Virus record (IMG/VR): IMGVR_UViG_3300031965_000040
Span: 1-54,217 of that record
DNA: 54,217 nucleotides
DNA from: a virus
Taxonomy: Duplodnaviria; Caudoviricetes
Direction: 5' to 3' (one strand)
Shown: in pieces, positions 1 to 54,217 of the stretch
Layout of the letters: every line of letters begins with the position of its first letter
Position numbering within the stretch: position 1 is the first letter of the stretch
The notes under the pieces: generated by a model
Seen by the model: only the letters and a program-made list of their open reading frames with translations
What the model was told of the DNA's origin: nothing
Databases searched by the model: none
Translations under genes and position numbers: made by a program

Positions 1-172
1 CGCATCTCGAGCACGAACTCAACGGTTGCCCCCCGCCGCCAGTCACAGGCCCGCGCCCAGGCGCCGAGTGGGTGACGGTCTCGCAGGCTTACTGGATGCT
101 GGGTCGTCAAACGCTGGTGGGCGGCCTGGGGCCGTTCAAGCCGCTCACTCACGTCAAGTGCGCCCGGACTCC
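1..172 (+). repeat. Terminal direct repeat, left copy (matches 54046-54217)
   Basis: 172 bp identical except positions 17, 18 and 46. Confidence 0.97.
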
Positions 173-308
173 TGGGGTTGGTGGCCGCAGACCACTGCTG
201 TTCAAGCGCCGCGATGTCGAACGCATGGCCCTGCTGAGGCGTGAAGCGGGGCTTTCCGTAAGCGCTGCCGCGCGCGTCGTCGCGGCCGAGAACGCGGGGC
301 TGATATGA
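1..308 (+). CDS. Hypothetical protein, possibly DNA-binding; 3' part of a gene starting at ATG 54036 across the junction
   Basis: Frame MNRAHLEHE(I/L)NGCPPPPV(I/T)GPRPGAEWVTVSQAYWMLG continues into ORF 72..308; its ATG overlaps the stop of the 53884 gene. Confidence 0.6.
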   Translation, partial: HLEHELNGCPPPPVTGPRPGAEWVTVSQAYWMLGRQTLVGGLGPFKPLTHVKCARTPGVGGRRPLLFKRRDVERMALLRREAGLSVSAAARVVAAENAGLI

Positions 309-526
309 GCTTCGACGACGATTGCCAGACGAATGAATGGCATGAGCTGCGCATCAAGCGGTGTCGCTCGTGTCGCGCGAAGATCATCTGGTTCACCGAG
401 GCGGGCAAGAACATGCCGGTCGACAGCGACACCGTCGCGCCGGAGGACACTGAGCTCGACCTGTCGCGGCACGAAAGCCACTTCGCTTCATGCCCCTCGG
501 CTTCGCAGCATCGGCGGGCGCGGTGA
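305..526 (+). CDS. Small Zn-binding phage protein (CxxC...HFASC)
   Basis: CRSCRAKIIW...MPVD...SHFASCP pattern typical of small phage proteins; ATGA overlap with upstream gene. Confidence 0.75.
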   Translation: MSFDDDCQTNEWHELRIKRCRSCRAKIIWFTEAGKNMPVDSDTVAPEDTELDLSRHESHFASCPSASQHRRAR

Positions 527-1482
527 GCGACGACGAGTTGGTTCGTTCGCTCGACTGGCACGTCGGACACATCCGCGAAAGCTGGAACGCCAGCGTCGAG
601 AGCATCATCGAGACCGGCAGGCGCGTGCAGGTCGCGCTCAGTGAACTTCCGCACGGCGAGAAGGCGACGCTCTGGGAACGGCTGCCGTTCGGTGAACGGA
701 CAGGACAACGGTTAGTCGCTATCGGGTTGCATCCGCATATCTCGAATCCGACACATGTGTCGGTTTTGCCCCCGTCGTGGGGCACGCTGTACGAGCTGAC
801 GAAACTCACCGACGAACAATGGGAGCGTGGCGTCTCCGAGGGCCTCATTCACCCCGGCATGGAGCGCAAGCACGTCAAGCAATTGCTCCCGGTCGAGCGT
901 GCCCGCGCACGGTCTGCCGACTATGACGTCAGTCGCGACTACTGCACGACCGAAGATCTCGAGAGCCTTGTTGGTGCAGGCTTCGCGACCATCTATGCAG
1001 ACCCGGCATGGCAGTACGGCAACCAGGGCACCCGCGGCGCAACCGGAGACCACTACAGCGGGATGAGCGTGGATGAAATTTGCGCGCTGCCGGTCGCGCC
1101 TGCTGCCGCGGAGAACGCACACCTTCACCTATGGACGACGAACGCCTTTTTGTTCGATGCGCGCCGCGTTATTGAGGCGTGGGGCTTCGAATACAAGAGC
1201 TGCTATGTCTGGGTGAAACCGCAAATCGGCATGGGCAACTACTGGCGCGTGTCGCACGAATTTCTGTTGCTGGGCGTGCGTGGCTCGCTTTCATTCGCTG
1301 ACAAGTCGCTGCGGAGCTGGGGCGAGTTTCGGCGCGCGCAGCACAGTGCAAAGCCAGAGCAAATTAGGGATCTCATTCACCGGGCGAGCCCAGGGCCACG
1401 GCTTGAGATGTTCGCTCGCCGAGCTGTCGAGGGCTGGACTTGCTGGGGCAACGAAATTCGCAGGGAGGTATTTGCCGCGTGA
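523..1482 (+). CDS. MT-A70 family adenine methyltransferase with N-terminal helical (DUF3102-like) domain
   Basis: IYADPAW, LHLWTTN, WGFEYKS, WVKPQIGMGNYWR.SHEFLL, HSAKP, LEMFAR..GW..WGNE motifs; GTG start at 523. Confidence 0.9.
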   Translation: MSDDELVRSLDWHVGHIRESWNASVESIIETGRRVQVALSELPHGEKATLWERLPFGERTGQRLVAIGLHPHISNPTHVSVLPPSWGTLYELTKLTDEQWERGVSEGLIHPGMERKHVKQLLPVERARARSADYDVSRDYCTTEDLESLVGAGFATIYADPAWQYGNQGTRGATGDHYSGMSVDEICALPVAPAAAENAHLHLWTTNAFLFDARRVIEAWGFEYKSCYVWVKPQIGMGNYWRVSHEFLLLGVRGSLSFADKSLRSWGEFRRAQHSAKPEQIRDLIHRASPGPRLEMFARRAVEGWTCWGNEIRREVFAA

Positions 1483-2087
1483 ATGCGTTCAAGAAGTGCC
1501 GCGAGCTCGAATCTGTGAGTCGTGAACACCTGGAGCGAGTCCATATGAAGGCCGTTGTCTATGACGGTCGATTCGTCAGAGTCGAGAAAGGCCCGCATGC
1601 ACACGAGATTCAGTCGACGCTCGGCGACTACTTTATGAACTCGGATGATGAAACTGCGTGGGCGGTCGAGCACAAATGCGAGTACTCGAACCGGCATGGA
1701 AACTTTTTTCTAGAAACGTTTAGCAATAAGTCGCGCGGTCGGCCTGGGTGGCTATGGACACAGGGCGCCGACATCTTGCTATACCACTTTCTGCGCGATG
1801 GTGAAGTGTATTGGCTAAGGCTCAAGGCGCTGCGCGCGTGGCTATACGGGCACGTTGAAATAAATGGGCGGATGCAGCCGCGAATACACGCCTACCCAGA
1901 GCGGCAACAGGCGCGCTACGACCAACTCAACGACACCTGGGGCTATTGCGTAACCATCGCCGACATTTGCGCCGGGATGAATGTTACGCGTTACGACGTG
2001 GAGCCCGTGCTCCTGGACCAATATGAAGTGCTTCTTGATTCGGAGCGCGCGGCTCGAAGCAACGGGCAAGAGGGGCTTTTCCAATGA
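1479..2087 (+). CDS. Putative PD-(D/E)xK nuclease-fold protein
   Basis: GD..(x)..VEHKCE..GNFFLET.S....PGWL....ADILLY pattern; GTGA overlap with the methyltransferase. Confidence 0.6.
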   Translation: MNAFKKCRELESVSREHLERVHMKAVVYDGRFVRVEKGPHAHEIQSTLGDYFMNSDDETAWAVEHKCEYSNRHGNFFLETFSNKSRGRPGWLWTQGADILLYHFLRDGEVYWLRLKALRAWLYGHVEINGRMQPRIHAYPERQQARYDQLNDTWGYCVTIADICAGMNVTRYDVEPVLLDQYEVLLDSERAARSNGQEGLFQ

Positions 2088-2839
2088 GATCCCGCAACAT
2101 CAAGCCTGGGTTCTTCAAGAACGAGCAGCTCGCCGAGCTCTCGGCTGAGGCCCGACTGCTCTACATCGGTCTTTGGATGATGGCGGACCGCGAAGGGCGG
2201 CTCGAAGACCGTCCGAAGCGGATCAAGATGGAGATCTTCCCGGCCGATTCTTTCGACTGCGAGCCGTTTCTTTCCGGATTAGCAGACCGAGGATTGATAG
2301 TTCGCTACGGAATTAACGGTCATCAATACATAGAGATTCCGAAGTTTCTCGACCATCAACGGCCACATTACACCGAAAAAGACAGTCTTATTCCACCAAG
2401 GATTCCTGGAAAAGAGCCTCATGATGACCTCATTACTCCGGAGAACTCCGGAAAACCACCCCCAGGAAGGGGGGGTCACTCCGCTCTGAATCCTGATTTA
2501 TTGAATCCTGATTTACTGAATGGTCAGCATGGGCATGAAGAACGGAAAATCCCGGATTGGAGTTCCATCAAGAACCTCGACCTAGACTGGTGGCAAATCT
2601 GGCTCGCGCACCGGCGCGCTGAGCGCCATCGGCCCTACAAAACAACCCGCGTCGCCGAAGCGCTAGCGAAATTCCCCCAAGAAACCCAGCGCCTTGCGAT
2701 TGAGCAGTCGATGGCGAAGGGCTGGGTCGGCCTTTTCCCGGAGAAAATCAATGCGGAAAATTCAAGACGTGCTCCCGCGAGCACTCGCTTCGACGAGCAC
2801 ACCCGCCGCCTTGCGCAATGGTTCGAGCAGCGCCACTGA
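2084..2839 (+). CDS. Phage replication initiator / replisome organizer (lambda O analogue)
   Basis: N-terminal RSRNIKPGFFKNEQLAEL..ARLLYIGLW..ADREGRL; internal low-complexity repeat region; followed by a P-like gene. Confidence 0.85.
   Translation: MRSRNIKPGFFKNEQLAELSAEARLLYIGLWMMADREGRLEDRPKRIKMEIFPADSFDCEPFLSGLADRGLIVRYGINGHQYIEIPKFLDHQRPHYTEKDSLIPPRIPGKEPHDDLITPENSGKPPPGRGGHSALNPDLLNPDLLNGQHGHEERKIPDWSSIKNLDLDWWQIWLAHRRAERHRPYKTTRVAEALAKFPQETQRLAIEQSMAKGWVGLFPEKINAENSRRAPASTRFDEHTRRLAQWFEQRH
2395..2521. repeat. Putative replication origin inside the initiator gene
   Basis: TCC(T)GGARA-type short repeats at 2400-2456 and an AT-rich 15-bp tandem repeat TGAATCCTGATTTA at 2487 and 2502, partial at 2517. 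Confidence 0.55.
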
Positions 2840-3209
2840 TGAGCGCGCAATCGTTGCCTGGCAAGGGCTCAAGGAGATTTTCGGCTGGTCGTTCATCACG
2901 ATGTACGGCGGTGAGCCGAGCGCTCTGTGGCTGGCAGCAATCGCCGAGCTCACCGATGAGCAAGTCATGGCCGGCTTGAAACGCCTTGCGACCGGCGCGC
3001 CCCGCGAATACCCGTGCAATCTCCCGGAGTTCGTCAACGCCTGCAAGCCAAGGTCCGACGGCGTGCGCTACCTCGGCGTGCCAGAAACGCAGCAGGAACG
3101 GCAGTTGCGATTGTCCCGGCAGAAAGCCGACCCGGAGACCGCCGGGCACCATTTGCAGAGCATCCGACGGAAGCTGCGCGCGTCTCGCCGAGGACCCGAT
3201 GACCTCTAA
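2751..3209 (+). CDS. Helicase loader, lambda P-like
   Basis: YGGEPSALW...L...Q...GL......PCNLPEF...C pattern; position directly after the initiator. Confidence 0.7.
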   Translation: MRKIQDVLPRALASTSTPAALRNGSSSATDERAIVAWQGLKEIFGWSFITMYGGEPSALWLAAIAELTDEQVMAGLKRLATGAPREYPCNLPEFVNACKPRSDGVRYLGVPETQQERQLRLSRQKADPETAGHHLQSIRRKLRASRRGPDDL

Positions 3210-3423
3210 CCGCCACCACCGCCTCCTGGCAATGCTCGCAGAGCCGCCGGCAACAATCCGCTACGCCTGGCTGTCCACAGACGCCGGCGACCACTTCATC
3301 GTCGCTATCGCAATCCGCGGCATCGGCTCGGCCGAGTTCAGAGTCGCGCGGGAGCGCTACGACCCGGTGAAGTTACTGGAGTTCATCGCATCTCAACCCC
3401 AACCCGGAGACCACCCATGCTGA
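3199..3423 (+). CDS. Hypothetical protein
   Basis: ORF with GAGG upstream of ATG 3199, packed within the operon. Confidence 0.6.
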   Translation: MTSNRHHRLLAMLAEPPATIRYAWLSTDAGDHFIVAIAIRGIGSAEFRVARERYDPVKLLEFIASQPQPGDHPC

Positions 3424-3974
3424 CCATCGACAACCGCCCGTGCAAAATTGGAAATTCCATCAACCTGCGCACAGAACGCCACGGCGACGAGGACGTGCCC
3501 GCCTGCGACATCCCGCTCGCCGGCATCATGCTGCAGCCCGACGAGCTCAACGCGCTGCTCGATGATTCCCGCGCCCACAAAGCGCTGTTCACCCAGGCCA
3601 AGAACGGCAAACCGGCCGAGCCCGCGTTCCAGAAGTTCAAGGCGTTCGCGATGAAGGACAAGTTCGAGGGTGCCGCGGTGGTGCTGATCGTGGGGCTGAC
3701 TGAGACCGAAATCGAGCTCGGCGAAGTCAATCTCGCGCGCATCATGCTCGAGCCGCAGGTCGGTGGCATGACCGAAGTCTCGCTGCAAGTTCAGGCGAAG
3801 CCCGACTCGGATGATCTCGCGCATCTCGTGCAGTTCATGAACCACGACGCCAACGTCACGATCCAATTCGGCAAGCTGGTGGAGTCGAAGAAAAGCAAGC
3901 AGCAGCAGCTCGGGTTGTCGGTCGGGAAGAACGGCGATAGCGATGACTCTGGCGCGGAGGCGAGGACGCATTGA
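3417..3974 (+). CDS. Hypothetical phage protein
   Basis: 185-aa ORF with GGAG SD; INLRTERHGDEDVPACDI N-terminus. Confidence 0.75.
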   Translation: MLTIDNRPCKIGNSINLRTERHGDEDVPACDIPLAGIMLQPDELNALLDDSRAHKALFTQAKNGKPAEPAFQKFKAFAMKDKFEGAAVVLIVGLTETEIELGEVNLARIMLEPQVGGMTEVSLQVQAKPDSDDLAHLVQFMNHDANVTIQFGKLVESKKSKQQQLGLSVGKNGDSDDSGAEARTH

Positions 3975-4456
3975 CGGATCTGTTCGCACCGGCTGATTCC
4001 ATAGGCCGCGTGGCCATCGCTTCGCTGCGCCGCGGTCACAAGGCCAAGCGTCGCTCCGAGGGCAAGCAGAGCAACGTCGGCGAGCGGGAGTTCGCGTGGC
4101 AGTGCATGGCCCGACAGCTCCCGGTCCCCGTGTCCAAATTCGTGCGAGACGGCAAGCAGTATCGGCTGCTGCGCACCAAGCAGGTTCCGCGCAAGGACGG
4201 CAAGAACATTCCGAGCCGCTGGTACTTCGACTTCGTGTGGCCCGAGTACCAGCTCATCACGGAGATCGATGGCGGCGTATGGATCGGCGGCGCGCACGCA
4301 CATCCGCTAGACCTGACGCGCAACATGGAGAAGCGCAACGACGCGGCGCTCGCCGGCTTCGTGATTCTGTCGTTCACGCCGCGACAGGTGAAGCAGGGCG
4401 AGGCCATCGACATGACGATTCGCGTGTTGAGCGCGCGCGGTTGGAAGGCAGCATGA
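3971..4456 (+). CDS. Vsr/DUF559-like endonuclease (nin-region nuclease)
   Basis: RWYFDFVWP..LITEIDGGVW.GGAH....EKRN.A...G..IL.FT motif. Confidence 0.8.
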   Translation: MTDLFAPADSIGRVAIASLRRGHKAKRRSEGKQSNVGEREFAWQCMARQLPVPVSKFVRDGKQYRLLRTKQVPRKDGKNIPSRWYFDFVWPEYQLITEIDGGVWIGGAHAHPLDLTRNMEKRNDAALAGFVILSFTPRQVKQGEAIDMTIRVLSARGWKAA

Positions 4457-4728
4457 GCACTCTCGGCCCCGGCGTGCGCGTGTGGATCGGGTGGTCTCCG
4501 CCGGAATTCAATTGCGGTCAGAGCCCCTGTTTGCGCACCGGCACGATCGTTTCGGGCCCTTACGCTCGCGAGATGCCAGTGGAGCTTTGCGCGTGGCTCG
4601 CCGATACGTGGTGGTTTGTCAATGCCGATGGCGACCAGTACGCGATCGTCGAGAAGCTCTTGTTCCCCATCGACGACGGCGACCCGTTCGCGGTTGAGCG
4701 AGAGCAGGAAGTCGAGGTAGCGGCGTGA
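4453..4728 (+). CDS. Hypothetical protein
   Basis: ATGA overlap; ends LFPIDDGD..EVAA. Confidence 0.6.
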   Translation: MSTLGPGVRVWIGWSPPEFNCGQSPCLRTGTIVSGPYAREMPVELCAWLADTWWFVNADGDQYAIVEKLLFPIDDGDPFAVEREQEVEVAA

Positions 4729-4750
4729 CTACGCTTGAGCAAACCTGAAT

Positions 4751-5362
4751 ATGGCCGCGGTTATGCGCATGGACGCCGAAGCTACCGCTTTCGAGTACGC
4801 CGAACAGAGGTTAACCGAATGGGGTGTCGCGTGCGGTAATGCGGGCGCTGCCGTTGGCTTGTCGAAAAAACAGTCGACGATCGAGCGCATCGCGGAGCAG
4901 CGCCACATCCTCGAGGGCGCGCATCGCGAATTAAAGCGCGAGATCAGGCGAGTCACGCGCATCGGGCGTGGCCGCAAGGTAAAGCAACTGGAGCCTCGAT
5001 GGATGGAGTGTCCCGGTTGCCGCAAGTGGTTTCGATCGCAACGTACCTGCACGCACTGCGGCCGCGATGCATTGACCGCTGACGGCAAGCCGAGCATCAC
5101 GTTCAAGCTGCCGTCCTTCGGGCTTTCAAGCGCAGTCGTTGAGATCGAGTCGATCGTCAACATCTTGCCGCGGTGGATGCGGGCCATACTGCGGCGGACG
5201 TACCTGTGCGGGGAATCGGATAGTTTCGCGGCCGATGGGCTTAAGATCCGCGAGGCCGAGTTCACCCACCGTAGGCGTTGCGCGGTGCAGCGTGTTGCAG
5301 ACAGGCTGGAGCGGCGGTATAGTCGGCCACGTTCGACGTCCACCGTCCGTAGCGGTGAGTAG
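4751..5362 (+). CDS. Putative Q-like late antiterminator with a Zn-ribbon insert
   Basis: RLTEWG N-terminus, LPRWMRAILRRTY C-terminal HTH region, CPGC/CTHC insert; last early gene before terminators and the late genes. Confidence 0.6.
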   Translation: MAAVMRMDAEATAFEYAEQRLTEWGVACGNAGAAVGLSKKQSTIERIAEQRHILEGAHRELKREIRRVTRIGRGRKVKQLEPRWMECPGCRKWFRSQRTCTHCGRDALTADGKPSITFKLPSFGLSSAVVEIESIVNILPRWMRAILRRTYLCGESDSFAADGLKIREAEFTHRRRCAVQRVADRLERRYSRPRSTSTVRSGE

Positions 5363-5460
5363 GCCCGCCCGATACCTCTGCCTCGGGATCACGGGACAAT
5401 CCTTGGGAGACGTGCGCCCTGGAGAAACGTGGCCTACACGACGATTCGAGCAACACCCAG

Positions 5461-5482
5461 CCCCGCACCGCGGGGTTTTTTG
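5461..5482 (+). terminator. Intrinsic terminator (tR'-like)
   Basis: CCCCGC-ACC-GCGGGG followed by TTTTTT. Confidence 0.8.
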
Positions 5483-5494
5483 TTAACTGCGTCA

Positions 5495-5522
5495 TTGACG
5501 AACCCGAGAATATTCGTACTAT
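5495..5522 (+). promoter_or_regulatory. Sigma70-like promoter of the moron gene
   Basis: TTGACG-N16-TACTAT. Confidence 0.5.
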
Positions 5523-5607
5523 TGGGAGGTCGCAATAAAGCGAACCCCAGCAGGATGTGACGGTCCTGCCAGGGTTCTGACCCGCCACACCTAACCGGAG
5601 GCATGAC

Positions 5608-5922
5608 ATGGCTGCAACTGATCTTATCAAATCTTTGTTCGCTCGCAGACTGACACACACGGGAATCGTTCGCGGCGCCGATTGCAGGACGCCAGACGGC
5701 TACAGGCGCGAGGTCAAGCTCAAGTGGAAGGGATTACTTTGTATCGCGGAGAATGGCAGGGCTTATCACAGTAGAGACGGTTATCCCCTCACGTACGACT
5801 GGCCGCTATACAAGCTGGACATTGACTCCGTGCGACCGCTGGAGACTTCGCCGGGAGTTTTAAGGCGGTTGTTGAGCGCGGTGGCTGGATACCTGCAAAC
5901 ACCCGTGATACACCGACGCTGA
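5608..5922 (+). CDS. Moron-like hypothetical protein
   Basis: GGAGG SD; flanked by its own promoter and two terminators. Confidence 0.65.
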   Translation: MAATDLIKSLFARRLTHTGIVRGADCRTPDGYRREVKLKWKGLLCIAENGRAYHSRDGYPLTYDWPLYKLDIDSVRPLETSPGVLRRLLSAVAGYLQTPVIHRR

Positions 5923-5947
5923 CGGTCTGACGAAGTAGTTTTCACCG

Positions 5948-5969
5948 AGCCCCCATCCGGGGGCTTTTT
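5948..5969 (+). terminator. Intrinsic terminator
   Basis: AGCCCCC-ATCC-GGGGGCT followed by TTTT. Confidence 0.8.
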
Positions 5970-5985
5970 CATATCTGGAGATTTC

Positions 5986-8796
5986 ATGAAGCGCTTCATT
6001 GCGAGAGCCGTTGTCGTCTTGGCGATACTGGCGATCTCTCCGCTCGCCATTGCTCAGTTTTGGGAAGCGATACGGCTAGGCGCGCAGAACTGGCAGGCCG
6101 AGCAAGCGGACGGCACGGTCATTTCGCTGCATCAGTCCGAAGCCGAGGCGGTCGAGAGCTGCCAGCGCTGGGCACTCGACAACATTCAGGACGATATCGT
6201 TCCGGTCTGCATCACGCGGCACAACGGGACGATATGGCGCCCGACGACGGCACTGGCGCAGACGATCATCAACGCCGGGAAGTTCACGGCCACGGACAGC
6301 GGGGTCATCGACACCCGCTACCCCGACGGCGACGACGGTGCCGCTCCCACCTTCGAGTGGGCGACGATCCCGAGCTTTACCAACAAGGTCGAAGGCACTC
6401 CGTTTACCGTTGACCTTCGAGCAACGTATCTGACCGAGCCTGGAACGCCTGACGCCACGCTCTCGATCATCGGCTGTACGCTATCGGGTGGCTGGTCATT
6501 CGTGAGCCCTGATCTGGCTTACAGCGACACGGGCACGGCGTCTTTGACTGGCTGCCAAGCTCGCGCGGTACGTGAAGGGGTGACGGTTGATAGCAATGCG
6601 TTCAGCGTCGAGTCGGTAGCCGCCGAAACTCCTGGCACGGACACGACAGCGCCGACGCAGATCGTCATAAAGGCTGTGGATCTAGACGGCAGCGATCAGC
6701 CGGTCATCAGTTTTTACGCTCCAGCCGATCCGGAGGTTGCCGACGAAGATGTTTCAGGTCTCGCCACCTTCACCGTTCTGAGAGACGGTACTCCACTAAC
6801 GCCGACTGCTTTTACGGGCTCCGATACTCCGGGCTTGACTTACACAGCAGCCACGGTCGGGACGGTCAATAACCCGAGCAACAGTCCAGACCCTCCCCTT
6901 GGAGTTGATTTCACGATAGGAGCCGATGGCGGGAACAGCATTGACGGCTCTAATTTCCATTGGGTCTACGCACCTGTTGCTGGAGATTTTACCTCCATAA
7001 TCAAGGTGACGAGCGAGACTGGCGGAACCCAAGCCAATCGGGGAGGGAATCTCTGTGTGCGTGAAGGCACCGCCGCGGGCTCACGCCAGGTCTGTATTCA
7101 CCATCACGCCGATAGCGGCAATGTCCGATCTTACACGCGAAACACTACTGACGGTGCGGTCGTTCAAGACGGTTTGACGGCTTTCACGGCTCCAGGGTGT
7201 CTTGCCATTACGCGCATAGGATCTGTTATCACGACGCTTTCTAGCGACGACACAGACTGCCGCAACTTAGCCACGAACCTGAGCCAGACGCTCAATCTGA
7301 ATCCAACTGTTCTGGTCGGTCCTGCCTCAAATTCCAATCAGAACGGCACGCCGGTATCTGTCGTCAACGCCAATGTGACGCTCAACACGCTCCCGGTTCA
7401 GTCATTCACCGATACCGGAGCAACTGCCGGCACTACACCGAGCTACACGATTATCAGCGACGACGTTGATGGTAACGTAGCAACTGCCTCGGCCGCTGGC
7501 AGCATCGAGGTGCCTGCCGGGTCGCCCCCGACTGGCGACCGCTACTCGGATGAGTACACAGATCCGGTTGCTGGCGTTACTTTGCTCGGCGGGCGCACAA
7601 ATACTTCAGTCACAGTCGGGCAGCTCGCAACGGCGCTCGGCGACCAAGACTGCGGTGAGACCCTACAGCTTGCGGACGGCACGCATACCGGCAATCACAC
7701 GATCAACGCCACTTGTGCGGCGAACAATCCCTTTGTCGTCGAGTGCCTAAACGCTCTCCAATGCACTGCTACAGGCGCTTGGACGATGGGCGGGGCGAGA
7801 AATATCGTCACCGGGATATTGTTCTCCGGTACCGCAGTGCGGATCAATATCGGCGGCACGAATAACAAGTTTATCGCTAACGAGGTCACTGGTAGCAATG
7901 GCGGCCCGAATATTTCTCTTTCGCGCAACGGCTCGACGCCGGAGGTTGCCTATAACGAGATACACACTCCGGCTGGCTTTGGCGGTGCAACGACTGGCAA
8001 CCGACAAGCCATACGCACGGTGGATGACGGTCCGGCCGATTTCCCATACGACGGTTGGATTCATCACAACTACATTCACGATTGGATAGACAAGCCTGTT
8101 CCTACTAACTACTCATCCGGTCAAACGGACGCGATCGAGATTTGCGAGACTTCTCGGTTCGACTATCCGACCATCGATAGCGGCTACTGGATAGAGTACA
8201 ACCGGATCGAAGATCATCCGCAAGGCACACAAATCGGCGCGGCTACCGTCGATTTCAAGTGCGGTGGCGTAGTTGCCGCCTACAACACCTTCATCAACGT
8301 GCCCGGAAACCTGGATCAGCGCGGCGGGACGTTGCACGGCTCGATATTCGAGAGCAACTATTTCGACGTGAACAGCGACGGGATGCGCGCCCACGGTTAT
8401 GACAACGTGTTCATCGGCAACGCCATCAAGAACACGGGTGCATACGATGTCATGTCTGGCAATCTGACTGGAAATCCCGTGTGCAGCCAGCAAAACCAGG
8501 CTGGCGGACACTCGTGCGCGAGTGACAACCGATTCTCAGGCAATGAGGGCAAGCTGATTGTCGGTAAGTTCTTCAACCCCGAAGGAAACTATGACGAGCC
8601 CGCCCGAAATACACTCATCGAGCAGCATACCGGCGCGATCTCTTTGATTGCCGGGCATCACACCGGAACCGTCGATAATCGAAACAGCGACACGGCACTC
8701 CCCTTCACACCCGCTGCTATTCTACCGACGACGGCGGTAGGTCCTGATGCGCTCGATGACGCGAGTGCGGCGTACAAGGCGGCGCGAGGCTTTTGA
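5986..8796 (+). CDS. Signal-peptide-bearing multidomain fibre/depolymerase: Ig/FnIII-like, lectin-like beta-sandwich, and PL6 (chondroitinase B/alginate lyase)-like beta-helix
   Basis: MKR + hydrophobic core + AIA|Q; DTTAPT/LRDG/SFTDTG FnIII motifs; WIHHNYIHD, IEYNRIE, FKCGG..YNTF...LDQRGG; 16 Cys. Confidence 0.7.
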   Translation: MKRFIARAVVVLAILAISPLAIAQFWEAIRLGAQNWQAEQADGTVISLHQSEAEAVESCQRWALDNIQDDIVPVCITRHNGTIWRPTTALAQTIINAGKFTATDSGVIDTRYPDGDDGAAPTFEWATIPSFTNKVEGTPFTVDLRATYLTEPGTPDATLSIIGCTLSGGWSFVSPDLAYSDTGTASLTGCQARAVREGVTVDSNAFSVESVAAETPGTDTTAPTQIVIKAVDLDGSDQPVISFYAPADPEVADEDVSGLATFTVLRDGTPLTPTAFTGSDTPGLTYTAATVGTVNNPSNSPDPPLGVDFTIGADGGNSIDGSNFHWVYAPVAGDFTSIIKVTSETGGTQANRGGNLCVREGTAAGSRQVCIHHHADSGNVRSYTRNTTDGAVVQDGLTAFTAPGCLAITRIGSVITTLSSDDTDCRNLATNLSQTLNLNPTVLVGPASNSNQNGTPVSVVNANVTLNTLPVQSFTDTGATAGTTPSYTIISDDVDGNVATASAAGSIEVPAGSPPTGDRYSDEYTDPVAGVTLLGGRTNTSVTVGQLATALGDQDCGETLQLADGTHTGNHTINATCAANNPFVVECLNALQCTATGAWTMGGARNIVTGILFSGTAVRINIGGTNNKFIANEVTGSNGGPNISLSRNGSTPEVAYNEIHTPAGFGGATTGNRQAIRTVDDGPADFPYDGWIHHNYIHDWIDKPVPTNYSSGQTDAIEICETSRFDYPTIDSGYWIEYNRIEDHPQGTQIGAATVDFKCGGVVAAYNTFINVPGNLDQRGGTLHGSIFESNYFDVNSDGMRAHGYDNVFIGNAIKNTGAYDVMSGNLTGNPVCSQQNQAGGHSCASDNRFSGNEGKLIVGKFFNPEGNYDEPARNTLIEQHTGAISLIAGHHTGTVDNRNSDTALPFTPAAILPTTAVGPDALDDASAAYKAARGF

Positions 8797-10064
8797 TGCG
8801 CGTCTACTTCCTATGTTTGCTCTACTTGCTGGCGTCGTCCGCGCACGCGCAGATTGCACAAGTCGAAGCGGGGGCGCTCACTCACTTCGACGCGGACACG
8901 GGTGAAGTCCCTAACGTCAGCACGCCGACGAGCGGCAATCTCATCATGGTCGTATCCAATGCCGATGACGATGACGCTACTTTTACGGTCGCAGAGACCG
9001 GATTCAACGACGACATCGTAAGCGTCGGCACGCTGGCCACTGCTTCTAGTGGTCTTATAGCTACAAAGATTTCGGATGAAACCGAAGCGGCAAATCTGAC
9101 GGTTAACGCGACCGGCAACGCCGTTGCGGACATGAACGGCCAGACTTTTGAGCTTAGCGGTATCAACACCACGACGCCGATAGGCGACACGCAAGACTGC
9201 GGGAACGTGCAGAATGTAGCGCCGTATCCGGCTATGGATTGCTCGGTCACGGTCGCGGAAGGGGACTGGTGCTACAACTTCTTCCACAAGGAAGGCGGCG
9301 GCACGACTTTTACCGGCCCGCCGGCTGGGTGGACGCTAGTTATCGACCCCGAAGACGTGATTATGTCTACGAACGAGAAAATGGGTCTCGCTCGTCGTGA
9401 CAGCACCTCAGCAGGCACGTGTACTTTCCCCGCAGGAGGCTGGGAATCCAATTTCACGGGCACCGATTGGCGGGGCGCTACGTTCGTTGTTCAGATTGCA
9501 TCGGCAGCCGGCGAGTTCGACGTAACGCCCGCGGTCGCCTCTCAGACGGCCACGGCGTACACGATAGACGGCTCTCTCGATGCGGCCGGCACCGTGGATA
9601 TGGTGGCCTGCCCGAAGGATCAAACGGCCCCTACGATCGCTCAGGTGCAGGCTGGGGACTGCACAGGCGATGTAGCGGCGATGGCGACGGCCACGGCTTC
9701 TCCAGCTATGACGCCGTTCGACTTCTCCGAAGTGCTGACGCTCGCCAATGGATTTCGTATCGCCGATCTGTACATCACGGACGGCACGAACCTAACGACG
9801 CTGGCCGATGAGGAACTGGACTGCCCTGCCTCATCGAACTGTGTGACGCTTTCCGGCGCACCGATGACGGACCCGTTGCAGCTCACGGACTGCACGACCG
9901 GCGATCTCGTGCGCATTGACTCGCTGACGACGCCTGATGGTTTTGCGACGAACATCGAGACCGACGGCAGTATTCAGTATTTCGCTGGCGGTGACGAATC
10001 TCGGCAGTTCATGGACGGCGACTGCTACGACGTGAGTGCAGAGGCGCTAGACCTGTATGACTAG
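8796..10064 (+). CDS. Signal-peptide-bearing acidic beta-rich protein (fibre/decoration-like)
   Basis: MRVYFLCLLYLLASSAHA|Q; Thr/Asp/Gly-rich; 10 Cys in the mature part. Confidence 0.7.
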   Translation: MRVYFLCLLYLLASSAHAQIAQVEAGALTHFDADTGEVPNVSTPTSGNLIMVVSNADDDDATFTVAETGFNDDIVSVGTLATASSGLIATKISDETEAANLTVNATGNAVADMNGQTFELSGINTTTPIGDTQDCGNVQNVAPYPAMDCSVTVAEGDWCYNFFHKEGGGTTFTGPPAGWTLVIDPEDVIMSTNEKMGLARRDSTSAGTCTFPAGGWESNFTGTDWRGATFVVQIASAAGEFDVTPAVASQTATAYTIDGSLDAAGTVDMVACPKDQTAPTIAQVQAGDCTGDVAAMATATASPAMTPFDFSEVLTLANGFRIADLYITDGTNLTTLADEELDCPASSNCVTLSGAPMTDPLQLTDCTTGDLVRIDSLTTPDGFATNIETDGSIQYFAGGDESRQFMDGDCYDVSAEALDLYD

Positions 10065-10674
10065 GCGCTTTCTGTGGGGCGTTTGCATCGGGTTTTTCGC
10101 GAGTAAAGCCCTTGCCACGTTCGTATTCAACAACGGCGTGCCGTTCGTCCCTGACGAGTGGCCGCTGTCTCCAGGTGAGGACGCACTTTACCAGGACGGA
10201 ACAGCATGGATGCTCGACACCGACACGGGCAATCTGTCCATTGGCGGTGTCGGGGATGATTTCGTATCGGCCGATCACGTCACCGATCCAGAGTCCGATG
10301 ACCTGACGTGGAGCGAGGATTCTGGAGCGATCCCAGACGGTACTTGTGGTACGCACACGTTCACGTTGCGGGCCGAAGATCCCTACGGTGACGGTGTCGA
10401 TCTATCGAGTGAAGTCTTGATAGGTGAGGTCGTCCCTGATGTCGAGGATGTTGCCGAAGCGACTGCGGTATCTACGATAGAGGCGCTGTGCAGTCTTACA
10501 ACCGTAGACGGCGGGGATATTTGCTCAGTGCTTGCGGAGGGGAACGTGGCCAGGACTTCACCCGTTATCGGGACTTTGGTCGAGGCGGATGCGGCGATCA
10601 CGTACTTTCTGAGCAGCGGGCAGTTGTGTGGTGGCGGCGGTCTATTGATTGACGTAGGAGTACGAATCCAATGA
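10057..10674 (+). CDS. Exported protein with an Ig/cadherin-like segment and a C-terminal PASTA-like domain
   Basis: MTRRFLWGVCIGFFASKALA| signal; VTDPESDDLTW..GTHTFTLRAED; VVPDVED..EATA...GNVARTSP..GTLV.....ITYFLSSG. Confidence 0.65.
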   Translation: MTRRFLWGVCIGFFASKALATFVFNNGVPFVPDEWPLSPGEDALYQDGTAWMLDTDTGNLSIGGVGDDFVSADHVTDPESDDLTWSEDSGAIPDGTCGTHTFTLRAEDPYGDGVDLSSEVLIGEVVPDVEDVAEATAVSTIEALCSLTTVDGGDICSVLAEGNVARTSPVIGTLVEADAAITYFLSSGQLCGGGGLLIDVGVRIQ

Positions 10675-11096
10675 AACGGCTAGCAGCATTGGCGCTTTTG
10701 ATCCTGTTGGGGATCGTGACGGACCAGCCGGAAGTGGCGCAGGCCGCGTGTCAGACGCAATCGGTCTCCGTTCTCGGCAGCCATGTCACTTACGAGAACT
10801 CCTGCACGGAGAACGACGAGGAGATCATCGTTACTGGCGACTTGAGCGTTTACGACGTGTGCTCGATCGTGAGCACGACCGGCGCGGTTGATCTGCTGGT
10901 GTCTCTGGACGGCGAAGTTACCTATACGACGGTCGCTATGTCGTTCCTCGACAAAGGCGCGGTCGATACGGTGCCGGTGAACGTGACTGCGGCGGGTACG
11001 CTCTATGCGTTCCCCGTGGTGTTCACGCATCTCAAGGTCCTGCAGAACGGTGCGACCGATGCCGCTGTGATTTTGCGCTGCAGCGATCTCTATTGA
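10671..11096 (+). CDS. Small signal-peptide-bearing beta-sandwich protein (spike-base/decoration-like)
   Basis: MKRLAALALLILLGIV..AQA|; VDLLVSLDG motif; 4 Cys. Confidence 0.65.
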   Translation: MKRLAALALLILLGIVTDQPEVAQAACQTQSVSVLGSHVTYENSCTENDEEIIVTGDLSVYDVCSIVSTTGAVDLLVSLDGEVTYTTVAMSFLDKGAVDTVPVNVTAAGTLYAFPVVFTHLKVLQNGATDAAVILRCSDLY

Positions 11097-11179
11097 TTTT
11101 TTCCATGCCGGCCTGGGTTTGACCGGAAGCGCCCCACAAGCAGTCAGCAACAAGCAGGGGCTAACGTAGGAGTATTGAG

Positions 11180-12199
11180 ATGTACGACGAGACTTTTATC
11201 AGCTTGCATGGACGGTTGTTCGGTATCACGCCTGATGGTCTTCCGGTCGCGAACGGTCGGATCATGTTTCCCGCGCCGGGTACTGGGCGGGGACGGCTGA
11301 TCTTTTGCGATCCGGCGAATGGCAGCGACGGTAGGAAGGCGTACACGCCGGGGACGGCCGTGGCAACACTGGGGGATGCACACGATTTGGCGACAGCCGG
11401 CGAGAACGATGTTGTCGTGCTGATCGGCGATGGCGGGACGACGGCGACGGCGCGAGTCGAGGAAACGCTCGTGTGGAGCAAGAATGCCACGCACTTGATG
11501 GCGATTACGGCGCCGACGTGGGAAGCGCAGAGAGCGCGAATCTCGCATCTGACGACAGCTACATTGAACATCAATCCGCTCATGCAGGTGACTGCCTCGG
11601 GCTGTTTCTTCGGCGGGTTTTCGTTCTTCCAGGGTGTTGGTGAAGCCGCTACCGATGAGGAGTTGCTGGAGGTCACCGGGGATCGGAACTACTTCTACAA
11701 CATCCATTTTGGCGGTATGGGCCATGCGAATGGCGCTGCGCGAGCTGGGAGCTACCTGATCCAGCTCACCGATGGAGACGAGAATACGTTCGAGCGTTGC
11801 GCGGTTGGTCTCGAGACGAAACAGCGCGGCGCGGCGAACGCCAGCGTCCGAGTTCGAAGCGGGTCTCAGCGTAATCGGTTCCTCGACTGCGAGTTCCCGA
11901 TGGCGGCGAGCGAGACAACCCCGTTGTGGGTGGATGCGGACGCCGACAATGCCTTGAATGGCTCGACGTTGATCTTCCGGCGCTGCTTCTTCCGCAATTT
12001 GCTGAACATCAGCGGAGCGGCGACTCCTGCAGTTGTCGCGACTTACCACGCGCAGGTCAATGGCACGATCTATTTCGTGGATTGTGTCGCTGCGGCTACG
12101 AAGTGGGCGGCCGCGGGCACGGAGGTTCAGGTCGGCGGAAACTCCGCGCTTCCGGAAGGTTTCAACACAGGTCTTACGGACCAGGCGCGCGACTCGTAG
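11180..12199 (+). CDS. Parallel beta-helix protein, probable head fibre (no signal peptide)
   Basis: IFCDPANGSDG...P..AVATL..A....AGENDVVVL cap motif followed by N.F..C beta-helix repeats; AGGAG SD. Confidence 0.7.
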   Translation: MYDETFISLHGRLFGITPDGLPVANGRIMFPAPGTGRGRLIFCDPANGSDGRKAYTPGTAVATLGDAHDLATAGENDVVVLIGDGGTTATARVEETLVWSKNATHLMAITAPTWEAQRARISHLTTATLNINPLMQVTASGCFFGGFSFFQGVGEAATDEELLEVTGDRNYFYNIHFGGMGHANGAARAGSYLIQLTDGDENTFERCAVGLETKQRGAANASVRVRSGSQRNRFLDCEFPMAASETTPLWVDADADNALNGSTLIFRRCFFRNLLNISGAATPAVVATYHAQVNGTIYFVDCVAAATKWAAAGTEVQVGGNSALPEGFNTGLTDQARDS

Positions 12200-12212
12200 T
12201 TTTCTGGGTAGT

Positions 12213-12240
12213 AGGGCCGGCTTTCGGGCCGGCTCTTTTT
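12213..12240 (+). terminator. Intrinsic terminator
   Basis: AGGGCCGGCT-TTCG-GGCCGGCTCT followed by T-run. Confidence 0.8.
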
Positions 12241-12252
12241 GCGGAGGGAAGC

Positions 12253-12651
12253 ATGTTCGAAATTCTGCCAGGAGAAATCACCGATCCGGATTGGCGTGGT
12301 GGGCGGTGTAGCGGCTGCGGCCGCCCGCTGGGCGAGGGCTTCAATCGTTGCAGCCAGTATGCTGAAGAAGGCCTACCGTCCAAGCCGCATCTGACGATGG
12401 AATCTGTGTCGGTGGAGCAGAAAACCCGGTACTTCACGGATCGGGCCTGGAGCAACGCGACGCAGGAGCTGCCCCTGCTGGATGCGATCGAGTGGCTGGC
12501 CGCGCCTCGGGTCGAGCTCGGTGGCGCGACGCCCGTGTCGCTGCTCAGGGCCGGTCAGGGTGGCTCAGTGTTGCAGCTTCAGTACGCGGAATGGCCGCGG
12601 CTGGCGGCGATCGAGGCCGGCGTTCAAAACCGCATGGCGAGCTTCGCATGA
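12253..12651 (+). CDS. Protein with a CxxC motif and an Xre/MbcA/ParS-type (DUF2384-like) antitoxin C-terminal domain
   Basis: AIEWLAAPRVELGGATPVSLL fits the W..P...LGG.TP..LL signature; GGAGG SD before ATG 12253. Confidence 0.55.
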   Translation: MFEILPGEITDPDWRGGRCSGCGRPLGEGFNRCSQYAEEGLPSKPHLTMESVSVEQKTRYFTDRAWSNATQELPLLDAIEWLAAPRVELGGATPVSLLRAGQGGSVLQLQYAEWPRLAAIEAGVQNRMASFA

Positions 12652-13070
12652 AAATCCAGTGGACCGGCGAGAATTTCGACGACGTGAAGCGCTTGCTGGA
12701 TCACCACGCCTGCCAGGTGCGTGATGACTCGGGTGTCTTGCGTATTACGGGAATTGGCGATCTCGATACCCGAGTCGAGCTTGGCGAGACGATCGAGGTT
12801 CGGCTGCGGGGCGGCGGCTTGTTCGATGGCATCGGGATCCACCGTACACCTTACGAGGGGCCAGAGCCTGAGATCATCTGGGACGGCACCAATGCCGGGG
12901 CCATTGCGGCGTTTGTCGAGAAGCACGATGTTGACGTGAGCGTGATCGGCGACGATCTGTTTCTCGGCCACCAGAACGAGAAAACCCTCGTGCATCGCGG
13001 AGATAAGCTGCTGATCCGCGATGGGCGGTATCTCTGCTGCTCGAGGGCGGGGAAGGATCATCGGGTTTGA
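12648..13070 (+). CDS. Hypothetical protein with an internally duplicated WTGEN/WDGTN domain
   Basis: IQWTGENFDDV...GETI and IIWDGTNAGAI...GDKL halves; ATGA overlap. Confidence 0.65.
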   Translation: MKIQWTGENFDDVKRLLDHHACQVRDDSGVLRITGIGDLDTRVELGETIEVRLRGGGLFDGIGIHRTPYEGPEPEIIWDGTNAGAIAAFVEKHDVDVSVIGDDLFLGHQNEKTLVHRGDKLLIRDGRYLCCSRAGKDHRV

Positions 13071-13081
13071 GGAATTCGACT

Positions 13082-13477
13082 ATGAAGCGCAGAACCTTTA
13101 TCCAAAGCGTTGTTTCGGCCATTGGGCTGTCGAGCGTGTTTCGTCCTGCGGAGGCTCGTCTACACGACGAGGAAATCGTTGCCGGTGACGAGGATAAGTG
13201 GCGCAGCGTCTATGACGTTGAATCCACTCTGAAGTACCTGCCAAAAGACGCAAGATTCTTTGCGTGGACTGATCTGGATGGACAGCACCATTGCCATGTT
13301 GTGACGGAACTGCCAAGTCGAGTGTATTGGGAGGATCAATCTAGTTCAGACGGTAACCGTGTCAGCCTTGATCAATTCACGCATCGCACGCTCAAGATAG
13401 CTGATCTACTCTATCTGCGTGCGGTCGATAGGCTATTTCCGCTCATGCAGGCGCCGACGGCCTTCCCATGGCAATGA
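13082..13477 (+). CDS. Hypothetical protein with a twin-arginine (Tat)-type signal
   Basis: MKRRTFIQSVVSAIGLSSVFRPAEA|; GAGG SD. Confidence 0.6.
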   Translation: MKRRTFIQSVVSAIGLSSVFRPAEARLHDEEIVAGDEDKWRSVYDVESTLKYLPKDARFFAWTDLDGQHHCHVVTELPSRVYWEDQSSSDGNRVSLDQFTHRTLKIADLLYLRAVDRLFPLMQAPTAFPWQ

Positions 13478-14085
13478 AAGATCTACGCCGAGGCGGCACC
13501 GTGAGCAAGGGGCTTACGGTCAAGCATAAGCGTTTCGTCGAGGAATACATGATCGACAAGAACGCGACTCAAGCGGCGCTACGTGCCGGCTACAGCAAGA
13601 AAACTGCCCACGCGATCGGGCACGAGCTTCTGAGCAAGCCTCACGTTGCAGCCGCGATCGAGGCCGGTCTAGCGAGCTTGGCCAAGAAATCCGGGATCAC
13701 TGCCGAGCGCGTCATCGCGGAGCTTGCGAAGCTCGGCTTTGCCGACATCCGCAAGATCTTCACGCCCGATGGAGATCTCATGGAAATCACCGATCTCGAT
13801 GACGATACTGCCGGCGCCGTGGTGTCCGTCGAGGTGCAGACCCGGCCGGGCAACGAAGATGACGACGGCAATCGACCGGTTGAGCATGTGCACAAGATCC
13901 GGCTCGCCGACAAGCGGGCGGCGCTCGTGGACTTGGGCAAGCACCTTGGGCTTTGGCCGAATAGGTTGGAGCATACCGGGAGGGATGGCGGGCCTGTTCA
14001 GATTGAGGACATGACACCGCTTGAGCGTGCACGTCGCGTCGCGTTCATGCTGGTCTCGGGGGAGCATGGGACTCAGTCCGAATGA
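13468..14085 (+). CDS. terS: Terminase small subunit
   Basis: KHKRFVEEYMIDKNATQAALRAGYSKKTA...LLSKP; DKRAALVDLGKHLGLW; EHTGRDGGPV. Confidence 0.93.
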   Translation: MAMKDLRRGGTVSKGLTVKHKRFVEEYMIDKNATQAALRAGYSKKTAHAIGHELLSKPHVAAAIEAGLASLAKKSGITAERVIAELAKLGFADIRKIFTPDGDLMEITDLDDDTAGAVVSVEVQTRPGNEDDDGNRPVEHVHKIRLADKRAALVDLGKHLGLWPNRLEHTGRDGGPVQIEDMTPLERARRVAFMLVSGEHGTQSE

Positions 14086-15661
14086 TCTTGACAGCCTGAT
14101 CGAAAGGCTTGCGGGACTTCCGCCAGATCAACTCAAGAACCTAGACGACGAGATTCGCGAGGGCACGTCGCATCTCAAGTGGGTGCCGAATCCTGGTCCG
14201 CAGACGGACGGGTATTTTTCGCTGGCCGATGTGGTGCTATTCGGGGGCGAGCCTGGTGGCGGCAAGTCGAGCCTTTTGCTCGGGCTCGCGTTCACGCAAC
14301 ACGAACGATCGCTCATTATGCGTCGTCAGTACGGGGATCTTGAACGGCTCATCGAGGACGCTCTAAAGATCCACGGATCAAGGAACGGGTTCAATGGAGC
14401 GCCGCCGCCTAAGCTCAGGATCAACGATAGGCAGAGCATAAACTTCGTCGCTGCTCACCGTGTCGGGGATGAGCATGGCCAAATGGGCAGGGGGCACGAT
14501 TTTATTGGATTTGATGAGGCGACTCACTTCGCCGAGAGTCAGATCCGTTTCGTGATGGGCTGGCTCAGAACCGAGACCGAGGGGCAGAGATGCCGGGTTG
14601 TGATGGCCACCAACCCGCCCGTGAGGCCGGAAGGTCTTTGGGTCATGAAGATGTTCGCGCCCTGGCTCGATCCACGGTACGAGAATCCGGCTAAGCATGG
14701 CGAGTTGAGATGGGTCATTTCTGACGATGATGGGGATGATCTTTGGGTAGCCGGACCTGACGACGCGAGAGAGGTCATGGTCGGCGGTCGGATGAAGCTG
14801 GTTCAGCCGACGTCTAGAACCTACATTCCATCGAAGGTATCGGACAACCCGTTTTATGCCGCGACCGACTATGAGCGGCAACTGGACTCGATGCAGGAGC
14901 CGTGGCGCTCGCTGTTGCTGGGCGGGTTCAGGACGGCTTTTGAGGACGACGTAGATCAGGTCATTCCTACGGCGTGGATTCAGGAAGCGCAAAAGCGCTG
15001 GACGGCCAATTCCCCGGCAAGCGTGCCTCAGTGTGCGATCGGTGTCGACGGGGCCCGGGTGAATGACGACTACGCCATTGCGCCGAGATATGACGGCTGG
15101 TACGCGCCGATCGTCTCGGGTCCTGGGAGAGATACGCCGCATGGCCGGGATCTCGCCGTGCTGGTCATCAAGCACCGGCGCAACAACTCGGTGCCGGTGA
15201 TCGACGTTCTCGAAAGTGTCGGGGCTCAGGCTTACGCACATCTCGAGGACAACGAGATCAAGTGTCACGCGTACCGCGGGAACGACAAGAGCGTTCGCAG
15301 GACGGCCGAGAAGCAACTGGGGTTTTTCAACAAGCGGGCCGAGGCGTACTGGCGATTCAGGGAAGCGCTGGATCCGGAGCAAGACGGGGGAAGCCCGATC
15401 ATGTTGCCGGACGATCCGGAGCTCGTGGCGGATCTTACGGCGCCGACGTGGGAGCTGAGTCCGAACGGAATCAAGATTCTGACCAAGGAGAAGGTCGTCG
15501 ATAAGCTCGGCCGATCGCCGAACAAGGGTGATGCCGTGGTCATGGCGTGGACTGATGGGGCAAAGATGCCTAGTCACTATCACGAATGGCGGCGGCAGAA
15601 TAGTAATCCGCAAGTGAATTTGGGGCGAATGGGAAAGAGGAGTAAGCGATGGCGGCATTAG
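14066..15661 (+). CDS. terL: Terminase large subunit
   Basis: PNPGPQ, GGEPGGGKS Walker A, FDEATHF Walker B, ATNPP, GVD nuclease motif, LGRSPNKGDAVV. Confidence 0.93.
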   Translation: MGLSPNDLDSLIERLAGLPPDQLKNLDDEIREGTSHLKWVPNPGPQTDGYFSLADVVLFGGEPGGGKSSLLLGLAFTQHERSLIMRRQYGDLERLIEDALKIHGSRNGFNGAPPPKLRINDRQSINFVAAHRVGDEHGQMGRGHDFIGFDEATHFAESQIRFVMGWLRTETEGQRCRVVMATNPPVRPEGLWVMKMFAPWLDPRYENPAKHGELRWVISDDDGDDLWVAGPDDAREVMVGGRMKLVQPTSRTYIPSKVSDNPFYAATDYERQLDSMQEPWRSLLLGGFRTAFEDDVDQVIPTAWIQEAQKRWTANSPASVPQCAIGVDGARVNDDYAIAPRYDGWYAPIVSGPGRDTPHGRDLAVLVIKHRRNNSVPVIDVLESVGAQAYAHLEDNEIKCHAYRGNDKSVRRTAEKQLGFFNKRAEAYWRFREALDPEQDGGSPIMLPDDPELVADLTAPTWELSPNGIKILTKEKVVDKLGRSPNKGDAVVMAWTDGAKMPSHYHEWRRQNSNPQVNLGRMGKRSKRWRH

Positions 15662-15948
15662 CACCTCTAGCTTCAGCTTTGATGCCGGCGACCGTATTGG
15701 GCAAGGTGGCCCTAGCCGGAGCTGGGCTGGCTGCCGGAAAGGCGGCGCATGACGTAGCCAAGACCACGCGAGCCGCTAAGCGAGCAGCCGATGTGCAAGC
15801 TGCAACCGGCCAGGACGCGCCGCTCATGCAGCCGGACATCGAGTCGATTCGGTTGGCCAGGAGACGCTCTGAGGCGGCTCGTGTGGGCTCAGGCCGAGCC
15901 TCGACGATTCTCACTGGTGGCGGTGGCGGGACGCTGGGGCCTGGCTAG
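15649..15948 (+). CDS. Small virion-associated protein preceding the portal
   Basis: SGRASTILTG...TLG C-terminus, typical of the gene before the portal in T7/BPP-1-like phages. Confidence 0.65.
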   Translation: MAALAPLASALMPATVLGKVALAGAGLAAGKAAHDVAKTTRAAKRAADVQAATGQDAPLMQPDIESIRLARRRSEAARVGSGRASTILTGGGGGTLGPG

Positions 15949-17580
15949 GTGGATTCTCGCATCAATTCCCTGATCACCAGGGGAGATAAGCTGTTCGGCG
16001 ACAAGTCGACGCTGGACACTTTGCACCAAGAGATCGCCGACAACTTCTACGTCGAGAGAGCCACGTTCACGCGCGTCCACGATGTGGGCGAGGAGTTCGC
16101 CGCGCATCTCTATACCAGCTATCCGCCGCTGGTTCATCGGGAGCTGTCGGATGCCATAGGCGGTATGCTGCGACCGCGGAGCATGCCGTGGTTCGAGATG
16201 GTGGCCGAGGAGCAGGACAAGCTCGGGCTCGAGGCAAAGGAATGGCTGCAGTGGGCTACGGGGGTTCAGAGACGCGCGATGTACGATCGCGGTGCTCAGT
16301 TCTCGAGAGCGACGAAGCAGGGCGATCGGGATTTTTCGGCGTTCGGGCAATGCGTCGTCCAGAGGATGATGAACTGGCGCGATTCCAGGCTCTTGTACCG
16401 GACTTGGCATCTCAAAGACGTTGCTTGGTCTGAAGGGTCCGATGGTGCGATCAGCGAGATTCATCGGCGCTGGAAGCCGATGGCGTCTCAGATCGTCGGC
16501 ATGTTCCCGGCCGCGGCTCATGAGAAGGTCAGGCAATGCCTGGTCAAGGAGCCGTTCAAGAAGATCACATGCCGGGCTGTCGTTCTCAAGGCCGAGGACT
16601 ACGAGAGTCCGGTCGGGAAGAAGTTTCGAACGCCGTGGGTGCAGCTCTACATCGACGTCGAGAACAAGCACGTCATGGAGGAGGTTGGAACGCACTCTCA
16701 TGGCTATACGATTCCGCGCTGGGTGACGCCTGGAGATGCTCAATACGCGTATTCGCCCGCAACGATTATCGGTTTGCCCGAGGCCAGGTTGATCCAGGCC
16801 ATGACCTTGACCTTGCTCGAGGCTGGGGAAATGGCGGTCAGGCCGCCTCTGATCGCTACTCAGGACGCGATTCGCGAGGACGTGAACTGGTATCCCGGGG
16901 GCATTACCTGGGCTGACGTCGAGTACGACGAGCGCAAGGGCGATGTTCTGCGGACCATCAGTCAGGACAAGTCCGGTCTCCCGTTCGGGATGGACTTTGC
17001 GGCTGAAAGCAAATCCATGCTGGCGGCCATTTTCTACCTGAACAAGCTCAACATGCCGCTGGGTCAGGGTAGGGATCGAACGGCGTATGAGGTCGGGCAG
17101 ATGGTGCAGGAGTACATCCGTCAGGCTTTGCCGTTGTTCGAGCCGATCGAGGACGAATACAACGCGCCGATCTGCGAGGACGCGTTCGAAGGGTTGCTTA
17201 GGTCCGGGACTTTTGGCGCACCGCACAACATGCCTCGGGAGCTGACGGACGGCAGGGAGATACGGTTCCGGTTCGAAAGCCCGCTGCACGATGCTGTTGA
17301 GCGCAAGAAGGCGATCACGTTCTTGGAGATGAAGAACCTGATCATGGAGGCTGTCGAGCTCGATCCGGATGTGGCGCATATCCCGAAGGCGACGGTTGCT
17401 ATTCGTGAAGCCATTGAGGGGTTGAGCACGCCGATGGCATGGCTTCGTGACGAGGACGAGGCTTCAGAATTGGCCGAGGCTGCGAATCAGAAGCGGGCAA
17501 TGGCCGAGACCGCGGCCATAGCTGGAGAAGCGGCCACGGCTGCAGAGCAAATGGGCAAGGCGAGTCAGGCATTGCAATAG
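15949..17580 (+). CDS. Portal (head-to-tail connector)
   Basis: 543 aa; PWF, IPRW...YAYSPA...LP, RPPL, TAYEV motifs of T7-type connectors; position after terL. Confidence 0.9.
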   Translation: MDSRINSLITRGDKLFGDKSTLDTLHQEIADNFYVERATFTRVHDVGEEFAAHLYTSYPPLVHRELSDAIGGMLRPRSMPWFEMVAEEQDKLGLEAKEWLQWATGVQRRAMYDRGAQFSRATKQGDRDFSAFGQCVVQRMMNWRDSRLLYRTWHLKDVAWSEGSDGAISEIHRRWKPMASQIVGMFPAAAHEKVRQCLVKEPFKKITCRAVVLKAEDYESPVGKKFRTPWVQLYIDVENKHVMEEVGTHSHGYTIPRWVTPGDAQYAYSPATIIGLPEARLIQAMTLTLLEAGEMAVRPPLIATQDAIREDVNWYPGGITWADVEYDERKGDVLRTISQDKSGLPFGMDFAAESKSMLAAIFYLNKLNMPLGQGRDRTAYEVGQMVQEYIRQALPLFEPIEDEYNAPICEDAFEGLLRSGTFGAPHNMPRELTDGREIRFRFESPLHDAVERKKAITFLEMKNLIMEAVELDPDVAHIPKATVAIREAIEGLSTPMAWLRDEDEASELAEAANQKRAMAETAAIAGEAATAAEQMGKASQALQ

Positions 17581-17590
17581 GAGCAGATTC

Positions 17591-17881
17591 ATGGCGAATA
17601 AACCAGCCGCAAAGGTTTCGAAAGAAGCGGCAAAGGAATCACCCAAGGCGTTGTACGAGGTCATGGTCAACGGTGGCAATGATCCGTCTACAACGATCTC
17701 GTCTCTAGATGAGCTTGGGGAGATTGCCGAGCGCAAGCTCGTCGACGATCAGGAGCATATGGTCCAGCTTCGCGTGAAGCCGATCATGGTGCCGGGTAAG
17801 TTCGCGGCAGAGCGTGCGGATGGGGTCAAAATGAAGCTGAGCCCGGTCCAGCAGAAACGTGTTGAAAAAGCGGCGCGTTGA
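17591..17881 (+). CDS. Hypothetical protein
   Basis: GGAG SD, in operon. Confidence 0.65.
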   Translation: MANKPAAKVSKEAAKESPKALYEVMVNGGNDPSTTISSLDELGEIAERKLVDDQEHMVQLRVKPIMVPGKFAAERADGVKMKLSPVQQKRVEKAAR

Positions 17882-18143
17882 GAAGGCGGCAGCCGATCCG
17901 ACAGCACGGCCGTTATACACGAAGGCCGATGTTCTGGCGCTGCGTTCTCTACGCGCTGGAAAAGCGAATGAGGGGCAGCAGAAAGAGGCGCTCGATTACA
18001 TCATTCGGGTGCTGTGCGGGACCTATGATTTCCCGTACCGGCCGGATTCCAGGTTGACGGACATTGCGCTTGGCCGGATGAGAGTCGGCCAGGACATCAT
18101 TCATTTGTCGCAGTACGCGAGGACAGACGAGGAGGATTCATGA
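17859..18143 (+). CDS. Bbp19-like small head-region protein
   Basis: ANEGQQKEALDYII..CGTYD.PYRP...T..ALGR..VG; lies between portal and scaffold; start uncertain. Confidence 0.65.
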   Translation: MLKKRRVEKAAADPTARPLYTKADVLALRSLRAGKANEGQQKEALDYIIRVLCGTYDFPYRPDSRLTDIALGRMRVGQDIIHLSQYARTDEEDS

Positions 18144-19093
18144 TTCCGTTTGAAAAGCACCGTTACCACGATGAAAACGATGGCGAGGGTGGAGGAGACG
18201 GTGGCGCTGGTGGAGATGGCGGCGATGGGAAGGGCGACGTTGCGCTGTCCGAGGATCAGCTTAAGTTCGTCCAGTCTCACGGGTTCACCGAGGACTGGCG
18301 GACGCACTTGGCCGGTGACGACGAGAAGCTGCAGAAGCGGCTCGAGCGTTTTGCGGAGCCGAAAGCCATTGTCAACTGGGGGCTTTCGGCCGAGCAGAAG
18401 TTCAAGGAGCTGAGCGAGCAGAAGTCCGGTCCGTTGGCCCGGCCGGCAGACTTGGACGAGGACGCCACGAAAGCCTGGCTCAAGGAGAACAACCTTCCGG
18501 AGACGGCTGAAGCCTATCTCGAGAATCTTCCCGAGGGGCTGGTGATCGGCGAGGACGACAAGGATATCGTGCTCACGTTCGCCAAGAGGATGCACGATCT
18601 GAACGCGCATCCGTCGACGGTCCATGCAGCCATTGGCTGGTACAACGATTACAAGCAAGCCGAGATCGACAATCTGGCCGAGAACGATGAGAGGGCGTCG
18701 ACGGCGACCGAGGAAGCGCTCCGAGCTGAGTGGGGTAAGGACTACAAGCCGAACGTCAAACGCGTTCAGGCTTTGCTGGATGCGCGCTTCGACGAGGAAG
18801 ATGTCGAGGTCATCATGAGCGCCAGGGGTTCAGACGGCACGGCTATTCTGAATCGGCCGTCGGTGATGCAGGCGCTGATGTCTCTCGCTCGAGAGGTCAA
18901 TGACTCGCCCACGCTCCCGGTCGGTGGTAGCGACATGAAGTCGATGGAGGATCGTATCAACGAGCTCAAGGGGCTCATGGGCAACAAGAACAGCGAATAC
19001 TGGAAGGGCGCTAAGGCTGATGGTCTGCAGAATGAGTACCGGCAGCTCATCGAGCAGCGGGACAAGGTCAAGGCTCGGAACAAGGCAGCGTGA
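18140..19093 (+). CDS. Capsid scaffolding protein
   Basis: Acidic helical protein with Gly-rich N-terminus, DWR..LAG, LRAEWG.DY..N, YWKG; upstream of capsid gene. Confidence 0.8.
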   Translation: MIPFEKHRYHDENDGEGGGDGGAGGDGGDGKGDVALSEDQLKFVQSHGFTEDWRTHLAGDDEKLQKRLERFAEPKAIVNWGLSAEQKFKELSEQKSGPLARPADLDEDATKAWLKENNLPETAEAYLENLPEGLVIGEDDKDIVLTFAKRMHDLNAHPSTVHAAIGWYNDYKQAEIDNLAENDERASTATEEALRAEWGKDYKPNVKRVQALLDARFDEEDVEVIMSARGSDGTAILNRPSVMQALMSLAREVNDSPTLPVGGSDMKSMEDRINELKGLMGNKNSEYWKGAKADGLQNEYRQLIEQRDKVKARNKAA

Positions 19094-19230
19094 TGGCCAA
19101 GACAATCCTGAGTCGGCCGCGCCCGGGCCGACGTCGCAAGGCGCCAAAGGGCAAGTCTCCCGGGAAGCAGAAGAAGCCTCCCGCGGATACGCCGGTGTCG
19201 CGTGCCAAGCGGAACGATCAGTATGGGTAG
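19093..19230 (+). CDS. 45-aa highly basic microprotein (below the ORF track cutoff)
   Basis: TGATG coupling to scaffold; MAKTILSRPRPGRRRKAPKGKSPGKQKKPPADTPVSRAKRNDQYG. Confidence 0.55.
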   Translation: MAKTILSRPRPGRRRKAPKGKSPGKQKKPPADTPVSRAKRNDQYG

Positions 19231-19234
19231 ATGA

Positions 19235-19424
19235 TTGACACTGATCGGCTTTTCAGTTATCTATGATTCCAGTCCGACAACCCGAAAGGCCCGGACACAA
19301 CAGCATCCGAAAGCTGGCCCTGCGAGGGGATTGAAGGCTCGGCGCAACGCCGACAACCCTGAGATCTCTGAAGCGGACAACCCAAGCGGAAGGTCGTTAC
19401 AACCTTTGTTTGGGAGTCTGCGAA
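19235..19424 (+). promoter_or_regulatory. Structured capsid-gene leader with 3 GACAACCC repeats
   Basis: TTGACA at 19235; GACAACCC at 19276, 19352, 19376; hairpins with GAAA/GCGA loops. Confidence 0.55.
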
Positions 19425-20276
19425 ATGGCAGAGTCAGCAGCAGTAGTCCAATATCGTGACGAGCTGGTAGCTGAGTTCGAGCAGCAGCAGTCCCTGGTCC
19501 GGCAATCGACGACCACCGAGGCGACGATCAAGGGCAACCAGGCGACATTCAATGTTGCGGGTTCGAACGGCGCGACCGCGGTCACGCGAGGAATCAACGG
19601 CAAGATTCCGGGACGCGGAGACAACAACACTCAGACAGCGGTGACGCTCGTCGAGTGGCACGACCTCGTCGAAAAGACCGGGTTCAACATCTTCCAGAGT
19701 CAGGGCGATCAGCGTTCGCTGATGCAGCGCACGACTCGGGCGGTCATGAACCGGAAGATCGACGACGACATCGTCACCGAGCTGAATACGGGCACGGTGA
19801 ACACGGGTGCCGCGGTCACGGGGTCCGTCTCTTTGGTCATGAAGGCCAAGACGATCTTGGGCAATGCGAGCGTGCCGTGGGATTCGAACCTGTACGCGCT
19901 CATCACGCCTGCGATGGAAGCCTATTTGATGCAGACCACGGAGTTTGCGTCGAGGGAGTACATCAACCGCGGTCCGTTCGAGAATGCGGATCCGGCGTGG
20001 CGGGACCAGCCTTTGATGTACATCTGGCTGGGTGTGTCGTGGTGCGTGCATCCGAATCTGCCGGGGGCGGGTGGAGCAGCCGAGAAGTGCTTCATGTACC
20101 ACAAGTCGGCGATCGGGCACGCCTACAACTCATCCGACATGGATGTGGACATGGGTTACGACGGTCGGCAGCAGATCTCGTGGGCTCGGTGCTCGCTTTT
20201 CATGGGCACGCAGATCCTGCAGAACTCCGGCGTCGTAGTGATCAACCATGACGGCAGCGCGCTCGCGGCGGCATAA
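19425..20276 (+). CDS. Major capsid protein
   Basis: QY..E....FEQQQS.VR, AVTRGING.IP, MNRKIDDDI, W.GV.W..HPNLP, HKSAIGHA; follows scaffold. Confidence 0.88.
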   Translation: MAESAAVVQYRDELVAEFEQQQSLVRQSTTTEATIKGNQATFNVAGSNGATAVTRGINGKIPGRGDNNTQTAVTLVEWHDLVEKTGFNIFQSQGDQRSLMQRTTRAVMNRKIDDDIVTELNTGTVNTGAAVTGSVSLVMKAKTILGNASVPWDSNLYALITPAMEAYLMQTTEFASREYINRGPFENADPAWRDQPLMYIWLGVSWCVHPNLPGAGGAAEKCFMYHKSAIGHAYNSSDMDVDMGYDGRQQISWARCSLFMGTQILQNSGVVVINHDGSALAAA

Positions 20277-20290
20277 GGGAGGTAAATGAA

Positions 20291-20554
20291 ATGGCATACG
20301 CGACAAGCAATCCTCCGATCTGCATTCTTCCGCGCGTGGGTAGCGGCGGCAGTGCGATCTGGGTCTACAACGATGCCGACCCGCATACCGATGTGGATGC
20401 GGACGACTACTTCACCGATGGGGATTCCCTCGGCATGAAGGAGAACGACATCGTGTTCGTCATCGACAACGACACGTTTACTTGCACGTTGCACTATGTG
20501 CGGGTTCAGGTGACGGCGCCTGCTGCGTCGGTCAACATCGCGACACTATCGTAG
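20291..20554 (+). CDS. Small capsid decoration/cement-like protein
   Basis: MAYATSNPP..W.Y...D...V....YFTDG..LGM...D; strong GGAGG SD directly after the capsid gene. Confidence 0.65.
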   Translation: MAYATSNPPICILPRVGSGGSAIWVYNDADPHTDVDADDYFTDGDSLGMKENDIVFVIDNDTFTCTLHYVRVQVTAPAASVNIATLS

Positions 20555-20576
20555 TCGGGGTTACAACAACCATTTT

Positions 20577-20602
20577 GGGCGGGCCTAGTGCCCGCCTTTT
20601 TT
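20577..20602 (+). terminator. Intrinsic terminator after capsid genes
   Basis: GGCGGGC-CTAGT-GCCCGCC followed by TTTTTT. Confidence 0.85.
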
Positions 20603-20622
20603 ATGAGCTAAAGGAGCGATTA

Positions 20623-21144
20623 ATGGCGAGTCCAAAGCAAGTTGAAGAAGGCGCGAAAGTTCCGGAGGGCATTCAGGGACAGGCAGAGGCGATCAAAGAG
20701 GCGCGGCAGAAGCGGCGTTTGCAGGCGCACCGATTCGCGATCAATCAGGGCACGCAGTTCCACAACGTGTTCCGTGCTGTTCCGGAGGACGGGACGATTC
20801 TCGACGACATGCTGGATGCGGATTACTGGCAGCATGTGGCGCAACTCATGCGGCCGTGGGACCGGGTTCAGGTCGAGGCCGAGAATGGATCCTTTTATGC
20901 CGAGCTGATCGTTCAGACGGCTGATCGGCTCACGGCCAATGTCCGCCCTATCGCGTATGCCGATCTGAGTGTGGGCGCTCCGAGCGACGGCGATATCCCG
21001 ACCGGGTTCCGTGTCGAGTGGGCTGGGCCTATCTCCAAGTGGCGGGTGCTGGATAGCAGAAGCAACGTCGTCAAAGAAGGGTATCAGAACAAGTCGGTTG
21101 CGATTCAGTGGATTTCCAACCATGCGAAGTCGCTGAGGCTCTGA
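20623..21144 (+). CDS. Hypothetical structural-region protein
   Basis: AAGGAG SD before ATG 20623; YWQHVA..RPWD.V.V.AENGSF motif. Confidence 0.7.
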
Positions 21145-21145
21145 G

Positions 21146-21721
21146 ATGAGTCGCGCTGCGATAATGATGGAGGGCGCAGGGTTTGACCTGCGTCCTAAAC
21201 CAACCGCGCATAACTTTCGCGACCTATCTGAGAAACGGTTCGGCAGACTGGTTGCAGTCGGATACGCAGGTCGGTCTGGCGTACATTCGCGGTGGGCGTG
21301 TAAGTGCGATTGCGGCAGCCGTCTCTATGTTTTGGGCACGAACCTTCTCACCGGAAACACGACAAGCTGTGGTTGCGTCCACAGTGAATCAACCGCAAAG
21401 GCAAAATACATTCATGGTCATGCGGTAGATGGCCTCACGAGCGAATACTCTACGCACCGTAGCATGATGGCCAGATGCCACGAGTCGCAATCAATTGGAT
21501 ACGAATACTACGGCGGCCGTGGGATCCACGTGTGCAATCGCTGGAGATTCGGTGAGGATAACAAGACTGGGTTTCAGTGCTTCATTGAGGACATGGGCTG
21601 CAAGCCAGCAGCGGATCTCACAATCGACAGAATAGACAACAATGGCAACTACGAGCCCGGCAACTGCCGATGGGCGACGCGGCAGCAGCAGGCGCTCAAC
21701 AAACGACCCAGGCGGAGGTAG
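21146..21721 (+). CDS. HNH-type homing endonuclease
   Basis: [53 protein letters not shown]. Confidence 0.85.
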
Positions 21722-21727
21722 GCATAG

Positions 21728-22366
21728 GTGGCAACCACACGTTTGAAACTCTACAACGAGGCTCTCAGGAACCTCGGCGAACGGAAGATCGCGAATCTTA
21801 CCGAGAATACTGAGCGCAGGCGCAAGCTCGACGAGGTATGGGACGCAGAAGCCCTCGATACCGTTCTCCAGATGGGGCAGTGGAACTTTGCGGCCAGATC
21901 GATTGCTCTCGAGTTCGAGCCGTCGATCACGCCCGAGATCGGCTACACCTATGCCTTCGAGAAGCCGTCGGACTTCATCCGGCTCATGGGGTTGTGCCAG
22001 GACGAGTATTTTCGCATACCGTTGAATGAGTACGTGACCGACGGCGGGCATTGGTATGCGGATTTGCAGACCCTGTATGTCAGGTTTGTGTCGAACGACG
22101 TTCAGTATGGGGGAGATTACTCGTTGTGGCCGCCTAACTTCACTCGGTTTGCGGGAGCGTGGTTAGCGCATGAGGTCTGTCCAGGGCTGACCCACGACGA
22201 CAGCAAGACGCTCGAGATGGAGAAGAAGATGAAGCGTCGTCTCACGGAGGCCAAGGCTGTCGACTCGATGGAGCAGCCGACGAAGTTCAACGGGCCTTCG
22301 TCATGGGTTTTGTCTCGTCGCGGCAAACGAGCTCGGCAATCTGAGAGCGGGACCACCCTCGACTGA
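21728..22366 (+). CDS. Tail tubular protein A / adaptor (T7 gp11-like)
   Basis: N.AL..LGE..I, WNFA, YAF.KPSD..RL motifs; position. Confidence 0.82.
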   Translation: MATTRLKLYNEALRNLGERKIANLTENTERRRKLDEVWDAEALDTVLQMGQWNFAARSIALEFEPSITPEIGYTYAFEKPSDFIRLMGLCQDEYFRIPLNEYVTDGGHWYADLQTLYVRFVSNDVQYGGDYSLWPPNFTRFAGAWLAHEVCPGLTHDDSKTLEMEKKMKRRLTEAKAVDSMEQPTKFNGPSSWVLSRRGKRARQSESGTTLD

Positions 22367-25029
22367 TGGCCAAAACCGTAGCGCCGGTTAGCCTGGCATT
22401 TAACCGTGGGATAGTTTCCGATCTCGCTCTCGCCAGGATAGATATCGAGCGGATCCGCAGTGCCGCGGAGACTATGACGAACTGGATGCCGCGGGTGCTG
22501 GGTCCGATGATGCTTCGACCTGGACAGAAGCACCTTGGGTCGACGGCAAGCAATGCTTTCGCCAGGTGTATAGAGTTCGTGTTCGGCGTCGACGACTACG
22601 CTCGGTTGGAGTTGACGGACAATCTTCTGCGTGTATGGGTCGAGGATGCTCTCGTCACGCGGGAGACAGTATCCGCCTCGGTGACGAACGGCAATTTTAC
22701 GTCAGATGTTGCGAGCTGGACGGATGCCGATGAGTCTGGCGCTACGTCGCAATGGCTGACGGGCGGGTATCTGGCGCTGCTGGGAGATGGGACGAACTCA
22801 GCTATTCGCCAGCAGGAAGTCACTGTTACCGAGACCGGGACGGAGCACGCGCTTCGGATTGTCGTAGAGCGCGGTCCGATACGATTTAGGATCGGTTCTT
22901 CTGCAGGGGGTGAGGACTTTCTCGCAGAGACGTCGCTCGGGACCGGGGAGCATTCACTGGCGTTCACGCCTACCGGGAATTTCCACATCCAGGTCTCGAG
23001 CCAGCGCAGTTACACGGTGCTCGTCGACTCGATCAATGTCGAAGCGGCGGGGGTCATGACGCTCCCGACACCGTGGGATACAGACGACATTGAGAACGTG
23101 CGTCATTCCCAATCGGGGGATGTGGTCTATCTCGCGGACGGGGCGAATCAGCAGAGAAAGATTGAGCGTCGGTCCGTTACCTCGTGGTCGCTGGTTTTGT
23201 ACGAGCCTGAGACTGGACCGTTCAGGACGATCAACACGTCCAATGTGACGATCGCGACCGATGCGCTCGATGGCGACGTGACGCTGACGGCATCAAAGTC
23301 CATTTTCAAGACGAACCATGTCGGGGCGCTGTTTCGAGTCGCCTCTATCGGGCAGACCGTCAACACGGCGGTTAGTGCCGAGAACACTTTCAGCGATCCG
23401 ATTCGAGTCACTGGGGTAGGCCAAGGCAGAAGATTCAGCATCCTGATCTCGGGCACGTTCACTGCGACGGTGACGGTTCAGTATTCGATCGGTGCGCCTG
23501 GGACGTGGGTCGATCTCGCGACGACCTATACGGCCCCGACGAGCACGAGCCACCTGGATAATCAGGACAACCAGATTATCTACTATCGGATCGGGGTGAA
23601 GACGGGCGAGTTCACGGATGGAACGGCGAATGTCACGCTCTCATTCTCTGCCGGCAGCATTTCAGGGGTCGCTCGGATTACCGAGTACACCAGCGGGACC
23701 GAGGTCGAGGCCGTGGTTCTCAAGGCATTTGGCGCCGGGACAGCGAGTTCTGACTGGTGGGAAGGTCAGTGGTCGGACTATCGTGGCTGGCCGTCGGCCG
23801 TGTCGTTGTTCGAGGGCAGGAACTGGCAGGCCGGGAAAGATGTCCTGAATGGTTCGATTGCCGATGCGTACGAGGACTTCGACGATGAGTTCGAAGGCGA
23901 TGCCGGTCCGATCTCGAGAAGTATCGGTGAAGGGCCTATCGATACCATTCATTGGCTGTTGTCTCTCGGACGGTTGCTGGTCGGTACTGCTATCAACTCA
24001 GCTCGAATAGCGGCCAAGAAGATCGACGGCAACAACATTCTGGCCGCTCGATCCTCGAGCTTTGACGAGCCTCTGACACCGTCGAACTTCGCGCTCAAGA
24101 ACACGTCGGCTCGAGGGGTGTTTGTCGATCGCAGCCTTCAACGGTTGTACGAGCTCAAGTATTCGATTCAGACGAACGACTACGAGCCCGAGGATCTGTC
24201 GTTGGTGTGTCCGGATCTCAACGAGATTGGGATAGTTGGCATAGCAGTTCAGATGAAACCCGATGTCCGGGTGCATTGCTGGCGGACGGATGGGACGGTA
24301 GCAATTCTGATATTCGATAGGGCTGAGAATGTCATTGCGTGGGTCGAGTACGAAACCGATGGCGAGGTCGAGGATGTCACTGTTCTGCCGGGAACAGTGG
24401 AGGATGCGGTTTACTACATCGTCAAGCGGACCATAGACGGGAACACGGTTCGGTATCACGAGAGATGGGCGCTCGAGTCCGAGTGTCAGGGCGGGGCGGT
24501 CAACAAGCAGGCCGATTCTTTCGTCGAGTATTCGGGTGCGGCAACGACGACAATCACCGATCTTGGACACCTTGAGGGCGAGACCGTCGTGGCCTGGGGT
24601 GGCGGTAAGGATCTCGGAACCTATGTGGTAAATGGCGGAAGTATTTCGGGGCTTCCCGAGGCCGTGACGGCGGCGATCGTGGGGCTGAGTTACCAAGGGC
24701 TTTACAAGAGCGTGAAGCCGGCTTTTGGCGAAGATTACGGGGTGCCTCTGAACCAGCGCGGTCAGATCGATCAGATCGGCTTCATTCTGAAAAATACGCA
24801 CTATCAGGCCCTGGAGTTTGGTCCTGACTTCACGACGATGGACAACCTTCCTCTCGTCGAGGACGGGGTGGAAACAGACGAGGACGAGATTTGGAGTCAT
24901 TACGACAAGGACATGATCCCGTTCCCTGGGAATTACTCAACGGATCCGAGGGTGTGCTTACGGGCAACCGCGCCGAGACCGGTGACGGTGCTGTCGTGCA
25001 TTGCGAGGATCGACCGCTCCAACAAGTAG
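22366..25029 (+). CDS. Tail tubular protein B / nozzle (T7 gp12-like)
   Basis: FNRGIVS...AR.D, G....RPG, QSGDV, GWPSAV..FEGR, HLEGETV motifs; 887 aa. Confidence 0.85.
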   Translation: MAKTVAPVSLAFNRGIVSDLALARIDIERIRSAAETMTNWMPRVLGPMMLRPGQKHLGSTASNAFARCIEFVFGVDDYARLELTDNLLRVWVEDALVTRETVSASVTNGNFTSDVASWTDADESGATSQWLTGGYLALLGDGTNSAIRQQEVTVTETGTEHALRIVVERGPIRFRIGSSAGGEDFLAETSLGTGEHSLAFTPTGNFHIQVSSQRSYTVLVDSINVEAAGVMTLPTPWDTDDIENVRHSQSGDVVYLADGANQQRKIERRSVTSWSLVLYEPETGPFRTINTSNVTIATDALDGDVTLTASKSIFKTNHVGALFRVASIGQTVNTAVSAENTFSDPIRVTGVGQGRRFSILISGTFTATVTVQYSIGAPGTWVDLATTYTAPTSTSHLDNQDNQIIYYRIGVKTGEFTDGTANVTLSFSAGSISGVARITEYTSGTEVEAVVLKAFGAGTASSDWWEGQWSDYRGWPSAVSLFEGRNWQAGKDVLNGSIADAYEDFDDEFEGDAGPISRSIGEGPIDTIHWLLSLGRLLVGTAINSARIAAKKIDGNNILAARSSSFDEPLTPSNFALKNTSARGVFVDRSLQRLYELKYSIQTNDYEPEDLSLVCPDLNEIGIVGIAVQMKPDVRVHCWRTDGTVAILIFDRAENVIAWVEYETDGEVEDVTVLPGTVEDAVYYIVKRTIDGNTVRYHERWALESECQGGAVNKQADSFVEYSGAATTTITDLGHLEGETVVAWGGGKDLGTYVVNGGSISGLPEAVTAAIVGLSYQGLYKSVKPAFGEDYGVPLNQRGQIDQIGFILKNTHYQALEFGPDFTTMDNLPLVEDGVETDEDEIWSHYDKDMIPFPGNYSTDPRVCLRATAPRPVTVLSCIARIDRSNK

Positions 25030-25352
25030 CGTGGCGGCTGGCGCGTCCTTCGGATCTCGAGCTTTTCTACGGCCACAGGCTGAAAGAAACCGTGCAAGCA
25101 ACGGTTGCCACGGTTGACGGCTATCCGATGGGGATCGCGGGTGTCATTCAGACAAGGACGTTCAGAAAGTTTTTCACCGAATATCGGGAAGGGCTTAGAC
25201 CGTTTATGAGCAGCATCACTGTATGGAAAGGGTTGGTTCGAGCGCTCGAGTTTGCGCGCACACCGACCTATGCAGTTGAGTCTGAGGACGGGGGCAGGTT
25301 TTTGAAGCGCTTGGGATTCGTTCATTTAGGCGGGGATCTATGGCTGCGCTAG
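24996..25352 (+). CDS. T7 gp13-like / GNAT-fold virion assembly protein
   Basis: RLARPSDL..., GIAGV, RFLKRLGF; position after the nozzle; start codon uncertain. Confidence 0.6.
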   Translation: MHCEDRPLQQVAWRLARPSDLELFYGHRLKETVQATVATVDGYPMGIAGVIQTRTFRKFFTEYREGLRPFMSSITVWKGLVRALEFARTPTYAVESEDGGRFLKRLGFVHLGGDLWLR

Positions 25353-25801
25353 CGGCGGTTTCTGGAAAGGCACTCATCGCGTCGACGGTTCTTTCGGCTA
25401 TCGGCGGCATGGCGTCTGCGTCTGCTGCAAGAAAAGCCGGGAATATCGAGGCTGCCGGGCTCAGGCGAGAGGCGTCAGCGACACGAGCGTCCTCGCAGCG
25501 GGCGGCTCAGGAAGAATTGCGCCAAGCGCGGTACGCGAGATCTCGTGCTCGAGCTGTAGCTGCAGCATCAGGAGCTGGGGTACAGGACCCGACCGTGACA
25601 AAGATCATGGCCGATATCGATGCCGAGGGCGCCTACAACGCTTTATCGAGACTTTATTCGGGAGACACCGAGGCAAGGGGGATGGAAGACCTTGCTCGCG
25701 CACGCAAGAAAGAAGGCCGAGCCCGATCATTCGGTAGCCTCGTGAGCACGGCTTCGACCGTGCTTTCCGGCATAGATACCTGGAAGAGCAAGTATGGCTA
25801 G
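25340..25801 (+). CDS. Internal virion (ejection) protein, gp14-like
   Basis: Ala/Gly-rich hydrophobic N-terminus, ARAVAAASGAG motif. Confidence 0.7.
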   Translation: MAALAAVSGKALIASTVLSAIGGMASASAARKAGNIEAAGLRREASATRASSQRAAQEELRQARYARSRARAVAAASGAGVQDPTVTKIMADIDAEGAYNALSRLYSGDTEARGMEDLARARKKEGRARSFGSLVSTASTVLSGIDTWKSKYG

Positions 25802-27446
25802 GCTTCCCACGGTCGTTGATTTCGCTCGTCAGATTCCGGAATCTCGTCGACGTGTCGTTGCCGATCGCTCGGGCCAGATCATCGGGGAGTCTATATCTGC
25901 GGCCGGGGCCAATCTTGCGTCCATAGCCGAGCGTCGTTCTCAGCGGGAGGACAAGTTTGCTTATGCTCAGGCCAAGTCGTCGTTTCTTCGATCCGATATC
26001 GAGTCCAGAAAGACCCTCCAGGATGACGATGACTGGCAAGGATGGGAGCAGCGTTATCGGGAGTCGATGAGTAAAGGGCTCGAGGAGTCTTTGAAAGTTC
26101 TGACCCCGGGTGACAGGGCTCTATTCGAGGTCGATGCGAAGCTCGACATAGAGCGTGGCGCCGAAAAGATCCGCGAGCTCGCTCGAGGTCGTGAGGTCGA
26201 TCAGGCCAGCGCTGATCTCATGTCCGTCCTGGACGACAATCGAGCCGCTGCGTTGGAGGCTGACGAAGAAACACAGCGGGCGATCATAGACAACACGATC
26301 GACGTTATTGGTGCGGCCCAGGAAAGGGGGTATCTGGACGCTGCGCAAGCCGAGTCGATTCGAAGGAAGTGGACGACGGATTTTGCCGAAGGCGCTGTTT
26401 CGATGCTGTCTGCAGCGGAGCGGGTCGAAATGCTTTCGTCTCCGGACGGCACGGTGGCCGAGTACATTCAGCCGGATCGGCGTCTGACGCTGTTGAATGC
26501 CGCAAAGAGAGAGAATCGCGAGATTGTCGTTCGTGGGGAATCGCAGAGCCGTGCCGACTCATTGCTGGGAAAGCACGACAGTGAGACCGCGGCTCTGGTC
26601 GAGGCGCGACAGATCTCGGACCCCGAAGTGCGTGACGCGACCGTGACGAGGGTCAAGGCACGGTTTAGCGAACGTGCTCAGGCCGAGGACGATATGAACC
26701 GGCAAGCGTTTCAGCAAGCTTCAACGTCGGTTGAAGAATCATGGTCTATCGACGGTATCGAGCCGAATGTGTGGCGCAATGTTTTGAATACCTCCCAGCG
26801 GCAGGCATTGGAGACTCGGTCTCGTCAGCTACGGCAGGGCGAGGATCCGAACACCGATGCGGCGTTGTGGCGTGATATACGCAATCAGATCACCGAGGAC
26901 CCGCAGGGCTTCGCAGAGCGTGATCTCATGGCCGACCGGCACATGCTCTCGTTGAACGATTTTCAATGGTTCGTTGAGGCGCAGAACAAGATCAAGGCTG
27001 GCGGGGACGAAGCTAGCAAGCTGTTCTCCGGGGTCCGCACTCATACCCAGATCGTCGACGACACGCTGCGCGAGATCGGCATCGACCCGACACCGAGCCA
27101 GGGATCGAATGCGGCCAGGCAGGTCGCGGAGTTCAGTCGCCAGGTCGATGAGCGCGTGCAGGCTTTGCAACTCGAGACTGGGAGGCCGGCGACGACCCAG
27201 GACGTGCAGCAGATCGTCGACGACCTCGCTGTCAAGGGGGCGACCCGTGGCGGTGTCTTTGGGTTCTTCACTCGTGAGCGGCACCAGTTCGAGCTTGAGA
27301 CTGGCGAGACGTTCACGGTCTCGGATGTTGGCGAAGTCCCGCCGGCCGAGCGTCAAAAGATCGAATCTGCGCTCAAGCGCGCGAATCGCCCTATCAGCGA
27401 TGACGTCGTGCTGTCCCTCTACAACCAGAAGCTCGGTGTTCCGTGA
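25794..27446 (+). CDS. Internal virion (ejection) protein, gp15-like
   Basis: MARLP start, long helical protein, position. Confidence 0.7.
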   Translation: MARLPTVVDFARQIPESRRRVVADRSGQIIGESISAAGANLASIAERRSQREDKFAYAQAKSSFLRSDIESRKTLQDDDDWQGWEQRYRESMSKGLEESLKVLTPGDRALFEVDAKLDIERGAEKIRELARGREVDQASADLMSVLDDNRAAALEADEETQRAIIDNTIDVIGAAQERGYLDAAQAESIRRKWTTDFAEGAVSMLSAAERVEMLSSPDGTVAEYIQPDRRLTLLNAAKRENREIVVRGESQSRADSLLGKHDSETAALVEARQISDPEVRDATVTRVKARFSERAQAEDDMNRQAFQQASTSVEESWSIDGIEPNVWRNVLNTSQRQALETRSRQLRQGEDPNTDAALWRDIRNQITEDPQGFAERDLMADRHMLSLNDFQWFVEAQNKIKAGGDEASKLFSGVRTHTQIVDDTLREIGIDPTPSQGSNAARQVAEFSRQVDERVQALQLETGRPATTQDVQQIVDDLAVKGATRGGVFGFFTRERHQFELETGETFTVSDVGEVPPAERQKIESALKRANRPISDDVVLSLYNQKLGVP

Positions 27447-30400
27447 GCAACGAATACGACGATCTTCTGCAGCAGAACGAATACGACACCCTGCTGCAGG
27501 GACCGGCCGTGCAGCGTCGTAACAGCGTCAGCGGCGTCATCGACCGGAATCCGGATCAGAGTGCTGAAGTCATTTCGTTGTCTCAGCGGACCGGCATACC
27601 GGCCCCGATGGTCGAGCGCAATCGCGAGTCGATCGCGTCGCAGGAAAAGCTCAACGAGTACGACGCGCTACTCGAGAAGTCACCGGCGCTATCCGATTTC
27701 GTTTCTGAGCCAGAGAATGCGTCCGTGGCTCACGACGACATAGCCTCGCTCTCGGGGCTCGAATGGGTGACACAAGCGTTCTCGCGCTCTCATTCATCCA
27801 TGTGGGACACGATCCGGATGGCGCAGGAGTTCTCGGGTCCGGTGCGAGAGGGCGACCGCGAACGGGCTGAGACGTCCATGCAGGAGACCGATTTCGGCGC
27901 CGAGGGCTGGTTTGAGCGCGCGATCGTGGAGAGTGGCCGGGTACTGCCGACAATGGAGCACGCGATCGCCGAGGGTCTCAGGCTCGGTATCCCGGCAGCC
28001 GTCGGCACTGGCACGATCGCGGCGGCCGCCTTGACCCCGGCAGCGGCCCCGGCCGGAGCGGCTGCGGGCTTTACCGTCGGTATGGCCTACGGCACTTTCG
28101 ATGCCGTTTACGATCTCGAGTCGGGGCTCGCGTATCAGGAATACCTGACGATGCGGGACGAGAATGGCGAGTACCTGCTGGACGAGCAGACCGCAAAACT
28201 CGCGGCTCAGACCGTCGGGGTGATCAACGCCGGCCTTGAATCGTTCTCGTTGGGCTACATCGCGAGCAAGATTCCTGGACTTCGCCGCTGGAAGGCTACC
28301 GCGGGGCGTGAGGCAATCCGTCAAGCCCTGGCGACGCCGACGTTCAGGCAGGCGCTCACACGCTTTGCTGGTGCGTACGCGGGCGCGATGGGGACCGAGG
28401 TCACGACGGAAATCCTGCAGGAAGCCTCGACGATTCTCGGTGGCGAGATCGCCGGACGCTTGGCTGAAGGCGAGTTTCAAGGGCTATCCCGGGCCGAGCT
28501 TGCAAATCGACTCGGTGAGGTCGCTGTCCGCACGGCTCAGGGCATGACGTTCATTGCTGGCGTCGGGCCGTCCATGCAGTTCGTCGCCGATGCGCGGCGG
28601 GCGAACCAGGCGAATCGCAACCAAGCGGTGATTCAGGCGCTCGGTGACACGGCGCAATCATCGAAGCTGCGTGAACGGCTGCCGTCGAAGTTTCGCGAGT
28701 ACGTTGCTCGACTTCGAGAAGGCGGTGACATTGACGCGATCCGCATTCCCGTCGAGCGGTTTGACGAATACTTTCAGACCCAAGGCATCGACCCGGAAGC
28801 CATAGCCAGCGAGGTCGGTGCCGGTGAATCGTATGTCCAGGCGCAAGCGGCCGGCACGGATCTCGAAATTTCGCTCGAGGACTATGCGACGAAGCTTGCT
28901 GGAACTGATCACCATGCGGGATTGATGCAGGACATTCGCTTTCGGCCGGACGACATGACGGCCCGGGAAGCGGAAGCGTGGCAGGCCGAGGGCGATCGGA
29001 TCACGCAAGAGCTCTCCGAGGGATTGCAGAATCAGCCGGTGAGTCGGCCCGTTTATGAGGACGTGCTCGGGCAGCTTTTGCAGACCGGGATGGAGCGGGG
29101 CGCCGCGGAGCAGAACGCGACCTTGACGGCTTCGGTGTTTGAAACGTTGGGGCAAAGGTCCGGGGTCGATCCAGCCGAGCTCTATCAACGGTACGGGCTC
29201 CAGATTCAGCGCGAGCAGCCGGAGGTGCTCCGGAACCTGCAGCGATTCGACGTGACGATCGACCCGCTGATTGACAGACTGAGATCAGGTGCTTTGCCGA
29301 CCGACAAGGAAATCTACGGCGACTCGCTGGGTGAGTTTCTCAGATCGAAGGGTGGCTTGCAGGATCAGGGTGGGGATCTGGCCGCGCGCGATGTGCAAAA
29401 GGTCATACGCGGTCTCGTGAAACCGGAAGGGATGACGTTCGATGCAGCGGCGGAGCTGGCGCAGGAAGCCGGATACATCACCGAGCGATCAGAAGATGCG
29501 TTGTTGGATGCCATCGACCGCGAGGCTCAAGGCGAAGCCGTGTTCGTTCCGCAAGGCAACCAGCAGCTATTGGATCTTCGCGCGGCGCTCAACGACTTGG
29601 ATACCTACTTGAAACAGGAAGGAGTCGATATTCAGGCGGCGGAGAATCAGCAGGTTCGCGAGCTGTTGCAGGGGACGACATTCGATCAGGGTATAATTCC
29701 TCCTGTGACCTCCGAGCGGGGACCGGGCGAACAACTCACCGAAGAACAATCCCGTGAGCCCGAAGGTGAGCGCATAGATGAAGCAACCGGACTGCCGCTG
29801 AACAGCGATGGTACGGTAACCGTCTATCACCATACGAGCAAGGAGAAGGCAGCCAAGATTTTAGAGAGTGGAGTTCTTAAATCGGTTGCTGAGCCAGACG
29901 TATACGTAACTACTCGCAGAGAACCTGATACCGGATACGGTGATGCGGCGGTTCCTATTCGCGTTGATCCTTCTGAGCTTGCTCTTGATGACGAATTTCC
30001 TGGTGGGCGCAAAGATTTCAGGTTGTCGGTTGGTAAGCCAGGTGGTTCACGTACAGTTGTTGTAGAACAGAGTTTTGAGCAAACCCGCGGCTCTACTCGC
30101 CGCGGCTCAATCCGCTTCGGCGCCGATCGGCAGTTCAACATCAACCTGTTGAAAGACGCTGATTTAAGTAGCCTTTTGCACGAATCCGGACATTTCTACC
30201 TAGAAGTCCTTGGCGACCTTGCCGAAGCAGAAAACGCGCCTGCTCAGATCATTCAGGACTACGCCGCAATTCTCAAATGGTTCGGCGTCGAGTCGCGCCA
30301 AGCGATTGCTGTTGAGCATCACGAGCAATTCGCGCGCGGCTTTGAAGCCTACTTGATGGATGGAAAAGCGCCGAGCATCGAGCTGCAGAATGCCTTCGCT

Positions 30401-33400
30401 CGGTTCAAGGCGTGGCTAGTTCAGATCTATCGCCGATTATCAGCCTTGAATGTCGAGCTCACGGACGAGGTACGCAGCGTATTCGATCGGCTGGTTGCCA
30501 CTGACGATGCGATAGAGGCGGCGAACGAATCGCAGAACTATATTCCGTTGTTCACGAATGCGGAGGCTGCCGGCCTTTCCAGGGAACAGTTCGAGGCGTA
30601 CCGCAATACCGTTCAGCAGGCTCGAATAGACGCCGAGGAAGATCTCGGCCGCAAGCTCCTGGCCATCATGACGCGCGAGCAGCAGAAATGGTGGAGGGAG
30701 GAAACGGCGAAGATGCGGGAGACCGTCGCGGCCGAGGTTCACGGGATGCGTGTGTACCAGGCGCTCTCGTTTCTGCAGCTTGGCAAAGCACCGGACGGCA
30801 CGGTATCCGAGGTCACACCGGTCAAGCTCTCCAAGGCCATCCTCATGCGTGAATTCGCCTATCCGCAGGAGTTTCTGAACCGGCTTCCCGGGGGCGGCAA
30901 GACGACCGTCTACAGCGTCGAGGGCGGTGTGCATCCGGACGTCATCGCCGGCATGTTCGGCTATCGCGGCACGGACGAGATGATCCAGGATCTCGTCAAC
31001 GCGCGTCCGATGAAAACGCTGATCGAGGCCGAGACACTGGCCAGGATGCGGGAGAAGTACCCGGACCCATTGACCGACGGCTCGCTAGCCGAGGACGCGA
31101 TGACGGCGGTCCACAACAACAAGCAGGCCGAGCTGCTGGCGGCCGAGCTTCGGGCGTTGCGACGGAAGCAGCGCGAGGTCAGGGCGTTTGTGCGTGCTGG
31201 GGAACTCACGGCGGCGCGGGAGCGACGAGAAGCCAGGGAAGCCAATCGTGGGCAACTGCCGGACCTGGACGAGCTCAGGCTCATTCGTGCGGCCTCAGAG
31301 CGCATCGTGGGCGAGCGTCAGGTCCGCAGTATCACGCCGCACACCTATCGGGTGGCCGAGTCCAAGGCGGGGCGCAAGGCGTTCGAGGCGGCGGCTCGGG
31401 GTGATTTTGAGACCGCGTATCTCGAGAAGCGCAAGCAACTGCTCAACCACGAGCTTTATCGGGCGGCGACCCATGCTCAGGAGCAGTCGGAGAAGATCCG
31501 AGACTACTTCAAGAAGTTCGGTAAGCAGCGTGTTATCGAACGGCTCGGGAAAGCCGGTGAGGGTCTCTTGGAGCAAATCCAAGCCATTCTCGAGGACATC
31601 AGTTTCAAGCGCGTCTCAAACCGGGCCATTGATCGAAAGAACGAGGTGCTGGAGCAGATCAAGAACGGCGAGATCGTTGCCGATCAGAAAGCGGAAGCGA
31701 TTCTTCGCGCTACCGGAACTAAAAACTGGCGCGAGCTGACGCTCAACGAGCTCGTCGGCATCCGTGACATCGTGGCTCAGATCGAGCACCAGGCCCGGAC
31801 CTTGTCGGAGGCGCTCGTCAACGGAGAGAAGCGGAAGATCAAGGACTCCGCTCAGGCTATCGCCGATAGCGTTGTGGCCGGGAACGCGCCGATTGCGATC
31901 ACGGTCGGGACTCGCGGGCCTGGAGATACGGGCAAACGCCTTGCAAAGCAAGCCTTGCTGGCTTGGTTGAGGTCCTCAGAGATCGCGCGACAGTTGGATG
32001 GCGGTCTCGATTTTGGAGCCGTGACCCGGCTGATCATTGTGCCGATCCGCAGGGCGTATGCGGAGAAGCTGATCCCGATGCAGAAGAAGGCGCGCGAGGA
32101 TGTTGCCGACCTGTATCGGGCACACTTCACGAACAGCGAACTTTCAGGCCTCAGTCGCCGGGAGCATATCCAGGAGCTTAATCTGTCGTTGACTCGCGGT
32201 GATCTGATCTCGCTGGCGCTGAATTGGGGGAATGAGGGAAATCGACAAGCGCTGCTGGATTCTGAATTCGAGGGCGGGCGTCTCTATCCAGAGGCCGGTA
32301 TCACGCAAGCGATCAGCCGGCTCAATGCGCGGGAACTTGCGTTCGTGCAGGCCATGTGGGACTACATCGATACCTACTGGGCCGATATTGCTGCACTCGA
32401 GAAACAGCGGCGCGGCATCTCGCCCAAAAAGGTAGAGGCATCGCCATTCGTTGTTCAAACCGCGGACGGCCCGGTCGCGATGCGCGGCGGATACTATCCG
32501 TTGAAGTACGATGCCGTGCTCTCGGCCATGCAGAAGTCAGACGACGTCGAGACCGAATTCAAGCACTTCACGCAAGGGCGGTTCACGACGGTGTCAACTC
32601 GAGCCGGGGCGACGCATGAGCGTGTCGGATCTGGGAAGCGCGCGGTACGGCTTGGGCTTGGTGTCATCGATCAGCATCTCCACGAGATCACCAGGGACAT
32701 TGCGCTCGGGAACGAGGTCGGGTTCGTCAATCGCGTGCTTCACGATCGCACGCTCCAGTCGGCGTTCGCAAAGACGGGGAATTCGGAAGCGCTGGCGGCG
32801 CTGAAGCTATGGCTGCAGGACGCGGCGGTCGGTGAGATTGCGGCGCGCGGCATCGTGAACCAGTCCGCTGCGTGGGTCCGCGTCGGGTTCACGAAGGCCA
32901 AGCTCGCATGGAACATGACGACCACGTTGCTACAGGTGACTGGTCTGCCTCAAACGATGGTGGTCGTGGGTCAGCGTGCTTTTGCTCACGGTGCCGGCAA
33001 GTTTGCATCCAATCCGCGGGCGATGCACCGGCACATCATGGAGCAGTCCGCGTTCATGCGGGCCCGGTATCAAACGAACTCATGGAACAAGGACGTTTCC
33101 GACACCAAGGCGTACCTAGAAGCGTACTTCGGCGGGGTGCCGACGCGCACCAAAACCTTCTGGAATGCGGTGTCGTACTCCTATTTCTGGCCGATCGCGC
33201 GCATGCAAATGGGCGTCGACGAGGTGACGTGGCTTGCCGGTTATTGGAAAGGCGTCTCGGAGCGAAGCCTTTCTGACGCGGATGCCGTGCTGTATGCGGA
33301 CACCATCGTCGAGAACGCTCAGACGTCGGGCTTTTTCTCCGATCGGTCGGCGGTTGAGAGAGGCTCCCTCGATACCACGACGGCTCGCCAAGCGCAGTAC

Positions 33401-33922
33401 GTGAAGCTCTGGACGACGCTCATCTCCTACATGTTGGCAAAATCCAATATCGCTTACGCAAAGGGGCGCGCGTTCATTCGAGAGCCTACGCTGTGGGGTG
33501 CAACCACATTGGCGGCCGACCTGATCATGCTCTACACGGTCGAGGGCCTGATGGCAGCAGCAGTTCGAGGCCATTTGCCGGATCCCGATGACGAGGAATC
33601 GTGGATTTGGTGGCTGCTCAAGGAGTCCGCAGCCTCTCTGATGTCCGGCATTCCGTTCTTGAGAGAAGTGCAATCGGCCAAGTTCGGGTCCGGCAATACC
33701 CCGATGGGGAGTGTTGCGACCGATCTCTATAAAACGATGGAGCAGGCACAGCAAGGCGAGATCGATCCGGCGATGATCAAAGCCTTCAACAACGTCGGCG
33801 GCACCTTGTTCCACTACCCGAGCTCGCAAACGAATCGCGCGATCGATGCTTACTGGGCTGAGAACGTGGAAGGCGAGGACGTGTCGTTCTACGAGTACAT
33901 CATTGGGAGACGACGAGAATGA
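27443..33922 (+). CDS. Giant ejection / polyvalent protein (gp16-like) with an ART-like insert and an HExxH module
   Basis: 2159 aa; VYHHTS..A.KILESG.L...VYVTT segment; DLSSLLHESGHFYL...HEQFARGFEAYL; GGYYPLKYD; hydrophobic C-terminal region. Confidence 0.8.
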   Translation: MSNEYDDLLQQNEYDTLLQGPAVQRRNSVSGVIDRNPDQSAEVISLSQRTGIPAPMVERNRESIASQEKLNEYDALLEKSPALSDFVSEPENASVAHDDIASLSGLEWVTQAFSRSHSSMWDTIRMAQEFSGPVREGDRERAETSMQETDFGAEGWFERAIVESGRVLPTMEHAIAEGLRLGIPAAVGTGTIAAAALTPAAAPAGAAAGFTVGMAYGTFDAVYDLESGLAYQEYLTMRDENGEYLLDEQTAKLAAQTVGVINAGLESFSLGYIASKIPGLRRWKATAGREAIRQALATPTFRQALTRFAGAYAGAMGTEVTTEILQEASTILGGEIAGRLAEGEFQGLSRAELANRLGEVAVRTAQGMTFIAGVGPSMQFVADARRANQANRNQAVIQALGDTAQSSKLRERLPSKFREYVARLREGGDIDAIRIPVERFDEYFQTQGIDPEAIASEVGAGESYVQAQAAGTDLEISLEDYATKLAGTDHHAGLMQDIRFRPDDMTAREAEAWQAEGDRITQELSEGLQNQPVSRPVYEDVLGQLLQTGMERGAAEQNATLTASVFETLGQRSGVDPAELYQRYGLQIQREQPEVLRNLQRFDVTIDPLIDRLRSGALPTDKEIYGDSLGEFLRSKGGLQDQGGDLAARDVQKVIRGLVKPEGMTFDAAAELAQEAGYITERSEDALLDAIDREAQGEAVFVPQGNQQLLDLRAALNDLDTYLKQEGVDIQAAENQQVRELLQGTTFDQGIIPPVTSERGPGEQLTEEQSREPEGERIDEATGLPLNSDGTVTVYHHTSKEKAAKILESGVLKSVAEPDVYVTTRREPDTGYGDAAVPIRVDPSELALDDEFPGGRKDFRLSVGKPGGSRTVVVEQSFEQTRGSTRRGSIRFGADRQFNINLLKDADLSSLLHESGHFYLEVLGDLAEAENAPAQIIQDYAAILKWFGVESRQAIAVEHHEQFARGFEAYLMDGKAPSIELQNAFARFKAWLVQIYRRLSALNVELTDEVRSVFDRLVATDDAIEAANESQNYIPLFTNAEAAGLSREQFEAYRNTVQQARIDAEEDLGRKLLAIMTREQQKWWREETAKMRETVAAEVHGMRVYQALSFLQLGKAPDGTVSEVTPVKLSKAILMREFAYPQEFLNRLPGGGKTTVYSVEGGVHPDVIAGMFGYRGTDEMIQDLVNARPMKTLIEAETLARMREKYPDPLTDGSLAEDAMTAVHNNKQAELLAAELRALRRKQREVRAFVRAGELTAARERREAREANRGQLPDLDELRLIRAASERIVGERQVRSITPHTYRVAESKAGRKAFEAAARGDFETAYLEKRKQLLNHELYRAATHAQEQSEKIRDYFKKFGKQRVIERLGKAGEGLLEQIQAILEDISFKRVSNRAIDRKNEVLEQIKNGEIVADQKAEAILRATGTKNWRELTLNELVGIRDIVAQIEHQARTLSEALVNGEKRKIKDSAQAIADSVVAGNAPIAITVGTRGPGDTGKRLAKQALLAWLRSSEIARQLDGGLDFGAVTRLIIVPIRRAYAEKLIPMQKKAREDVADLYRAHFTNSELSGLSRREHIQELNLSLTRGDLISLALNWGNEGNRQALLDSEFEGGRLYPEAGITQAISRLNARELAFVQAMWDYIDTYWADIAALEKQRRGISPKKVEASPFVVQTADGPVAMRGGYYPLKYDAVLSAMQKSDDVETEFKHFTQGRFTTVSTRAGATHERVGSGKRAVRLGLGVIDQHLHEITRDIALGNEVGFVNRVLHDRTLQSAFAKTGNSEALAALKLWLQDAAVGEIAARGIVNQSAAWVRVGFTKAKLAWNMTTTLLQVTGLPQTMVVVGQRAFAHGAGKFASNPRAMHRHIMEQSAFMRARYQTNSWNKDVSDTKAYLEAYFGGVPTRTKTFWNAVSYSYFWPIARMQMGVDEVTWLAGYWKGVSERSLSDADAVLYADTIVENAQTSGFFSDRSAVERGSLDTTTARQAQYVKLWTTLISYMLAKSNIAYAKGRAFIREPTLWGATTLAADLIMLYTVEGLMAAAVRGHLPDPDDEESWIWWLLKESAASLMSGIPFLREVQSAKFGSGNTPMGSVATDLYKTMEQAQQGEIDPAMIKAFNNVGGTLFHYPSSQTNRAIDAYWAENVEGEDVSFYEYIIGRRRE

Positions 33923-35934
33923 AACGGATTTTCATTGCCCTGATCGTAGCCGGCTTTGCCGGCTTTTTTGTGCCTGTGCAAAGCCAGATCACGGATCGGC
34001 TTGCCGGCGTCCAAACCGGGTTAGCAGTAAAGGCGCCTGTCAAGGTCGCGACTACTTCCAATATCACGCTCTCGGGCGAGCAGACGATCGACAGCACCTC
34101 CGTTGTAGCAGGCGATCGCGTTCTAGTCAGAGAACAAACCGATGCGACTGAGAACGGTATTTATGTCGTCTCGACCTCAGCATGGACTAGAGCCGCTGAT
34201 TTTGACGGCAATCGAGACGTAGCAAACGGCACGCTTGTAGTCGTTCCTCGTTCTTCTGGGCAAGATTATTTCTACCAGACGGATGCCACAGACCCGGTAG
34301 TCATAGGCACCAGCGAAATAACCTTCACGCTCGCCAATGACCCGAATATCACGTATGACATCACTGACGCCGAGATCGCCGCAGGGGTGACGCCAGACGC
34401 TTCATCTAAACCACCTGGCTACACCACTCGTTACCCTAACGGATTGGCAGATGCTCTGTTGCAAGCTGACGAATCCGGCGGTGCTACAGAAATTATCTTT
34501 GCAGCAAGCGAGACAATAAGCACTGGCCTAACGGCTGCTGTTGATTACCTCGATGTTACCGCTATCGACGGGGCGATTCTGACCTACTCGGGAACAGGGG
34601 TCGCGGTGACTTTAGGCAATGCTTCCGAGGACACTTACTACAATTTATGGGACGTGCCTATAAAGCGCGATGAGAACGAATGGGACGACGGGACAGACAC
34701 CACCAGCATCGGGCTTCAAATAAGACGTATCAGGCATTCGGAGATTTATGCCGATATCGAAAATTTCAACTACGGGCTCAACTCGTTTGGAATTACCGGA
34801 GGGAATGTCCACAACACGATTTCTATCAAACACATTCTCGACAACCGAATCGGTGTGCTTTTGGACCGTGACGGGGCGAGCGCGGGATGGAACAACGATA
34901 ACGAGTTCTGGGGCGGTCGAATCGGCTATCGGTCGGGGACCATAGATACTGCGATAGCCAACTCAATCGTAGTCAAGCATTTATCCCAAGCGCATGCGAG
35001 CGACAACGCAACGGTGCTTTTCGGCACTGCGTTTGAAATATCCGCTACGTCAGGATCGTTGCCCAGCGATTCTAGTGTCCTTGAGATCAACGGACTCGAT
35101 AACAGGATAGCCCCAGGACGATTCGAGAATTCCAATGCCGGCCTGACGCAGTACATCCTATTCGGTGCCAGCTCTGCTCGTAATGTGATTGAGTTCGGCC
35201 GTTACCAGCTCAGCATTTCCACGGCTGATTTCGTGAACGATCTTTCCGGGACTGCCTCGACTAATAGAGTGTTCGGCTTCAACAGCACTTGGAACTACGG
35301 TCCCCACACGAGAATAGTGGTTGGGGCTATCGAAGCCACTGGTAGACCATCATCTGCTAATTACGGCGGCGATGACGATTCCGAAGCCAGTGTGGTGGCT
35401 AGAAACTTGAACTCGTCCGCAAGTCGAGTGTGGGCCGGTAAAAGCAGCTCGACCGACATTACCTCGTCCATCCTCGGCACGGGTAGAACTGGAATTGGCA
35501 AGGATGCTGTCGCGAATATGGGCATGCTCCAAGTCCACAACCCGATTACCTCTGGAGGGACTGACGAAACCCGTTCGTGGAACGTCATGCCGTTTTTGGA
35601 GGCGACTACCGATGATAGTGGAGATGCCGAGAATTTCGATTCCGTGACCATCCCCATAAACTCGATCACTTGGGTGAAGGTGCGGACAATGGCTCGGTAC
35701 GATGACGGGACTAAGTTCTGGTTGGAGGACAGAATTGCCCTGATAGAAAGAGGGGCTGGTGCTGCGGCTGTTTCTCAGCAATCTCAGGTCTCGGTTCTCG
35801 ATCCAGATACCGCTGGAGTGACTGCGGTAGTACAGGTTCCAGGCAGCCAGCTTCAAATGCTGTTGACTGGAGTGGCCGCCACCGCAATCACCTTCATGGG
35901 GACTATCGAGTGGCAGACGTATACCGATGATTGA
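33919..35934 (+). CDS. Tailspike/tail fibre with an apparent N-terminal signal peptide
   Basis: ATTSNITLSGEQTID...GDRVLV..QT...ENGIYVV..AWTRA.D attachment domain followed by a beta-helix region; preceded by MKRIFIALIVAGFAGFFVPVQS|Q. Confidence 0.8.
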   Translation: MKRIFIALIVAGFAGFFVPVQSQITDRLAGVQTGLAVKAPVKVATTSNITLSGEQTIDSTSVVAGDRVLVREQTDATENGIYVVSTSAWTRAADFDGNRDVANGTLVVVPRSSGQDYFYQTDATDPVVIGTSEITFTLANDPNITYDITDAEIAAGVTPDASSKPPGYTTRYPNGLADALLQADESGGATEIIFAASETISTGLTAAVDYLDVTAIDGAILTYSGTGVAVTLGNASEDTYYNLWDVPIKRDENEWDDGTDTTSIGLQIRRIRHSEIYADIENFNYGLNSFGITGGNVHNTISIKHILDNRIGVLLDRDGASAGWNNDNEFWGGRIGYRSGTIDTAIANSIVVKHLSQAHASDNATVLFGTAFEISATSGSLPSDSSVLEINGLDNRIAPGRFENSNAGLTQYILFGASSARNVIEFGRYQLSISTADFVNDLSGTASTNRVFGFNSTWNYGPHTRIVVGAIEATGRPSSANYGGDDDSEASVVARNLNSSASRVWAGKSSSTDITSSILGTGRTGIGKDAVANMGMLQVHNPITSGGTDETRSWNVMPFLEATTDDSGDAENFDSVTIPINSITWVKVRTMARYDDGTKFWLEDRIALIERGAGAAAVSQQSQVSVLDPDTAGVTAVVQVPGSQLQMLLTGVAATAITFMGTIEWQTYTDD

Positions 35935-35958
35935 GCAACTGGTTGAGGATCTGAGCTA

Positions 35959-36420
35959 ATGAAAATCACTCTTTACACCTTAGCTCATCGATTCCGCGGG
36001 ATGAAGGAAATTGCGGGAGAAAAGGACCAGCCGTTCATCGTGTGGTGTCATTCGTTGTGCGGGCTTGGGATCGATCAGCCAGACGAAACGCCGTGGTGCA
36101 GTTCTTGGCTGAACGGGCTCGCATTCCTGCTTGGCCTGCCGCGCTCTGAGAGTGCTGCGGCACGATCCTGGCTCGAGGTAGGGAAGCCCGTTTTTGCAGA
36201 CGAGGCGCGCCCTGAGTTCGACGTGGTGGTTTTCAAGCGGGGTCCAGACCCTCAGCCTGGCCCGGAAGTGACTCGCGGAGCTCCTGGGCATGTCGGGCTG
36301 TTTGCCGGTGAGGACACCAACGGCGAGATTCTAGTGCTTGGGGGCAATCAGGGGAACACGGTCTCGATACAGCGATTCCCGGCTAATCGATTGTTGGGTA
36401 TTCGGAGGTTATATGATTGA
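35959..36420 (+). CDS. NlpC/P60 (TIGR02594-like) peptidoglycan hydrolase, probable endolysin
   Basis: DETPWCSSW, ARSW, GHVG, LGGNQ.N.V motifs. Confidence 0.85.
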   Translation: MKITLYTLAHRFRGMKEIAGEKDQPFIVWCHSLCGLGIDQPDETPWCSSWLNGLAFLLGLPRSESAAARSWLEVGKPVFADEARPEFDVVVFKRGPDPQPGPEVTRGAPGHVGLFAGEDTNGEILVLGGNQGNTVSIQRFPANRLLGIRRLYD

Positions 36421-36613
36421 TTCAGGTTGGCGTACTTCTACAAATGCTGCCCTCGCTGGCGGTCTTGCCGTCATCGTGATTTCGCTTCTACGGTATTTCG
36501 CCCCCGAGTTCATGGCGAGCTCGCCTGACGGGCTTGAAATTGGGCTGGCGGGCGTGTTCGTTTGGCTCATTGCGCGCGCCTCCAAGACGCCTGCGACTCC
36601 CGGAAAGCTGTGA
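36413..36613 (+). CDS. Putative holin
   Basis: 66 aa, two hydrophobic segments, GGAGG SD, between lysin and spanins. Confidence 0.65.
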   Translation: MIDSGWRTSTNAALAGGLAVIVISLLRYFAPEFMASSPDGLEIGLAGVFVWLIARASKTPATPGKL

Positions 36614-36858
36614 TCAAGCTTTGGAGCGCCATCAAAAGCGGTGTCATGTGGCTGGTCGCCGCTATCGTCGCTTTGGCCGTGTTGCTGTTCGGTGCTCGAC
36701 GATCAGGACGCGATGCCGAGCGCGTCGAGAGACTGGAAAGCGAACAGGCACGAGCCCGGGAAACCGATGAGGTCAAAGATGAACAGCTCGAAGCTGCGGC
36801 TCACCGCCCTCGTGATCGTGCTGAGCTTGATCGCCGGATGCGGAACGGCCCATTTTGA
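36610..36858 (+). CDS. i-spanin (Rz-like)
   Basis: N-terminal TM followed by a charged coiled-coil; overlaps a lipoprotein gene. Confidence 0.7.
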   Translation: MIKLWSAIKSGVMWLVAAIVALAVLLFGARRSGRDAERVERLESEQARARETDEVKDEQLEAAAHRPRDRAELDRRMRNGPF

Positions 36859-37021
36859 ACGGCCGTTACCAGCGTGTCCGGTAGTCGTAGAGTACGAGCA
36901 GAATCTTCTCAACCGTGCTGCCGATGAGCTTTGGCTGCTGCCGGCCGACAGCGCGATTGACCAGATGCTCAGGGACTTCGCCGTGATGCGAGCCCAGGCC
37001 CGCTCTTGCCGGAGGCTGTGA
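36779..37021 (+). CDS. o-spanin lipoprotein (Rz1-like)
   Basis: Lipobox LIAG|C, CPVVVEY, overlaps the i-spanin in another frame. Confidence 0.75.
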   Translation: MNSSKLRLTALVIVLSLIAGCGTAHFERPLPACPVVVEYEQNLLNRAADELWLLPADSAIDQMLRDFAVMRAQARSCRRL

Positions 37022-37024
37022 ATC

Positions 37025-37426
37025 TTGCCCGACGAAAGCAACCATAACGCGTTCGTTCAGATTGCCAGGATTGAGGAGCGCTGCAACACGCTGTTCCGCA
37101 TTCTGGAGGAACGCGAGAAGCAGTCCAGCGCTATCCTGTCGGCCTCTCAGCGTGCGACAGACAAGGCCGAGGAATCGCAGACCCGGGTAAACGTCGCGAG
37201 CAACGAATGGAGAGCGGCGATGAGTGACGCGCGGGCTACCTTTGCGCAGAGAGTCGAGCTTGACGCGCACGGCGAACGCATAAAGTTTCTTGAACAAACC
37301 GTTTCCAGGTTGACGGGGCAATCAGGCGGGCAGAGCGCGGCCAGGGCGATCACGACTCAGAACATCGCGCTGTTGATAATGGGTATTGGTGTCCTTGTGT
37401 CGCTTGTCGTTGCTATTTTGGGATGA
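37025..37426 (+). CDS. Coiled-coil protein with a C-terminal TM
   Basis: GGAGG SD, TTG start, C-terminal hydrophobic helix. Confidence 0.65.
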   Translation: MPDESNHNAFVQIARIEERCNTLFRILEEREKQSSAILSASQRATDKAEESQTRVNVASNEWRAAMSDARATFAQRVELDAHGERIKFLEQTVSRLTGQSGGQSAARAITTQNIALLIMGIGVLVSLVVAILG

Positions 37427-37429
37427 ACC

Positions 37430-37675
37430 ATGACTAACGGCAACGGCGTGCTATCCATGGTGGAGCGTGTATTGGCTCCTGTTCTCGCAGTAATTGTGAC
37501 CACCATGATTTTCGGCGGGGTCAATCTTCGTGATGCGGTACGCGACTTGCATATATGGAAAGACGAGACCCATCCGCTGCAAACCGAGCTTGCTCACGAG
37601 CAGATATTGACGACGGTGAGATCGAATCAAATGGAGCTTGAGGACTTGAGAGAACGAATCAGGAGATTGGAATGA
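37430..37675 (+). CDS. Small membrane protein (N-terminal TM, coiled coil)
   Basis: VLAPVLAVIVTTMIFGGV followed by LEDLRERIRRLE. Confidence 0.6.
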   Translation: MTNGNGVLSMVERVLAPVLAVIVTTMIFGGVNLRDAVRDLHIWKDETHPLQTELAHEQILTTVRSNQMELEDLRERIRRLE

Positions 37676-37902
37676 GATACCTAGTCGCTTTGGCGTTACT
37701 CTCTCCTGCCGTTGCACAGCCCAGCCCCGAGGACATTGTGCAACGCGCTCAAGAGCTGCTTTACCTCGCGTACATGCGCCCGGACGTGAGCCGATTTTGC
37801 AGCGACAATCCGCAAGCGATCTACCCGATAGAAATTCAGGGAATTACAATCGTGGTGCGTTGCTCGTCGTGGAACGATTGGAACAACGCGCCGAAAGGGT
37901 AG
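37672..37902 (+). CDS. Small exported protein with two Cys
   Basis: MRYLVALALLSPAVA|Q; ATGA overlap. Confidence 0.6.
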   Translation: MRYLVALALLSPAVAQPSPEDIVQRAQELLYLAYMRPDVSRFCSDNPQAIYPIEIQGITIVVRCSSWNDWNNAPKG

Positions 37903-37933
37903 TGACTGGTTCAGGCGCGTAACTTGGACCTTG

Positions 37934-38584
37934 CTAGGAGCTTTCGCCCGGCTCCCGCCTATCTGATACACGGTCCATGCAGGTACAGCCAGGAAAGCTG
38001 CAAAACGCATGCGGCAACCCGCCAGTGCATTTCCGGTTGTCTTCTTCGTGGATTGGCCACTGATCCTCTGAGGCGGTGGCAGACGGTGACGCTTCGGACG
38101 GTGTAACGCGCGATCCGACAGCGCCAGGGCTGGAACCCCCTTTACCGTCGCCACCATGAAATTGACTCTCTACGGCACGATGTTCTGACTCCTGCCTCTT
38201 GCAGATCGCGCATTGGCCCATATCTGGCTTGTACTCGTGATCTTCTACGGCGCGGTTATGTTCATAACCTGGTAGGCTGCCATCTAGCGCTCCGATAATT
38301 GTATCGCAAACAATTTTGTAAGATTTGTCTGGGTCGAAAGATGAACCTTGCTTAGCCAAATATTTTTGCGCCTCTATCAGAGCCTTGGATAAACCGCCTA
38401 ATCGAGACTCCGCAGATTCGGCTCTTTCCTCCATGTCGCTTATCTCTCCGAGAGCATCAGCCAGCTCGCCACACTTATCGCGGTAGCGTTCTTGGACTGT
38501 TTCTAGCTGGGACTCAAGCTCAATGCACCGTTTCCGCAACGCTTCGTGCGCATCAGCGGTGAATCGGTCGTCGCTCTTACTCAT
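37934..38584 (-). CDS. Hypothetical coiled-coil / Cys-motif protein
   Basis: GGAGG SD before ATG 38584. Confidence 0.55.
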   Translation of the reverse strand: MSKSDDRFTADAHEALRKRCIELESQLETVQERYRDKCGELADALGEISDMEERAESAESRLGGLSKALIEAQKYLAKQGSSFDPDKSYKIVCDTIIGALDGSLPGYEHNRAVEDHEYKPDMGQCAICKRQESEHRAVESQFHGGDGKGGSSPGAVGSRVTPSEASPSATASEDQWPIHEEDNRKCTGGLPHAFCSFPGCTCMDRVSDRREPGESS

Positions 38585-38981
38585 CCCCTCCCTCCTGTTT
38601 CTCACGAGCCGTCCGCTCGGCGTGGGATCGCAGTGCTTCTTTGATCGTCGGATAAACGCCGACGATATGCTCGATGTCTCGCATGGAGACGTGTTCAGTC
38701 ACAAGGTAATGGATCGCTGCCTCAGCGTCCGTGATGTAGCTGAGAAGTTCGCCTATCGTCTCTCCGGCGCACATCTGGGCGCTTTCGCTTTCGCTTAGTT
38801 TGGTCTCAAGTTCTTGGATTCTCTGCTCGGATGGTGATTGGTGAATCTTGCAGCGCAAAATTAGGCTCTCGCTCTCACTGTTTATCCATCGTTGAACGGC
38901 AGCTCTTTCAGCGTCTGTTAGCGCCGGGTCGAAAGGACCGTTCTGCTCAATGTATTTTTCTACTGACGCTGGCTTATTCAT
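38577..38981 (-). CDS. Hypothetical protein
   Basis: GGAGG SD before MNKPAS. Confidence 0.55.
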   Translation of the reverse strand: MNKPASVEKYIEQNGPFDPALTDAERAAVQRWINSESESLILRCKIHQSPSEQRIQELETKLSESESAQMCAGETIGELLSYITDAEAAIHYLVTEHVSMRDIEHIVGVYPTIKEALRSHAERTAREKQEGGDE

Positions 38982-39159
38982 TACTGCCTCCGGTAGGCGA
39001 TGGCGAAACGAACGCCCATCGTTCCTTATTAGGCATTGCAAACACCTCGGTTCGCAGGCCGTTCTTAGTTGTATCGGACACCAGTTGTCCACCGCGAACT
39101 TCTACATAATCTCTGGACAGCTTGGATAGCAGAGATTTCCCAAATTGATGCGTCATCAT
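38974..39159 (-). CDS. Hypothetical protein
   Basis: Short ORF packed in the leftward operon. Confidence 0.45.
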   Translation of the reverse strand: MMTHQFGKSLLSKLSRDYVEVRGGQLVSDTTKNGLRTEVFAMPNKERWAFVSPSPTGGSNE

Positions 39160-39183
39160 TCCGAGTCTCCAGTGAGCACGGGC

Positions 39184-39351
39184 TTATAGATCGTCATCTT
39201 CGTACCCACAAAGTACGTCGTCATAGCGCTCATCGTCACATTCCGGGCACGAGCAGCCGCGGCAGTATTCGAGTCCGTGTCGCTGGCACTTGTACATCCA
39301 CTCGATATCGAAACCGGCGCAGTCTGCGCAGATCGATTCCCGCCTAGCCAT
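39184..39351 (-). CDS. 55-aa Cys-rich microprotein
   Basis: MARRESICADCAGFDIEWMYKCQRHGLEYCRGCSCPECDDERYDDVLCGYEDDDL (translated by hand). Confidence 0.55.
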   Translation of the reverse strand: MARRESICADCAGFDIEWMYKCQRHGLEYCRGCSCPECDDERYDDVLCGYEDDDL

Positions 39352-39446
39352 CGTTTGAGCATGAGATTCCCGAGCACCATTTGCATCCCAGCCGATGCTG
39401 TGGCAGCATAACTCTTGGCCGAAAGCTGCGAGAGCAGTGAGTAGGC

Positions 39447-39629
39447 CTAATCATTTTCGCCTTCCCGAGAAACGGGCGAATATCCAACTTTGAATGCAAC
39501 ATCCACCCTCTCGCGCGCGGCGTTCCATCCGGCCCAAAATGCTCTCCACAGCCTGGCCTTATCCTCGTCCGTAGTGATGTCCTCTCGCTTGCACCACCGG
39601 GCGTAATCTTCACGTACTAACGGTAGCAT
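39447..39629 (-). CDS. Hypothetical protein
   Basis: AFWAGWNAA motif typical of small phage proteins; GGAG SD. Confidence 0.5.
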   Translation of the reverse strand: MLPLVREDYARWCKREDITTDEDKARLWRAFWAGWNAARERVDVAFKVGYSPVSREGEND

Positions 39630-39651
39630 CTAGCTCTCCCGCATCTATTTC

Positions 39652-40941
39652 CTACGCGATCTTGCTCAACTGACCGCCGACGCGGTTAGCGTGGATGGCA
39701 GCGTTGTGCGGATTGTCACGATACCTCATGAAGTGTTCCTGTAGCGCGGCAGGCTGGACCTGCGAGCGCACCCGTTGTGAGAAATGCCCCTCGAAAGCGT
39801 GATGCTCACCGAAAAACAATCTCCACATGCGGACGCTCTCGTCGGGGCTGAATAGACTCAGTGTCTCGGAGCGATCTATCCTGCCCGCCCGTGTGAGCGC
39901 CGCATCTAGGTTCTCAGGATGGTTAGTGGTCATGATGACCGTCCGGCCTTCTCCGGCTATAACGCCGTCTAAGGCGTTCAGGAGCCCGGAGAGCGAGATG
40001 TACTCCTTCTTCTCGCCGTTTTTCTCGATCTTTCGAGACTGCGACACATCGAACGTGTCAACGTCCTCGATCAGCAGAATGGACCGCTCGGGGATGTCTG
40101 CCAGCAGTCCGGCCAAACCGCCGTCGTCAATAGCTGTGCCCAGCGACAGCGAGAAAATCGGAATAGATAGCTCGCTGGCGAGCGCGAACACTAGCGACGA
40201 CTTCCCGGTTCCAGGCGGGCCGGACAGCATGTAGCCACGTCTCCAGGGGATGCCGCGCTGGACATACCATGTCTGGCTTTGGAAGAACGCTCGCATGTCC
40301 TCTAGCAGCCGTTCTCCGATGTCGTCTATCGTAATTACTGAAGACAGCGGCCTCGGGAGCTTCGTTTGCTGTCCGCGCCAACCGTACTCTCCGTGTGTCG
40401 TCACGCGAATGCGCCGTTCTGATTTGATCTGGGCAAGGGCCTCGTCCATGAGTGCGGCGAACGTAGCGGGATTGCGTCCGATGGTGCGCATGGTGATGTT
40501 TTCGATAATTATGAACTGTCGGCCATCTGGCTTTCCGCCTTGACCGTCGTCAATTTGGAGTAGCACGGGACAGTTGTTGTACCAAAAGTAGTGCAGACCC
40601 GGAGCTGGCACAAATAGGTACTCTGGCCGAGATTCTTCACTAGACTGAGCCGCAGTCATCGGCGTGTCCATACGTCGAGAAGATTTCGTGAGGATCTTGA
40701 GTCTGCGACTTCGGCCCATGAACTCCTGCTTTCCAAGCCATTCGGCCACAATGAAGAACATCTGATCGTCGCTGCGCACCGTGACCTCGGTAGTGAACTG
40801 AAGCTTGAAAAACTGGAACAGCCTTGAGGGCACGGCTCGAAATACGTACCCTGCATAGCCGAGCAGCGAGACCGCAGCGAGCCCGCCGAATATCTCGTTA
40901 TCGAGCTGGCCTGAGAACCATACCCAAAGCTGTTCGATCAT
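39652..40941 (-). CDS. BCS1-like membrane-anchored AAA+ ATPase (TM + BCS1_N-like + AAA)
   Basis: NEIFGG TM segment, FVPAPGLHYFWY, PRPLSSV, WY..RGIPWRRGYML.GPPGTGKSS, IEDVD, SLSGLLNALDGV..EGR..MTTNH.E.LD.AL.RAGRID, PAALQ. Confidence 0.88.
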   Translation of the reverse strand: MIEQLWVWFSGQLDNEIFGGLAAVSLLGYAGYVFRAVPSRLFQFFKLQFTTEVTVRSDDQMFFIVAEWLGKQEFMGRSRRLKILTKSSRRMDTPMTAAQSSEESRPEYLFVPAPGLHYFWYNNCPVLLQIDDGQGGKPDGRQFIIIENITMRTIGRNPATFAALMDEALAQIKSERRIRVTTHGEYGWRGQQTKLPRPLSSVITIDDIGERLLEDMRAFFQSQTWYVQRGIPWRRGYMLSGPPGTGKSSLVFALASELSIPIFSLSLGTAIDDGGLAGLLADIPERSILLIEDVDTFDVSQSRKIEKNGEKKEYISLSGLLNALDGVIAGEGRTVIMTTNHPENLDAALTRAGRIDRSETLSLFSPDESVRMWRLFFGEHHAFEGHFSQRVRSQVQPAALQEHFMRYRDNPHNAAIHANRVGGQLSKIA

Positions 40942-41327
40942 TAACTGGTGCCCTCCGAAGTCAGTGCCTCATCTGGCACGTTGAAAAAGCCTTGTGCTCC
41001 GCGATACGGTATCGGGCGCACGAATCGTTCAGGTTGCGCAAGCACGAAGCACCACGGCCCGTTAACGTGATGGCTGTTCTCGTGCTCCGGGAACATCTGC
41101 CGATACCGCTCAGCGCGCAGGCAATCGACCATGAGCACGCGGCCGACGATGACCCCGAACTCCAGCGGGTATCGGTCCTCGTCGCCGTCAGAGAGCCATG
41201 AGCGACTTTTACCGGCATGTATGAGCAGCGGCCCGTAATAGTTCGAGCGCCACGTCCGGTTCTCGACGGGCTTCTCGCCGGTCAAGATCAGGTGCGCGTA
41301 TGGCTGGCAGATCGTGAGTGCTTTCAC
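40941..41327 (-). CDS. ASCH domain protein
   Basis: MKALTICQPYA.LI..G.K.VENRTW...Y.GPLLIHAGK...P.PYRGAQGFF. Confidence 0.9.
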   Translation of the reverse strand: MKALTICQPYAHLILTGEKPVENRTWRSNYYGPLLIHAGKSRSWLSDGDEDRYPLEFGVIVGRVLMVDCLRAERYRQMFPEHENSHHVNGPWCFVLAQPERFVRPIPYRGAQGFFNVPDEALTSEGTS

Positions 41328-41542
41328 GAGCCGCTGCCCTTTGAGGACAGATGTTGTAACAGGGACTTCTCAATACAGTCGCGCAGAGCTTCCTCGCAAA
41401 ACCCTCCAATCTCTGTTTCGTTGTCGGGCCATTCGCCTCCCATAAACTGTATGCGTTGAGTTCTCTCTCCTCGCCAGGCTTCGTCGCCTGCTGCAAAAAT
41501 GTCTCTAGCAACGTATCCGGCTATGGTTCTGTAGTCGATCAT
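41324..41542 (-). CDS. Hypothetical protein
   Basis: Coupled ORF starting MIDYRTIAG. Confidence 0.55.
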   Translation of the reverse strand: MIDYRTIAGYVARDIFAAGDEAWRGERTQRIQFMGGEWPDNETEIGGFCEEALRDCIEKSLLQHLSSKGSGS

Positions 41543-41667
41543 CTGTCTGCCTTTGGGGTTACGGGCCGCTTGTGTAGGACGACCCATTGCTTACAGTCTG
41601 GACACCACACTGGGGCGTACTTGATCGCCGACGCTGCTGCGGTGTTTGGATGTTTGCACTTATTCAT
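41539..41667 (-). CDS. 42-aa CxH/CPDC microprotein
   Basis: MNKCKHPN...VWCPDCKQWV; ATGA overlap with the next gene. Confidence 0.5.
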   Translation of the reverse strand: MNKCKHPNTAAASAIKYAPVWCPDCKQWVVLHKRPVTPKADR

Positions 41668-41676
41668 GGTCCGTGC

Positions 41677-41889
41677 CTACCTTCGGCTGGTGTCTTTGGC
41701 CTCAATAGCGGCCAGCAGTTTCTTGTTCAGGTCCGCCGCTTCGCGTCCCCACTCCTGCCAAAGCCCTTGCGGCGGATCACCTTTTTCGTAGCCGTCCGCG
41801 CTTTCAACAGCCTCTTTGCGGTGATGGTCGATCAGCACGGAAATCCGCAGCAGATCGGAAAGCTCCATTTCAACCTTGACCTTTGGCAT
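41677..41889 (-). CDS. Hypothetical protein
   Basis: GAGGT SD before MPKVKV. Confidence 0.55.
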   Translation of the reverse strand: MPKVKVEMELSDLLRISVLIDHHRKEAVESADGYEKGDPPQGLWQEWGREAADLNKKLLAAIEAKDTSRR

Positions 41890-41906
41890 CTGTATTACCT
41901 CGGCGG

Positions 41907-42110
41907 TTAAGGATTCGCGAGTCTCCCAATGACCTCGCACGAGCGGAACGTCCGTTGCCACTGGTCGGCTGGTGGGTCGTCCTCATCGTATAACTCGGCT
42001 TCCTTCGCTTCTTCGCAGTACGCCTTGAGCGCGGCGTCCATTGCCTCACGCACCGTCTCAGCCTTCCAGCACTGTTTGTCGCCACCAACATCGATCACAT
42101 AAATCCACAT
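41907..42110 (-). CDS. Hypothetical protein
   Basis: AGGAG SD before MWIYVID. Confidence 0.55.
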   Translation of the reverse strand: MWIYVIDVGGDKQCWKAETVREAMDAALKAYCEEAKEAELYDEDDPPADQWQRTFRSCEVIGRLANP

Positions 42111-42139
42111 GAGTGTTCTCCTTTTTGAAAGTGCTTGCG

Positions 42140-42328
42140 CTAGGCAAATGACAATCGAATCTTTTTGACTTCGACAGCCCCGCGTTTCTGCCATGACTTC
42201 CATCTGTTCTTGTCGTCGCCGCTCCATATGTCGATGGCTTCACGGCGCGTATGGGCGAGCGTCGGAAAGACGGGGATGTCGTAGTTAAACACCATCCATC
42301 CCGTTTGTGGCTTGATGCTTTTGCTCAT
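42140..42328 (-). CDS. Hypothetical protein
   Basis: AGGAG upstream; TRREAI...WK..G pattern. Confidence 0.55.
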   Translation of the reverse strand: MSKSIKPQTGWMVFNYDIPVFPTLAHTRREAIDIWSGDDKNRWKSWQKRGAVEVKKIRLSFA

Positions 42329-42346
42329 GTTCGTCTTGCTCCTGCT

Positions 42347-42466
42347 CTACTCCGGCTTTGCCTTACGGCACTTACAAGGCTTCCCGCTCTTACGATCGAG
42401 CTTCCCGCAATACGAGCAGACATTTCTATCCTTCGGGCCTTTCGTGCGGTTCAGTTTTCGCGGCAT
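42347..42466 (-). CDS. 39-aa basic Cys-rich microprotein
   Basis: MPRKLNRTKGPKDRNVCSYCGKLDRKSGKPCKCRKAKPE; GGAG SD. Confidence 0.45.
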   Translation of the reverse strand: MPRKLNRTKGPKDRNVCSYCGKLDRKSGKPCKCRKAKPE

Positions 42467-42481
42467 GTCATTCTCCGTTGC

Positions 42482-42760
42482 TCAGTGGTCTCCGGGCTGC
42501 CGAACGCGGAAACCCGAGACTAAGCCTTTGTCCAAGGGCTGCGGCACGCTGCCGACAGGCGCAATCGCAAGGCGCGCTTCCTGGCCGTCAACGCTCATCG
42601 CCGCGCCGTTCAGGTCGAGCCCGAGAGGTAGCCCGAGGAACTGAAACGGCAGATGGCACTCAGCGCACTCGATCTTGACGTCAGCGCTGAACCGTCCGCT
42701 ATCCTCCAGCCGATGCACTGACACGTAAGCTTGAAAGTTCATGTGCTTACAGTCGGTCAT
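42482..42760 (-). CDS. Hypothetical Zn-binding phage protein
   Basis: C.H.NF.A.V.V.RL...C.EC..PF.F.GLP.G pattern. Confidence 0.65.
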   Translation of the reverse strand: MTDCKHMNFQAYVSVHRLEDSGRFSADVKIECAECHLPFQFLGLPLGLDLNGAAMSVDGQEARLAIAPVGSVPQPLDKGLVSGFRVRQPGDH

Positions 42761-42765
42761 TTAGC

Positions 42766-42983
42766 TGTCCGCCAAAGTGCCCGAGCGCCGCGGAAAAGCT
42801 CGCGCGATTTCTCGCCGGGTGGCGGACAAAAAACGCGCAAGAAATTGATTCAGCGGGAGTTGTGGTATGCCCTTAAAATCCGCTGGCCGAATAGGCCGTG
42901 CCGGTTCGAATCCGGCCTCGGGCACCAGTTTCAGCGCATCGCCCCTGTTTTCTCTGTCCGCCAAAATCATGGTCTGTCCGCCA
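42766..42983. promoter_or_regulatory. attP region with integrase arm sites and an IHF site
   Basis: TGTCCGCCA at 42766, 42955, 42975 and inverted at 42820; minus-strand AATCAATTTCTTG at 42838-42850 matches the IHF consensus WATCAANNNNTTR. Confidence 0.8.
42872..42927 (+). other. attP core: 3' half of tRNA-Leu(TAA), from anticodon loop to CCA
   Basis: CTTAAAA loop, long variable arm GGCC-GAATA-GGCC, T-arm GCCGG-TTCGAAT-CCGGC, CTCGGGC-A-CCA; 5' half absent. Confidence 0.88.
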
Positions 42984-42985
42984 CG

Positions 42986-43951
42986 TCACACGACCGGGCG
43001 ATGTCGGCGAGCTCGTCGATAGAGCGGCAGGAGCCCCATGCCGCCGTCCTGATGGTCCGACTCGCCCTTCGCTCGTAGGTCGTACCAGGTCCACGAGTCG
43101 ATAGGGACCGGCGCTCGATTCTCTCGCTCCGCCGTCTCCTCCTCGAGTTTAGCGAGATCGGCACGGACCCGCTGCATGGCGCTGTACATGGCCCATTCGG
43201 TCCACTTTCCGCCCTGCGAATTCGTGAACACGAACGGCGAACTCGGATGCCGAGACGTCGCCCGGGTGAGGAAGAACTGGACGGCCGACGACCACTCGAT
43301 GATCTTGATCTTGCCGGTCTTCGATTCTTCGAACCGGATCCCCTTGGGCGTGAGGCTTGTCCGCCGAAGCTCGCGGGCCTCGTCCGGCCGCAGCTCCATG
43401 AGGTAGATGCCGGCCATGAGGTCCTGAACGTGATCCGGCGCGAGATCGAAGTGCGAGAGAAACTCGTCGTGCCGGACGTAGCGGTCCTTGGGCTTTGTCT
43501 TGTTCCGCCGAACCGACCGGCACGGGTTGCCGTCGCAGATCCCGACGCGCTGACCGTATTCGTAGGCGCTTGCGAGGCAGGCGATCTCCTTGTTGGCGAC
43601 CGATCCGGCACTGGCCTTCTTCCGCCTGTGGAGGTATTGCGCCACATGCGTCGGCTTTAAGTCCGCCGCGGCCAGGGGGCCGAAGTGTTGCCGCAGTCGG
43701 CGCCGGACATACCCCGCGTAATCCTTTCGCGTCCGTGGCGCGAGGTCGTCGACGCCGTTCACCAGGAACTCGGTGAGCAGGGCGTCGATCGTAATCGCCG
43801 GCCGGCGTAGATGGCACCCGAGGGCCTCGTAGAGAGACGATTCGCCCTCGGATACCCGGCAGAGCTTCTTGGAGCGCCGCTTGCCGTTCTCGTCTCGGCC
43901 GAGGTCGATATGCCAGGAGCCGTGGCGCCGAAAGACGCGATCAATGGCCAT
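42986..43951 (-). CDS. int: Tyrosine recombinase / phage integrase
   Basis: ANKEIACL...NPC..V, LRPDE, ESKTG, YDLRAK, terminal LY; adjacent to attP. Confidence 0.9.
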   Translation of the reverse strand: MAIDRVFRRHGSWHIDLGRDENGKRRSKKLCRVSEGESSLYEALGCHLRRPAITIDALLTEFLVNGVDDLAPRTRKDYAGYVRRRLRQHFGPLAAADLKPTHVAQYLHRRKKASAGSVANKEIACLASAYEYGQRVGICDGNPCRSVRRNKTKPKDRYVRHDEFLSHFDLAPDHVQDLMAGIYLMELRPDEARELRRTSLTPKGIRFEESKTGKIKIIEWSSAVQFFLTRATSRHPSSPFVFTNSQGGKWTEWAMYSAMQRVRADLAKLEEETAERENRAPVPIDSWTWYDLRAKGESDHQDGGMGLLPLYRRARRHRPVV

Positions 43952-43955
43952 CGCG

Positions 43956-44171
43956 TCACTCCCGCAGGTCTCCCCAGATTGGTTCGTTGATCTTGTTCTT
44001 TTGCCCACGGCCCGCCAAAGCGTCGTTAAAGGCTTGCTCAGTCGTCGAGATCCTACCACCCAACTCGGTGAAGCGGATGCCTGCCTTGCGCAGGTGGCGA
44101 CGCAGGGCGGCTTTCTGGCGCAGGCCGGTGAGGCGCATCAGGTCCTCTTGCTCGAGCACGGAGCCGATCAT
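43956..44171 (-). CDS. Excisionase-like protein (DUF4224-type)
   Basis: L..EDL.RLTG......RR.L...GI.F pattern, directly upstream of int. Confidence 0.75.
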   Translation of the reverse strand: MIGSVLEQEDLMRLTGLRQKAALRRHLRKAGIRFTELGGRISTTEQAFNDALAGRGQKNKINEPIWGDLRE

Positions 44172-44377
44172 CCGGAGGCCTCCGAGGCGGTGAGCCCAGC
44201 CCGCTCCGCAGCGGTAGCAACCCGCAACATCAGATGCTCCCCGAACACGAGCACGGTCCAGCAAGTCGGGCAGCGGCAGAGATCGCCCTCGGCTGGCGGC
44301 GTGACCGGCGAGACGAACGACTGGCACTCGGGGCATATCCGTGGGAGCCAGAAGGGGGTGGGGGAGGGGGCCATCAT
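44168..44377 (-). CDS. Small Cys-rich protein
   Basis: CPEC...GDLCRCPTC; overlaps neighbours at both ends. Confidence 0.55.
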   Translation of the reverse strand: MMAPSPTPFWLPRICPECQSFVSPVTPPAEGDLCRCPTCWTVLVFGEHLMLRVATAAERAGLTASEASG

Positions 44378-45255
44378 TTGCTGGCGTCTTTTGCCACGAA
44401 CATATCTTCTTGGGCATCGGCGGCCGCAAGATTCGCCGCGGCTTGCTCGAAGTAACTGCGCTTCAACTCGATGCCGATAAACCTTCTGCCGAGTTCAATC
44501 GCGACAAAGCCCTCAGAACCTATGCCGCAAAACGGCGAGAGCACCGTGTCACCAGGATTGGTCCATAGCTCTATACCGCGTCGGATTACTTCGAGCTGCA
44601 GCGGCGCGATGTGCCGCTCGTCTTCATGCTCCCTGGCGCTGCGATACTGCAACGTGTCCGATGGGTTGATATCCATCCATACGGGAGAGGCGATTCGCTG
44701 CCACTTATCGACAGGGTAATCGTCGTGCGTCACCCGCTCGATCGGATCACCAGGGGCGCGCATCGTCACAAGGTAGTCGGGGATGCCTTGCCGCGCCATG
44801 CTCGAATTGTTGCGCACAGTCTTATGAAGAAGCCCGAGCGCCTTGGTACGCTGCATGACCGTCACTGGATCCTTCCAGATCACGACCTCTGAGTGATGGA
44901 CGAAGCCGCGAGTCTCAAAACAGCGAATCAGCTCCCCGCGGAAGTCTCGCAGTCCGATCACGCCATCCATGACCTTGCTCGTCGGGAGCAGCATGCAGTG
45001 AAACGACACGTCACGCCCAGGCTGCATGACTCGACGCAATTCATCGACCAAGAATCCAAAGTGTTCTAAGAACTGCGCGTGCGTTTTGCAGTTACCCATA
45101 TCGCGCGGGCTGTTCGAGTATGTGTACAGCGACGCGAACGGCGGCGAGAAGATCGAATAGCCGATAGATTTGTCGGGGATACCTTGCAGCACTTCGACAC
45201 AATCTCCCTGGTACAGAGCCCAGTTGGCGGACAGTACTTGATCTAGGCAGCGCAT
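44374..45255 (-). CDS. DNA methyltransferase (N4/N6, beta class)
   Basis: GDCVE, FSPPF, HIAPLQL, NPGDTVLSPFCGIGSEG, GIELK. Confidence 0.9.
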   Translation of the reverse strand: MRCLDQVLSANWALYQGDCVEVLQGIPDKSIGYSIFSPPFASLYTYSNSPRDMGNCKTHAQFLEHFGFLVDELRRVMQPGRDVSFHCMLLPTSKVMDGVIGLRDFRGELIRCFETRGFVHHSEVVIWKDPVTVMQRTKALGLLHKTVRNNSSMARQGIPDYLVTMRAPGDPIERVTHDDYPVDKWQRIASPVWMDINPSDTLQYRSAREHEDERHIAPLQLEVIRRGIELWTNPGDTVLSPFCGIGSEGFVAIELGRRFIGIELKRSYFEQAAANLAAADAQEDMFVAKDASK

Positions 45256-46631
45256 ATAAACCCAGGTAGCTTGATTTTTTGATCGCTGTTGTAAACATTG
45301 CTAGATCGTTGAGACCCAACGATATTTCGCCGAACTGCGGCGGCTGTGAACGAGACCATTTCCTCGGCCATCTGCGCTGCGGCTTCTTCCTTGCGCTTAA
45401 GGTTCGAGACGACTGCGCCCTCAAGATCAGAAGCGAATACATGCACGTTCACGGGCTTGGTCTGCCCGAACCGCCAACATCTGCGAACCGCCTGATAATA
45501 GGATTCGTAGCTATCGGTCACGCCGACAAAGGCCATGTTCGCGCAGTGCTGCCAATTGAGTCCGAACCCGCAGATACTTGGCTTACTGACGATCACGCGC
45601 GCCTCGCCGCAGCGGAAAGCGTCAAGCGTCGATTCCTTCTCGTCGAGCGACTGCGACCCGCGGACTTCTATGGCGCCATCAATCGCTGCGGCGAGCATGT
45701 CAGATTCAACGTTGAGATCGCACCACACGACCCACGGCCCATGCGTTGCGTTTACCAGCTCGGCACACTCGCCGACTCTGGCTGTGACCGTATGGCGGCG
45801 GGCTGCGCGGCGCTCGCTCAAGGACGATGCCTGCATGGCGAACAGATTGCCCTCAATGATTGGCGCACCTTCGCTCTTGATCGTGTGCTGCTCGACGTTG
45901 AGCCACGGCAGTTCGTAGCGCGTGCCGTCGAAGCCCAAATCAGCCGGGTTGCGTACAACGGCCGCCCACGAACTGACCCACTCCCAGAACGCCGCGCGGG
46001 CATGGCCTTTCAAGCGCCAATCTTGAGTTTTGGCAGCATCGTGGACGAAGAACTCGGCGAGCATTTCCGGACGGCTGCAAACGCCTAAAAACTCAGCGTG
46101 CGTACCTAGCTCAGTCCAGTCGTTCGGTGCAGGCGTGGCAGTCGCACAAAGCTTGTAAGGCGTGCGAGCAAAGGTTTCTGTAAGCTGAGAAAATGATCGC
46201 GAGTCGTGGTGTTTGATGATGCTCGACTCGTCCAAGACGACGCCGGCAAGCTCCGAGCAATCGAACTTGTGAACCCGTTCGTAATTGGTAATGCAGATGC
46301 CTTCTATCGGCGTGGCTTCTCGGACGTGGCGGACTCCGATACCGACTCGCCGCCCTTCCTCGACTGTTTGCTCAGCCACCGCGAGCGGCGCCAGAATCAA
46401 AACACCGCCACCGTGGCGCTGTATGACCGCCTGAGCCCATGCAAGCTCCTGCCGTGTCTTGCCGAGCCCGGTATCCTCGAACAGCGCGCACCGGCCAACT
46501 CGAAGCGCCCATTTCGTAAGCACTGATTGGAAGTCGAATAGCTCACCGTTTACAACATCAACATCGAACCCGGCCGGCAGGCAGCGTGAAAGCTTGTTTG
46601 CTATGAACGTTGAATATTCCACGGCGCTCAC
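45243..46631 (-). CDS. SNF2-like superfamily II helicase
   Basis: DTGLGKT, LDESS, TATPAPND, GFGLNWQ, QAVRRCWRFGQ. Confidence 0.88.
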   Translation of the reverse strand: MSAVEYSTFIANKLSRCLPAGFDVDVVNGELFDFQSVLTKWALRVGRCALFEDTGLGKTRQELAWAQAVIQRHGGGVLILAPLAVAEQTVEEGRRVGIGVRHVREATPIEGICITNYERVHKFDCSELAGVVLDESSIIKHHDSRSFSQLTETFARTPYKLCATATPAPNDWTELGTHAEFLGVCSRPEMLAEFFVHDAAKTQDWRLKGHARAAFWEWVSSWAAVVRNPADLGFDGTRYELPWLNVEQHTIKSEGAPIIEGNLFAMQASSLSERRAARRHTVTARVGECAELVNATHGPWVVWCDLNVESDMLAAAIDGAIEVRGSQSLDEKESTLDAFRCGEARVIVSKPSICGFGLNWQHCANMAFVGVTDSYESYYQAVRRCWRFGQTKPVNVHVFASDLEGAVVSNLKRKEEAAAQMAEEMVSFTAAAVRRNIVGSQRSSNVYNSDQKIKLPGFICAA

Positions 46632-46912
46632 CCGCCCAACGCCCCGACATTCGCCCTCACCACCGTTTGACGCCGGTCCTTGGGATCGGGCTCGTAGTCG
46701 AACAGCCCGCGATCACGCAGGCCCCAGGCAACCCTCGATACCGTCGACATGGGCAGCCCCGTGCGGTCCCGAATGGCCGTGACGTTCGGCGCCGTACCGT
46801 TGGTCGCCTCGGCCGTTGCGAAGAACACGAGGGCCTCGGCGACCGTGTTGAAGCCGAGCTCGTGGAGCTGCCGGCAGGCTTGCGCCATGGATCGGATTTG
46901 CTGTTTTTTCAT
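46628..46912 (-). CDS. MarR-like winged-helix DNA-binding protein
   Basis: TGLPMSTVSRVAWGL...G......DPKDRRQT. Confidence 0.75.
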   Translation of the reverse strand: MKKQQIRSMAQACRQLHELGFNTVAEALVFFATAEATNGTAPNVTAIRDRTGLPMSTVSRVAWGLRDRGLFDYEPDPKDRRQTVVRANVGALGG

Positions 46913-47184
46913 TGGGTACTCCTTTCAGCGTCTGACTTGCGCCCCAATCCGTAGCGGTCCTGGGGTTGCGTGAAGCCATGCTCGAGCACGTGCTCCATGG
47001 CCTCGCGCAGTATTTTTTCGGCGTCGCTTCCGTAAACCAGGTGATCGTCGGTGCCGAAGCCGCCGCGGTCCACACGCGCTAGATACGGCTTCCCTGGCTT
47101 CGCATGTTGGCCGCACTTCACTATCTCAACGCTGTGCCCGCGGTCGAGGCAGCGCTGGATCAGGGCGAGAAGATCGTCGTTCAT
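46909..47184 (-). CDS. Hypothetical protein
   Basis: ATGA-coupled ORF. Confidence 0.55.
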   Translation of the reverse strand: MNDDLLALIQRCLDRGHSVEIVKCGQHAKPGKPYLARVDRGGFGTDDHLVYGSDAEKILREAMEHVLEHGFTQPQDRYGLGRKSDAERSTQ

Positions 47185-48530
47185 CCCGCCGCAGCCTCTT
47201 GCGCCTCGTCCTGCTGCTTGAGCATGCCGTCTTCAATTACGAATCCGACCTTGCCCGAGCTATCCACGACTTCGATCCAGCACTGCATGTCGTGCTCGTC
47301 GCAGAACTCGGCGAGCTGCTTCATCGAGTCCTCATCGAGCAACGAACCATCACGGATCCTGACGACCTTGAGCTTGCTGTTCAGCGCCGCCGCAATAGCA
47401 ACACTCGTGCGAAGCTGCTCAGCGTCGGATGCCTGCTCGAACGGCACGCCGGCGAGCGTCACTTCGCCGCTACCGAACGCGAGCCCGGGCACCGGCAGAT
47501 TGGCCGCGGCGATCGCCTTGGCCTTGGACTCGTTGCGCTCCTCCATTGCCTGGGTCAGTGTCTCGGCCTCCTGTTCGAGCAGCTCGGCCTTCGATTCGAG
47601 GTTGGCGCGCTGCTGCGCCTGTCCGACCAGGGCGTTGTGCTCCTTGGCGCGCTCGATCTGCTGACGGATGCCGGCGGTTTCGATCGGCGCGGGCAGCTCC
47701 TCAGCCGTGCGCAGCCGCTCGTCGATCTGATCGGCCTCGGTGATCTGCGCCTTGGCTTGGGCCTCGGCAATCTGCGCTCGCTCGAGCAGTTCCTGGGCGC
47801 GTTGGCGCAGCTCGGCGGCCTTCTCTTGCTCCCGCTCCGACGCCACTCGCAGGGCCCCAGCGTCGCCAGCGAGGCGCTCGCGGCGAGCACGCCGCGTCTC
47901 GATCTCGGCGTTGCGCTCGCCGGCCTTCTCAAGCTCGTCGACCAGCGCCGACTCGTCGATCGTCTCCATCGCGATATCGGTCGGGACTGCGATGCCTTCG
48001 GCCTGCGCCCGCAGCTCCTTCGCCCGTCGGTTGATATCTCGGCGCTTGTGGTAGTCGGCCTCGTTCTGCGCTTCGATGCCGTCAAAATCCACGCCTGGGA
48101 CCAAGCGCTTGAGCATGTCCGCCTGCTCCTTGGCCGGCGCCCGGGCGAACGCGAGCGGATCGAAGCTCAGCGCTCCGAGCAGATCGTCGAGAAGTTTCTG
48201 CGGCGACCGGAAGATGGCGCCATCGGGGCTCTCGACAGTGAGGTTCGTCGTGTACTCCTCCCCGTTCTTCTCCTTGGTGAACGTCCGCGTGACGATCAAT
48301 TCGACTTCGCGATCGCCGAGGCTCACCCGAATGGTGGACTTGCGTTGACCCTTGCGAATCGGTTGCGGCGGTGCGACGGATTTGCCGGCCAGCGCGACAT
48401 GTATGCTGTCCAACAGGCTCGACTTGCCATGGCCGTTGCGCCCGGTGATCTGAATCAATGATCCGTCTGGCCGTATCGCTATTGCCTTGATGCGTTTGAA
48501 GTTTTCGCTGCGAAGTTCGATGATGCGCAT
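47181..48530 (-). CDS. SMC/RecN-like ABC-type ATPase with coiled coil
   Basis: ENFKRIK, GRNGHGKSSLLD, long coiled coil, QASDAEQ signature, RDGSLLD. Confidence 0.85.
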   Translation of the reverse strand: MRIIELRSENFKRIKAIAIRPDGSLIQITGRNGHGKSSLLDSIHVALAGKSVAPPQPIRKGQRKSTIRVSLGDREVELIVTRTFTKEKNGEEYTTNLTVESPDGAIFRSPQKLLDDLLGALSFDPLAFARAPAKEQADMLKRLVPGVDFDGIEAQNEADYHKRRDINRRAKELRAQAEGIAVPTDIAMETIDESALVDELEKAGERNAEIETRRARRERLAGDAGALRVASEREQEKAAELRQRAQELLERAQIAEAQAKAQITEADQIDERLRTAEELPAPIETAGIRQQIERAKEHNALVGQAQQRANLESKAELLEQEAETLTQAMEERNESKAKAIAAANLPVPGLAFGSGEVTLAGVPFEQASDAEQLRTSVAIAAALNSKLKVVRIRDGSLLDEDSMKQLAEFCDEHDMQCWIEVVDSSGKVGFVIEDGMLKQQDEAQEAAAG

Positions 48531-48579
48531 TGGTGCTCCTGCTAAAAAGATATGTCGTCGTCCGGATTGCCGTCGCCCA

Positions 48580-49671
48580 TTACAACTCCTGCTGCCCGCC
48601 CTCGCCCTGTAGCGCCTCGCGCTCCTCGAAGCTCTCGCGCATCTCGTCGTAAGCCGCCTGGAGCTCCAACGGCATCGCCGCGCCCTTCAACCGCTTCGCA
48701 ACAGCGGTCCACTTGCCGACGAGCGCCTTAAGGTCCTTGGATCCGCGCAACGCCTTCTCCTCGGCCGCGATATCGAAGCCTTCGGGGAGGGGCGTCTCGG
48801 CTGCGGCTTGCTCATCGGCGGCGGTGACTTCGCCGGTCTCTGGGTCGATGGTTTCGGCTGTCGGTGCGTCGCCGACCGGCAGCGTCGGCAGGCTGAGCAT
48901 GGCCTTGGCAGCGGCGGTGCCGCTTTGAGCGATCTGCCTCTGCCCGGGCGTGTTGACATCGTAGAACTCGTCGTCGCGGCGAATGACAGCGTCGAGGTCA
49001 GTGCTCATCGGCAGCCGCTTCGACAGGCGACGGATGACGGTTTTCTTCGCCATTTCGTCGTACCAGCTTTTCCAGGGCCCGGTGTCCTTCGCTTTGCTGA
49101 TCTCGCGTACCTGCTCGACCTGCCCGCGCGTCATGACCTCGACGTAGCGGCCATCGTCCTTTGTGATCGCAACGGCGTAGGCGGCGAGAAACTTGCCGCG
49201 ATCGTCGATCAGTGCCGGGTGGTGGAGAACGTGCTCCCCAAGATCATCGATGAAGTACCGAAACTCGTCCTTCTCGTAGGCGACGTTCACGGTCAACTGC
49301 TTGAGCTCGCCGGAATTGCGGACCTTCTTGAGGATGCCGAACACCATCGGCATGTATTGGACCGCCTTGATCCACGTATCCGGTCCGTTCGCGTTCTTGA
49401 CCTTGTTGTTGAAAATCACGAGCGCGGCCTCGCGCCCATCCGGTACAAGCCCGTCCTGCGCAGCCTTCACGCACGACGTCAGCAGCGTTCGCCGGTCAGC
49501 GTTGCGAAGGTCCGGCGACTGCGCGATCGCGGTCATGACGACACGCATGAACCGTTCGGGTGTGACGTGCTCCGGCAAGACCTTGGCGATCTCCGGTTGA
49601 AGAACCTCGAGTTCCTGCGCGAGCGTAGGCTCCTGTTGTGCGGTAGCCTTCGGTACTGTTGCCATGTTCAT
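48580..49671 (-). CDS. recT: RecT-family recombinase
   Basis: LP.H.TPERF.R, AAQDGL.PDGREA.L, G......RNSGE, GPW..WYDEMAKKTVIRRL.KRLPMS. Confidence 0.92.
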   Translation of the reverse strand: MNMATVPKATAQQEPTLAQELEVLQPEIAKVLPEHVTPERFMRVVMTAIAQSPDLRNADRRTLLTSCVKAAQDGLVPDGREAALVIFNNKVKNANGPDTWIKAVQYMPMVFGILKKVRNSGELKQLTVNVAYEKDEFRYFIDDLGEHVLHHPALIDDRGKFLAAYAVAITKDDGRYVEVMTRGQVEQVREISKAKDTGPWKSWYDEMAKKTVIRRLSKRLPMSTDLDAVIRRDDEFYDVNTPGQRQIAQSGTAAAKAMLSLPTLPVGDAPTAETIDPETGEVTAADEQAAAETPLPEGFDIAAEEKALRGSKDLKALVGKWTAVAKRLKGAAMPLELQAAYDEMRESFEEREALQGEGGQQEL

Positions 49672-50597
49672 TTTCTCCGTTGAATCAGCTTGTTAAGAAA
49701 GGGTCGGACGCTGGCCTTGTCGACGAGATAATCCTCGTGGACCTCCGGGTTTTCCTCGGCGAATTTCTTTTCGTCGAATTTCGTTGACGGCTTGTTGGTG
49801 CGCCAGGTCGCAAGCGTCTTGCCCCGCTGGTCGACGAGCTCGCCGGCCTCGCCCATGAATTTCTTGACCTCGAGCGAGAGCCCGGCTTCCTTCTCGGTCG
49901 CCTCTTTCAGCAGGCCCTTGAGCTCGGCGTGCTCAGCAAGCGTGGCCTCGATCTCGGGAGTGGCTGTCACCTTCGTATCCAGGTGCTTCGGCCATAGCAG
50001 CTTGACGTCTTCTGACGTCTCCGGCGCCGGCGGGCGGCGTTCCTCGACGTGCTGCCAGAACTCGCGCACACCGGCCAGAATCGCAACGGCCAGTTGCTCG
50101 TCATAGGCGATCTCGAAGATGTGACGCTCGTTGCCGCCGACCAGGGCGCCCAGGAGCCAGCGACGCCTCTGCGTGATCTCCATGTAGCCGACGCACTGGA
50201 TGAGGTCGCGCATCGGGACTTGGTCGGTGCCGTCCTCGCCATACTCATCGATGAAGATGAGCCGGTCGCGATTCTTGAACTCGATACCGCAGTCGAGCGC
50301 CTCGATCAGGCCATCAGGATGACCGACGAGCGGCGCGTCTGCATGAAAGAGCGTGTCCGGTAGTGTGGTAATCGGGTGGCCGAGCTTGCGCGAGAATAGC
50401 TCGCGGATGCCGGCCTCGAGTACGACGCCGCACTCGACGCGCTCGTTGTCCGAGAAATCGAGGTCCGGGAGCTCGCCGACCTTGCGCTTGTAGAGCTCGA
50501 GGCGACTGACGCGCGGGTCCTTGCCGAGCGCCGCGAGCAATTCGGAGCAGCCGACGCCGCGCTTGCGGGCGTGGATCTGTTCTGTGGTCAAACTCAT
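49668..50597 (-). CDS. YqaJ-like (lambda exonuclease family) nuclease
   Basis: R.RGVG.SE..A.LG, G..LE, GHPDG, IEFK, QC..YM; partner of RecT. Confidence 0.88.
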   Translation of the reverse strand: MSLTTEQIHARKRGVGCSELLAALGKDPRVSRLELYKRKVGELPDLDFSDNERVECGVVLEAGIRELFSRKLGHPITTLPDTLFHADAPLVGHPDGLIEALDCGIEFKNRDRLIFIDEYGEDGTDQVPMRDLIQCVGYMEITQRRRWLLGALVGGNERHIFEIAYDEQLAVAILAGVREFWQHVEERRPPAPETSEDVKLLWPKHLDTKVTATPEIEATLAEHAELKGLLKEATEKEAGLSLEVKKFMGEAGELVDQRGKTLATWRTNKPSTKFDEKKFAEENPEVHEDYLVDKASVRPFLNKLIQRRK

Positions 50598-50860
50598 TGC
50601 AGCCGGCTCCCTTCTGTCGCGACAAACACCCGCGCCTCTGCGAGTTTTTCGGCGAAGTCCTGCTGAAAAGCGTCCCAATCGAAGGGGCTTTCGAACACGT
50701 TCTCGGATGTCAGAATCACTTGCAGCAGGTAGCTCGTCACAAACGACATCACCGTGTTCGGATGCGCATCGGCAAAGCGCCCGTTGACGAAGTTGATCAC
50801 GTCAATGATGGCGGCGTCGTCGACCGACTCGACTGGAGGGCCTATAACATGCACGGTCAT
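50594..50860 (-). CDS. Hypothetical protein
   Basis: Coupled ORF with GGAGG SD. Confidence 0.55.
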   Translation of the reverse strand: MTVHVIGPPVESVDDAAIIDVINFVNGRFADAHPNTVMSFVTSYLLQVILTSENVFESPFDWDAFQQDFAEKLAEARVFVATEGSRLQ

Positions 50861-51228
50861 CGCAGCGCCTCCCGATTCATCTCGCGCCGTTTCACCCCAA
50901 GCCGAAACGAAAGCAGCGCGCCCATGTCCTTGAGTTCTTGCGTCCGCGGGTCGACCGGCACCCCCTCCTCGAGGTAGTCGGCGAAGCGGCGGTGATACTC
51001 GGCCAGCATCTCCGGGTCCGGCGTCGCAATCACGTCGTCGTGCCGCACGACATACGAGGGATGCTCGTGCCAGTCGGAGTCGTAGATATCGCCGATGAGT
51101 CTGCGGTTGATCGGCAGCCAGCGCGCGCGCGTGCCGTTGACACCGGCGAAGGCGAGGTCGCCGGAGCGCAGTACTTCGCCGTTCAGAACGTGGTGGTGGT
51201 TGGGCGGGCGGAGTTTCAGTTCGTGCAT
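50857..51228 (-). CDS. Hypothetical protein
   Basis: TAATG-coupled start MHELKL. Confidence 0.55.
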   Translation of the reverse strand: MHELKLRPPNHHHVLNGEVLRSGDLAFAGVNGTRARWLPINRRLIGDIYDSDWHEHPSYVVRHDDVIATPDPEMLAEYHRRFADYLEEGVPVDPRTQELKDMGALLSFRLGVKRREMNREALR

Positions 51229-51449
51229 TACCAATTCCCTCCAGCAGTCGCCGCTTCTCCGGTCGTGCAGGGACCGCACATGCCGGTCAGCGGATGCACA
51301 GGCTTCTCGCCGCAGACTTCGCATGAGCGCGTCCAATCCGGTGCTGTGCAATCGCTACACACGAAAGAGACCTTTTTGCGGAGAGCCATGTTCTTGGGAA
51401 CGTCGAATTGCTTTCCGCACTGTCCGCACTGGACCGAGACCTGCTGCAT
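51228..51449 (-). CDS. Multi-CxxC zinc-finger microprotein
   Basis: CGQC, CSDC, CEVC, CGPC. Confidence 0.6.
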   Translation of the reverse strand: MQQVSVQCGQCGKQFDVPKNMALRKKVSFVCSDCTAPDWTRSCEVCGEKPVHPLTGMCGPCTTGEAATAGGNW

Positions 51450-51628
51450 CAGTGGTTCTCCGCGTAGAACGGTCTCGGACACTCGCATTGCGTAGCAGTC
51501 ATCGCTCCGCATACATGGCAAAAAGGTGTCGGGTCGTCCTCGATAACGCAATCGCATTTTCCAGAAGCCGGGCACTGGCGCTGCAAGTAATCGCACCAAG
51601 CACGTGGCCCCTGCTTTGAACGAGTCAC
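51449..51628 (-). CDS. Cys-rich microprotein
   Basis: 8 Cys in about 59 aa; coupled at both ends. Confidence 0.5.
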   Translation of the reverse strand: MTRSKQGPRAWCDYLQRQCPASGKCDCVIEDDPTPFCHVCGAMTATQCECPRPFYAENH

Positions 51629-51951
51629 AGTTCTATCCCCTGCTGATCGAGCACCACCCAAGCGATGCCCGGATATACGTCCTCGATCATGTAGCGCAAA
51701 AATGCCTCGTCGTATGAGAGGCGCACATCGAATACCTTGCCGTCAGAGTCATGGATAGAAGCCTTGCTCATGCGCTTTCCGTGCTCGTCTTTGTAGATCG
51801 TTAGCGCGCAGAAGTTGACGCAGGCGTGAGGCTGATACGGGTGCTCTTGTTGGCGGTTACAATCGGGGCAACGCCAAAGGAATTGATTCGGCACTGAGTT
51901 CACGACTTGCTTGCTCACGCCCTGAACAGGCGAAACTTTATCGGTGCTCAT
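51625..51951 (-). CDS. Hypothetical protein (CPDC motif)
   Basis: ORF starting MSTDKV. Confidence 0.5.
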   Translation of the reverse strand: MSTDKVSPVQGVSKQVVNSVPNQFLWRCPDCNRQQEHPYQPHACVNFCALTIYKDEHGKRMSKASIHDSDGKVFDVRLSYDEAFLRYMIEDVYPGIAWVVLDQQGIEL

Positions 51952-51961
51952 CGTCCCGCCC

Positions 51962-52162
51962 TCATCGGTCGCCACGATCCTTTGTCGCGATGCCTTCCCA
52001 ATTCGATTTAGTAAACCAAGTCCGCGCGCCGCATTCACAACGCACGTTGATAAGCGGCTGGTTACTCATCTGACGATTCATTCTGTAGTCCAGCGCTCCG
52101 TTCGCTTTACGAGCCGGAGTCCAGTCGTGGTAATGGTCTTTGTCTGTCGAGGGCGCGGTCAT
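51962..52162 (-). CDS. Hypothetical protein (HYHDW...CECG)
   Basis: TGATG-coupled start. Confidence 0.5.
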   Translation of the reverse strand: MTAPSTDKDHYHDWTPARKANGALDYRMNRQMSNQPLINVRCECGARTWFTKSNWEGIATKDRGDR

Positions 52163-52434
52163 CAGCCGCACCCGTAAGAGCCGACGCTAATGCCGGTTCC
52201 GCGACATAGATCGTGAGCCACATCGATGTGCGGCGAGTCCTTGGAAATGTTGAAACCTACCGCATAACCGCGAAAGCCATCAGGATCTTTCAGGTAGACC
52301 CACAAGCCTTCCCAAACGGTTCCGCGATTGCGGTAAGTGGCGTGATGAAAAGTGCCGTTCGCGAGCACACGCTTCAATTCCTCGAAGTTCTCGTCGTGGC
52401 GGATGTCTTCGCTGCTCGTGTTCTGCTGTCCCAT
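52162..52434 (-). CDS. Hypothetical protein
   Basis: 90-aa ORF in the PL operon. Confidence 0.55.
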   Translation of the reverse strand: MGQQNTSSEDIRHDENFEELKRVLANGTFHHATYRNRGTVWEGLWVYLKDPDGFRGYAVGFNISKDSPHIDVAHDLCRGTGISVGSYGCG

Positions 52435-52578
52435 CTACTGAGCCCTCACAATCACCAACCCATCCCTCGGTTCGTACTTGATCGAAAACCCTCCAGTCGC
52501 TAAAGCGCGGGCGAGGTCGACAAGGATTGTGTCGGGGTGGATTTGGACGGTTACAGTTTCGGTCGATGGCGCGGTCAT
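52435..52578 (-). CDS. 47-aa hypothetical protein
   Basis: MTAPSTETVTVQIHPDTILVDLARALATGGFSIKYEPRDGLVIVRAQ; TAATG coupling, GAGG SD. Confidence 0.5.
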   Translation of the reverse strand: MTAPSTETVTVQIHPDTILVDLARALATGGFSIKYEPRDGLVIVRAQ

Positions 52579-52808
52579 TACGCGATCCTCTGCGAATGCA
52601 GCTCGCGTGCATCAGCCCAACGCTCTGCGGCTTTGCGGCCCGTTGACCAATGCACGAGCGCGTCGCCGTCGAACACACCGTACAGCGGCCTTCGCTTCGT
52701 CATGTTTGCGGCATAGCTGAACAACGTCTCGGAGACTTGCTCGGCCGTGAACGGCTTTGGGAACAAGATTCCGCTTTGGACGGGGACGGTTTCGGTGTGC
52801 TGTTCCAT
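52578..52808 (-). CDS. First gene of the PL operon, hypothetical
   Basis: GGAG SD just downstream of PL. Confidence 0.6.
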   Translation of the reverse strand: MEQHTETVPVQSGILFPKPFTAEQVSETLFSYAANMTKRRPLYGVFDGDALVHWSTGRKAAERWADARELHSQRIA

Positions 52809-52843
52809 TTGAGGCTCCGGCTAGTGGTTGTCGGTCCTTAGAT

Positions 52844-52882
52844 TTGCAGTATCCGCAAAATACTGGGTTGCGTCAAGCGCAA
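52844..52882 (-). promoter_or_regulatory. PL-like promoter overlapped by two operators
   Basis: Minus strand TTGACG-N17-GATACT; operators TTGCAGTATCCGCAA (52844) and TTGCGTCAAGCGCAA (52868). Confidence 0.85.
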
Positions 52883-52932
52883 AACGAGAATTATTTTATA
52901 GGCCCCGGCAGGGCGAGGCTATAGGCGGGTCG

Positions 52933-53298
52933 TCAGATCTGGGTGAGCAGGAATTCAGCGTATCTTTGGAGCTCTGCCCGCTTAGACGGCGGGAGCTGCT
53001 CGACGATCGCCATTAAGCCCGCCAAGTCATTTTCCCCTCTTTCTGCCAGTCGGAGCAAATCGGATGCGTTCAGGCCAAGCTCAAGCGCTACAGCGTTAAG
53101 CTGGGCTTCTGGCGGCCATTGCTCTCCGCGCTCGACTCGGGACAGGTTCCCAGCATCCGAGCCGATCGCGTCGGCGACATCATCGAGGGTTCGATCTTGT
53201 CCTTGGCGGACTTTCCTGATGGCCCAGCCGACGCCTCGATAACCCATCGGGCGGGCGGCAACCATATCGGGGCTTACTGTCGTTGAGAGCGGGTCCAT
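52933..53298 (-). CDS. CI-like repressor (XRE HTH, no S24 peptidase domain)
   Basis: IRKVR....TLDDVADAIGSDAGNLSRVERGEQWP; divergent from cro. Confidence 0.85.
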   Translation of the reverse strand: MDPLSTTVSPDMVAARPMGYRGVGWAIRKVRQGQDRTLDDVADAIGSDAGNLSRVERGEQWPPEAQLNAVALELGLNASDLLRLAERGENDLAGLMAIVEQLPPSKRAELQRYAEFLLTQI

Positions 53299-53304
53299 TA
53301 TTCA

Positions 53305-53358
53305 AAGCGGGATCCGCAAAAATAGCCCCTTGCGCAAATTTGCGGTATGCGCAATACT
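53305..53358 (+). promoter_or_regulatory. PR-like promoter and OR operators
   Basis: TTGCGC-N17-AATACT (53330-53358); operators AAGCGGGATCCGCAA (53305) and TTGCGGTATGCGCAA (53340). Confidence 0.75.
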
Positions 53359-53364
53359 CCCCGC

Positions 53365-53580
53365 ATGCCGAAGCTAAATTTGCGGGAAGCGCGACAGCAG
53401 CGAAAGCAGACCTTAGAGGAGGTCGCCGCCGCTACTGATCTCGATGTGGGGAACCTATCTCGCATAGAGCGCGGCGTGCAGTTGCCGTCACGAGAGGTCG
53501 CAAGAAAGCTGTTCGAGCATTTTGGGGGGAAGGTGGATCTGGGCGTCATTTACGATCCCGATCACAAAGCCGCCTGTTAG
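53365..53580 (+). CDS. Cro-like HTH repressor
   Basis: LREARQQRKQTLEEVAAATDLDVGNLSRIERGVQLPS. Confidence 0.85.
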   Translation: MPKLNLREARQQRKQTLEEVAAATDLDVGNLSRIERGVQLPSREVARKLFEHFGGKVDLGVIYDPDHKAAC

Positions 53581-53645
53581 TTGTTATTCGTGAAGCCACT
53601 GTAAGCACGGCTGGCTTTTATTTTCAACGAATCCGGGACATTAGG

Positions 53646-53810
53646 ATGTATTTACGCCGAAACCGTCGCCCGCGATTTGACAAGACACCCATCGCTGTAA
53701 AGCCACGCCCGCGCCGTTTGGGGGCGATTTTAGACGGTGACAACGTCGCCATCATCGCGACGAACCTCAAGATTCAGGCGGGGATACCGCAGGATCGGAT
53801 TTCGCGGTGA
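53646..53810 (+). CDS. 54-aa basic ORF in the cII position
   Basis: MYLRRNRRPRFDKTPIAVKPRPRRLGAILDGDNVAIIATNLKIQAGIPQDRISR (translated by hand). Confidence 0.35.
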   Translation: MYLRRNRRPRFDKTPIAVKPRPRRLGAILDGDNVAIIATNLKIQAGIPQDRISR

Positions 53811-53883
53811 GGGCTCAGTTTCGGCCTGGTCCCGTCCCGAGCGCGTCTCCCACGGCGCTCGTCCCTGGCGCGGGGCCGAGACC

Positions 53884-54039
53884 ATGAACCGCAAGGCCGA
53901 GCGGCTGTGGCGAGACTATCTCGCCGAGACCGACCCGACGGCCGCCGAGATGCTGTACCTGCAATACCTGCAGGCGATCAGAGAGGCGACGCCAGAAACA
54001 CCCGGCGAGCGAGACGATATCGCGGGGCGCGCCGCATGA
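53884..54039 (+). CDS. Hypothetical protein
   Basis: MNRKAERLWRDY...GRAA; ATGA overlap with the junction-spanning gene. Confidence 0.55.
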   Translation: MNRKAERLWRDYLAETDPTAAEMLYLQYLQAIREATPETPGERDDIAGRAA

Positions 54040-54045
54040 ACCGCG

Positions 54046-54217
54046 CGCATCTCGAGCACGAGATCAACGGTTGCCCCCCGCCGCCAGTCATAGGCCCGCG
54101 CCCAGGCGCCGAGTGGGTGACGGTCTCGCAGGCTTACTGGATGCTGGGTCGTCAAACGCTGGTGGGCGGCCTGGGGCCGTTCAAGCCGCTCACTCACGTC
54201 AAGTGCGCCCGGACTCC
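54046..54217 (+). repeat. Terminal direct repeat, right copy (matches 1-172)
   Basis: Direct sequence comparison; indicates a circular or terminally redundant contig. Confidence 0.97.

What the first reader, a model, noticed from the sequence alone, without database searches (positions are those of the whole stretch)
5986..11096. Late operon of four exported, probably disulfide-bonded fibre/decoration-type proteins: candidate periplasmic virion-maturation system
Seen: four translationally coupled late genes (936, 422, 205, 141 aa) each begin with a basic/hydrophobic/AxA signal-peptide pattern. By hand count their mature parts hold 16, 10, 4 and 4 Cys, all even numbers and mostly locally paired. 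Their domains (FnIII/Ig-like, lectin-like, beta-helix, PASTA-like, spike-base-like) resemble capsid appendages, and they sit next to a signal-less head-fibre-like gene just upstream of the terminase. Established: tailed phages assemble in the reducing cytoplasm, and disulfides form in the periplasm via DsbA. Inference: these appendages are exported, oxidatively folded in the periplasm and docked onto virions only at lysis. An alternative is that they are secreted matrix-degrading or lysogenic-conversion factors.
Basis: partly seen in the sequence, partly recalled or inferred. Interest (0 to 1): 0.9.

Follow-up and report, generated by a model that had tools for sequence, protein, structure and literature searches.

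The report
Phage fibre-like proteins routed to periplasm
A soil phage puts export signals and paired cysteines on four fibre- or enzyme-like late proteins and on its tail spike, so parts that tailed phages normally build inside the cell seem to be folded outside the cytoplasm.

Summary
Four translationally coupled ORFs (936, 422/423, 205 and 141 aa) each start with a Sec-type signal peptide. Their mature parts carry 16, 10, 4 and 4 Cys.

Export and disulfide bonding are well supported by comparison. In the 134 relatives of the second protein, 76 of 80 signal-bearing members have an even Cys count (median 13). The 40 signal-less members have a median of 2. Cys columns come and go in pairs.

- **Protein 1** ends in a PL6-type beta-helix lyase with the catalytic Lys and Arg conserved.
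- **Proteins 2 and 3** are the two halves of a roughly 600-aa protein that is fused in relatives. Protein 3's signal peptide is an insert at the split point.
- **The module** recurs upstream of the terminase in phages with unrelated head genes, in both exported and signal-less versions.
Six related phages lack it at the same position.

Docking onto virions after lysis is untested but now has circumstantial support. Acting free on envelope polysaccharide is about as likely. No relatives of proteins 1 and 2 were found among 50,697 deposited phage genomes.

The parts
5947..5966 (+). Terminator-like hairpin (8 pairs, 6 G-C, then a T run) 20 nt before the start of A. A promoter-like site lies at 5495-5522. 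The layout recalls an antitermination-controlled start of a late operon.
   Evidence: consensus match only
5986..8796 (+). A, 936 aa. Signal peptide residues 1-23 (AIA|Q). Residues about 46-487 are beta-sandwich modules shared with a signal-less 466-aa protein (L008) and with the 812-aa protein of L006. Residues about 523-936 are a PL6-type right-handed beta-helix with K758 and R779. 16 Cys.
8793..10064 (+). B, 422/423 aa. Signal peptide ending AHA|Q (read by eye; the script placed the cut two residues earlier). N-terminal jelly-roll domain of about 230 aa, FN3/Ig-like domain with the conserved pair C272-C289, then a further beta domain. It is the N-terminal two thirds of a roughly 600-aa protein that is fused in relatives. 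10 mature Cys.
10057..10674 (+). C, 205 aa. Signal peptide MTRRFLWGVCIGFFASKALA|T (cut read by eye), followed at once by the FVFNN motif that continues the fused homologues. He_PIG/PASTA-like C-terminal third of the fused protein. 4 mature Cys.
10671..11096 (+). D, 141 aa. Signal peptide ending AQA|A. The mature part is a small beta-sandwich. 4 Cys. No sequence relative was found. The nearest Atlas clusters are viral proteins of 115-132 aa that align to residues 26-141 only.
11180..12199 (+). E, 339 aa, without a signal peptide. No family match. Role unknown.
13067..13477 (+). 136-aa protein with a Tat-like signal (KRRTFI..., h-region, AEA|R), directly upstream of the small terminase subunit.
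   Evidence: motif reading only, no model hit
33919..35934 (+). 671-aa tail-spike-type protein at the T7 gp17 position. Signal peptide MKRIFIALIVAGFAGFFVPVQS|Q, conserved anchor-type N-domain (about residues 22-140), 0 Cys.

Best explanation
A-D are late proteins that the Sec system carries into the periplasm of a diderm host. There signal peptidase I cuts them at AXA sites and the host's thiol oxidase closes their cysteines into local disulfides.

They are the exported version of a phage module that other phages make in the cytoplasm. A joins beta-sandwich binding modules to a PL6-type lyase that cleaves an acidic (uronate-containing) surface or matrix polysaccharide. B and C are two halves of one multi-domain Ig/jelly-roll binding protein. 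D is a small beta-sandwich protein.

My committed reading is that they work free of the particle. From the periplasm, before and at lysis, they bind and cut the infected cell's own capsule, EPS or polysaccharide receptor. That would stop progeny from being trapped on debris and stop further phages from adsorbing. The closest analogy is a receptor-destroying enzyme.

Shown: the ORFs, the signal-peptide patterns, Cys parity and covariation, the PL6 likeness, the gene split, and recurrence of the module. Inferred: cleavage, oxidation, substrate, timing, and independence from the virion.
For: **Signal peptides are conserved in the module.**
- All of the 3, 4 and 3 module proteins in loci L001, L005 and L006 have them.
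- C carries a roughly 21-codon insert encoding a new signal peptide exactly where the fused homologues run on (...DEYxLVFNN). This is what is expected if both halves must reach the same compartment.

**Disulfides in the B family** (134 representatives, the window's own protein excluded).
- 80 were called signal-bearing, 40 signal-less and 14 ambiguous.
- 76 of 80 signal-bearing members have an even mature Cys count (binomial p 3e-18; two of the four odd ones are my miscalled cleavage sites). Their median is 13 Cys, against 2 in signal-less members (Mann-Whitney p 2e-12).
- The conserved pair C272/C289 is present in 59 of 72 signal-bearing and 6 of 35 signal-less members (Fisher p 1e-10).
- Twelve column pairs gain and lose Cys together, for example 73 both against 9+2 single.
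- In the A family, Cys also appear pairwise. Signal-bearing members have 16, 18, 12 and 18 Cys; the signal-less L008 protein has 3.
- Window composition: 2.10% Cys in the four mature proteins against 0.93% in the other 40.

**PL6 likeness of A.**
- A profile of A and 3 homologues hits AlyGC (E 4e-10) and chondroitinase B (E 4e-5). K758 and R779 align to K220 and R241 (those residues are named catalytic in passages of PMC12028748).
- The 16 best PDB fold matches are all PL6 lyases. Tailspikes appear only at E 0.05 or worse.
- Homologues of the beta-helix alone sit in two metagenomic polysaccharide-synthesis-like loci. I read sulfotransferase- and UDP-glucose-dehydrogenase-like N-termini there by eye.
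- Relatives of A carry other C-terminal domains on the shared N-part.

**Independence from the particle.** The module lies upstream of the terminase in phages whose terminase, portal and capsid genes fall in different PHROG families.

**Diderm host.** T7-type tail tubular proteins A and B and a lipobox lipoprotein in the lysis cassette.
Against: - The same phage puts a signal peptide on its only protein with the tail-spike anchor domain. If that spike still has to reach the particle, the same route is open to A-D.
- A has the build of a tail fibre or spike: a conserved N-part with swapped C-terminal enzyme domains.
- B's N-domain resembles domains of mycobacteriophage 'minor tail proteins' (TM by target 0.6-0.73).
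- The signal-less version of the module (L008) cannot act from the periplasm, so the shared function may be one served after lysis.
- The Ca-binding Glu five residues before the catalytic Lys in PL6 enzymes is Ala here. A itself matches no Pfam model, so lyase activity is not assured.
- No signal-peptide predictor, no coordinates to measure Cys-Cys distances, and no expression or virion data.
- Some signal-less family members are not Cys-poor (range 0-18). Several of those look like truncated fragments.
- The host is unknown.
Confidence: 0.42

Rival explanations
1. Two-compartment assembly. A-D and the tail spike are true virion appendages. They are exported and folded in the periplasm (A-D with disulfides). 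They bind to cytoplasmically built, spikeless particles only when holin, endolysin and spanin merge the compartments. They may digest polysaccharide from the periplasm beforehand.
For: - The 671-aa protein at the gp17 position has a signal peptide scoring as high as A's.
- Six relatives of the same tail module (tubular B 52-59% identical) have signal-less orthologues that begin at its residue 20-22.
- A related complete phage (G001; terminase 40%, portal 42%, capsid 39% identical) also has a signal-bearing spike.
- 14 of the 119 listed homologues carry a signal peptide placed just before the conserved ITDRL N-terminus, and the anchor domain stays conserved in them.
- The window has only one copy of that domain.
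- A has a fibre-like modular build. B resembles minor-tail-protein domains.
- Signal-less modules occupy the same genomic position (L008).
- From my own knowledge, not from a call: P22 tailspikes and T7 fibres attach to particles in vitro as the last assembly step.
Against: - No tailed phage is known to me to assemble this way. Two literature searches found none.
- A-D hit no virion family and travel between unrelated head modules.
- A's helix is of the PL6 enzyme type, not the tailspike type.
- The spike has 0 Cys, so disulfides cannot be the reason for its export.
- GTG codons at spike residues 18 and 20 could give a cytoplasmic isoform, though no Shine-Dalgarno-like motif precedes them.
Confidence: 0.33
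2. Superinfection exclusion or lysogenic conversion. The exported proteins mask or remodel the receptor or surface polysaccharide for the benefit of the infected cell or lysogen, like exported exclusion proteins of other phages.
For: - The phage is temperate in build: integrase (E 3e-29), RecET-like genes and XRE-type regulators.
- The proteins are exported binding proteins plus a glycan-cutting enzyme.
Against: - There is no promoter-like site between the hairpin at 5947-5966 and A.
- The four genes are coupled and run on into the packaging genes without a strong terminator.
- The total of about 1,700 aa is large for an exclusion function.
- Signal-less versions exist.
Confidence: 0.13
3. The hydrophobic N-termini are not cleaved export signals. 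They could be membrane anchors, assembly tethers or mis-called starts, and the even Cys counts would have another cause such as metal sites.
For: No predictor or experiment was available. The heuristic also flags 2-3 doubtful proteins.
Against: - All four have a basic n-region, an uncharged h-region and AXA.
- The same holds in 10 of 10 module proteins of three other loci.
- Parity (76 of 80) and pairwise Cys covariation fit disulfides.
- No CxxC motifs were found in the eight other window proteins checked, which did not include A-D.
- The annotated starts have Shine-Dalgarno-like motifs or ATGA-type overlaps.
Confidence: 0.05

Closest known systems
PL6 polysaccharide lyases (alginate lyase AlyGC, PDB 5gkd; chondroitinase B, PDB 1dbg)
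   Same: Right-handed beta-helix. A profile of A and 3 homologues matches at E 4e-10 and 4e-5. Lys and Arg sit 21 residues apart and align to the catalytic K220 and R241. All top fold matches are PL6 enzymes.
   Different: Phage-encoded and fused behind about 500 residues of beta-sandwich modules. The Ca-ligand Glu at K-5 is Ala. A does not reach any Pfam threshold. The substrate is unknown.
Phage tailspike and free depolymerases
   Same: Late-expressed beta-helix glycan-cutting domain on a modular protein with a conserved N-part and swapped C-parts.
   Different: Those known to me are made and folded in the cytoplasm and have no signal peptide (my knowledge; literature searches found no exported case). 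Here there are signal peptides and paired Cys.
Filamentous-phage coat proteins pIII and pVIII (recalled, not from a call)
   Same: Virion proteins exported by Sec with cleaved signal peptides. pIII is disulfide-bonded in the periplasm.
   Different: Those phages assemble at the membrane and are extruded. This is a tailed, lytic-type particle with terminase, portal and a lysis cassette.
Exported phage exclusion and lysis proteins (T5 Llp, P1 Sim, SAR endolysins, spanins; recalled)
   Same: Phage proteins with Sec signals that act in the envelope of the infected cell.
   Different: Those are small single proteins. Here there is a four-gene, roughly 1,700-aa set of fibre-like multi-domain proteins plus the spike.
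Experimental periplasmic targeting of a phage Vi depolymerase (PMC6003464) and the bacterial tailspike-like enzyme WceF (PMC7949094). For both I saw only the search listing and the start of the abstract.
   Same: By their titles, they concern a depolymerase placed in the periplasm and a bacterial enzyme with a tailspike-like fold.
   Different: One is an engineered construct and the other a bacterial gene. Neither is a natural phage module.

Membership tests
PL6 polysaccharide lyase (A, C-terminal domain) | Right-handed parallel beta-helix most like solved PL6 enzymes | tested here: met
   Profile search E 4e-10. The 16 best PDB fold hits are all PL6, although the model is of low confidence overall (pLDDT 70-83 only in residues about 540-680).
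PL6 polysaccharide lyase (A, C-terminal domain) | Catalytic Lys (base) and Arg (acid) | tested here: met
   K758 and R779 are invariant in 4 of 4 sequences and align to AlyGC K220 and R241. Their roles come from passages of PMC12028748.
PL6 polysaccharide lyase (A, C-terminal domain) | Ca2+-binding Glu five residues before the catalytic Lys | tested here: not met
   The aligned residue is A/A/V/I in the 4 sequences. D756 at K-2 is invariant and might substitute (Glu236 and Lys241 of MhAly6 in PMC12028748 passages).
PL6 polysaccharide lyase (A, C-terminal domain) | Pfam Chondroitinas_B above the gathering score | tested here: not met
   A has 0 families at E<=0.1. Homologue P0004 scores 21.1 bits against a cut-off of 24.
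Sec (type I) signal peptide | Basic n-region, uncharged hydrophobic h-region, small residues at -3 and -1 | tested here: met
   A, B, C and D fit my own heuristic. The pattern is conserved in homologues. No trained predictor was available.
Sec (type I) signal peptide | Cleavage and periplasmic location | not testable with these tools
   Needs fusions, fractionation or N-terminal mass spectrometry.
Disulfide-bonded exported protein | Even Cys number, Cys gained and lost in pairs, Cys depleted in cytoplasmic relatives | tested here: met
   76 of 80 even; 12 covarying column pairs; median 13 against 2 Cys. The A family also shows pairwise Cys. Cys-Cys distances could not be measured because no coordinates are returned.
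Virion tail fibre or spike (A-D) | Homology to a known virion-attached protein or anchor domain | tested here: inconclusive
   No PHROG structural family matches. B's N-domain is fold-similar to 'minor tail protein' domains. The B central domain occurs inside giant proteins next to baseplate-like genes in L007, which I read by eye.
Virion tail fibre or spike (A-D) | Presence in purified particles | not testable with these tools
   Metagenomic phage with no isolate.
Moron or lysogenic-conversion cassette | Own promoter and terminator, separate from the late operon | tested here: not met
   No promoter-like site between the hairpin at 5947-5966 and A. Genes overlap. Only weak 5-pair hairpins follow D.
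PASTA domain (C) | Pfam PF03793 above the gathering score | tested here: not met
   14 bits against 23.2 in C. 10 of 35 family members match at E<=0.01, best 1.3e-8.

The most novel reading that the evidence does not exclude
This podovirus lineage builds its receptor-binding apparatus in a different compartment from its particle. The only tail spike and a set of accessory fibre or enzyme proteins are exported by Sec and folded in the periplasm (the accessory ones with disulfides). They join DNA-filled, spikeless particles only in the moments after the envelope is breached. That would be a two-compartment assembly pathway for a tailed phage. The same protein pool would first strip the dying cell's polysaccharide from within.
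Probability: 0.3. Interest if true: 0.95.

Novelty: new variant of a known kind. Interest (0 to 1): 0.8.

Why it matters
Tailed phages are taken to fold and assemble all particle parts in the reducing cytoplasm. Here a whole class of fibre, spike and depolymerase-type proteins exists in two forms. One has a signal peptide and many paired cysteines; the other has neither. They occupy the same genomic positions.

That amounts to a natural experiment on how compartment shapes protein chemistry. It also points to one of two things. Either phages have a strategy of attacking the host's surface polysaccharide from the periplasm during infection, or particle assembly has a last step that happens only after lysis.

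Either outcome bears on how receptor-binding proteins and depolymerases should be predicted from sequence, and on how they should be expressed: these would need a periplasmic or oxidising host. The family is absent from deposited phage genomes, so it has been missed by work based on isolates.

Tried and rejected
**Searches that found nothing**
- Pfam, PHROGs and NCBIfam on A-D gave no family above threshold.
- blastn and tblastn of the region, A, a fused B-C homologue and a signal-less homologue against 50,697 phage records gave no match.
- IMG/VR scans with single proteins A, B and P0078 found none.
- A genome-contig scan with the signal-bearing B alignment found no relative among 19 pattern matches.
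- D has no sequence homologue and no convincing alignment to the proteins at the same position in other loci.
- PDB sequence searches with A alone and with E found nothing useful.

**Models and fold searches**
- The AlphaFold model of A from 5 sequences has mean pLDDT 44.7. Only the beta-helix part is usable.
- The PDB fold search with the good B model (pLDDT 89) gave only generic multi-domain beta-sandwich ectodomains at TM 0.12-0.20.
- Complex prediction of tail tubular protein A with three copies of the spike N-domain gave no verdict.

**Sequencing runs**
- No RNA holder is listed.
- Short contig pieces 85-100% alike lie on parts of the region in four other soil or sediment runs. They are too fragmentary to use.

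**Closed or unavailable**
- Model coordinates are not returned, so Cys distances were not measured.

**Literature**
- Two searches for exported tailed-phage virion proteins and one for exported phage depolymerases found no natural case. These cover open-access text only.

**Ideas considered and set aside**
- A cytoplasmic isoform of the spike from internal GTG codons: no Shine-Dalgarno-like motif, so left open.
- A phage-encoded thiol oxidase: no CxxC in the small exported candidates checked.

Full report
**What the window is.** The 54,217-base window is the whole record. It carries a 126-base repeat at both ends (47-172 = 54092-54217).

It is a phage with a lambdoid-style layout and a T7-type particle:
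- On the + strand: replication initiator, methylase and small regulators, then the region of the finding.
- Then the small and large terminase subunits (13468, 14021), portal (15949), major capsid protein (19410) and tail tubular proteins A and B (21728, 22366).
- Then internal proteins including one of 2,159 aa, a 671-aa spike-type protein and a lysozyme (35959).
- On the - strand: integrase, helicase, methylase, RecET-like genes and a BCS1-like AAA ATPase.

An ORF in the lysis region holds a lipobox (LIAGC). Together with the T7-type tail this points to a diderm host, which is an inference. Near-identical DNA is held by a soil metagenome run that may be the source. Fragments occur in four other soil or sediment runs. 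The host is unknown.

My simple signal-peptide rule flags 10 of 44 curated proteins. A run of four flagged genes is expected by chance in 1-5% of shuffles, depending on how many flags are counted as real. Gene order alone is therefore weak evidence. No trained predictor was at hand.

**Relatives of the module.** A has three close homologues. B has 134 representatives in a library of 1.8 billion cluster representatives. D has none.

Nothing related to A or B was found in 50,697 deposited phage genomes. The signal-bearing B alignment found no relative in one genome each of 185,579 prokaryote species.

Metagenome and IMG/VR contigs show the same module directly upstream of the terminase or at a contig end:
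- **L001:** an 834-aa A homologue, then a 604-aa protein that is B and C fused, then a 216-aa protein.
- **L005:** proteins of 816, 625, 199 and 110 aa, followed by the terminase genes.
- **L006:** proteins of 812, 627 and 228 aa.

All ten of these proteins begin with a signal peptide.

L008, a contig binned with a Nitrospirales MAG, has the signal-less counterpart at the same place. It encodes a 466-aa protein homologous to A residues 46-487 (E 2e-19) and a 694-aa B-type protein, followed by terminase and portal.

The head genes of the window, L005, L006 and L008 belong to different PHROG families. The module therefore moves between unrelated particle types.

Within the B family:
- 80 members have a signal peptide by my rule, 40 have none and 14 are ambiguous.
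- 76 of the 80 have an even number of Cys in the mature part. Two of the four odd ones are my own miscalled cleavage sites. The median is 13 Cys.
- The signal-less members have a median of 2.
- Signal-less members are collinear with exported ones. They replace the conserved pair C272/C289 with V/Y and G/N.
- Twelve pairs of alignment columns gain and lose Cys together.

In the A family, Cys also come in neighbouring pairs that are present or absent together.

In the window, C's signal peptide is an insert of about 21 codons at the exact point where the fused proteins continue. After the gene split, the downstream half acquired its own signal peptide.

Caveats:
- The sequences are related, so the counts are not independent events.
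- Some signal-less entries with many Cys look like fragments.
- Cys-Cys distances could not be measured.

**What the proteins are.**

*A.* The C-terminal 400 residues are a PL6-type beta-helix. The profile hits AlyGC and chondroitinase B. All top fold matches are PL6 lyases, while phage tailspikes score far worse. The catalytic Lys and Arg are conserved, but the calcium-binding Glu is not. Relatives carry other C-terminal domains on the same N-part. Stand-alone homologues of the helix lie in polysaccharide-synthesis-like metagenomic loci.

*B.* It models well (pLDDT 89). It is a chain of beta-sandwich domains. The first roughly 230 residues resemble a domain common in uncultured phage proteins and in mycobacteriophage 'minor tail proteins'.

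*The fused B-C family.* Members carry He_PIG and PASTA-like domains. The central domain also occurs as repeats in giant bacterial surface proteins and in giant phage proteins next to baseplate-like genes.

*D.* Its mature part resembles small viral proteins that lack the signal peptide (a lead only).

**The unexpected extension.** The 671-aa protein at the tail-fibre position also begins with a strong signal peptide. Homology to tail-fibre and virion-protein families starts right after it.

- Six IMG/VR relatives of the same tail module have orthologues that start where its mature part starts.
- A related complete phage, G001, shares the signal peptide and adds two more signal-bearing proteins after the spike.
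- 14 of 119 listed homologues have such a signal peptide.
- The window has no second copy of this anchor domain.

A 136-aa protein before the terminase has a Tat-like signal.

**Weighing the mechanisms.** Export and oxidation: about 0.9. What the exported proteins then do is open.

For a particle-independent role in cutting and binding the cell's own surface polysaccharide from the periplasm:
- The enzyme-type helix.
- The promiscuity of the module across head types.
- The lack of any virion-family match.

For docking after lysis:
- The signal peptide on the one spike that should sit on the tail, with its anchor domain conserved.
- The fibre-like modular build of A.
- The fold of B's first domain.
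- The existence of cytoplasmic versions at the same position.

I put the first at about 0.42, the second at about 0.33, exclusion or conversion at about 0.13, and 'not export signals' at about 0.05. The first two are not exclusive.

**Novelty.** I found no description of Sec-exported, disulfide-bonded fibre, spike or depolymerase modules in tailed phages (searches; open-access text only; supplementary files were not seen).

Filed conservatively, this is a new variant of known kinds: phage depolymerases and receptor-binding proteins on one side, exported phage proteins on the other. If docking after lysis is real, it is a new assembly route.

Noticed in passing
window 33919-35934 (+): The 671-aa tail-spike-type protein at the T7 gp17 position starts with a Sec-type signal peptide (cut after VQS). 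Six related phages have signal-less orthologues, and one related complete phage shares the signal. It has 0 Cys.
   Followed up: yes
window 13067-13477 (+): A 136-aa protein with a textbook-looking Tat signal (KRRTFI, mild h-region, RPAEA|R) lies just before the small terminase subunit. L008 has a 92-aa protein with an RR-type signal between terminase and portal (L008:13071-13349).
   Followed up: partly
window 39652-40941 (-): A BCS1-like AAA ATPase (Pfam BCS1_N 5e-26, AAA 2e-19, lid 8.5e-7) with an N-terminal hydrophobic segment. From my own knowledge, mitochondrial BCS1 moves a folded protein across a membrane. No link to the exported set was tested.
   Followed up: no
window 47-172 and 54092-54217: An exact 126-base direct repeat at the two ends of the record. 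It is consistent with a circular assembly or terminal redundancy, so the genome is probably complete.
   Followed up: partly
window 36641-37021, 37025-37426, 37672-37902 (+): The lysis region follows the lysozyme at 35959. One ORF holds a lipoprotein signal with lipobox LIAGC (o-spanin-like). A 133-aa protein has a C-terminal membrane segment. A 76-aa protein has a signal peptide and 2 Cys.
   Followed up: partly
window 21146-21721 (+): An HNH endonuclease (PHROG 374, E 1e-58; 10 Cys) is inserted between the capsid-side genes and tail tubular protein A.
   Followed up: no
L098/L099 (G001 33200-42778): In the related complete phage, the signal-bearing 1,442-aa spike (18 Cys) is followed by a signal-less 533-aa protein with a GDS(R)-type motif (possibly an SGNH esterase, read by eye). 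Two more signal-bearing proteins of 511 and 702 aa come next, before the lysis genes.
   Followed up: partly
L002 9809-11317 and L004 9797-11194: Stand-alone homologues (41% and 29% identity) of A's beta-helix sit in metagenomic loci. Their neighbours look like sulfotransferase, UDP-glucose dehydrogenase and polysaccharide export or polymerase genes, read from N-termini only.
   Followed up: no
window 9895-10068, run X3 record 14: A contig from another metagenome matches B up to the B/C junction. It then runs on for 67 letters that do not fit the window. A relative may have a different (perhaps fused) junction.
   Followed up: no
C-termini of B-C family proteins (e.g. P0007, P0009, P0014, P0016; window C 10600-10671): Many members end in a Gly-rich stretch followed by a short alternating hydrophobic strand (...LRLDLSLRL, ...IRIGIGM, window ...LLIDVGVRIQ) or in an Arg run (...RRRRRL). 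This could be a docking or strand-donation tail or a polyanion-binding tail.
   Followed up: no

Follow-up and report, generated by a model that had tools for sequence, protein, structure and literature searches.

A predicted Sec-type signal peptide on the putative tailspike of a temperate podovirus from soil

We analyzed a stretch of 54,217 nucleotides, referred to here as the window, which constitutes a tailed-phage genome with 100% completeness by CheckV rating. The source phage is from soil, and its complete genome has a single tailspike gene. It is a temperate phage that encodes an integrase and RecET. The spike gene comes after those for tail tubular proteins A and B and for three internal virion proteins, and a lysis cassette follows it (Table 1). 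Pfam contributed little for the neighboring genes, the match reported being LPD22 in the largest ejection protein. The block with the candidate holin and the overlapping spanins gave PHROG matches to phrog_126 (E 0.003), phrog_1026 (E 3e-5), and phrog_26778. Given that spanins are present, the host should be a diderm with a periplasm, and because the endolysin has no signal, a hole-forming holin would be needed. We read LIAGC in the translation of this block as lipobox-like.

Table 1. Features of the spike gene and its surroundings (window coordinates)
Feature	Position	Strand	Details
Internal virion (ejection) protein	27443..33922	+	2159 aa; phrog_9880, E 0; Pfam LPD22 at residues 25-116; 0 Cys
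Shine-Dalgarno GGGAG	33905..33909	+	9 nt before spike ATG
Putative tailspike ORF	33919..35934	+	671 aa
Predicted Sec-type signal peptide	33919..33984	+	codons 1-22; n-region MKR, core 4-18, c-region PVQS
N-terminal beta-sandwich module	33985..34413	+	residues 23-165; PHROG, homologues, synteny, pLDDT 82-95
Neck and right-handed parallel beta-helix, depolymerase-like body	34414..35298	+	residues ~166-460; AF2, Foldseek
C-terminal beta-sandwich, then stop codon	35566..35934	+	residues ~550-671; AF2
Endolysin-like protein	35959..36420	+	153 aa; phrog_1259, E 9e-21; no signal or SAR segment
Holin candidate	36338-36613	+	within 36338..37021 block with overlapping spanin pair
i-spanin/o-spanin overlapping pair	36562-36858, 36641-37021	+	within 36338..37021 block

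Models of 10 PHROG families match the spike, at residues ~21 to 156 only. The best is phrog_11518, "tail fiber protein" (E 4e-30), and the remaining names are head decoration or virion structural protein; a Pfam search of the spike gave no match. The AF2 model, which is a monomer, has a pLDDT of 80 to 97 across residues ~170 to 350, and Foldseek returned 41 PDB matches at E <= 1e-3 with tailspikes on top, including 6c72 (E 5e-10), 8oq0, 7vz3, 5w6p, and 6tgf. The first four are solved depolymerase tailspikes (Acinetobacter phage Fri1 gp49, APK09 gp48, Klebsiella Depo32, and CBA120 TSP2, respectively). They share with this spike a right-handed parallel beta-helix with N- and C-terminal additions (Foldseek E 5e-10 to 3e-7, probability 1.0), but identity is 9 to 12%, TM-scores are 0.25 to 0.34, and the N-terminal anchors differ. 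We know of no signal peptide on any of these four tailspikes.

The C-terminal part of the spike is shared, at 38 to 49% identity, with homologues P0002 to P0007, whose N-termini differ. The N-terminal module (N-module, residues 23 to 165), which is presumed to be the tail anchor, is also found on spikes with unrelated bodies, and it is present once only in this genome. The first-pass annotation had named it a virion-attachment domain. The module is indeed conserved, but attachment is an interpretation, since the domain also occurs inside fibres and capsid decoration proteins. The same annotation had called the protein a tailspike, and the beta-helix fold, the synteny in ~45 loci, and the sole N-module agree with that identification. 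Judging from the predicted fold and the gene order, the gene most likely encodes a receptor-binding tailspike, a beta-helix polysaccharide depolymerase, and belongs to a temperate podovirus whose structural module is T7-like.

A signal on such a protein could also mean that it is no virion spike but a secreted enzyme derived from one, carried as a moron, with another, unrecognized protein binding the receptor. The temperate lifestyle would suit this origin, as would the occurrence of the N-module domain in large signal-carrying cellular proteins (L060, L077, L080, and P0206) and the existence of exported spike-like proteins in bacteria (PMC7949094, PMC10769870). One of these, Pantoea stewartii WceF (PDB 6tgf), is described as a trimer of tailspike fold that has a Tat signal and a phage-type N-terminal head and acts on exopolysaccharide (PMC7949094). 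Like this spike, WceF has a cleavable export signal before a tailspike fold (Foldseek E 4e-5); unlike it, WceF uses Tat, which exports folded proteins, rather than Sec, and is placed by that account in a chromosomal EPS biosynthesis cluster rather than a phage late operon. WceF is a precedent for a periplasmic life of the tailspike fold. The Bdellovibrio MAT fibres, as described in PMC10769870, are alike in layout, with a signal, a conserved beta-rich N-domain of ~130 aa, and a trimeric fibre with variable tips, but they belong to the cell surface of a predatory bacterium. We rejected the MAT N-domain as a homologue of the N-module: among 41 genomes of that class, a single one had a match, with the domain internal there. 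This lack of detectable relatedness weighs against the moron reading. Moreover, the spike gene lies in the late operon, is coupled to the ejection protein, and occupies the exact spike position of the related loci; the N-module is in no other ORF, and none of the phage's other ORFs matched a tail-fibre family. We consider a moron enzyme quite improbable.

The spike ATG overlaps the TGA of the upstream ORF (ATGA, 33919-33922). Its SD/anti-SD duplex of -7.3 kcal/mol, compared to a window background mean of -3.0, is among the strongest ~12% of window positions sampled, whereas GTG codons 18 (33970) and 20 (33976), both in frame, reach -1.7 kcal/mol each and have no SD. These values uphold the earlier description of a coupled ATG with an SD and of downstream GTGs that lack one. 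If the start were nevertheless mis-called and translation began at either GTG, the apparent signal would be an untranslated spacer, and a start at codon 20 would leave four residues ahead of the TDR motif, as in many signal-less homologues. The closest homologues, P0009 and P0010, have Ala at codon 20, so a start at GTG 33976 is not conserved; in run X2, a relative carries T>C at 33977. In addition, the 22 codons are kept in frame in P0009 and P0010, with hydrophobic residues swapped for hydrophobic ones, and signal properties recur in 16 other proteins against a chance rate of 0.3%. We rejected an internal GTG start on SD strength and non-conservation, and a mis-called start is very improbable overall. 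The junction is bridged by contigs of other sediment runs (X5 record 27, which has 10 differences, spans 33851-34037; X4 record 18 spans 33749-33933), so it is not a single-sample assembly artefact. Taken from sequence, ATG 33919 is likely the true start.

From this start, the spike begins with MKRIFIALIVAGFAGFFVPVQSQITDR, in which an n-region of charge +2 is followed by an apolar core of ~15 residues. The h-region (residues 4 to 18; the expected range is roughly 7 to 17 residues) is uncharged, with a mean Kyte-Doolittle value of about 3.0 over 10 residues. Cleavage is predicted after Ser22, with Pro at -4, Val at -3, Ser at -1, and Gln at +1, which satisfies the small/neutral -3/-1 rule and leaves no Pro from -3 to +1. 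Arg27, preceded by Asp26, lies at +5 of the mature chain and is mildly unfavorable for Sec. Signal calls were made with our own simple heuristic for n-, h-, and c-regions. When the window was shuffled, 24 of 7658 ORFs passed it (0.3%); in the real window, 8 of 384 mechanical ORFs did, the spike among them. With all three regions present, residues 1 to 22 are predicted to be a textbook Sec/signal-peptidase-I signal, which bears out the first-pass report of a signal peptide ahead of the domain.

Other classes of signal were considered and rejected. A lipoprotein signal (signal peptidase II) has no possible lipobox, the spike having no Cys anywhere. The Tat consensus motif is S/T-R-R-x-F-L-K before a mildly hydrophobic core; the spike has K-R instead of R-R and a strongly hydrophobic core. 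A SAR domain, an uncleaved transmembrane segment rich in Gly, Ala, and Ser that lacks a peptidase site, does not fit either: Gly and Ala together account for just 5 of 15 core positions, and the c-region has a canonical -3/-1 site.

In ~45 related podovirus loci, a spike homologue without a signal peptide lies directly after homologues of the ejection protein. The closest such junction is that of L022, whose ejection protein is 68% identical; it shows the ATGA coupling too, and compared to it our spike gene has ~57 nt extra, which encode the signal. Signal-less tailspikes of this kind, from podoviruses with T7-like modules (e.g., L022, L028, L106 to L108, L115, L153, and L182), resemble this spike in their post-ejection position and in an N-module that is 45 to 68% identical, and their C-terminal bodies vary; they differ from it in having no hydrophobic leader and, in most cases, at least one Cys in the N-module. 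Across 117 signal-less homologues, the protein starts 3 to 7 residues before an invariant TDR, and the predicted mature end of our spike is exactly where these homologues begin. An alignment of homologous spike N-termini, proposed by the first-pass annotation, thus has the N-module starting right after the predicted cleavage site.

Sixteen other homologues bear a signal (P0009, P0010, P0011, P0012, P0014, P0017, P0020, P0029, P0038, P0060, P0072, P0073, P0093, P0105, P0159, and P0167). Their N-terminal extensions, of 19 to 33 aa, are attached at the same spot and are dissimilar in sequence, yet alike in properties. Counting our spike, all 17 signal-bearing proteins obey the -3/-1 rule and 16 have Gln at +1; n-region charges range from +1 to +3 and apolar cores from 13 to 21 residues. 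The signal features, the start site of the signal-less relatives, the insertion, and the recurrence at the same spot together make export of the spike likely.

These regularities also bear on whether the hydrophobic N-terminus might be retained as a membrane-active or anchoring helix instead of being cleaved. In the AF2 model, residues 4 to 12 form a free helix of low pLDDT that is unpacked against the spike body, and the Gly and Ala content of the core is faintly SAR-like. Uncleaved signal-anchor segments are described for other phage proteins, the SAR endolysins (PMC6116005). Such a helix could, for example, tether spikes to the membrane during assembly or insert into the host envelope at infection. 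However, the constancy of the -3/-1 motif and of Gln +1 argues against retention, as Gln +1 matters only if the chain is cut; so does the range of core lengths among the 17 proteins. Relatives do without such a helix, and the positive n-region would put the spike body in the periplasm regardless. A retained helix is improbable on this evidence.

The signal is rare among the relatives. None of 20 IMG/VR loci carried it on a spike homologue, further IMG/VR loci added none, and it was absent from all 80 metagenome loci; a signal-bearing spike was found in 1 of 78 genome loci (L049). There, an AGGAG site lies ahead of the signal-encoding ATG, on an AT-rich contig of 2.6 kb whose neighboring ORFs have no PHROG match. 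In L116 and L179, what looked like N-terminal matches proved to be stop-codon read-through. Given this rarity, most relatives manage without a signal. Cultured phages included no close relative (tail tubular B at most 30% identical), and the homologue in Vibrio phage vB_VpP_1, considered with the other 322 matching phage records set aside, has no signal. On an N-module tree built on 135 columns, the trait requires nine changes among 113 rows, at least five of them forced by well-supported branches, and 11 changes with 134 rows. The trait is therefore scattered on this tree, although its apparent polyphyly could stem from a recombined module of signal plus junction rather than from repeated invention.

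The spike has no Cys in its 671 aa, as the first-pass annotation had counted, and that annotation took this to fit passage through an oxidizing compartment. The argument holds in part. The N-module is Cys-free in 17 of 17 signal-bearing proteins compared to 24 of 117 signal-less ones, 93 of which have at least one Cys there (Fisher p = 1e-10, uncorrected). Once relatedness is allowed for, 4 to 5 independent pairs remain, none of them opposite, and the association is not significant (sign-test p ~0.125 to 0.25, underpowered). The three upstream ejection proteins (153, 550, and 2159 aa) and a putative scaffold are also Cys-free, thus the absence of Cys is a property of the late or ejected block rather than of the spike alone. 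The phage's other signal-bearing ORFs are Cys-rich (16, 11, and 5 Cys), and among the signal-bearing homologues the C-terminal part can contain as many as 10 Cys. Cys counts of the mature signal-bearing proteins follow no parity pattern, and Cys density in the C-terminal parts differs in no consistent direction between signal-bearing and signal-less proteins. The signal-less bodies of P0002 to P0007 have three to eight scattered Cys where the spike has I, V, L, G, or A. Overall, the composition of the spike is compatible with export.

We favor an explanation in which the spike acquired a genuine, translated Sec-type signal and undergoes export, periplasmic maturation, and lysis-gated attachment, and we give it a probability of roughly one in two. 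The precursor would be made late, its translation coupled to that of the large ejection protein. It would be targeted to SecYEG and cross unfolded into the periplasm, where signal peptidase I would cut after Ser22, and the mature chain, from Gln23, would fold and trimerize. Capsid-tail particles would meanwhile be built spike-less in the cytoplasm. Spikes and particles would come together only once the holin has opened the inner membrane to let the cytoplasmic endolysin through, or when the spanins complete lysis, which would make spike attachment the last, lysis-gated step. Attachment after lysis would have to beat dilution. The periplasmic spike may also cut nascent surface polysaccharide, and stripping receptors from the dying cell could keep progeny from being lost on debris and reduce superinfection.

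The first-pass annotation had presented the spike as extending an export hypothesis to the tail. This is overstated: in a heuristic scan of the window, the portal, capsid, tail tubular A and B, and ejection proteins showed no signal, and the phage's other signal-bearing ORFs matched no virion family. To our knowledge, virion assembly in tailed phages is taken as wholly cytoplasmic, and phage export signals are known on lysis and exclusion factors rather than on core virion parts. A search of open-access full text, supplements aside, yielded no precedent for a tailed-phage tailspike or tail fibre with a signal peptide. T5 Llp, a small exported lipoprotein, shields progeny by blocking a protein receptor on the infected cell; it resembles the proposed periplasmic spike pool in neutralizing receptors, but is neither an enzyme nor a virion part. 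Late phage proteins that pass through Sec before lysis, with action released by the holin, are described for fOg44 Lys44 (which has a Sec signal), SAR endolysins, and the T4 antiholin RI (PMC6116005). Unlike this spike, these are lysis proteins rather than virion parts, and SAR segments are described there as uncleaved.

A bolder proposal is that the virion is completed across two compartments, with the sole spike Sec-exported, matured in the periplasm, and added after holin opening to spike-less particles, so that infectivity is lysis-gated and receptors are first stripped from within, and that this arrangement arose or spread several times among environmental podoviruses. We put it forward only tentatively and hold it to be somewhat unlikely as a whole. 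If the signal on this sole spike is functional, a virion part leaves the cytoplasm, where phage particles are built. The phage would then have a simple means to keep its particles inactive up to lysis and to remove receptors from debris, and annotators would be warned that a signal peptide is no bar to a structural-protein role. Depolymerase engineering would gain natural cases of spikes folding once secreted. Such a signal would also imply either that assembly ends with a new step spanning two compartments or that the spike has a dual life, with a free form acting as an enzyme in the periplasm.

Such a dual life could arise if export is partial or saturated late, with cytoplasmic spikes joining virions and an exported, cleaved fraction acting as a free depolymerase. 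A free depolymerase, periplasmic or released, might destroy receptors, exclude superinfecting phages, or ease release. An intact virion-type N-module directly follows the signal, which suggests that virion incorporation still matters, and the signal-less relatives assemble in the cytoplasm. Still, we judge the division into two pools doubtful: the long, very hydrophobic core (mean Kyte-Doolittle ~3) would favor efficient targeting, a precursor left uncleaved would be 22 residues longer at an end that is short in relatives, and no internal start with an SD is available for a signal-less form. A separate signal-bearing protein of the phage, of 936 aa, resembles beta-helix polysaccharide lyases; as a lead only, it would suit two pools by suggesting a general investment in exported glycan-active enzymes.

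The spike belongs to a familiar kind of protein; what was not expected is the predicted targeting signal at its N-terminus. Its ATG shares the sequence ATGA with the TGA of the 2159-aa ejection-protein gene and has GGGAG 9 nt upstream. Pairing with the anti-Shine-Dalgarno sequence is predicted at -7.3 kcal/mol for this ATG, compared to a background mean of -3.0 in the window, and at -1.7 kcal/mol for each of two in-frame GTGs (codons 18 and 20). A mis-called start, with translation beginning downstream, is very improbable: in the two closest homologues (76 to 84% identical in the N-terminal part), codon 20 encodes Ala, so the GTG at that codon was rejected as a conserved start. The leaders of these homologues differ from that of the spike by exchange of one hydrophobic residue for another. 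The first 22 residues show all three regions of a predicted Sec signal, with an n-region of charge +2, an apolar core of approximately 15 residues, and PVQS before Gln23, so that position -3 is Val and position -1 is Ser. The signal was called by a crude n/h/c-region test that 0.3% of ORFs from shuffled sequence pass by chance. Contigs from other sediment samples run across from the ejection gene into the signal-coding segment; therefore, the sequence is real rather than a chimera of a single assembly.

Most homologues start 3 to 7 residues ahead of an invariant Thr-Asp-Arg. Besides the window spike, 16 homologues have a leader of 19 to 33 residues that ends just ahead of this usual start point. 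All 17 leaders, which are too dissimilar in sequence to align, have an n-region of positive charge, a core of 13 to 21 apolar residues, and a -3/-1 site, and the first predicted mature residue is Gln in 16 of the 17 proteins. The leader of the spike is real and non-random. The AlphaFold2 model of the spike (40 input sequences, mean pLDDT 76.6) renders residues 1 to 32 with low confidence, as a leader that is disordered apart from a short, free helix. It is unlikely that the leader is an uncleaved functional helix; Gln at +1, nearly universal in these proteins, would be of consequence only in a chain that undergoes cleavage.

Compared to the closest syntenic junction (L022, signal-less spike, ejection protein 68% identical), the window keeps the ATGA coupling and has an insertion of approximately 57 nt that encodes the leader. 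The sole signal-bearing spike in the genome collection that we searched is at another locus, L049 (1-2634), where AGGAG precedes the leader ATG and the overlap with the upstream ORF is 1 base. The L049 contig is assigned to a Hyphomicrobium MAG; it is strikingly AT-rich and therefore probably mis-binned. Unbiased sampling of loci gave signal-bearing spikes in 0 of 20, 1 of 78, and 0 of 80 cases. When mapped onto a tree of the conserved N-terminal module that follows the leader (N-module), the trait is scattered: over 113 rows it requires 9 changes, and well-supported branches force at least 5 of these; over 134 rows it requires 11. The predicted leader is a recurrent yet rare trait among environmental podoviruses. 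Because the tree rests on 135 columns, recombination of a module comprising the leader and the junction is an alternative to repeated invention. Contigs from two sediment sequencing runs (X2 and X4) match the window only from 33983 on, one codon before Gln23, and upstream of this point their sequence is unrelated over a length of at least 255 nt, the last ten codons of which are charged and not signal-like. This position is a module boundary at the predicted cleavage site, which accords with mobility of such a module.

The window is an entire IMG/VR virus record (54,217 bp, G+C 59%) with a CheckV completeness of 100%. As judged from PHROG matches, its structural module is T7-like and lies on the + strand.

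Genes of the structural module and ORFs with signal-like leaders in the phage genome
Feature	Coordinates	Strand	Basis or remark
Four consecutive overlapping ORFs	5986-11096	+	signal-peptide-like N-terminus in each
136-aa ORF	13067-13477	+	twin-arginine-type leader
Large terminase	14021-15661	+	PHROG search
Portal	15949-17580	+	PHROG search
Putative scaffold	18140-19093	+	PHROG search; 0 Cys
Major capsid protein	19410-20276	+	PHROG search
HNH endonuclease	21146-21721	+	phrog_374, E 1e-58; within the structural module, in the gap between capsid region and tail tubular A
Tail tubular A	21728-22366	+	PHROG search
Tail tubular B	22366-25029	+	PHROG search
Three internal virion (ejection) proteins, 153, 550, and 2159 aa	25340-33922	+	PHROG search
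Spike ORF, 671 aa	33919-35934	+	directly 3' of ejection genes
76-aa ORF	37672-37902	+	just 3' of lysis cassette; signal-like leader

The 2159-aa ejection protein has an LPD22 domain at its N-terminus and, read from the translation, an H-E-x-x-H motif in its middle. PHROG searches place an endolysin-like gene, a holin candidate, and an overlapping spanin pair 3' of the spike ORF. The other arm of the genome carries an integrase, RecE/RecT-like genes, and a replication initiator; therefore, the phage is temperate. We found no close cultured phage relative, the best identity for tail tubular B being no higher than 30%.

PHROG profiles match only residues ~21 to 156 of the spike, under the family names tail fiber, head decoration, and virion structural protein. 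The AlphaFold2 model has a confident beta-sandwich at residues ~40 to 165, a right-handed parallel beta-helix at ~190 to 460, and a C-terminal beta-sandwich. A Foldseek search of the PDB gave 41 matches at E <= 1e-3, led by depolymerase tailspikes of Acinetobacter and Klebsiella phages and including WceF, an exported bacterial tailspike-like enzyme. That the ORF is a domesticated secreted enzyme and not the spike is quite improbable: an N-module homologue lies directly 3' of ejection-protein homologues in approximately 45 fetched loci, and the window genome has one N-module, which identifies the ORF as the spike of this phage. The C-terminal body is 38 to 49% identical to proteins with other N-termini, and the N-module is common to spikes with differing bodies, a modularity usual for tailspikes. 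Most likely, the N-module is the tail anchor of the spike. At E <= 1e-3, its domain family is very large, with 23,029 cluster representatives; the domain is also found inside long fibers and in one capsid decoration protein. In proteins of 2,000 to 4,000 aa (P0008, P0121-P0233), it often occurs as repeats, as many as 18, and some of these large proteins have signal peptides of their own (e.g., P0206). Some related podoviruses (L002, L029, L071, L141, and others) encode a second, short N-module protein of 120 to 300 aa between the first and second ejection-protein genes; on one contig a short and a long copy are present together (L028 and L029), and the window genome has no short second copy.

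Secreted endolysins, SAR endolysins, and the T4 antiholin RI are among the phage proteins known to be exported, as described in PMC6116005. Lambda Lom is another. None of these is a virion part, and we found no tailed-phage tailspike or fiber with a signal peptide in the open-access full-text literature. Exported spike-like proteins have their nearest precedents in cells. Pantoea WceF is described with a Tat signal and a gene in an EPS gene cluster (PMC7949094), and Bdellovibrio MAT fibers are described with a signal ahead of a conserved N-domain (PMC10769870). MAT fibers resemble the window spike in this arrangement, but the two N-domains have no detectable relation, with a match in 1 of 41 genomes of Bdellovibrio's class.

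We favor, with a probability of roughly one-half, export of the spike and attachment gated by lysis, possibly with stripping of receptor from within. The leader on the nascent chain would engage SecYEG, the body would reach the periplasm according to the positive-inside rule, and cleavage after Ser22 would give an N-terminus that corresponds to the one on signal-less spikes. The spanins indicate an outer membrane in the host. Because the endolysin lacks an export signal, a hole-forming holin must open the inner membrane before lysis; spikes from the periplasm and particles from the cytoplasm could come together at holin opening or at lysis. Beyond a translated, Sec-like leader, we infer all these steps. 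A more doubtful arrangement is one of two pools, in which part of the spike stays cytoplasmic.

The first-pass annotation had taken the lack of cysteine in the spike as fitting passage through an oxidising compartment. The count itself is correct (0 in 671 aa), but the interpretation calls for caution. In its favor is the N-module, which is Cys-free in 17 of 17 signal-bearing proteins and has at least one Cys in 93 of 117 signal-less ones, leaving 24 Cys-free (Fisher p = 1e-10, uncorrected). When adjusted for relatedness, the comparison comes down to 4 to 5 independent pairs, none opposite in direction, too few for significance. In the beta-helix body, six signal-less relatives have 3 to 8 scattered Cys where the window spike has aliphatic residues or Gly. 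On the other side, the putative scaffold and the three ejection proteins (2,862 aa summed) are also Cys-free, mature chains of signal-bearing homologues have 0 to 10 Cys, and three signal-bearing ORFs of the phage (936, 423, and 205 aa) are Cys-rich, with 16, 11, and 5. The pattern is consistent with free thiols having been lost from a protein that would fold in an oxidising compartment, and is no proof of it.

These three ORFs and one of 141 aa form the overlapping set at the head of the table; they have no PHROG or Pfam match, and the flanks of related loci showed no homologue. The 76-aa ORF, which has A-V-A before Q-P, likewise has no family match. The leader of the 136-aa ORF reads K-R-R-T-F-I-Q, followed by an apolar stretch ending in A-E-A; its product is likely a Tat-exported protein, with no family match. 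As a lead only, beta-helix polysaccharide lyases of PL9/PL6 type are the neighbors of the 936-aa protein in a protein atlas (score 0.91), with a structural match over residues 534 to 924.
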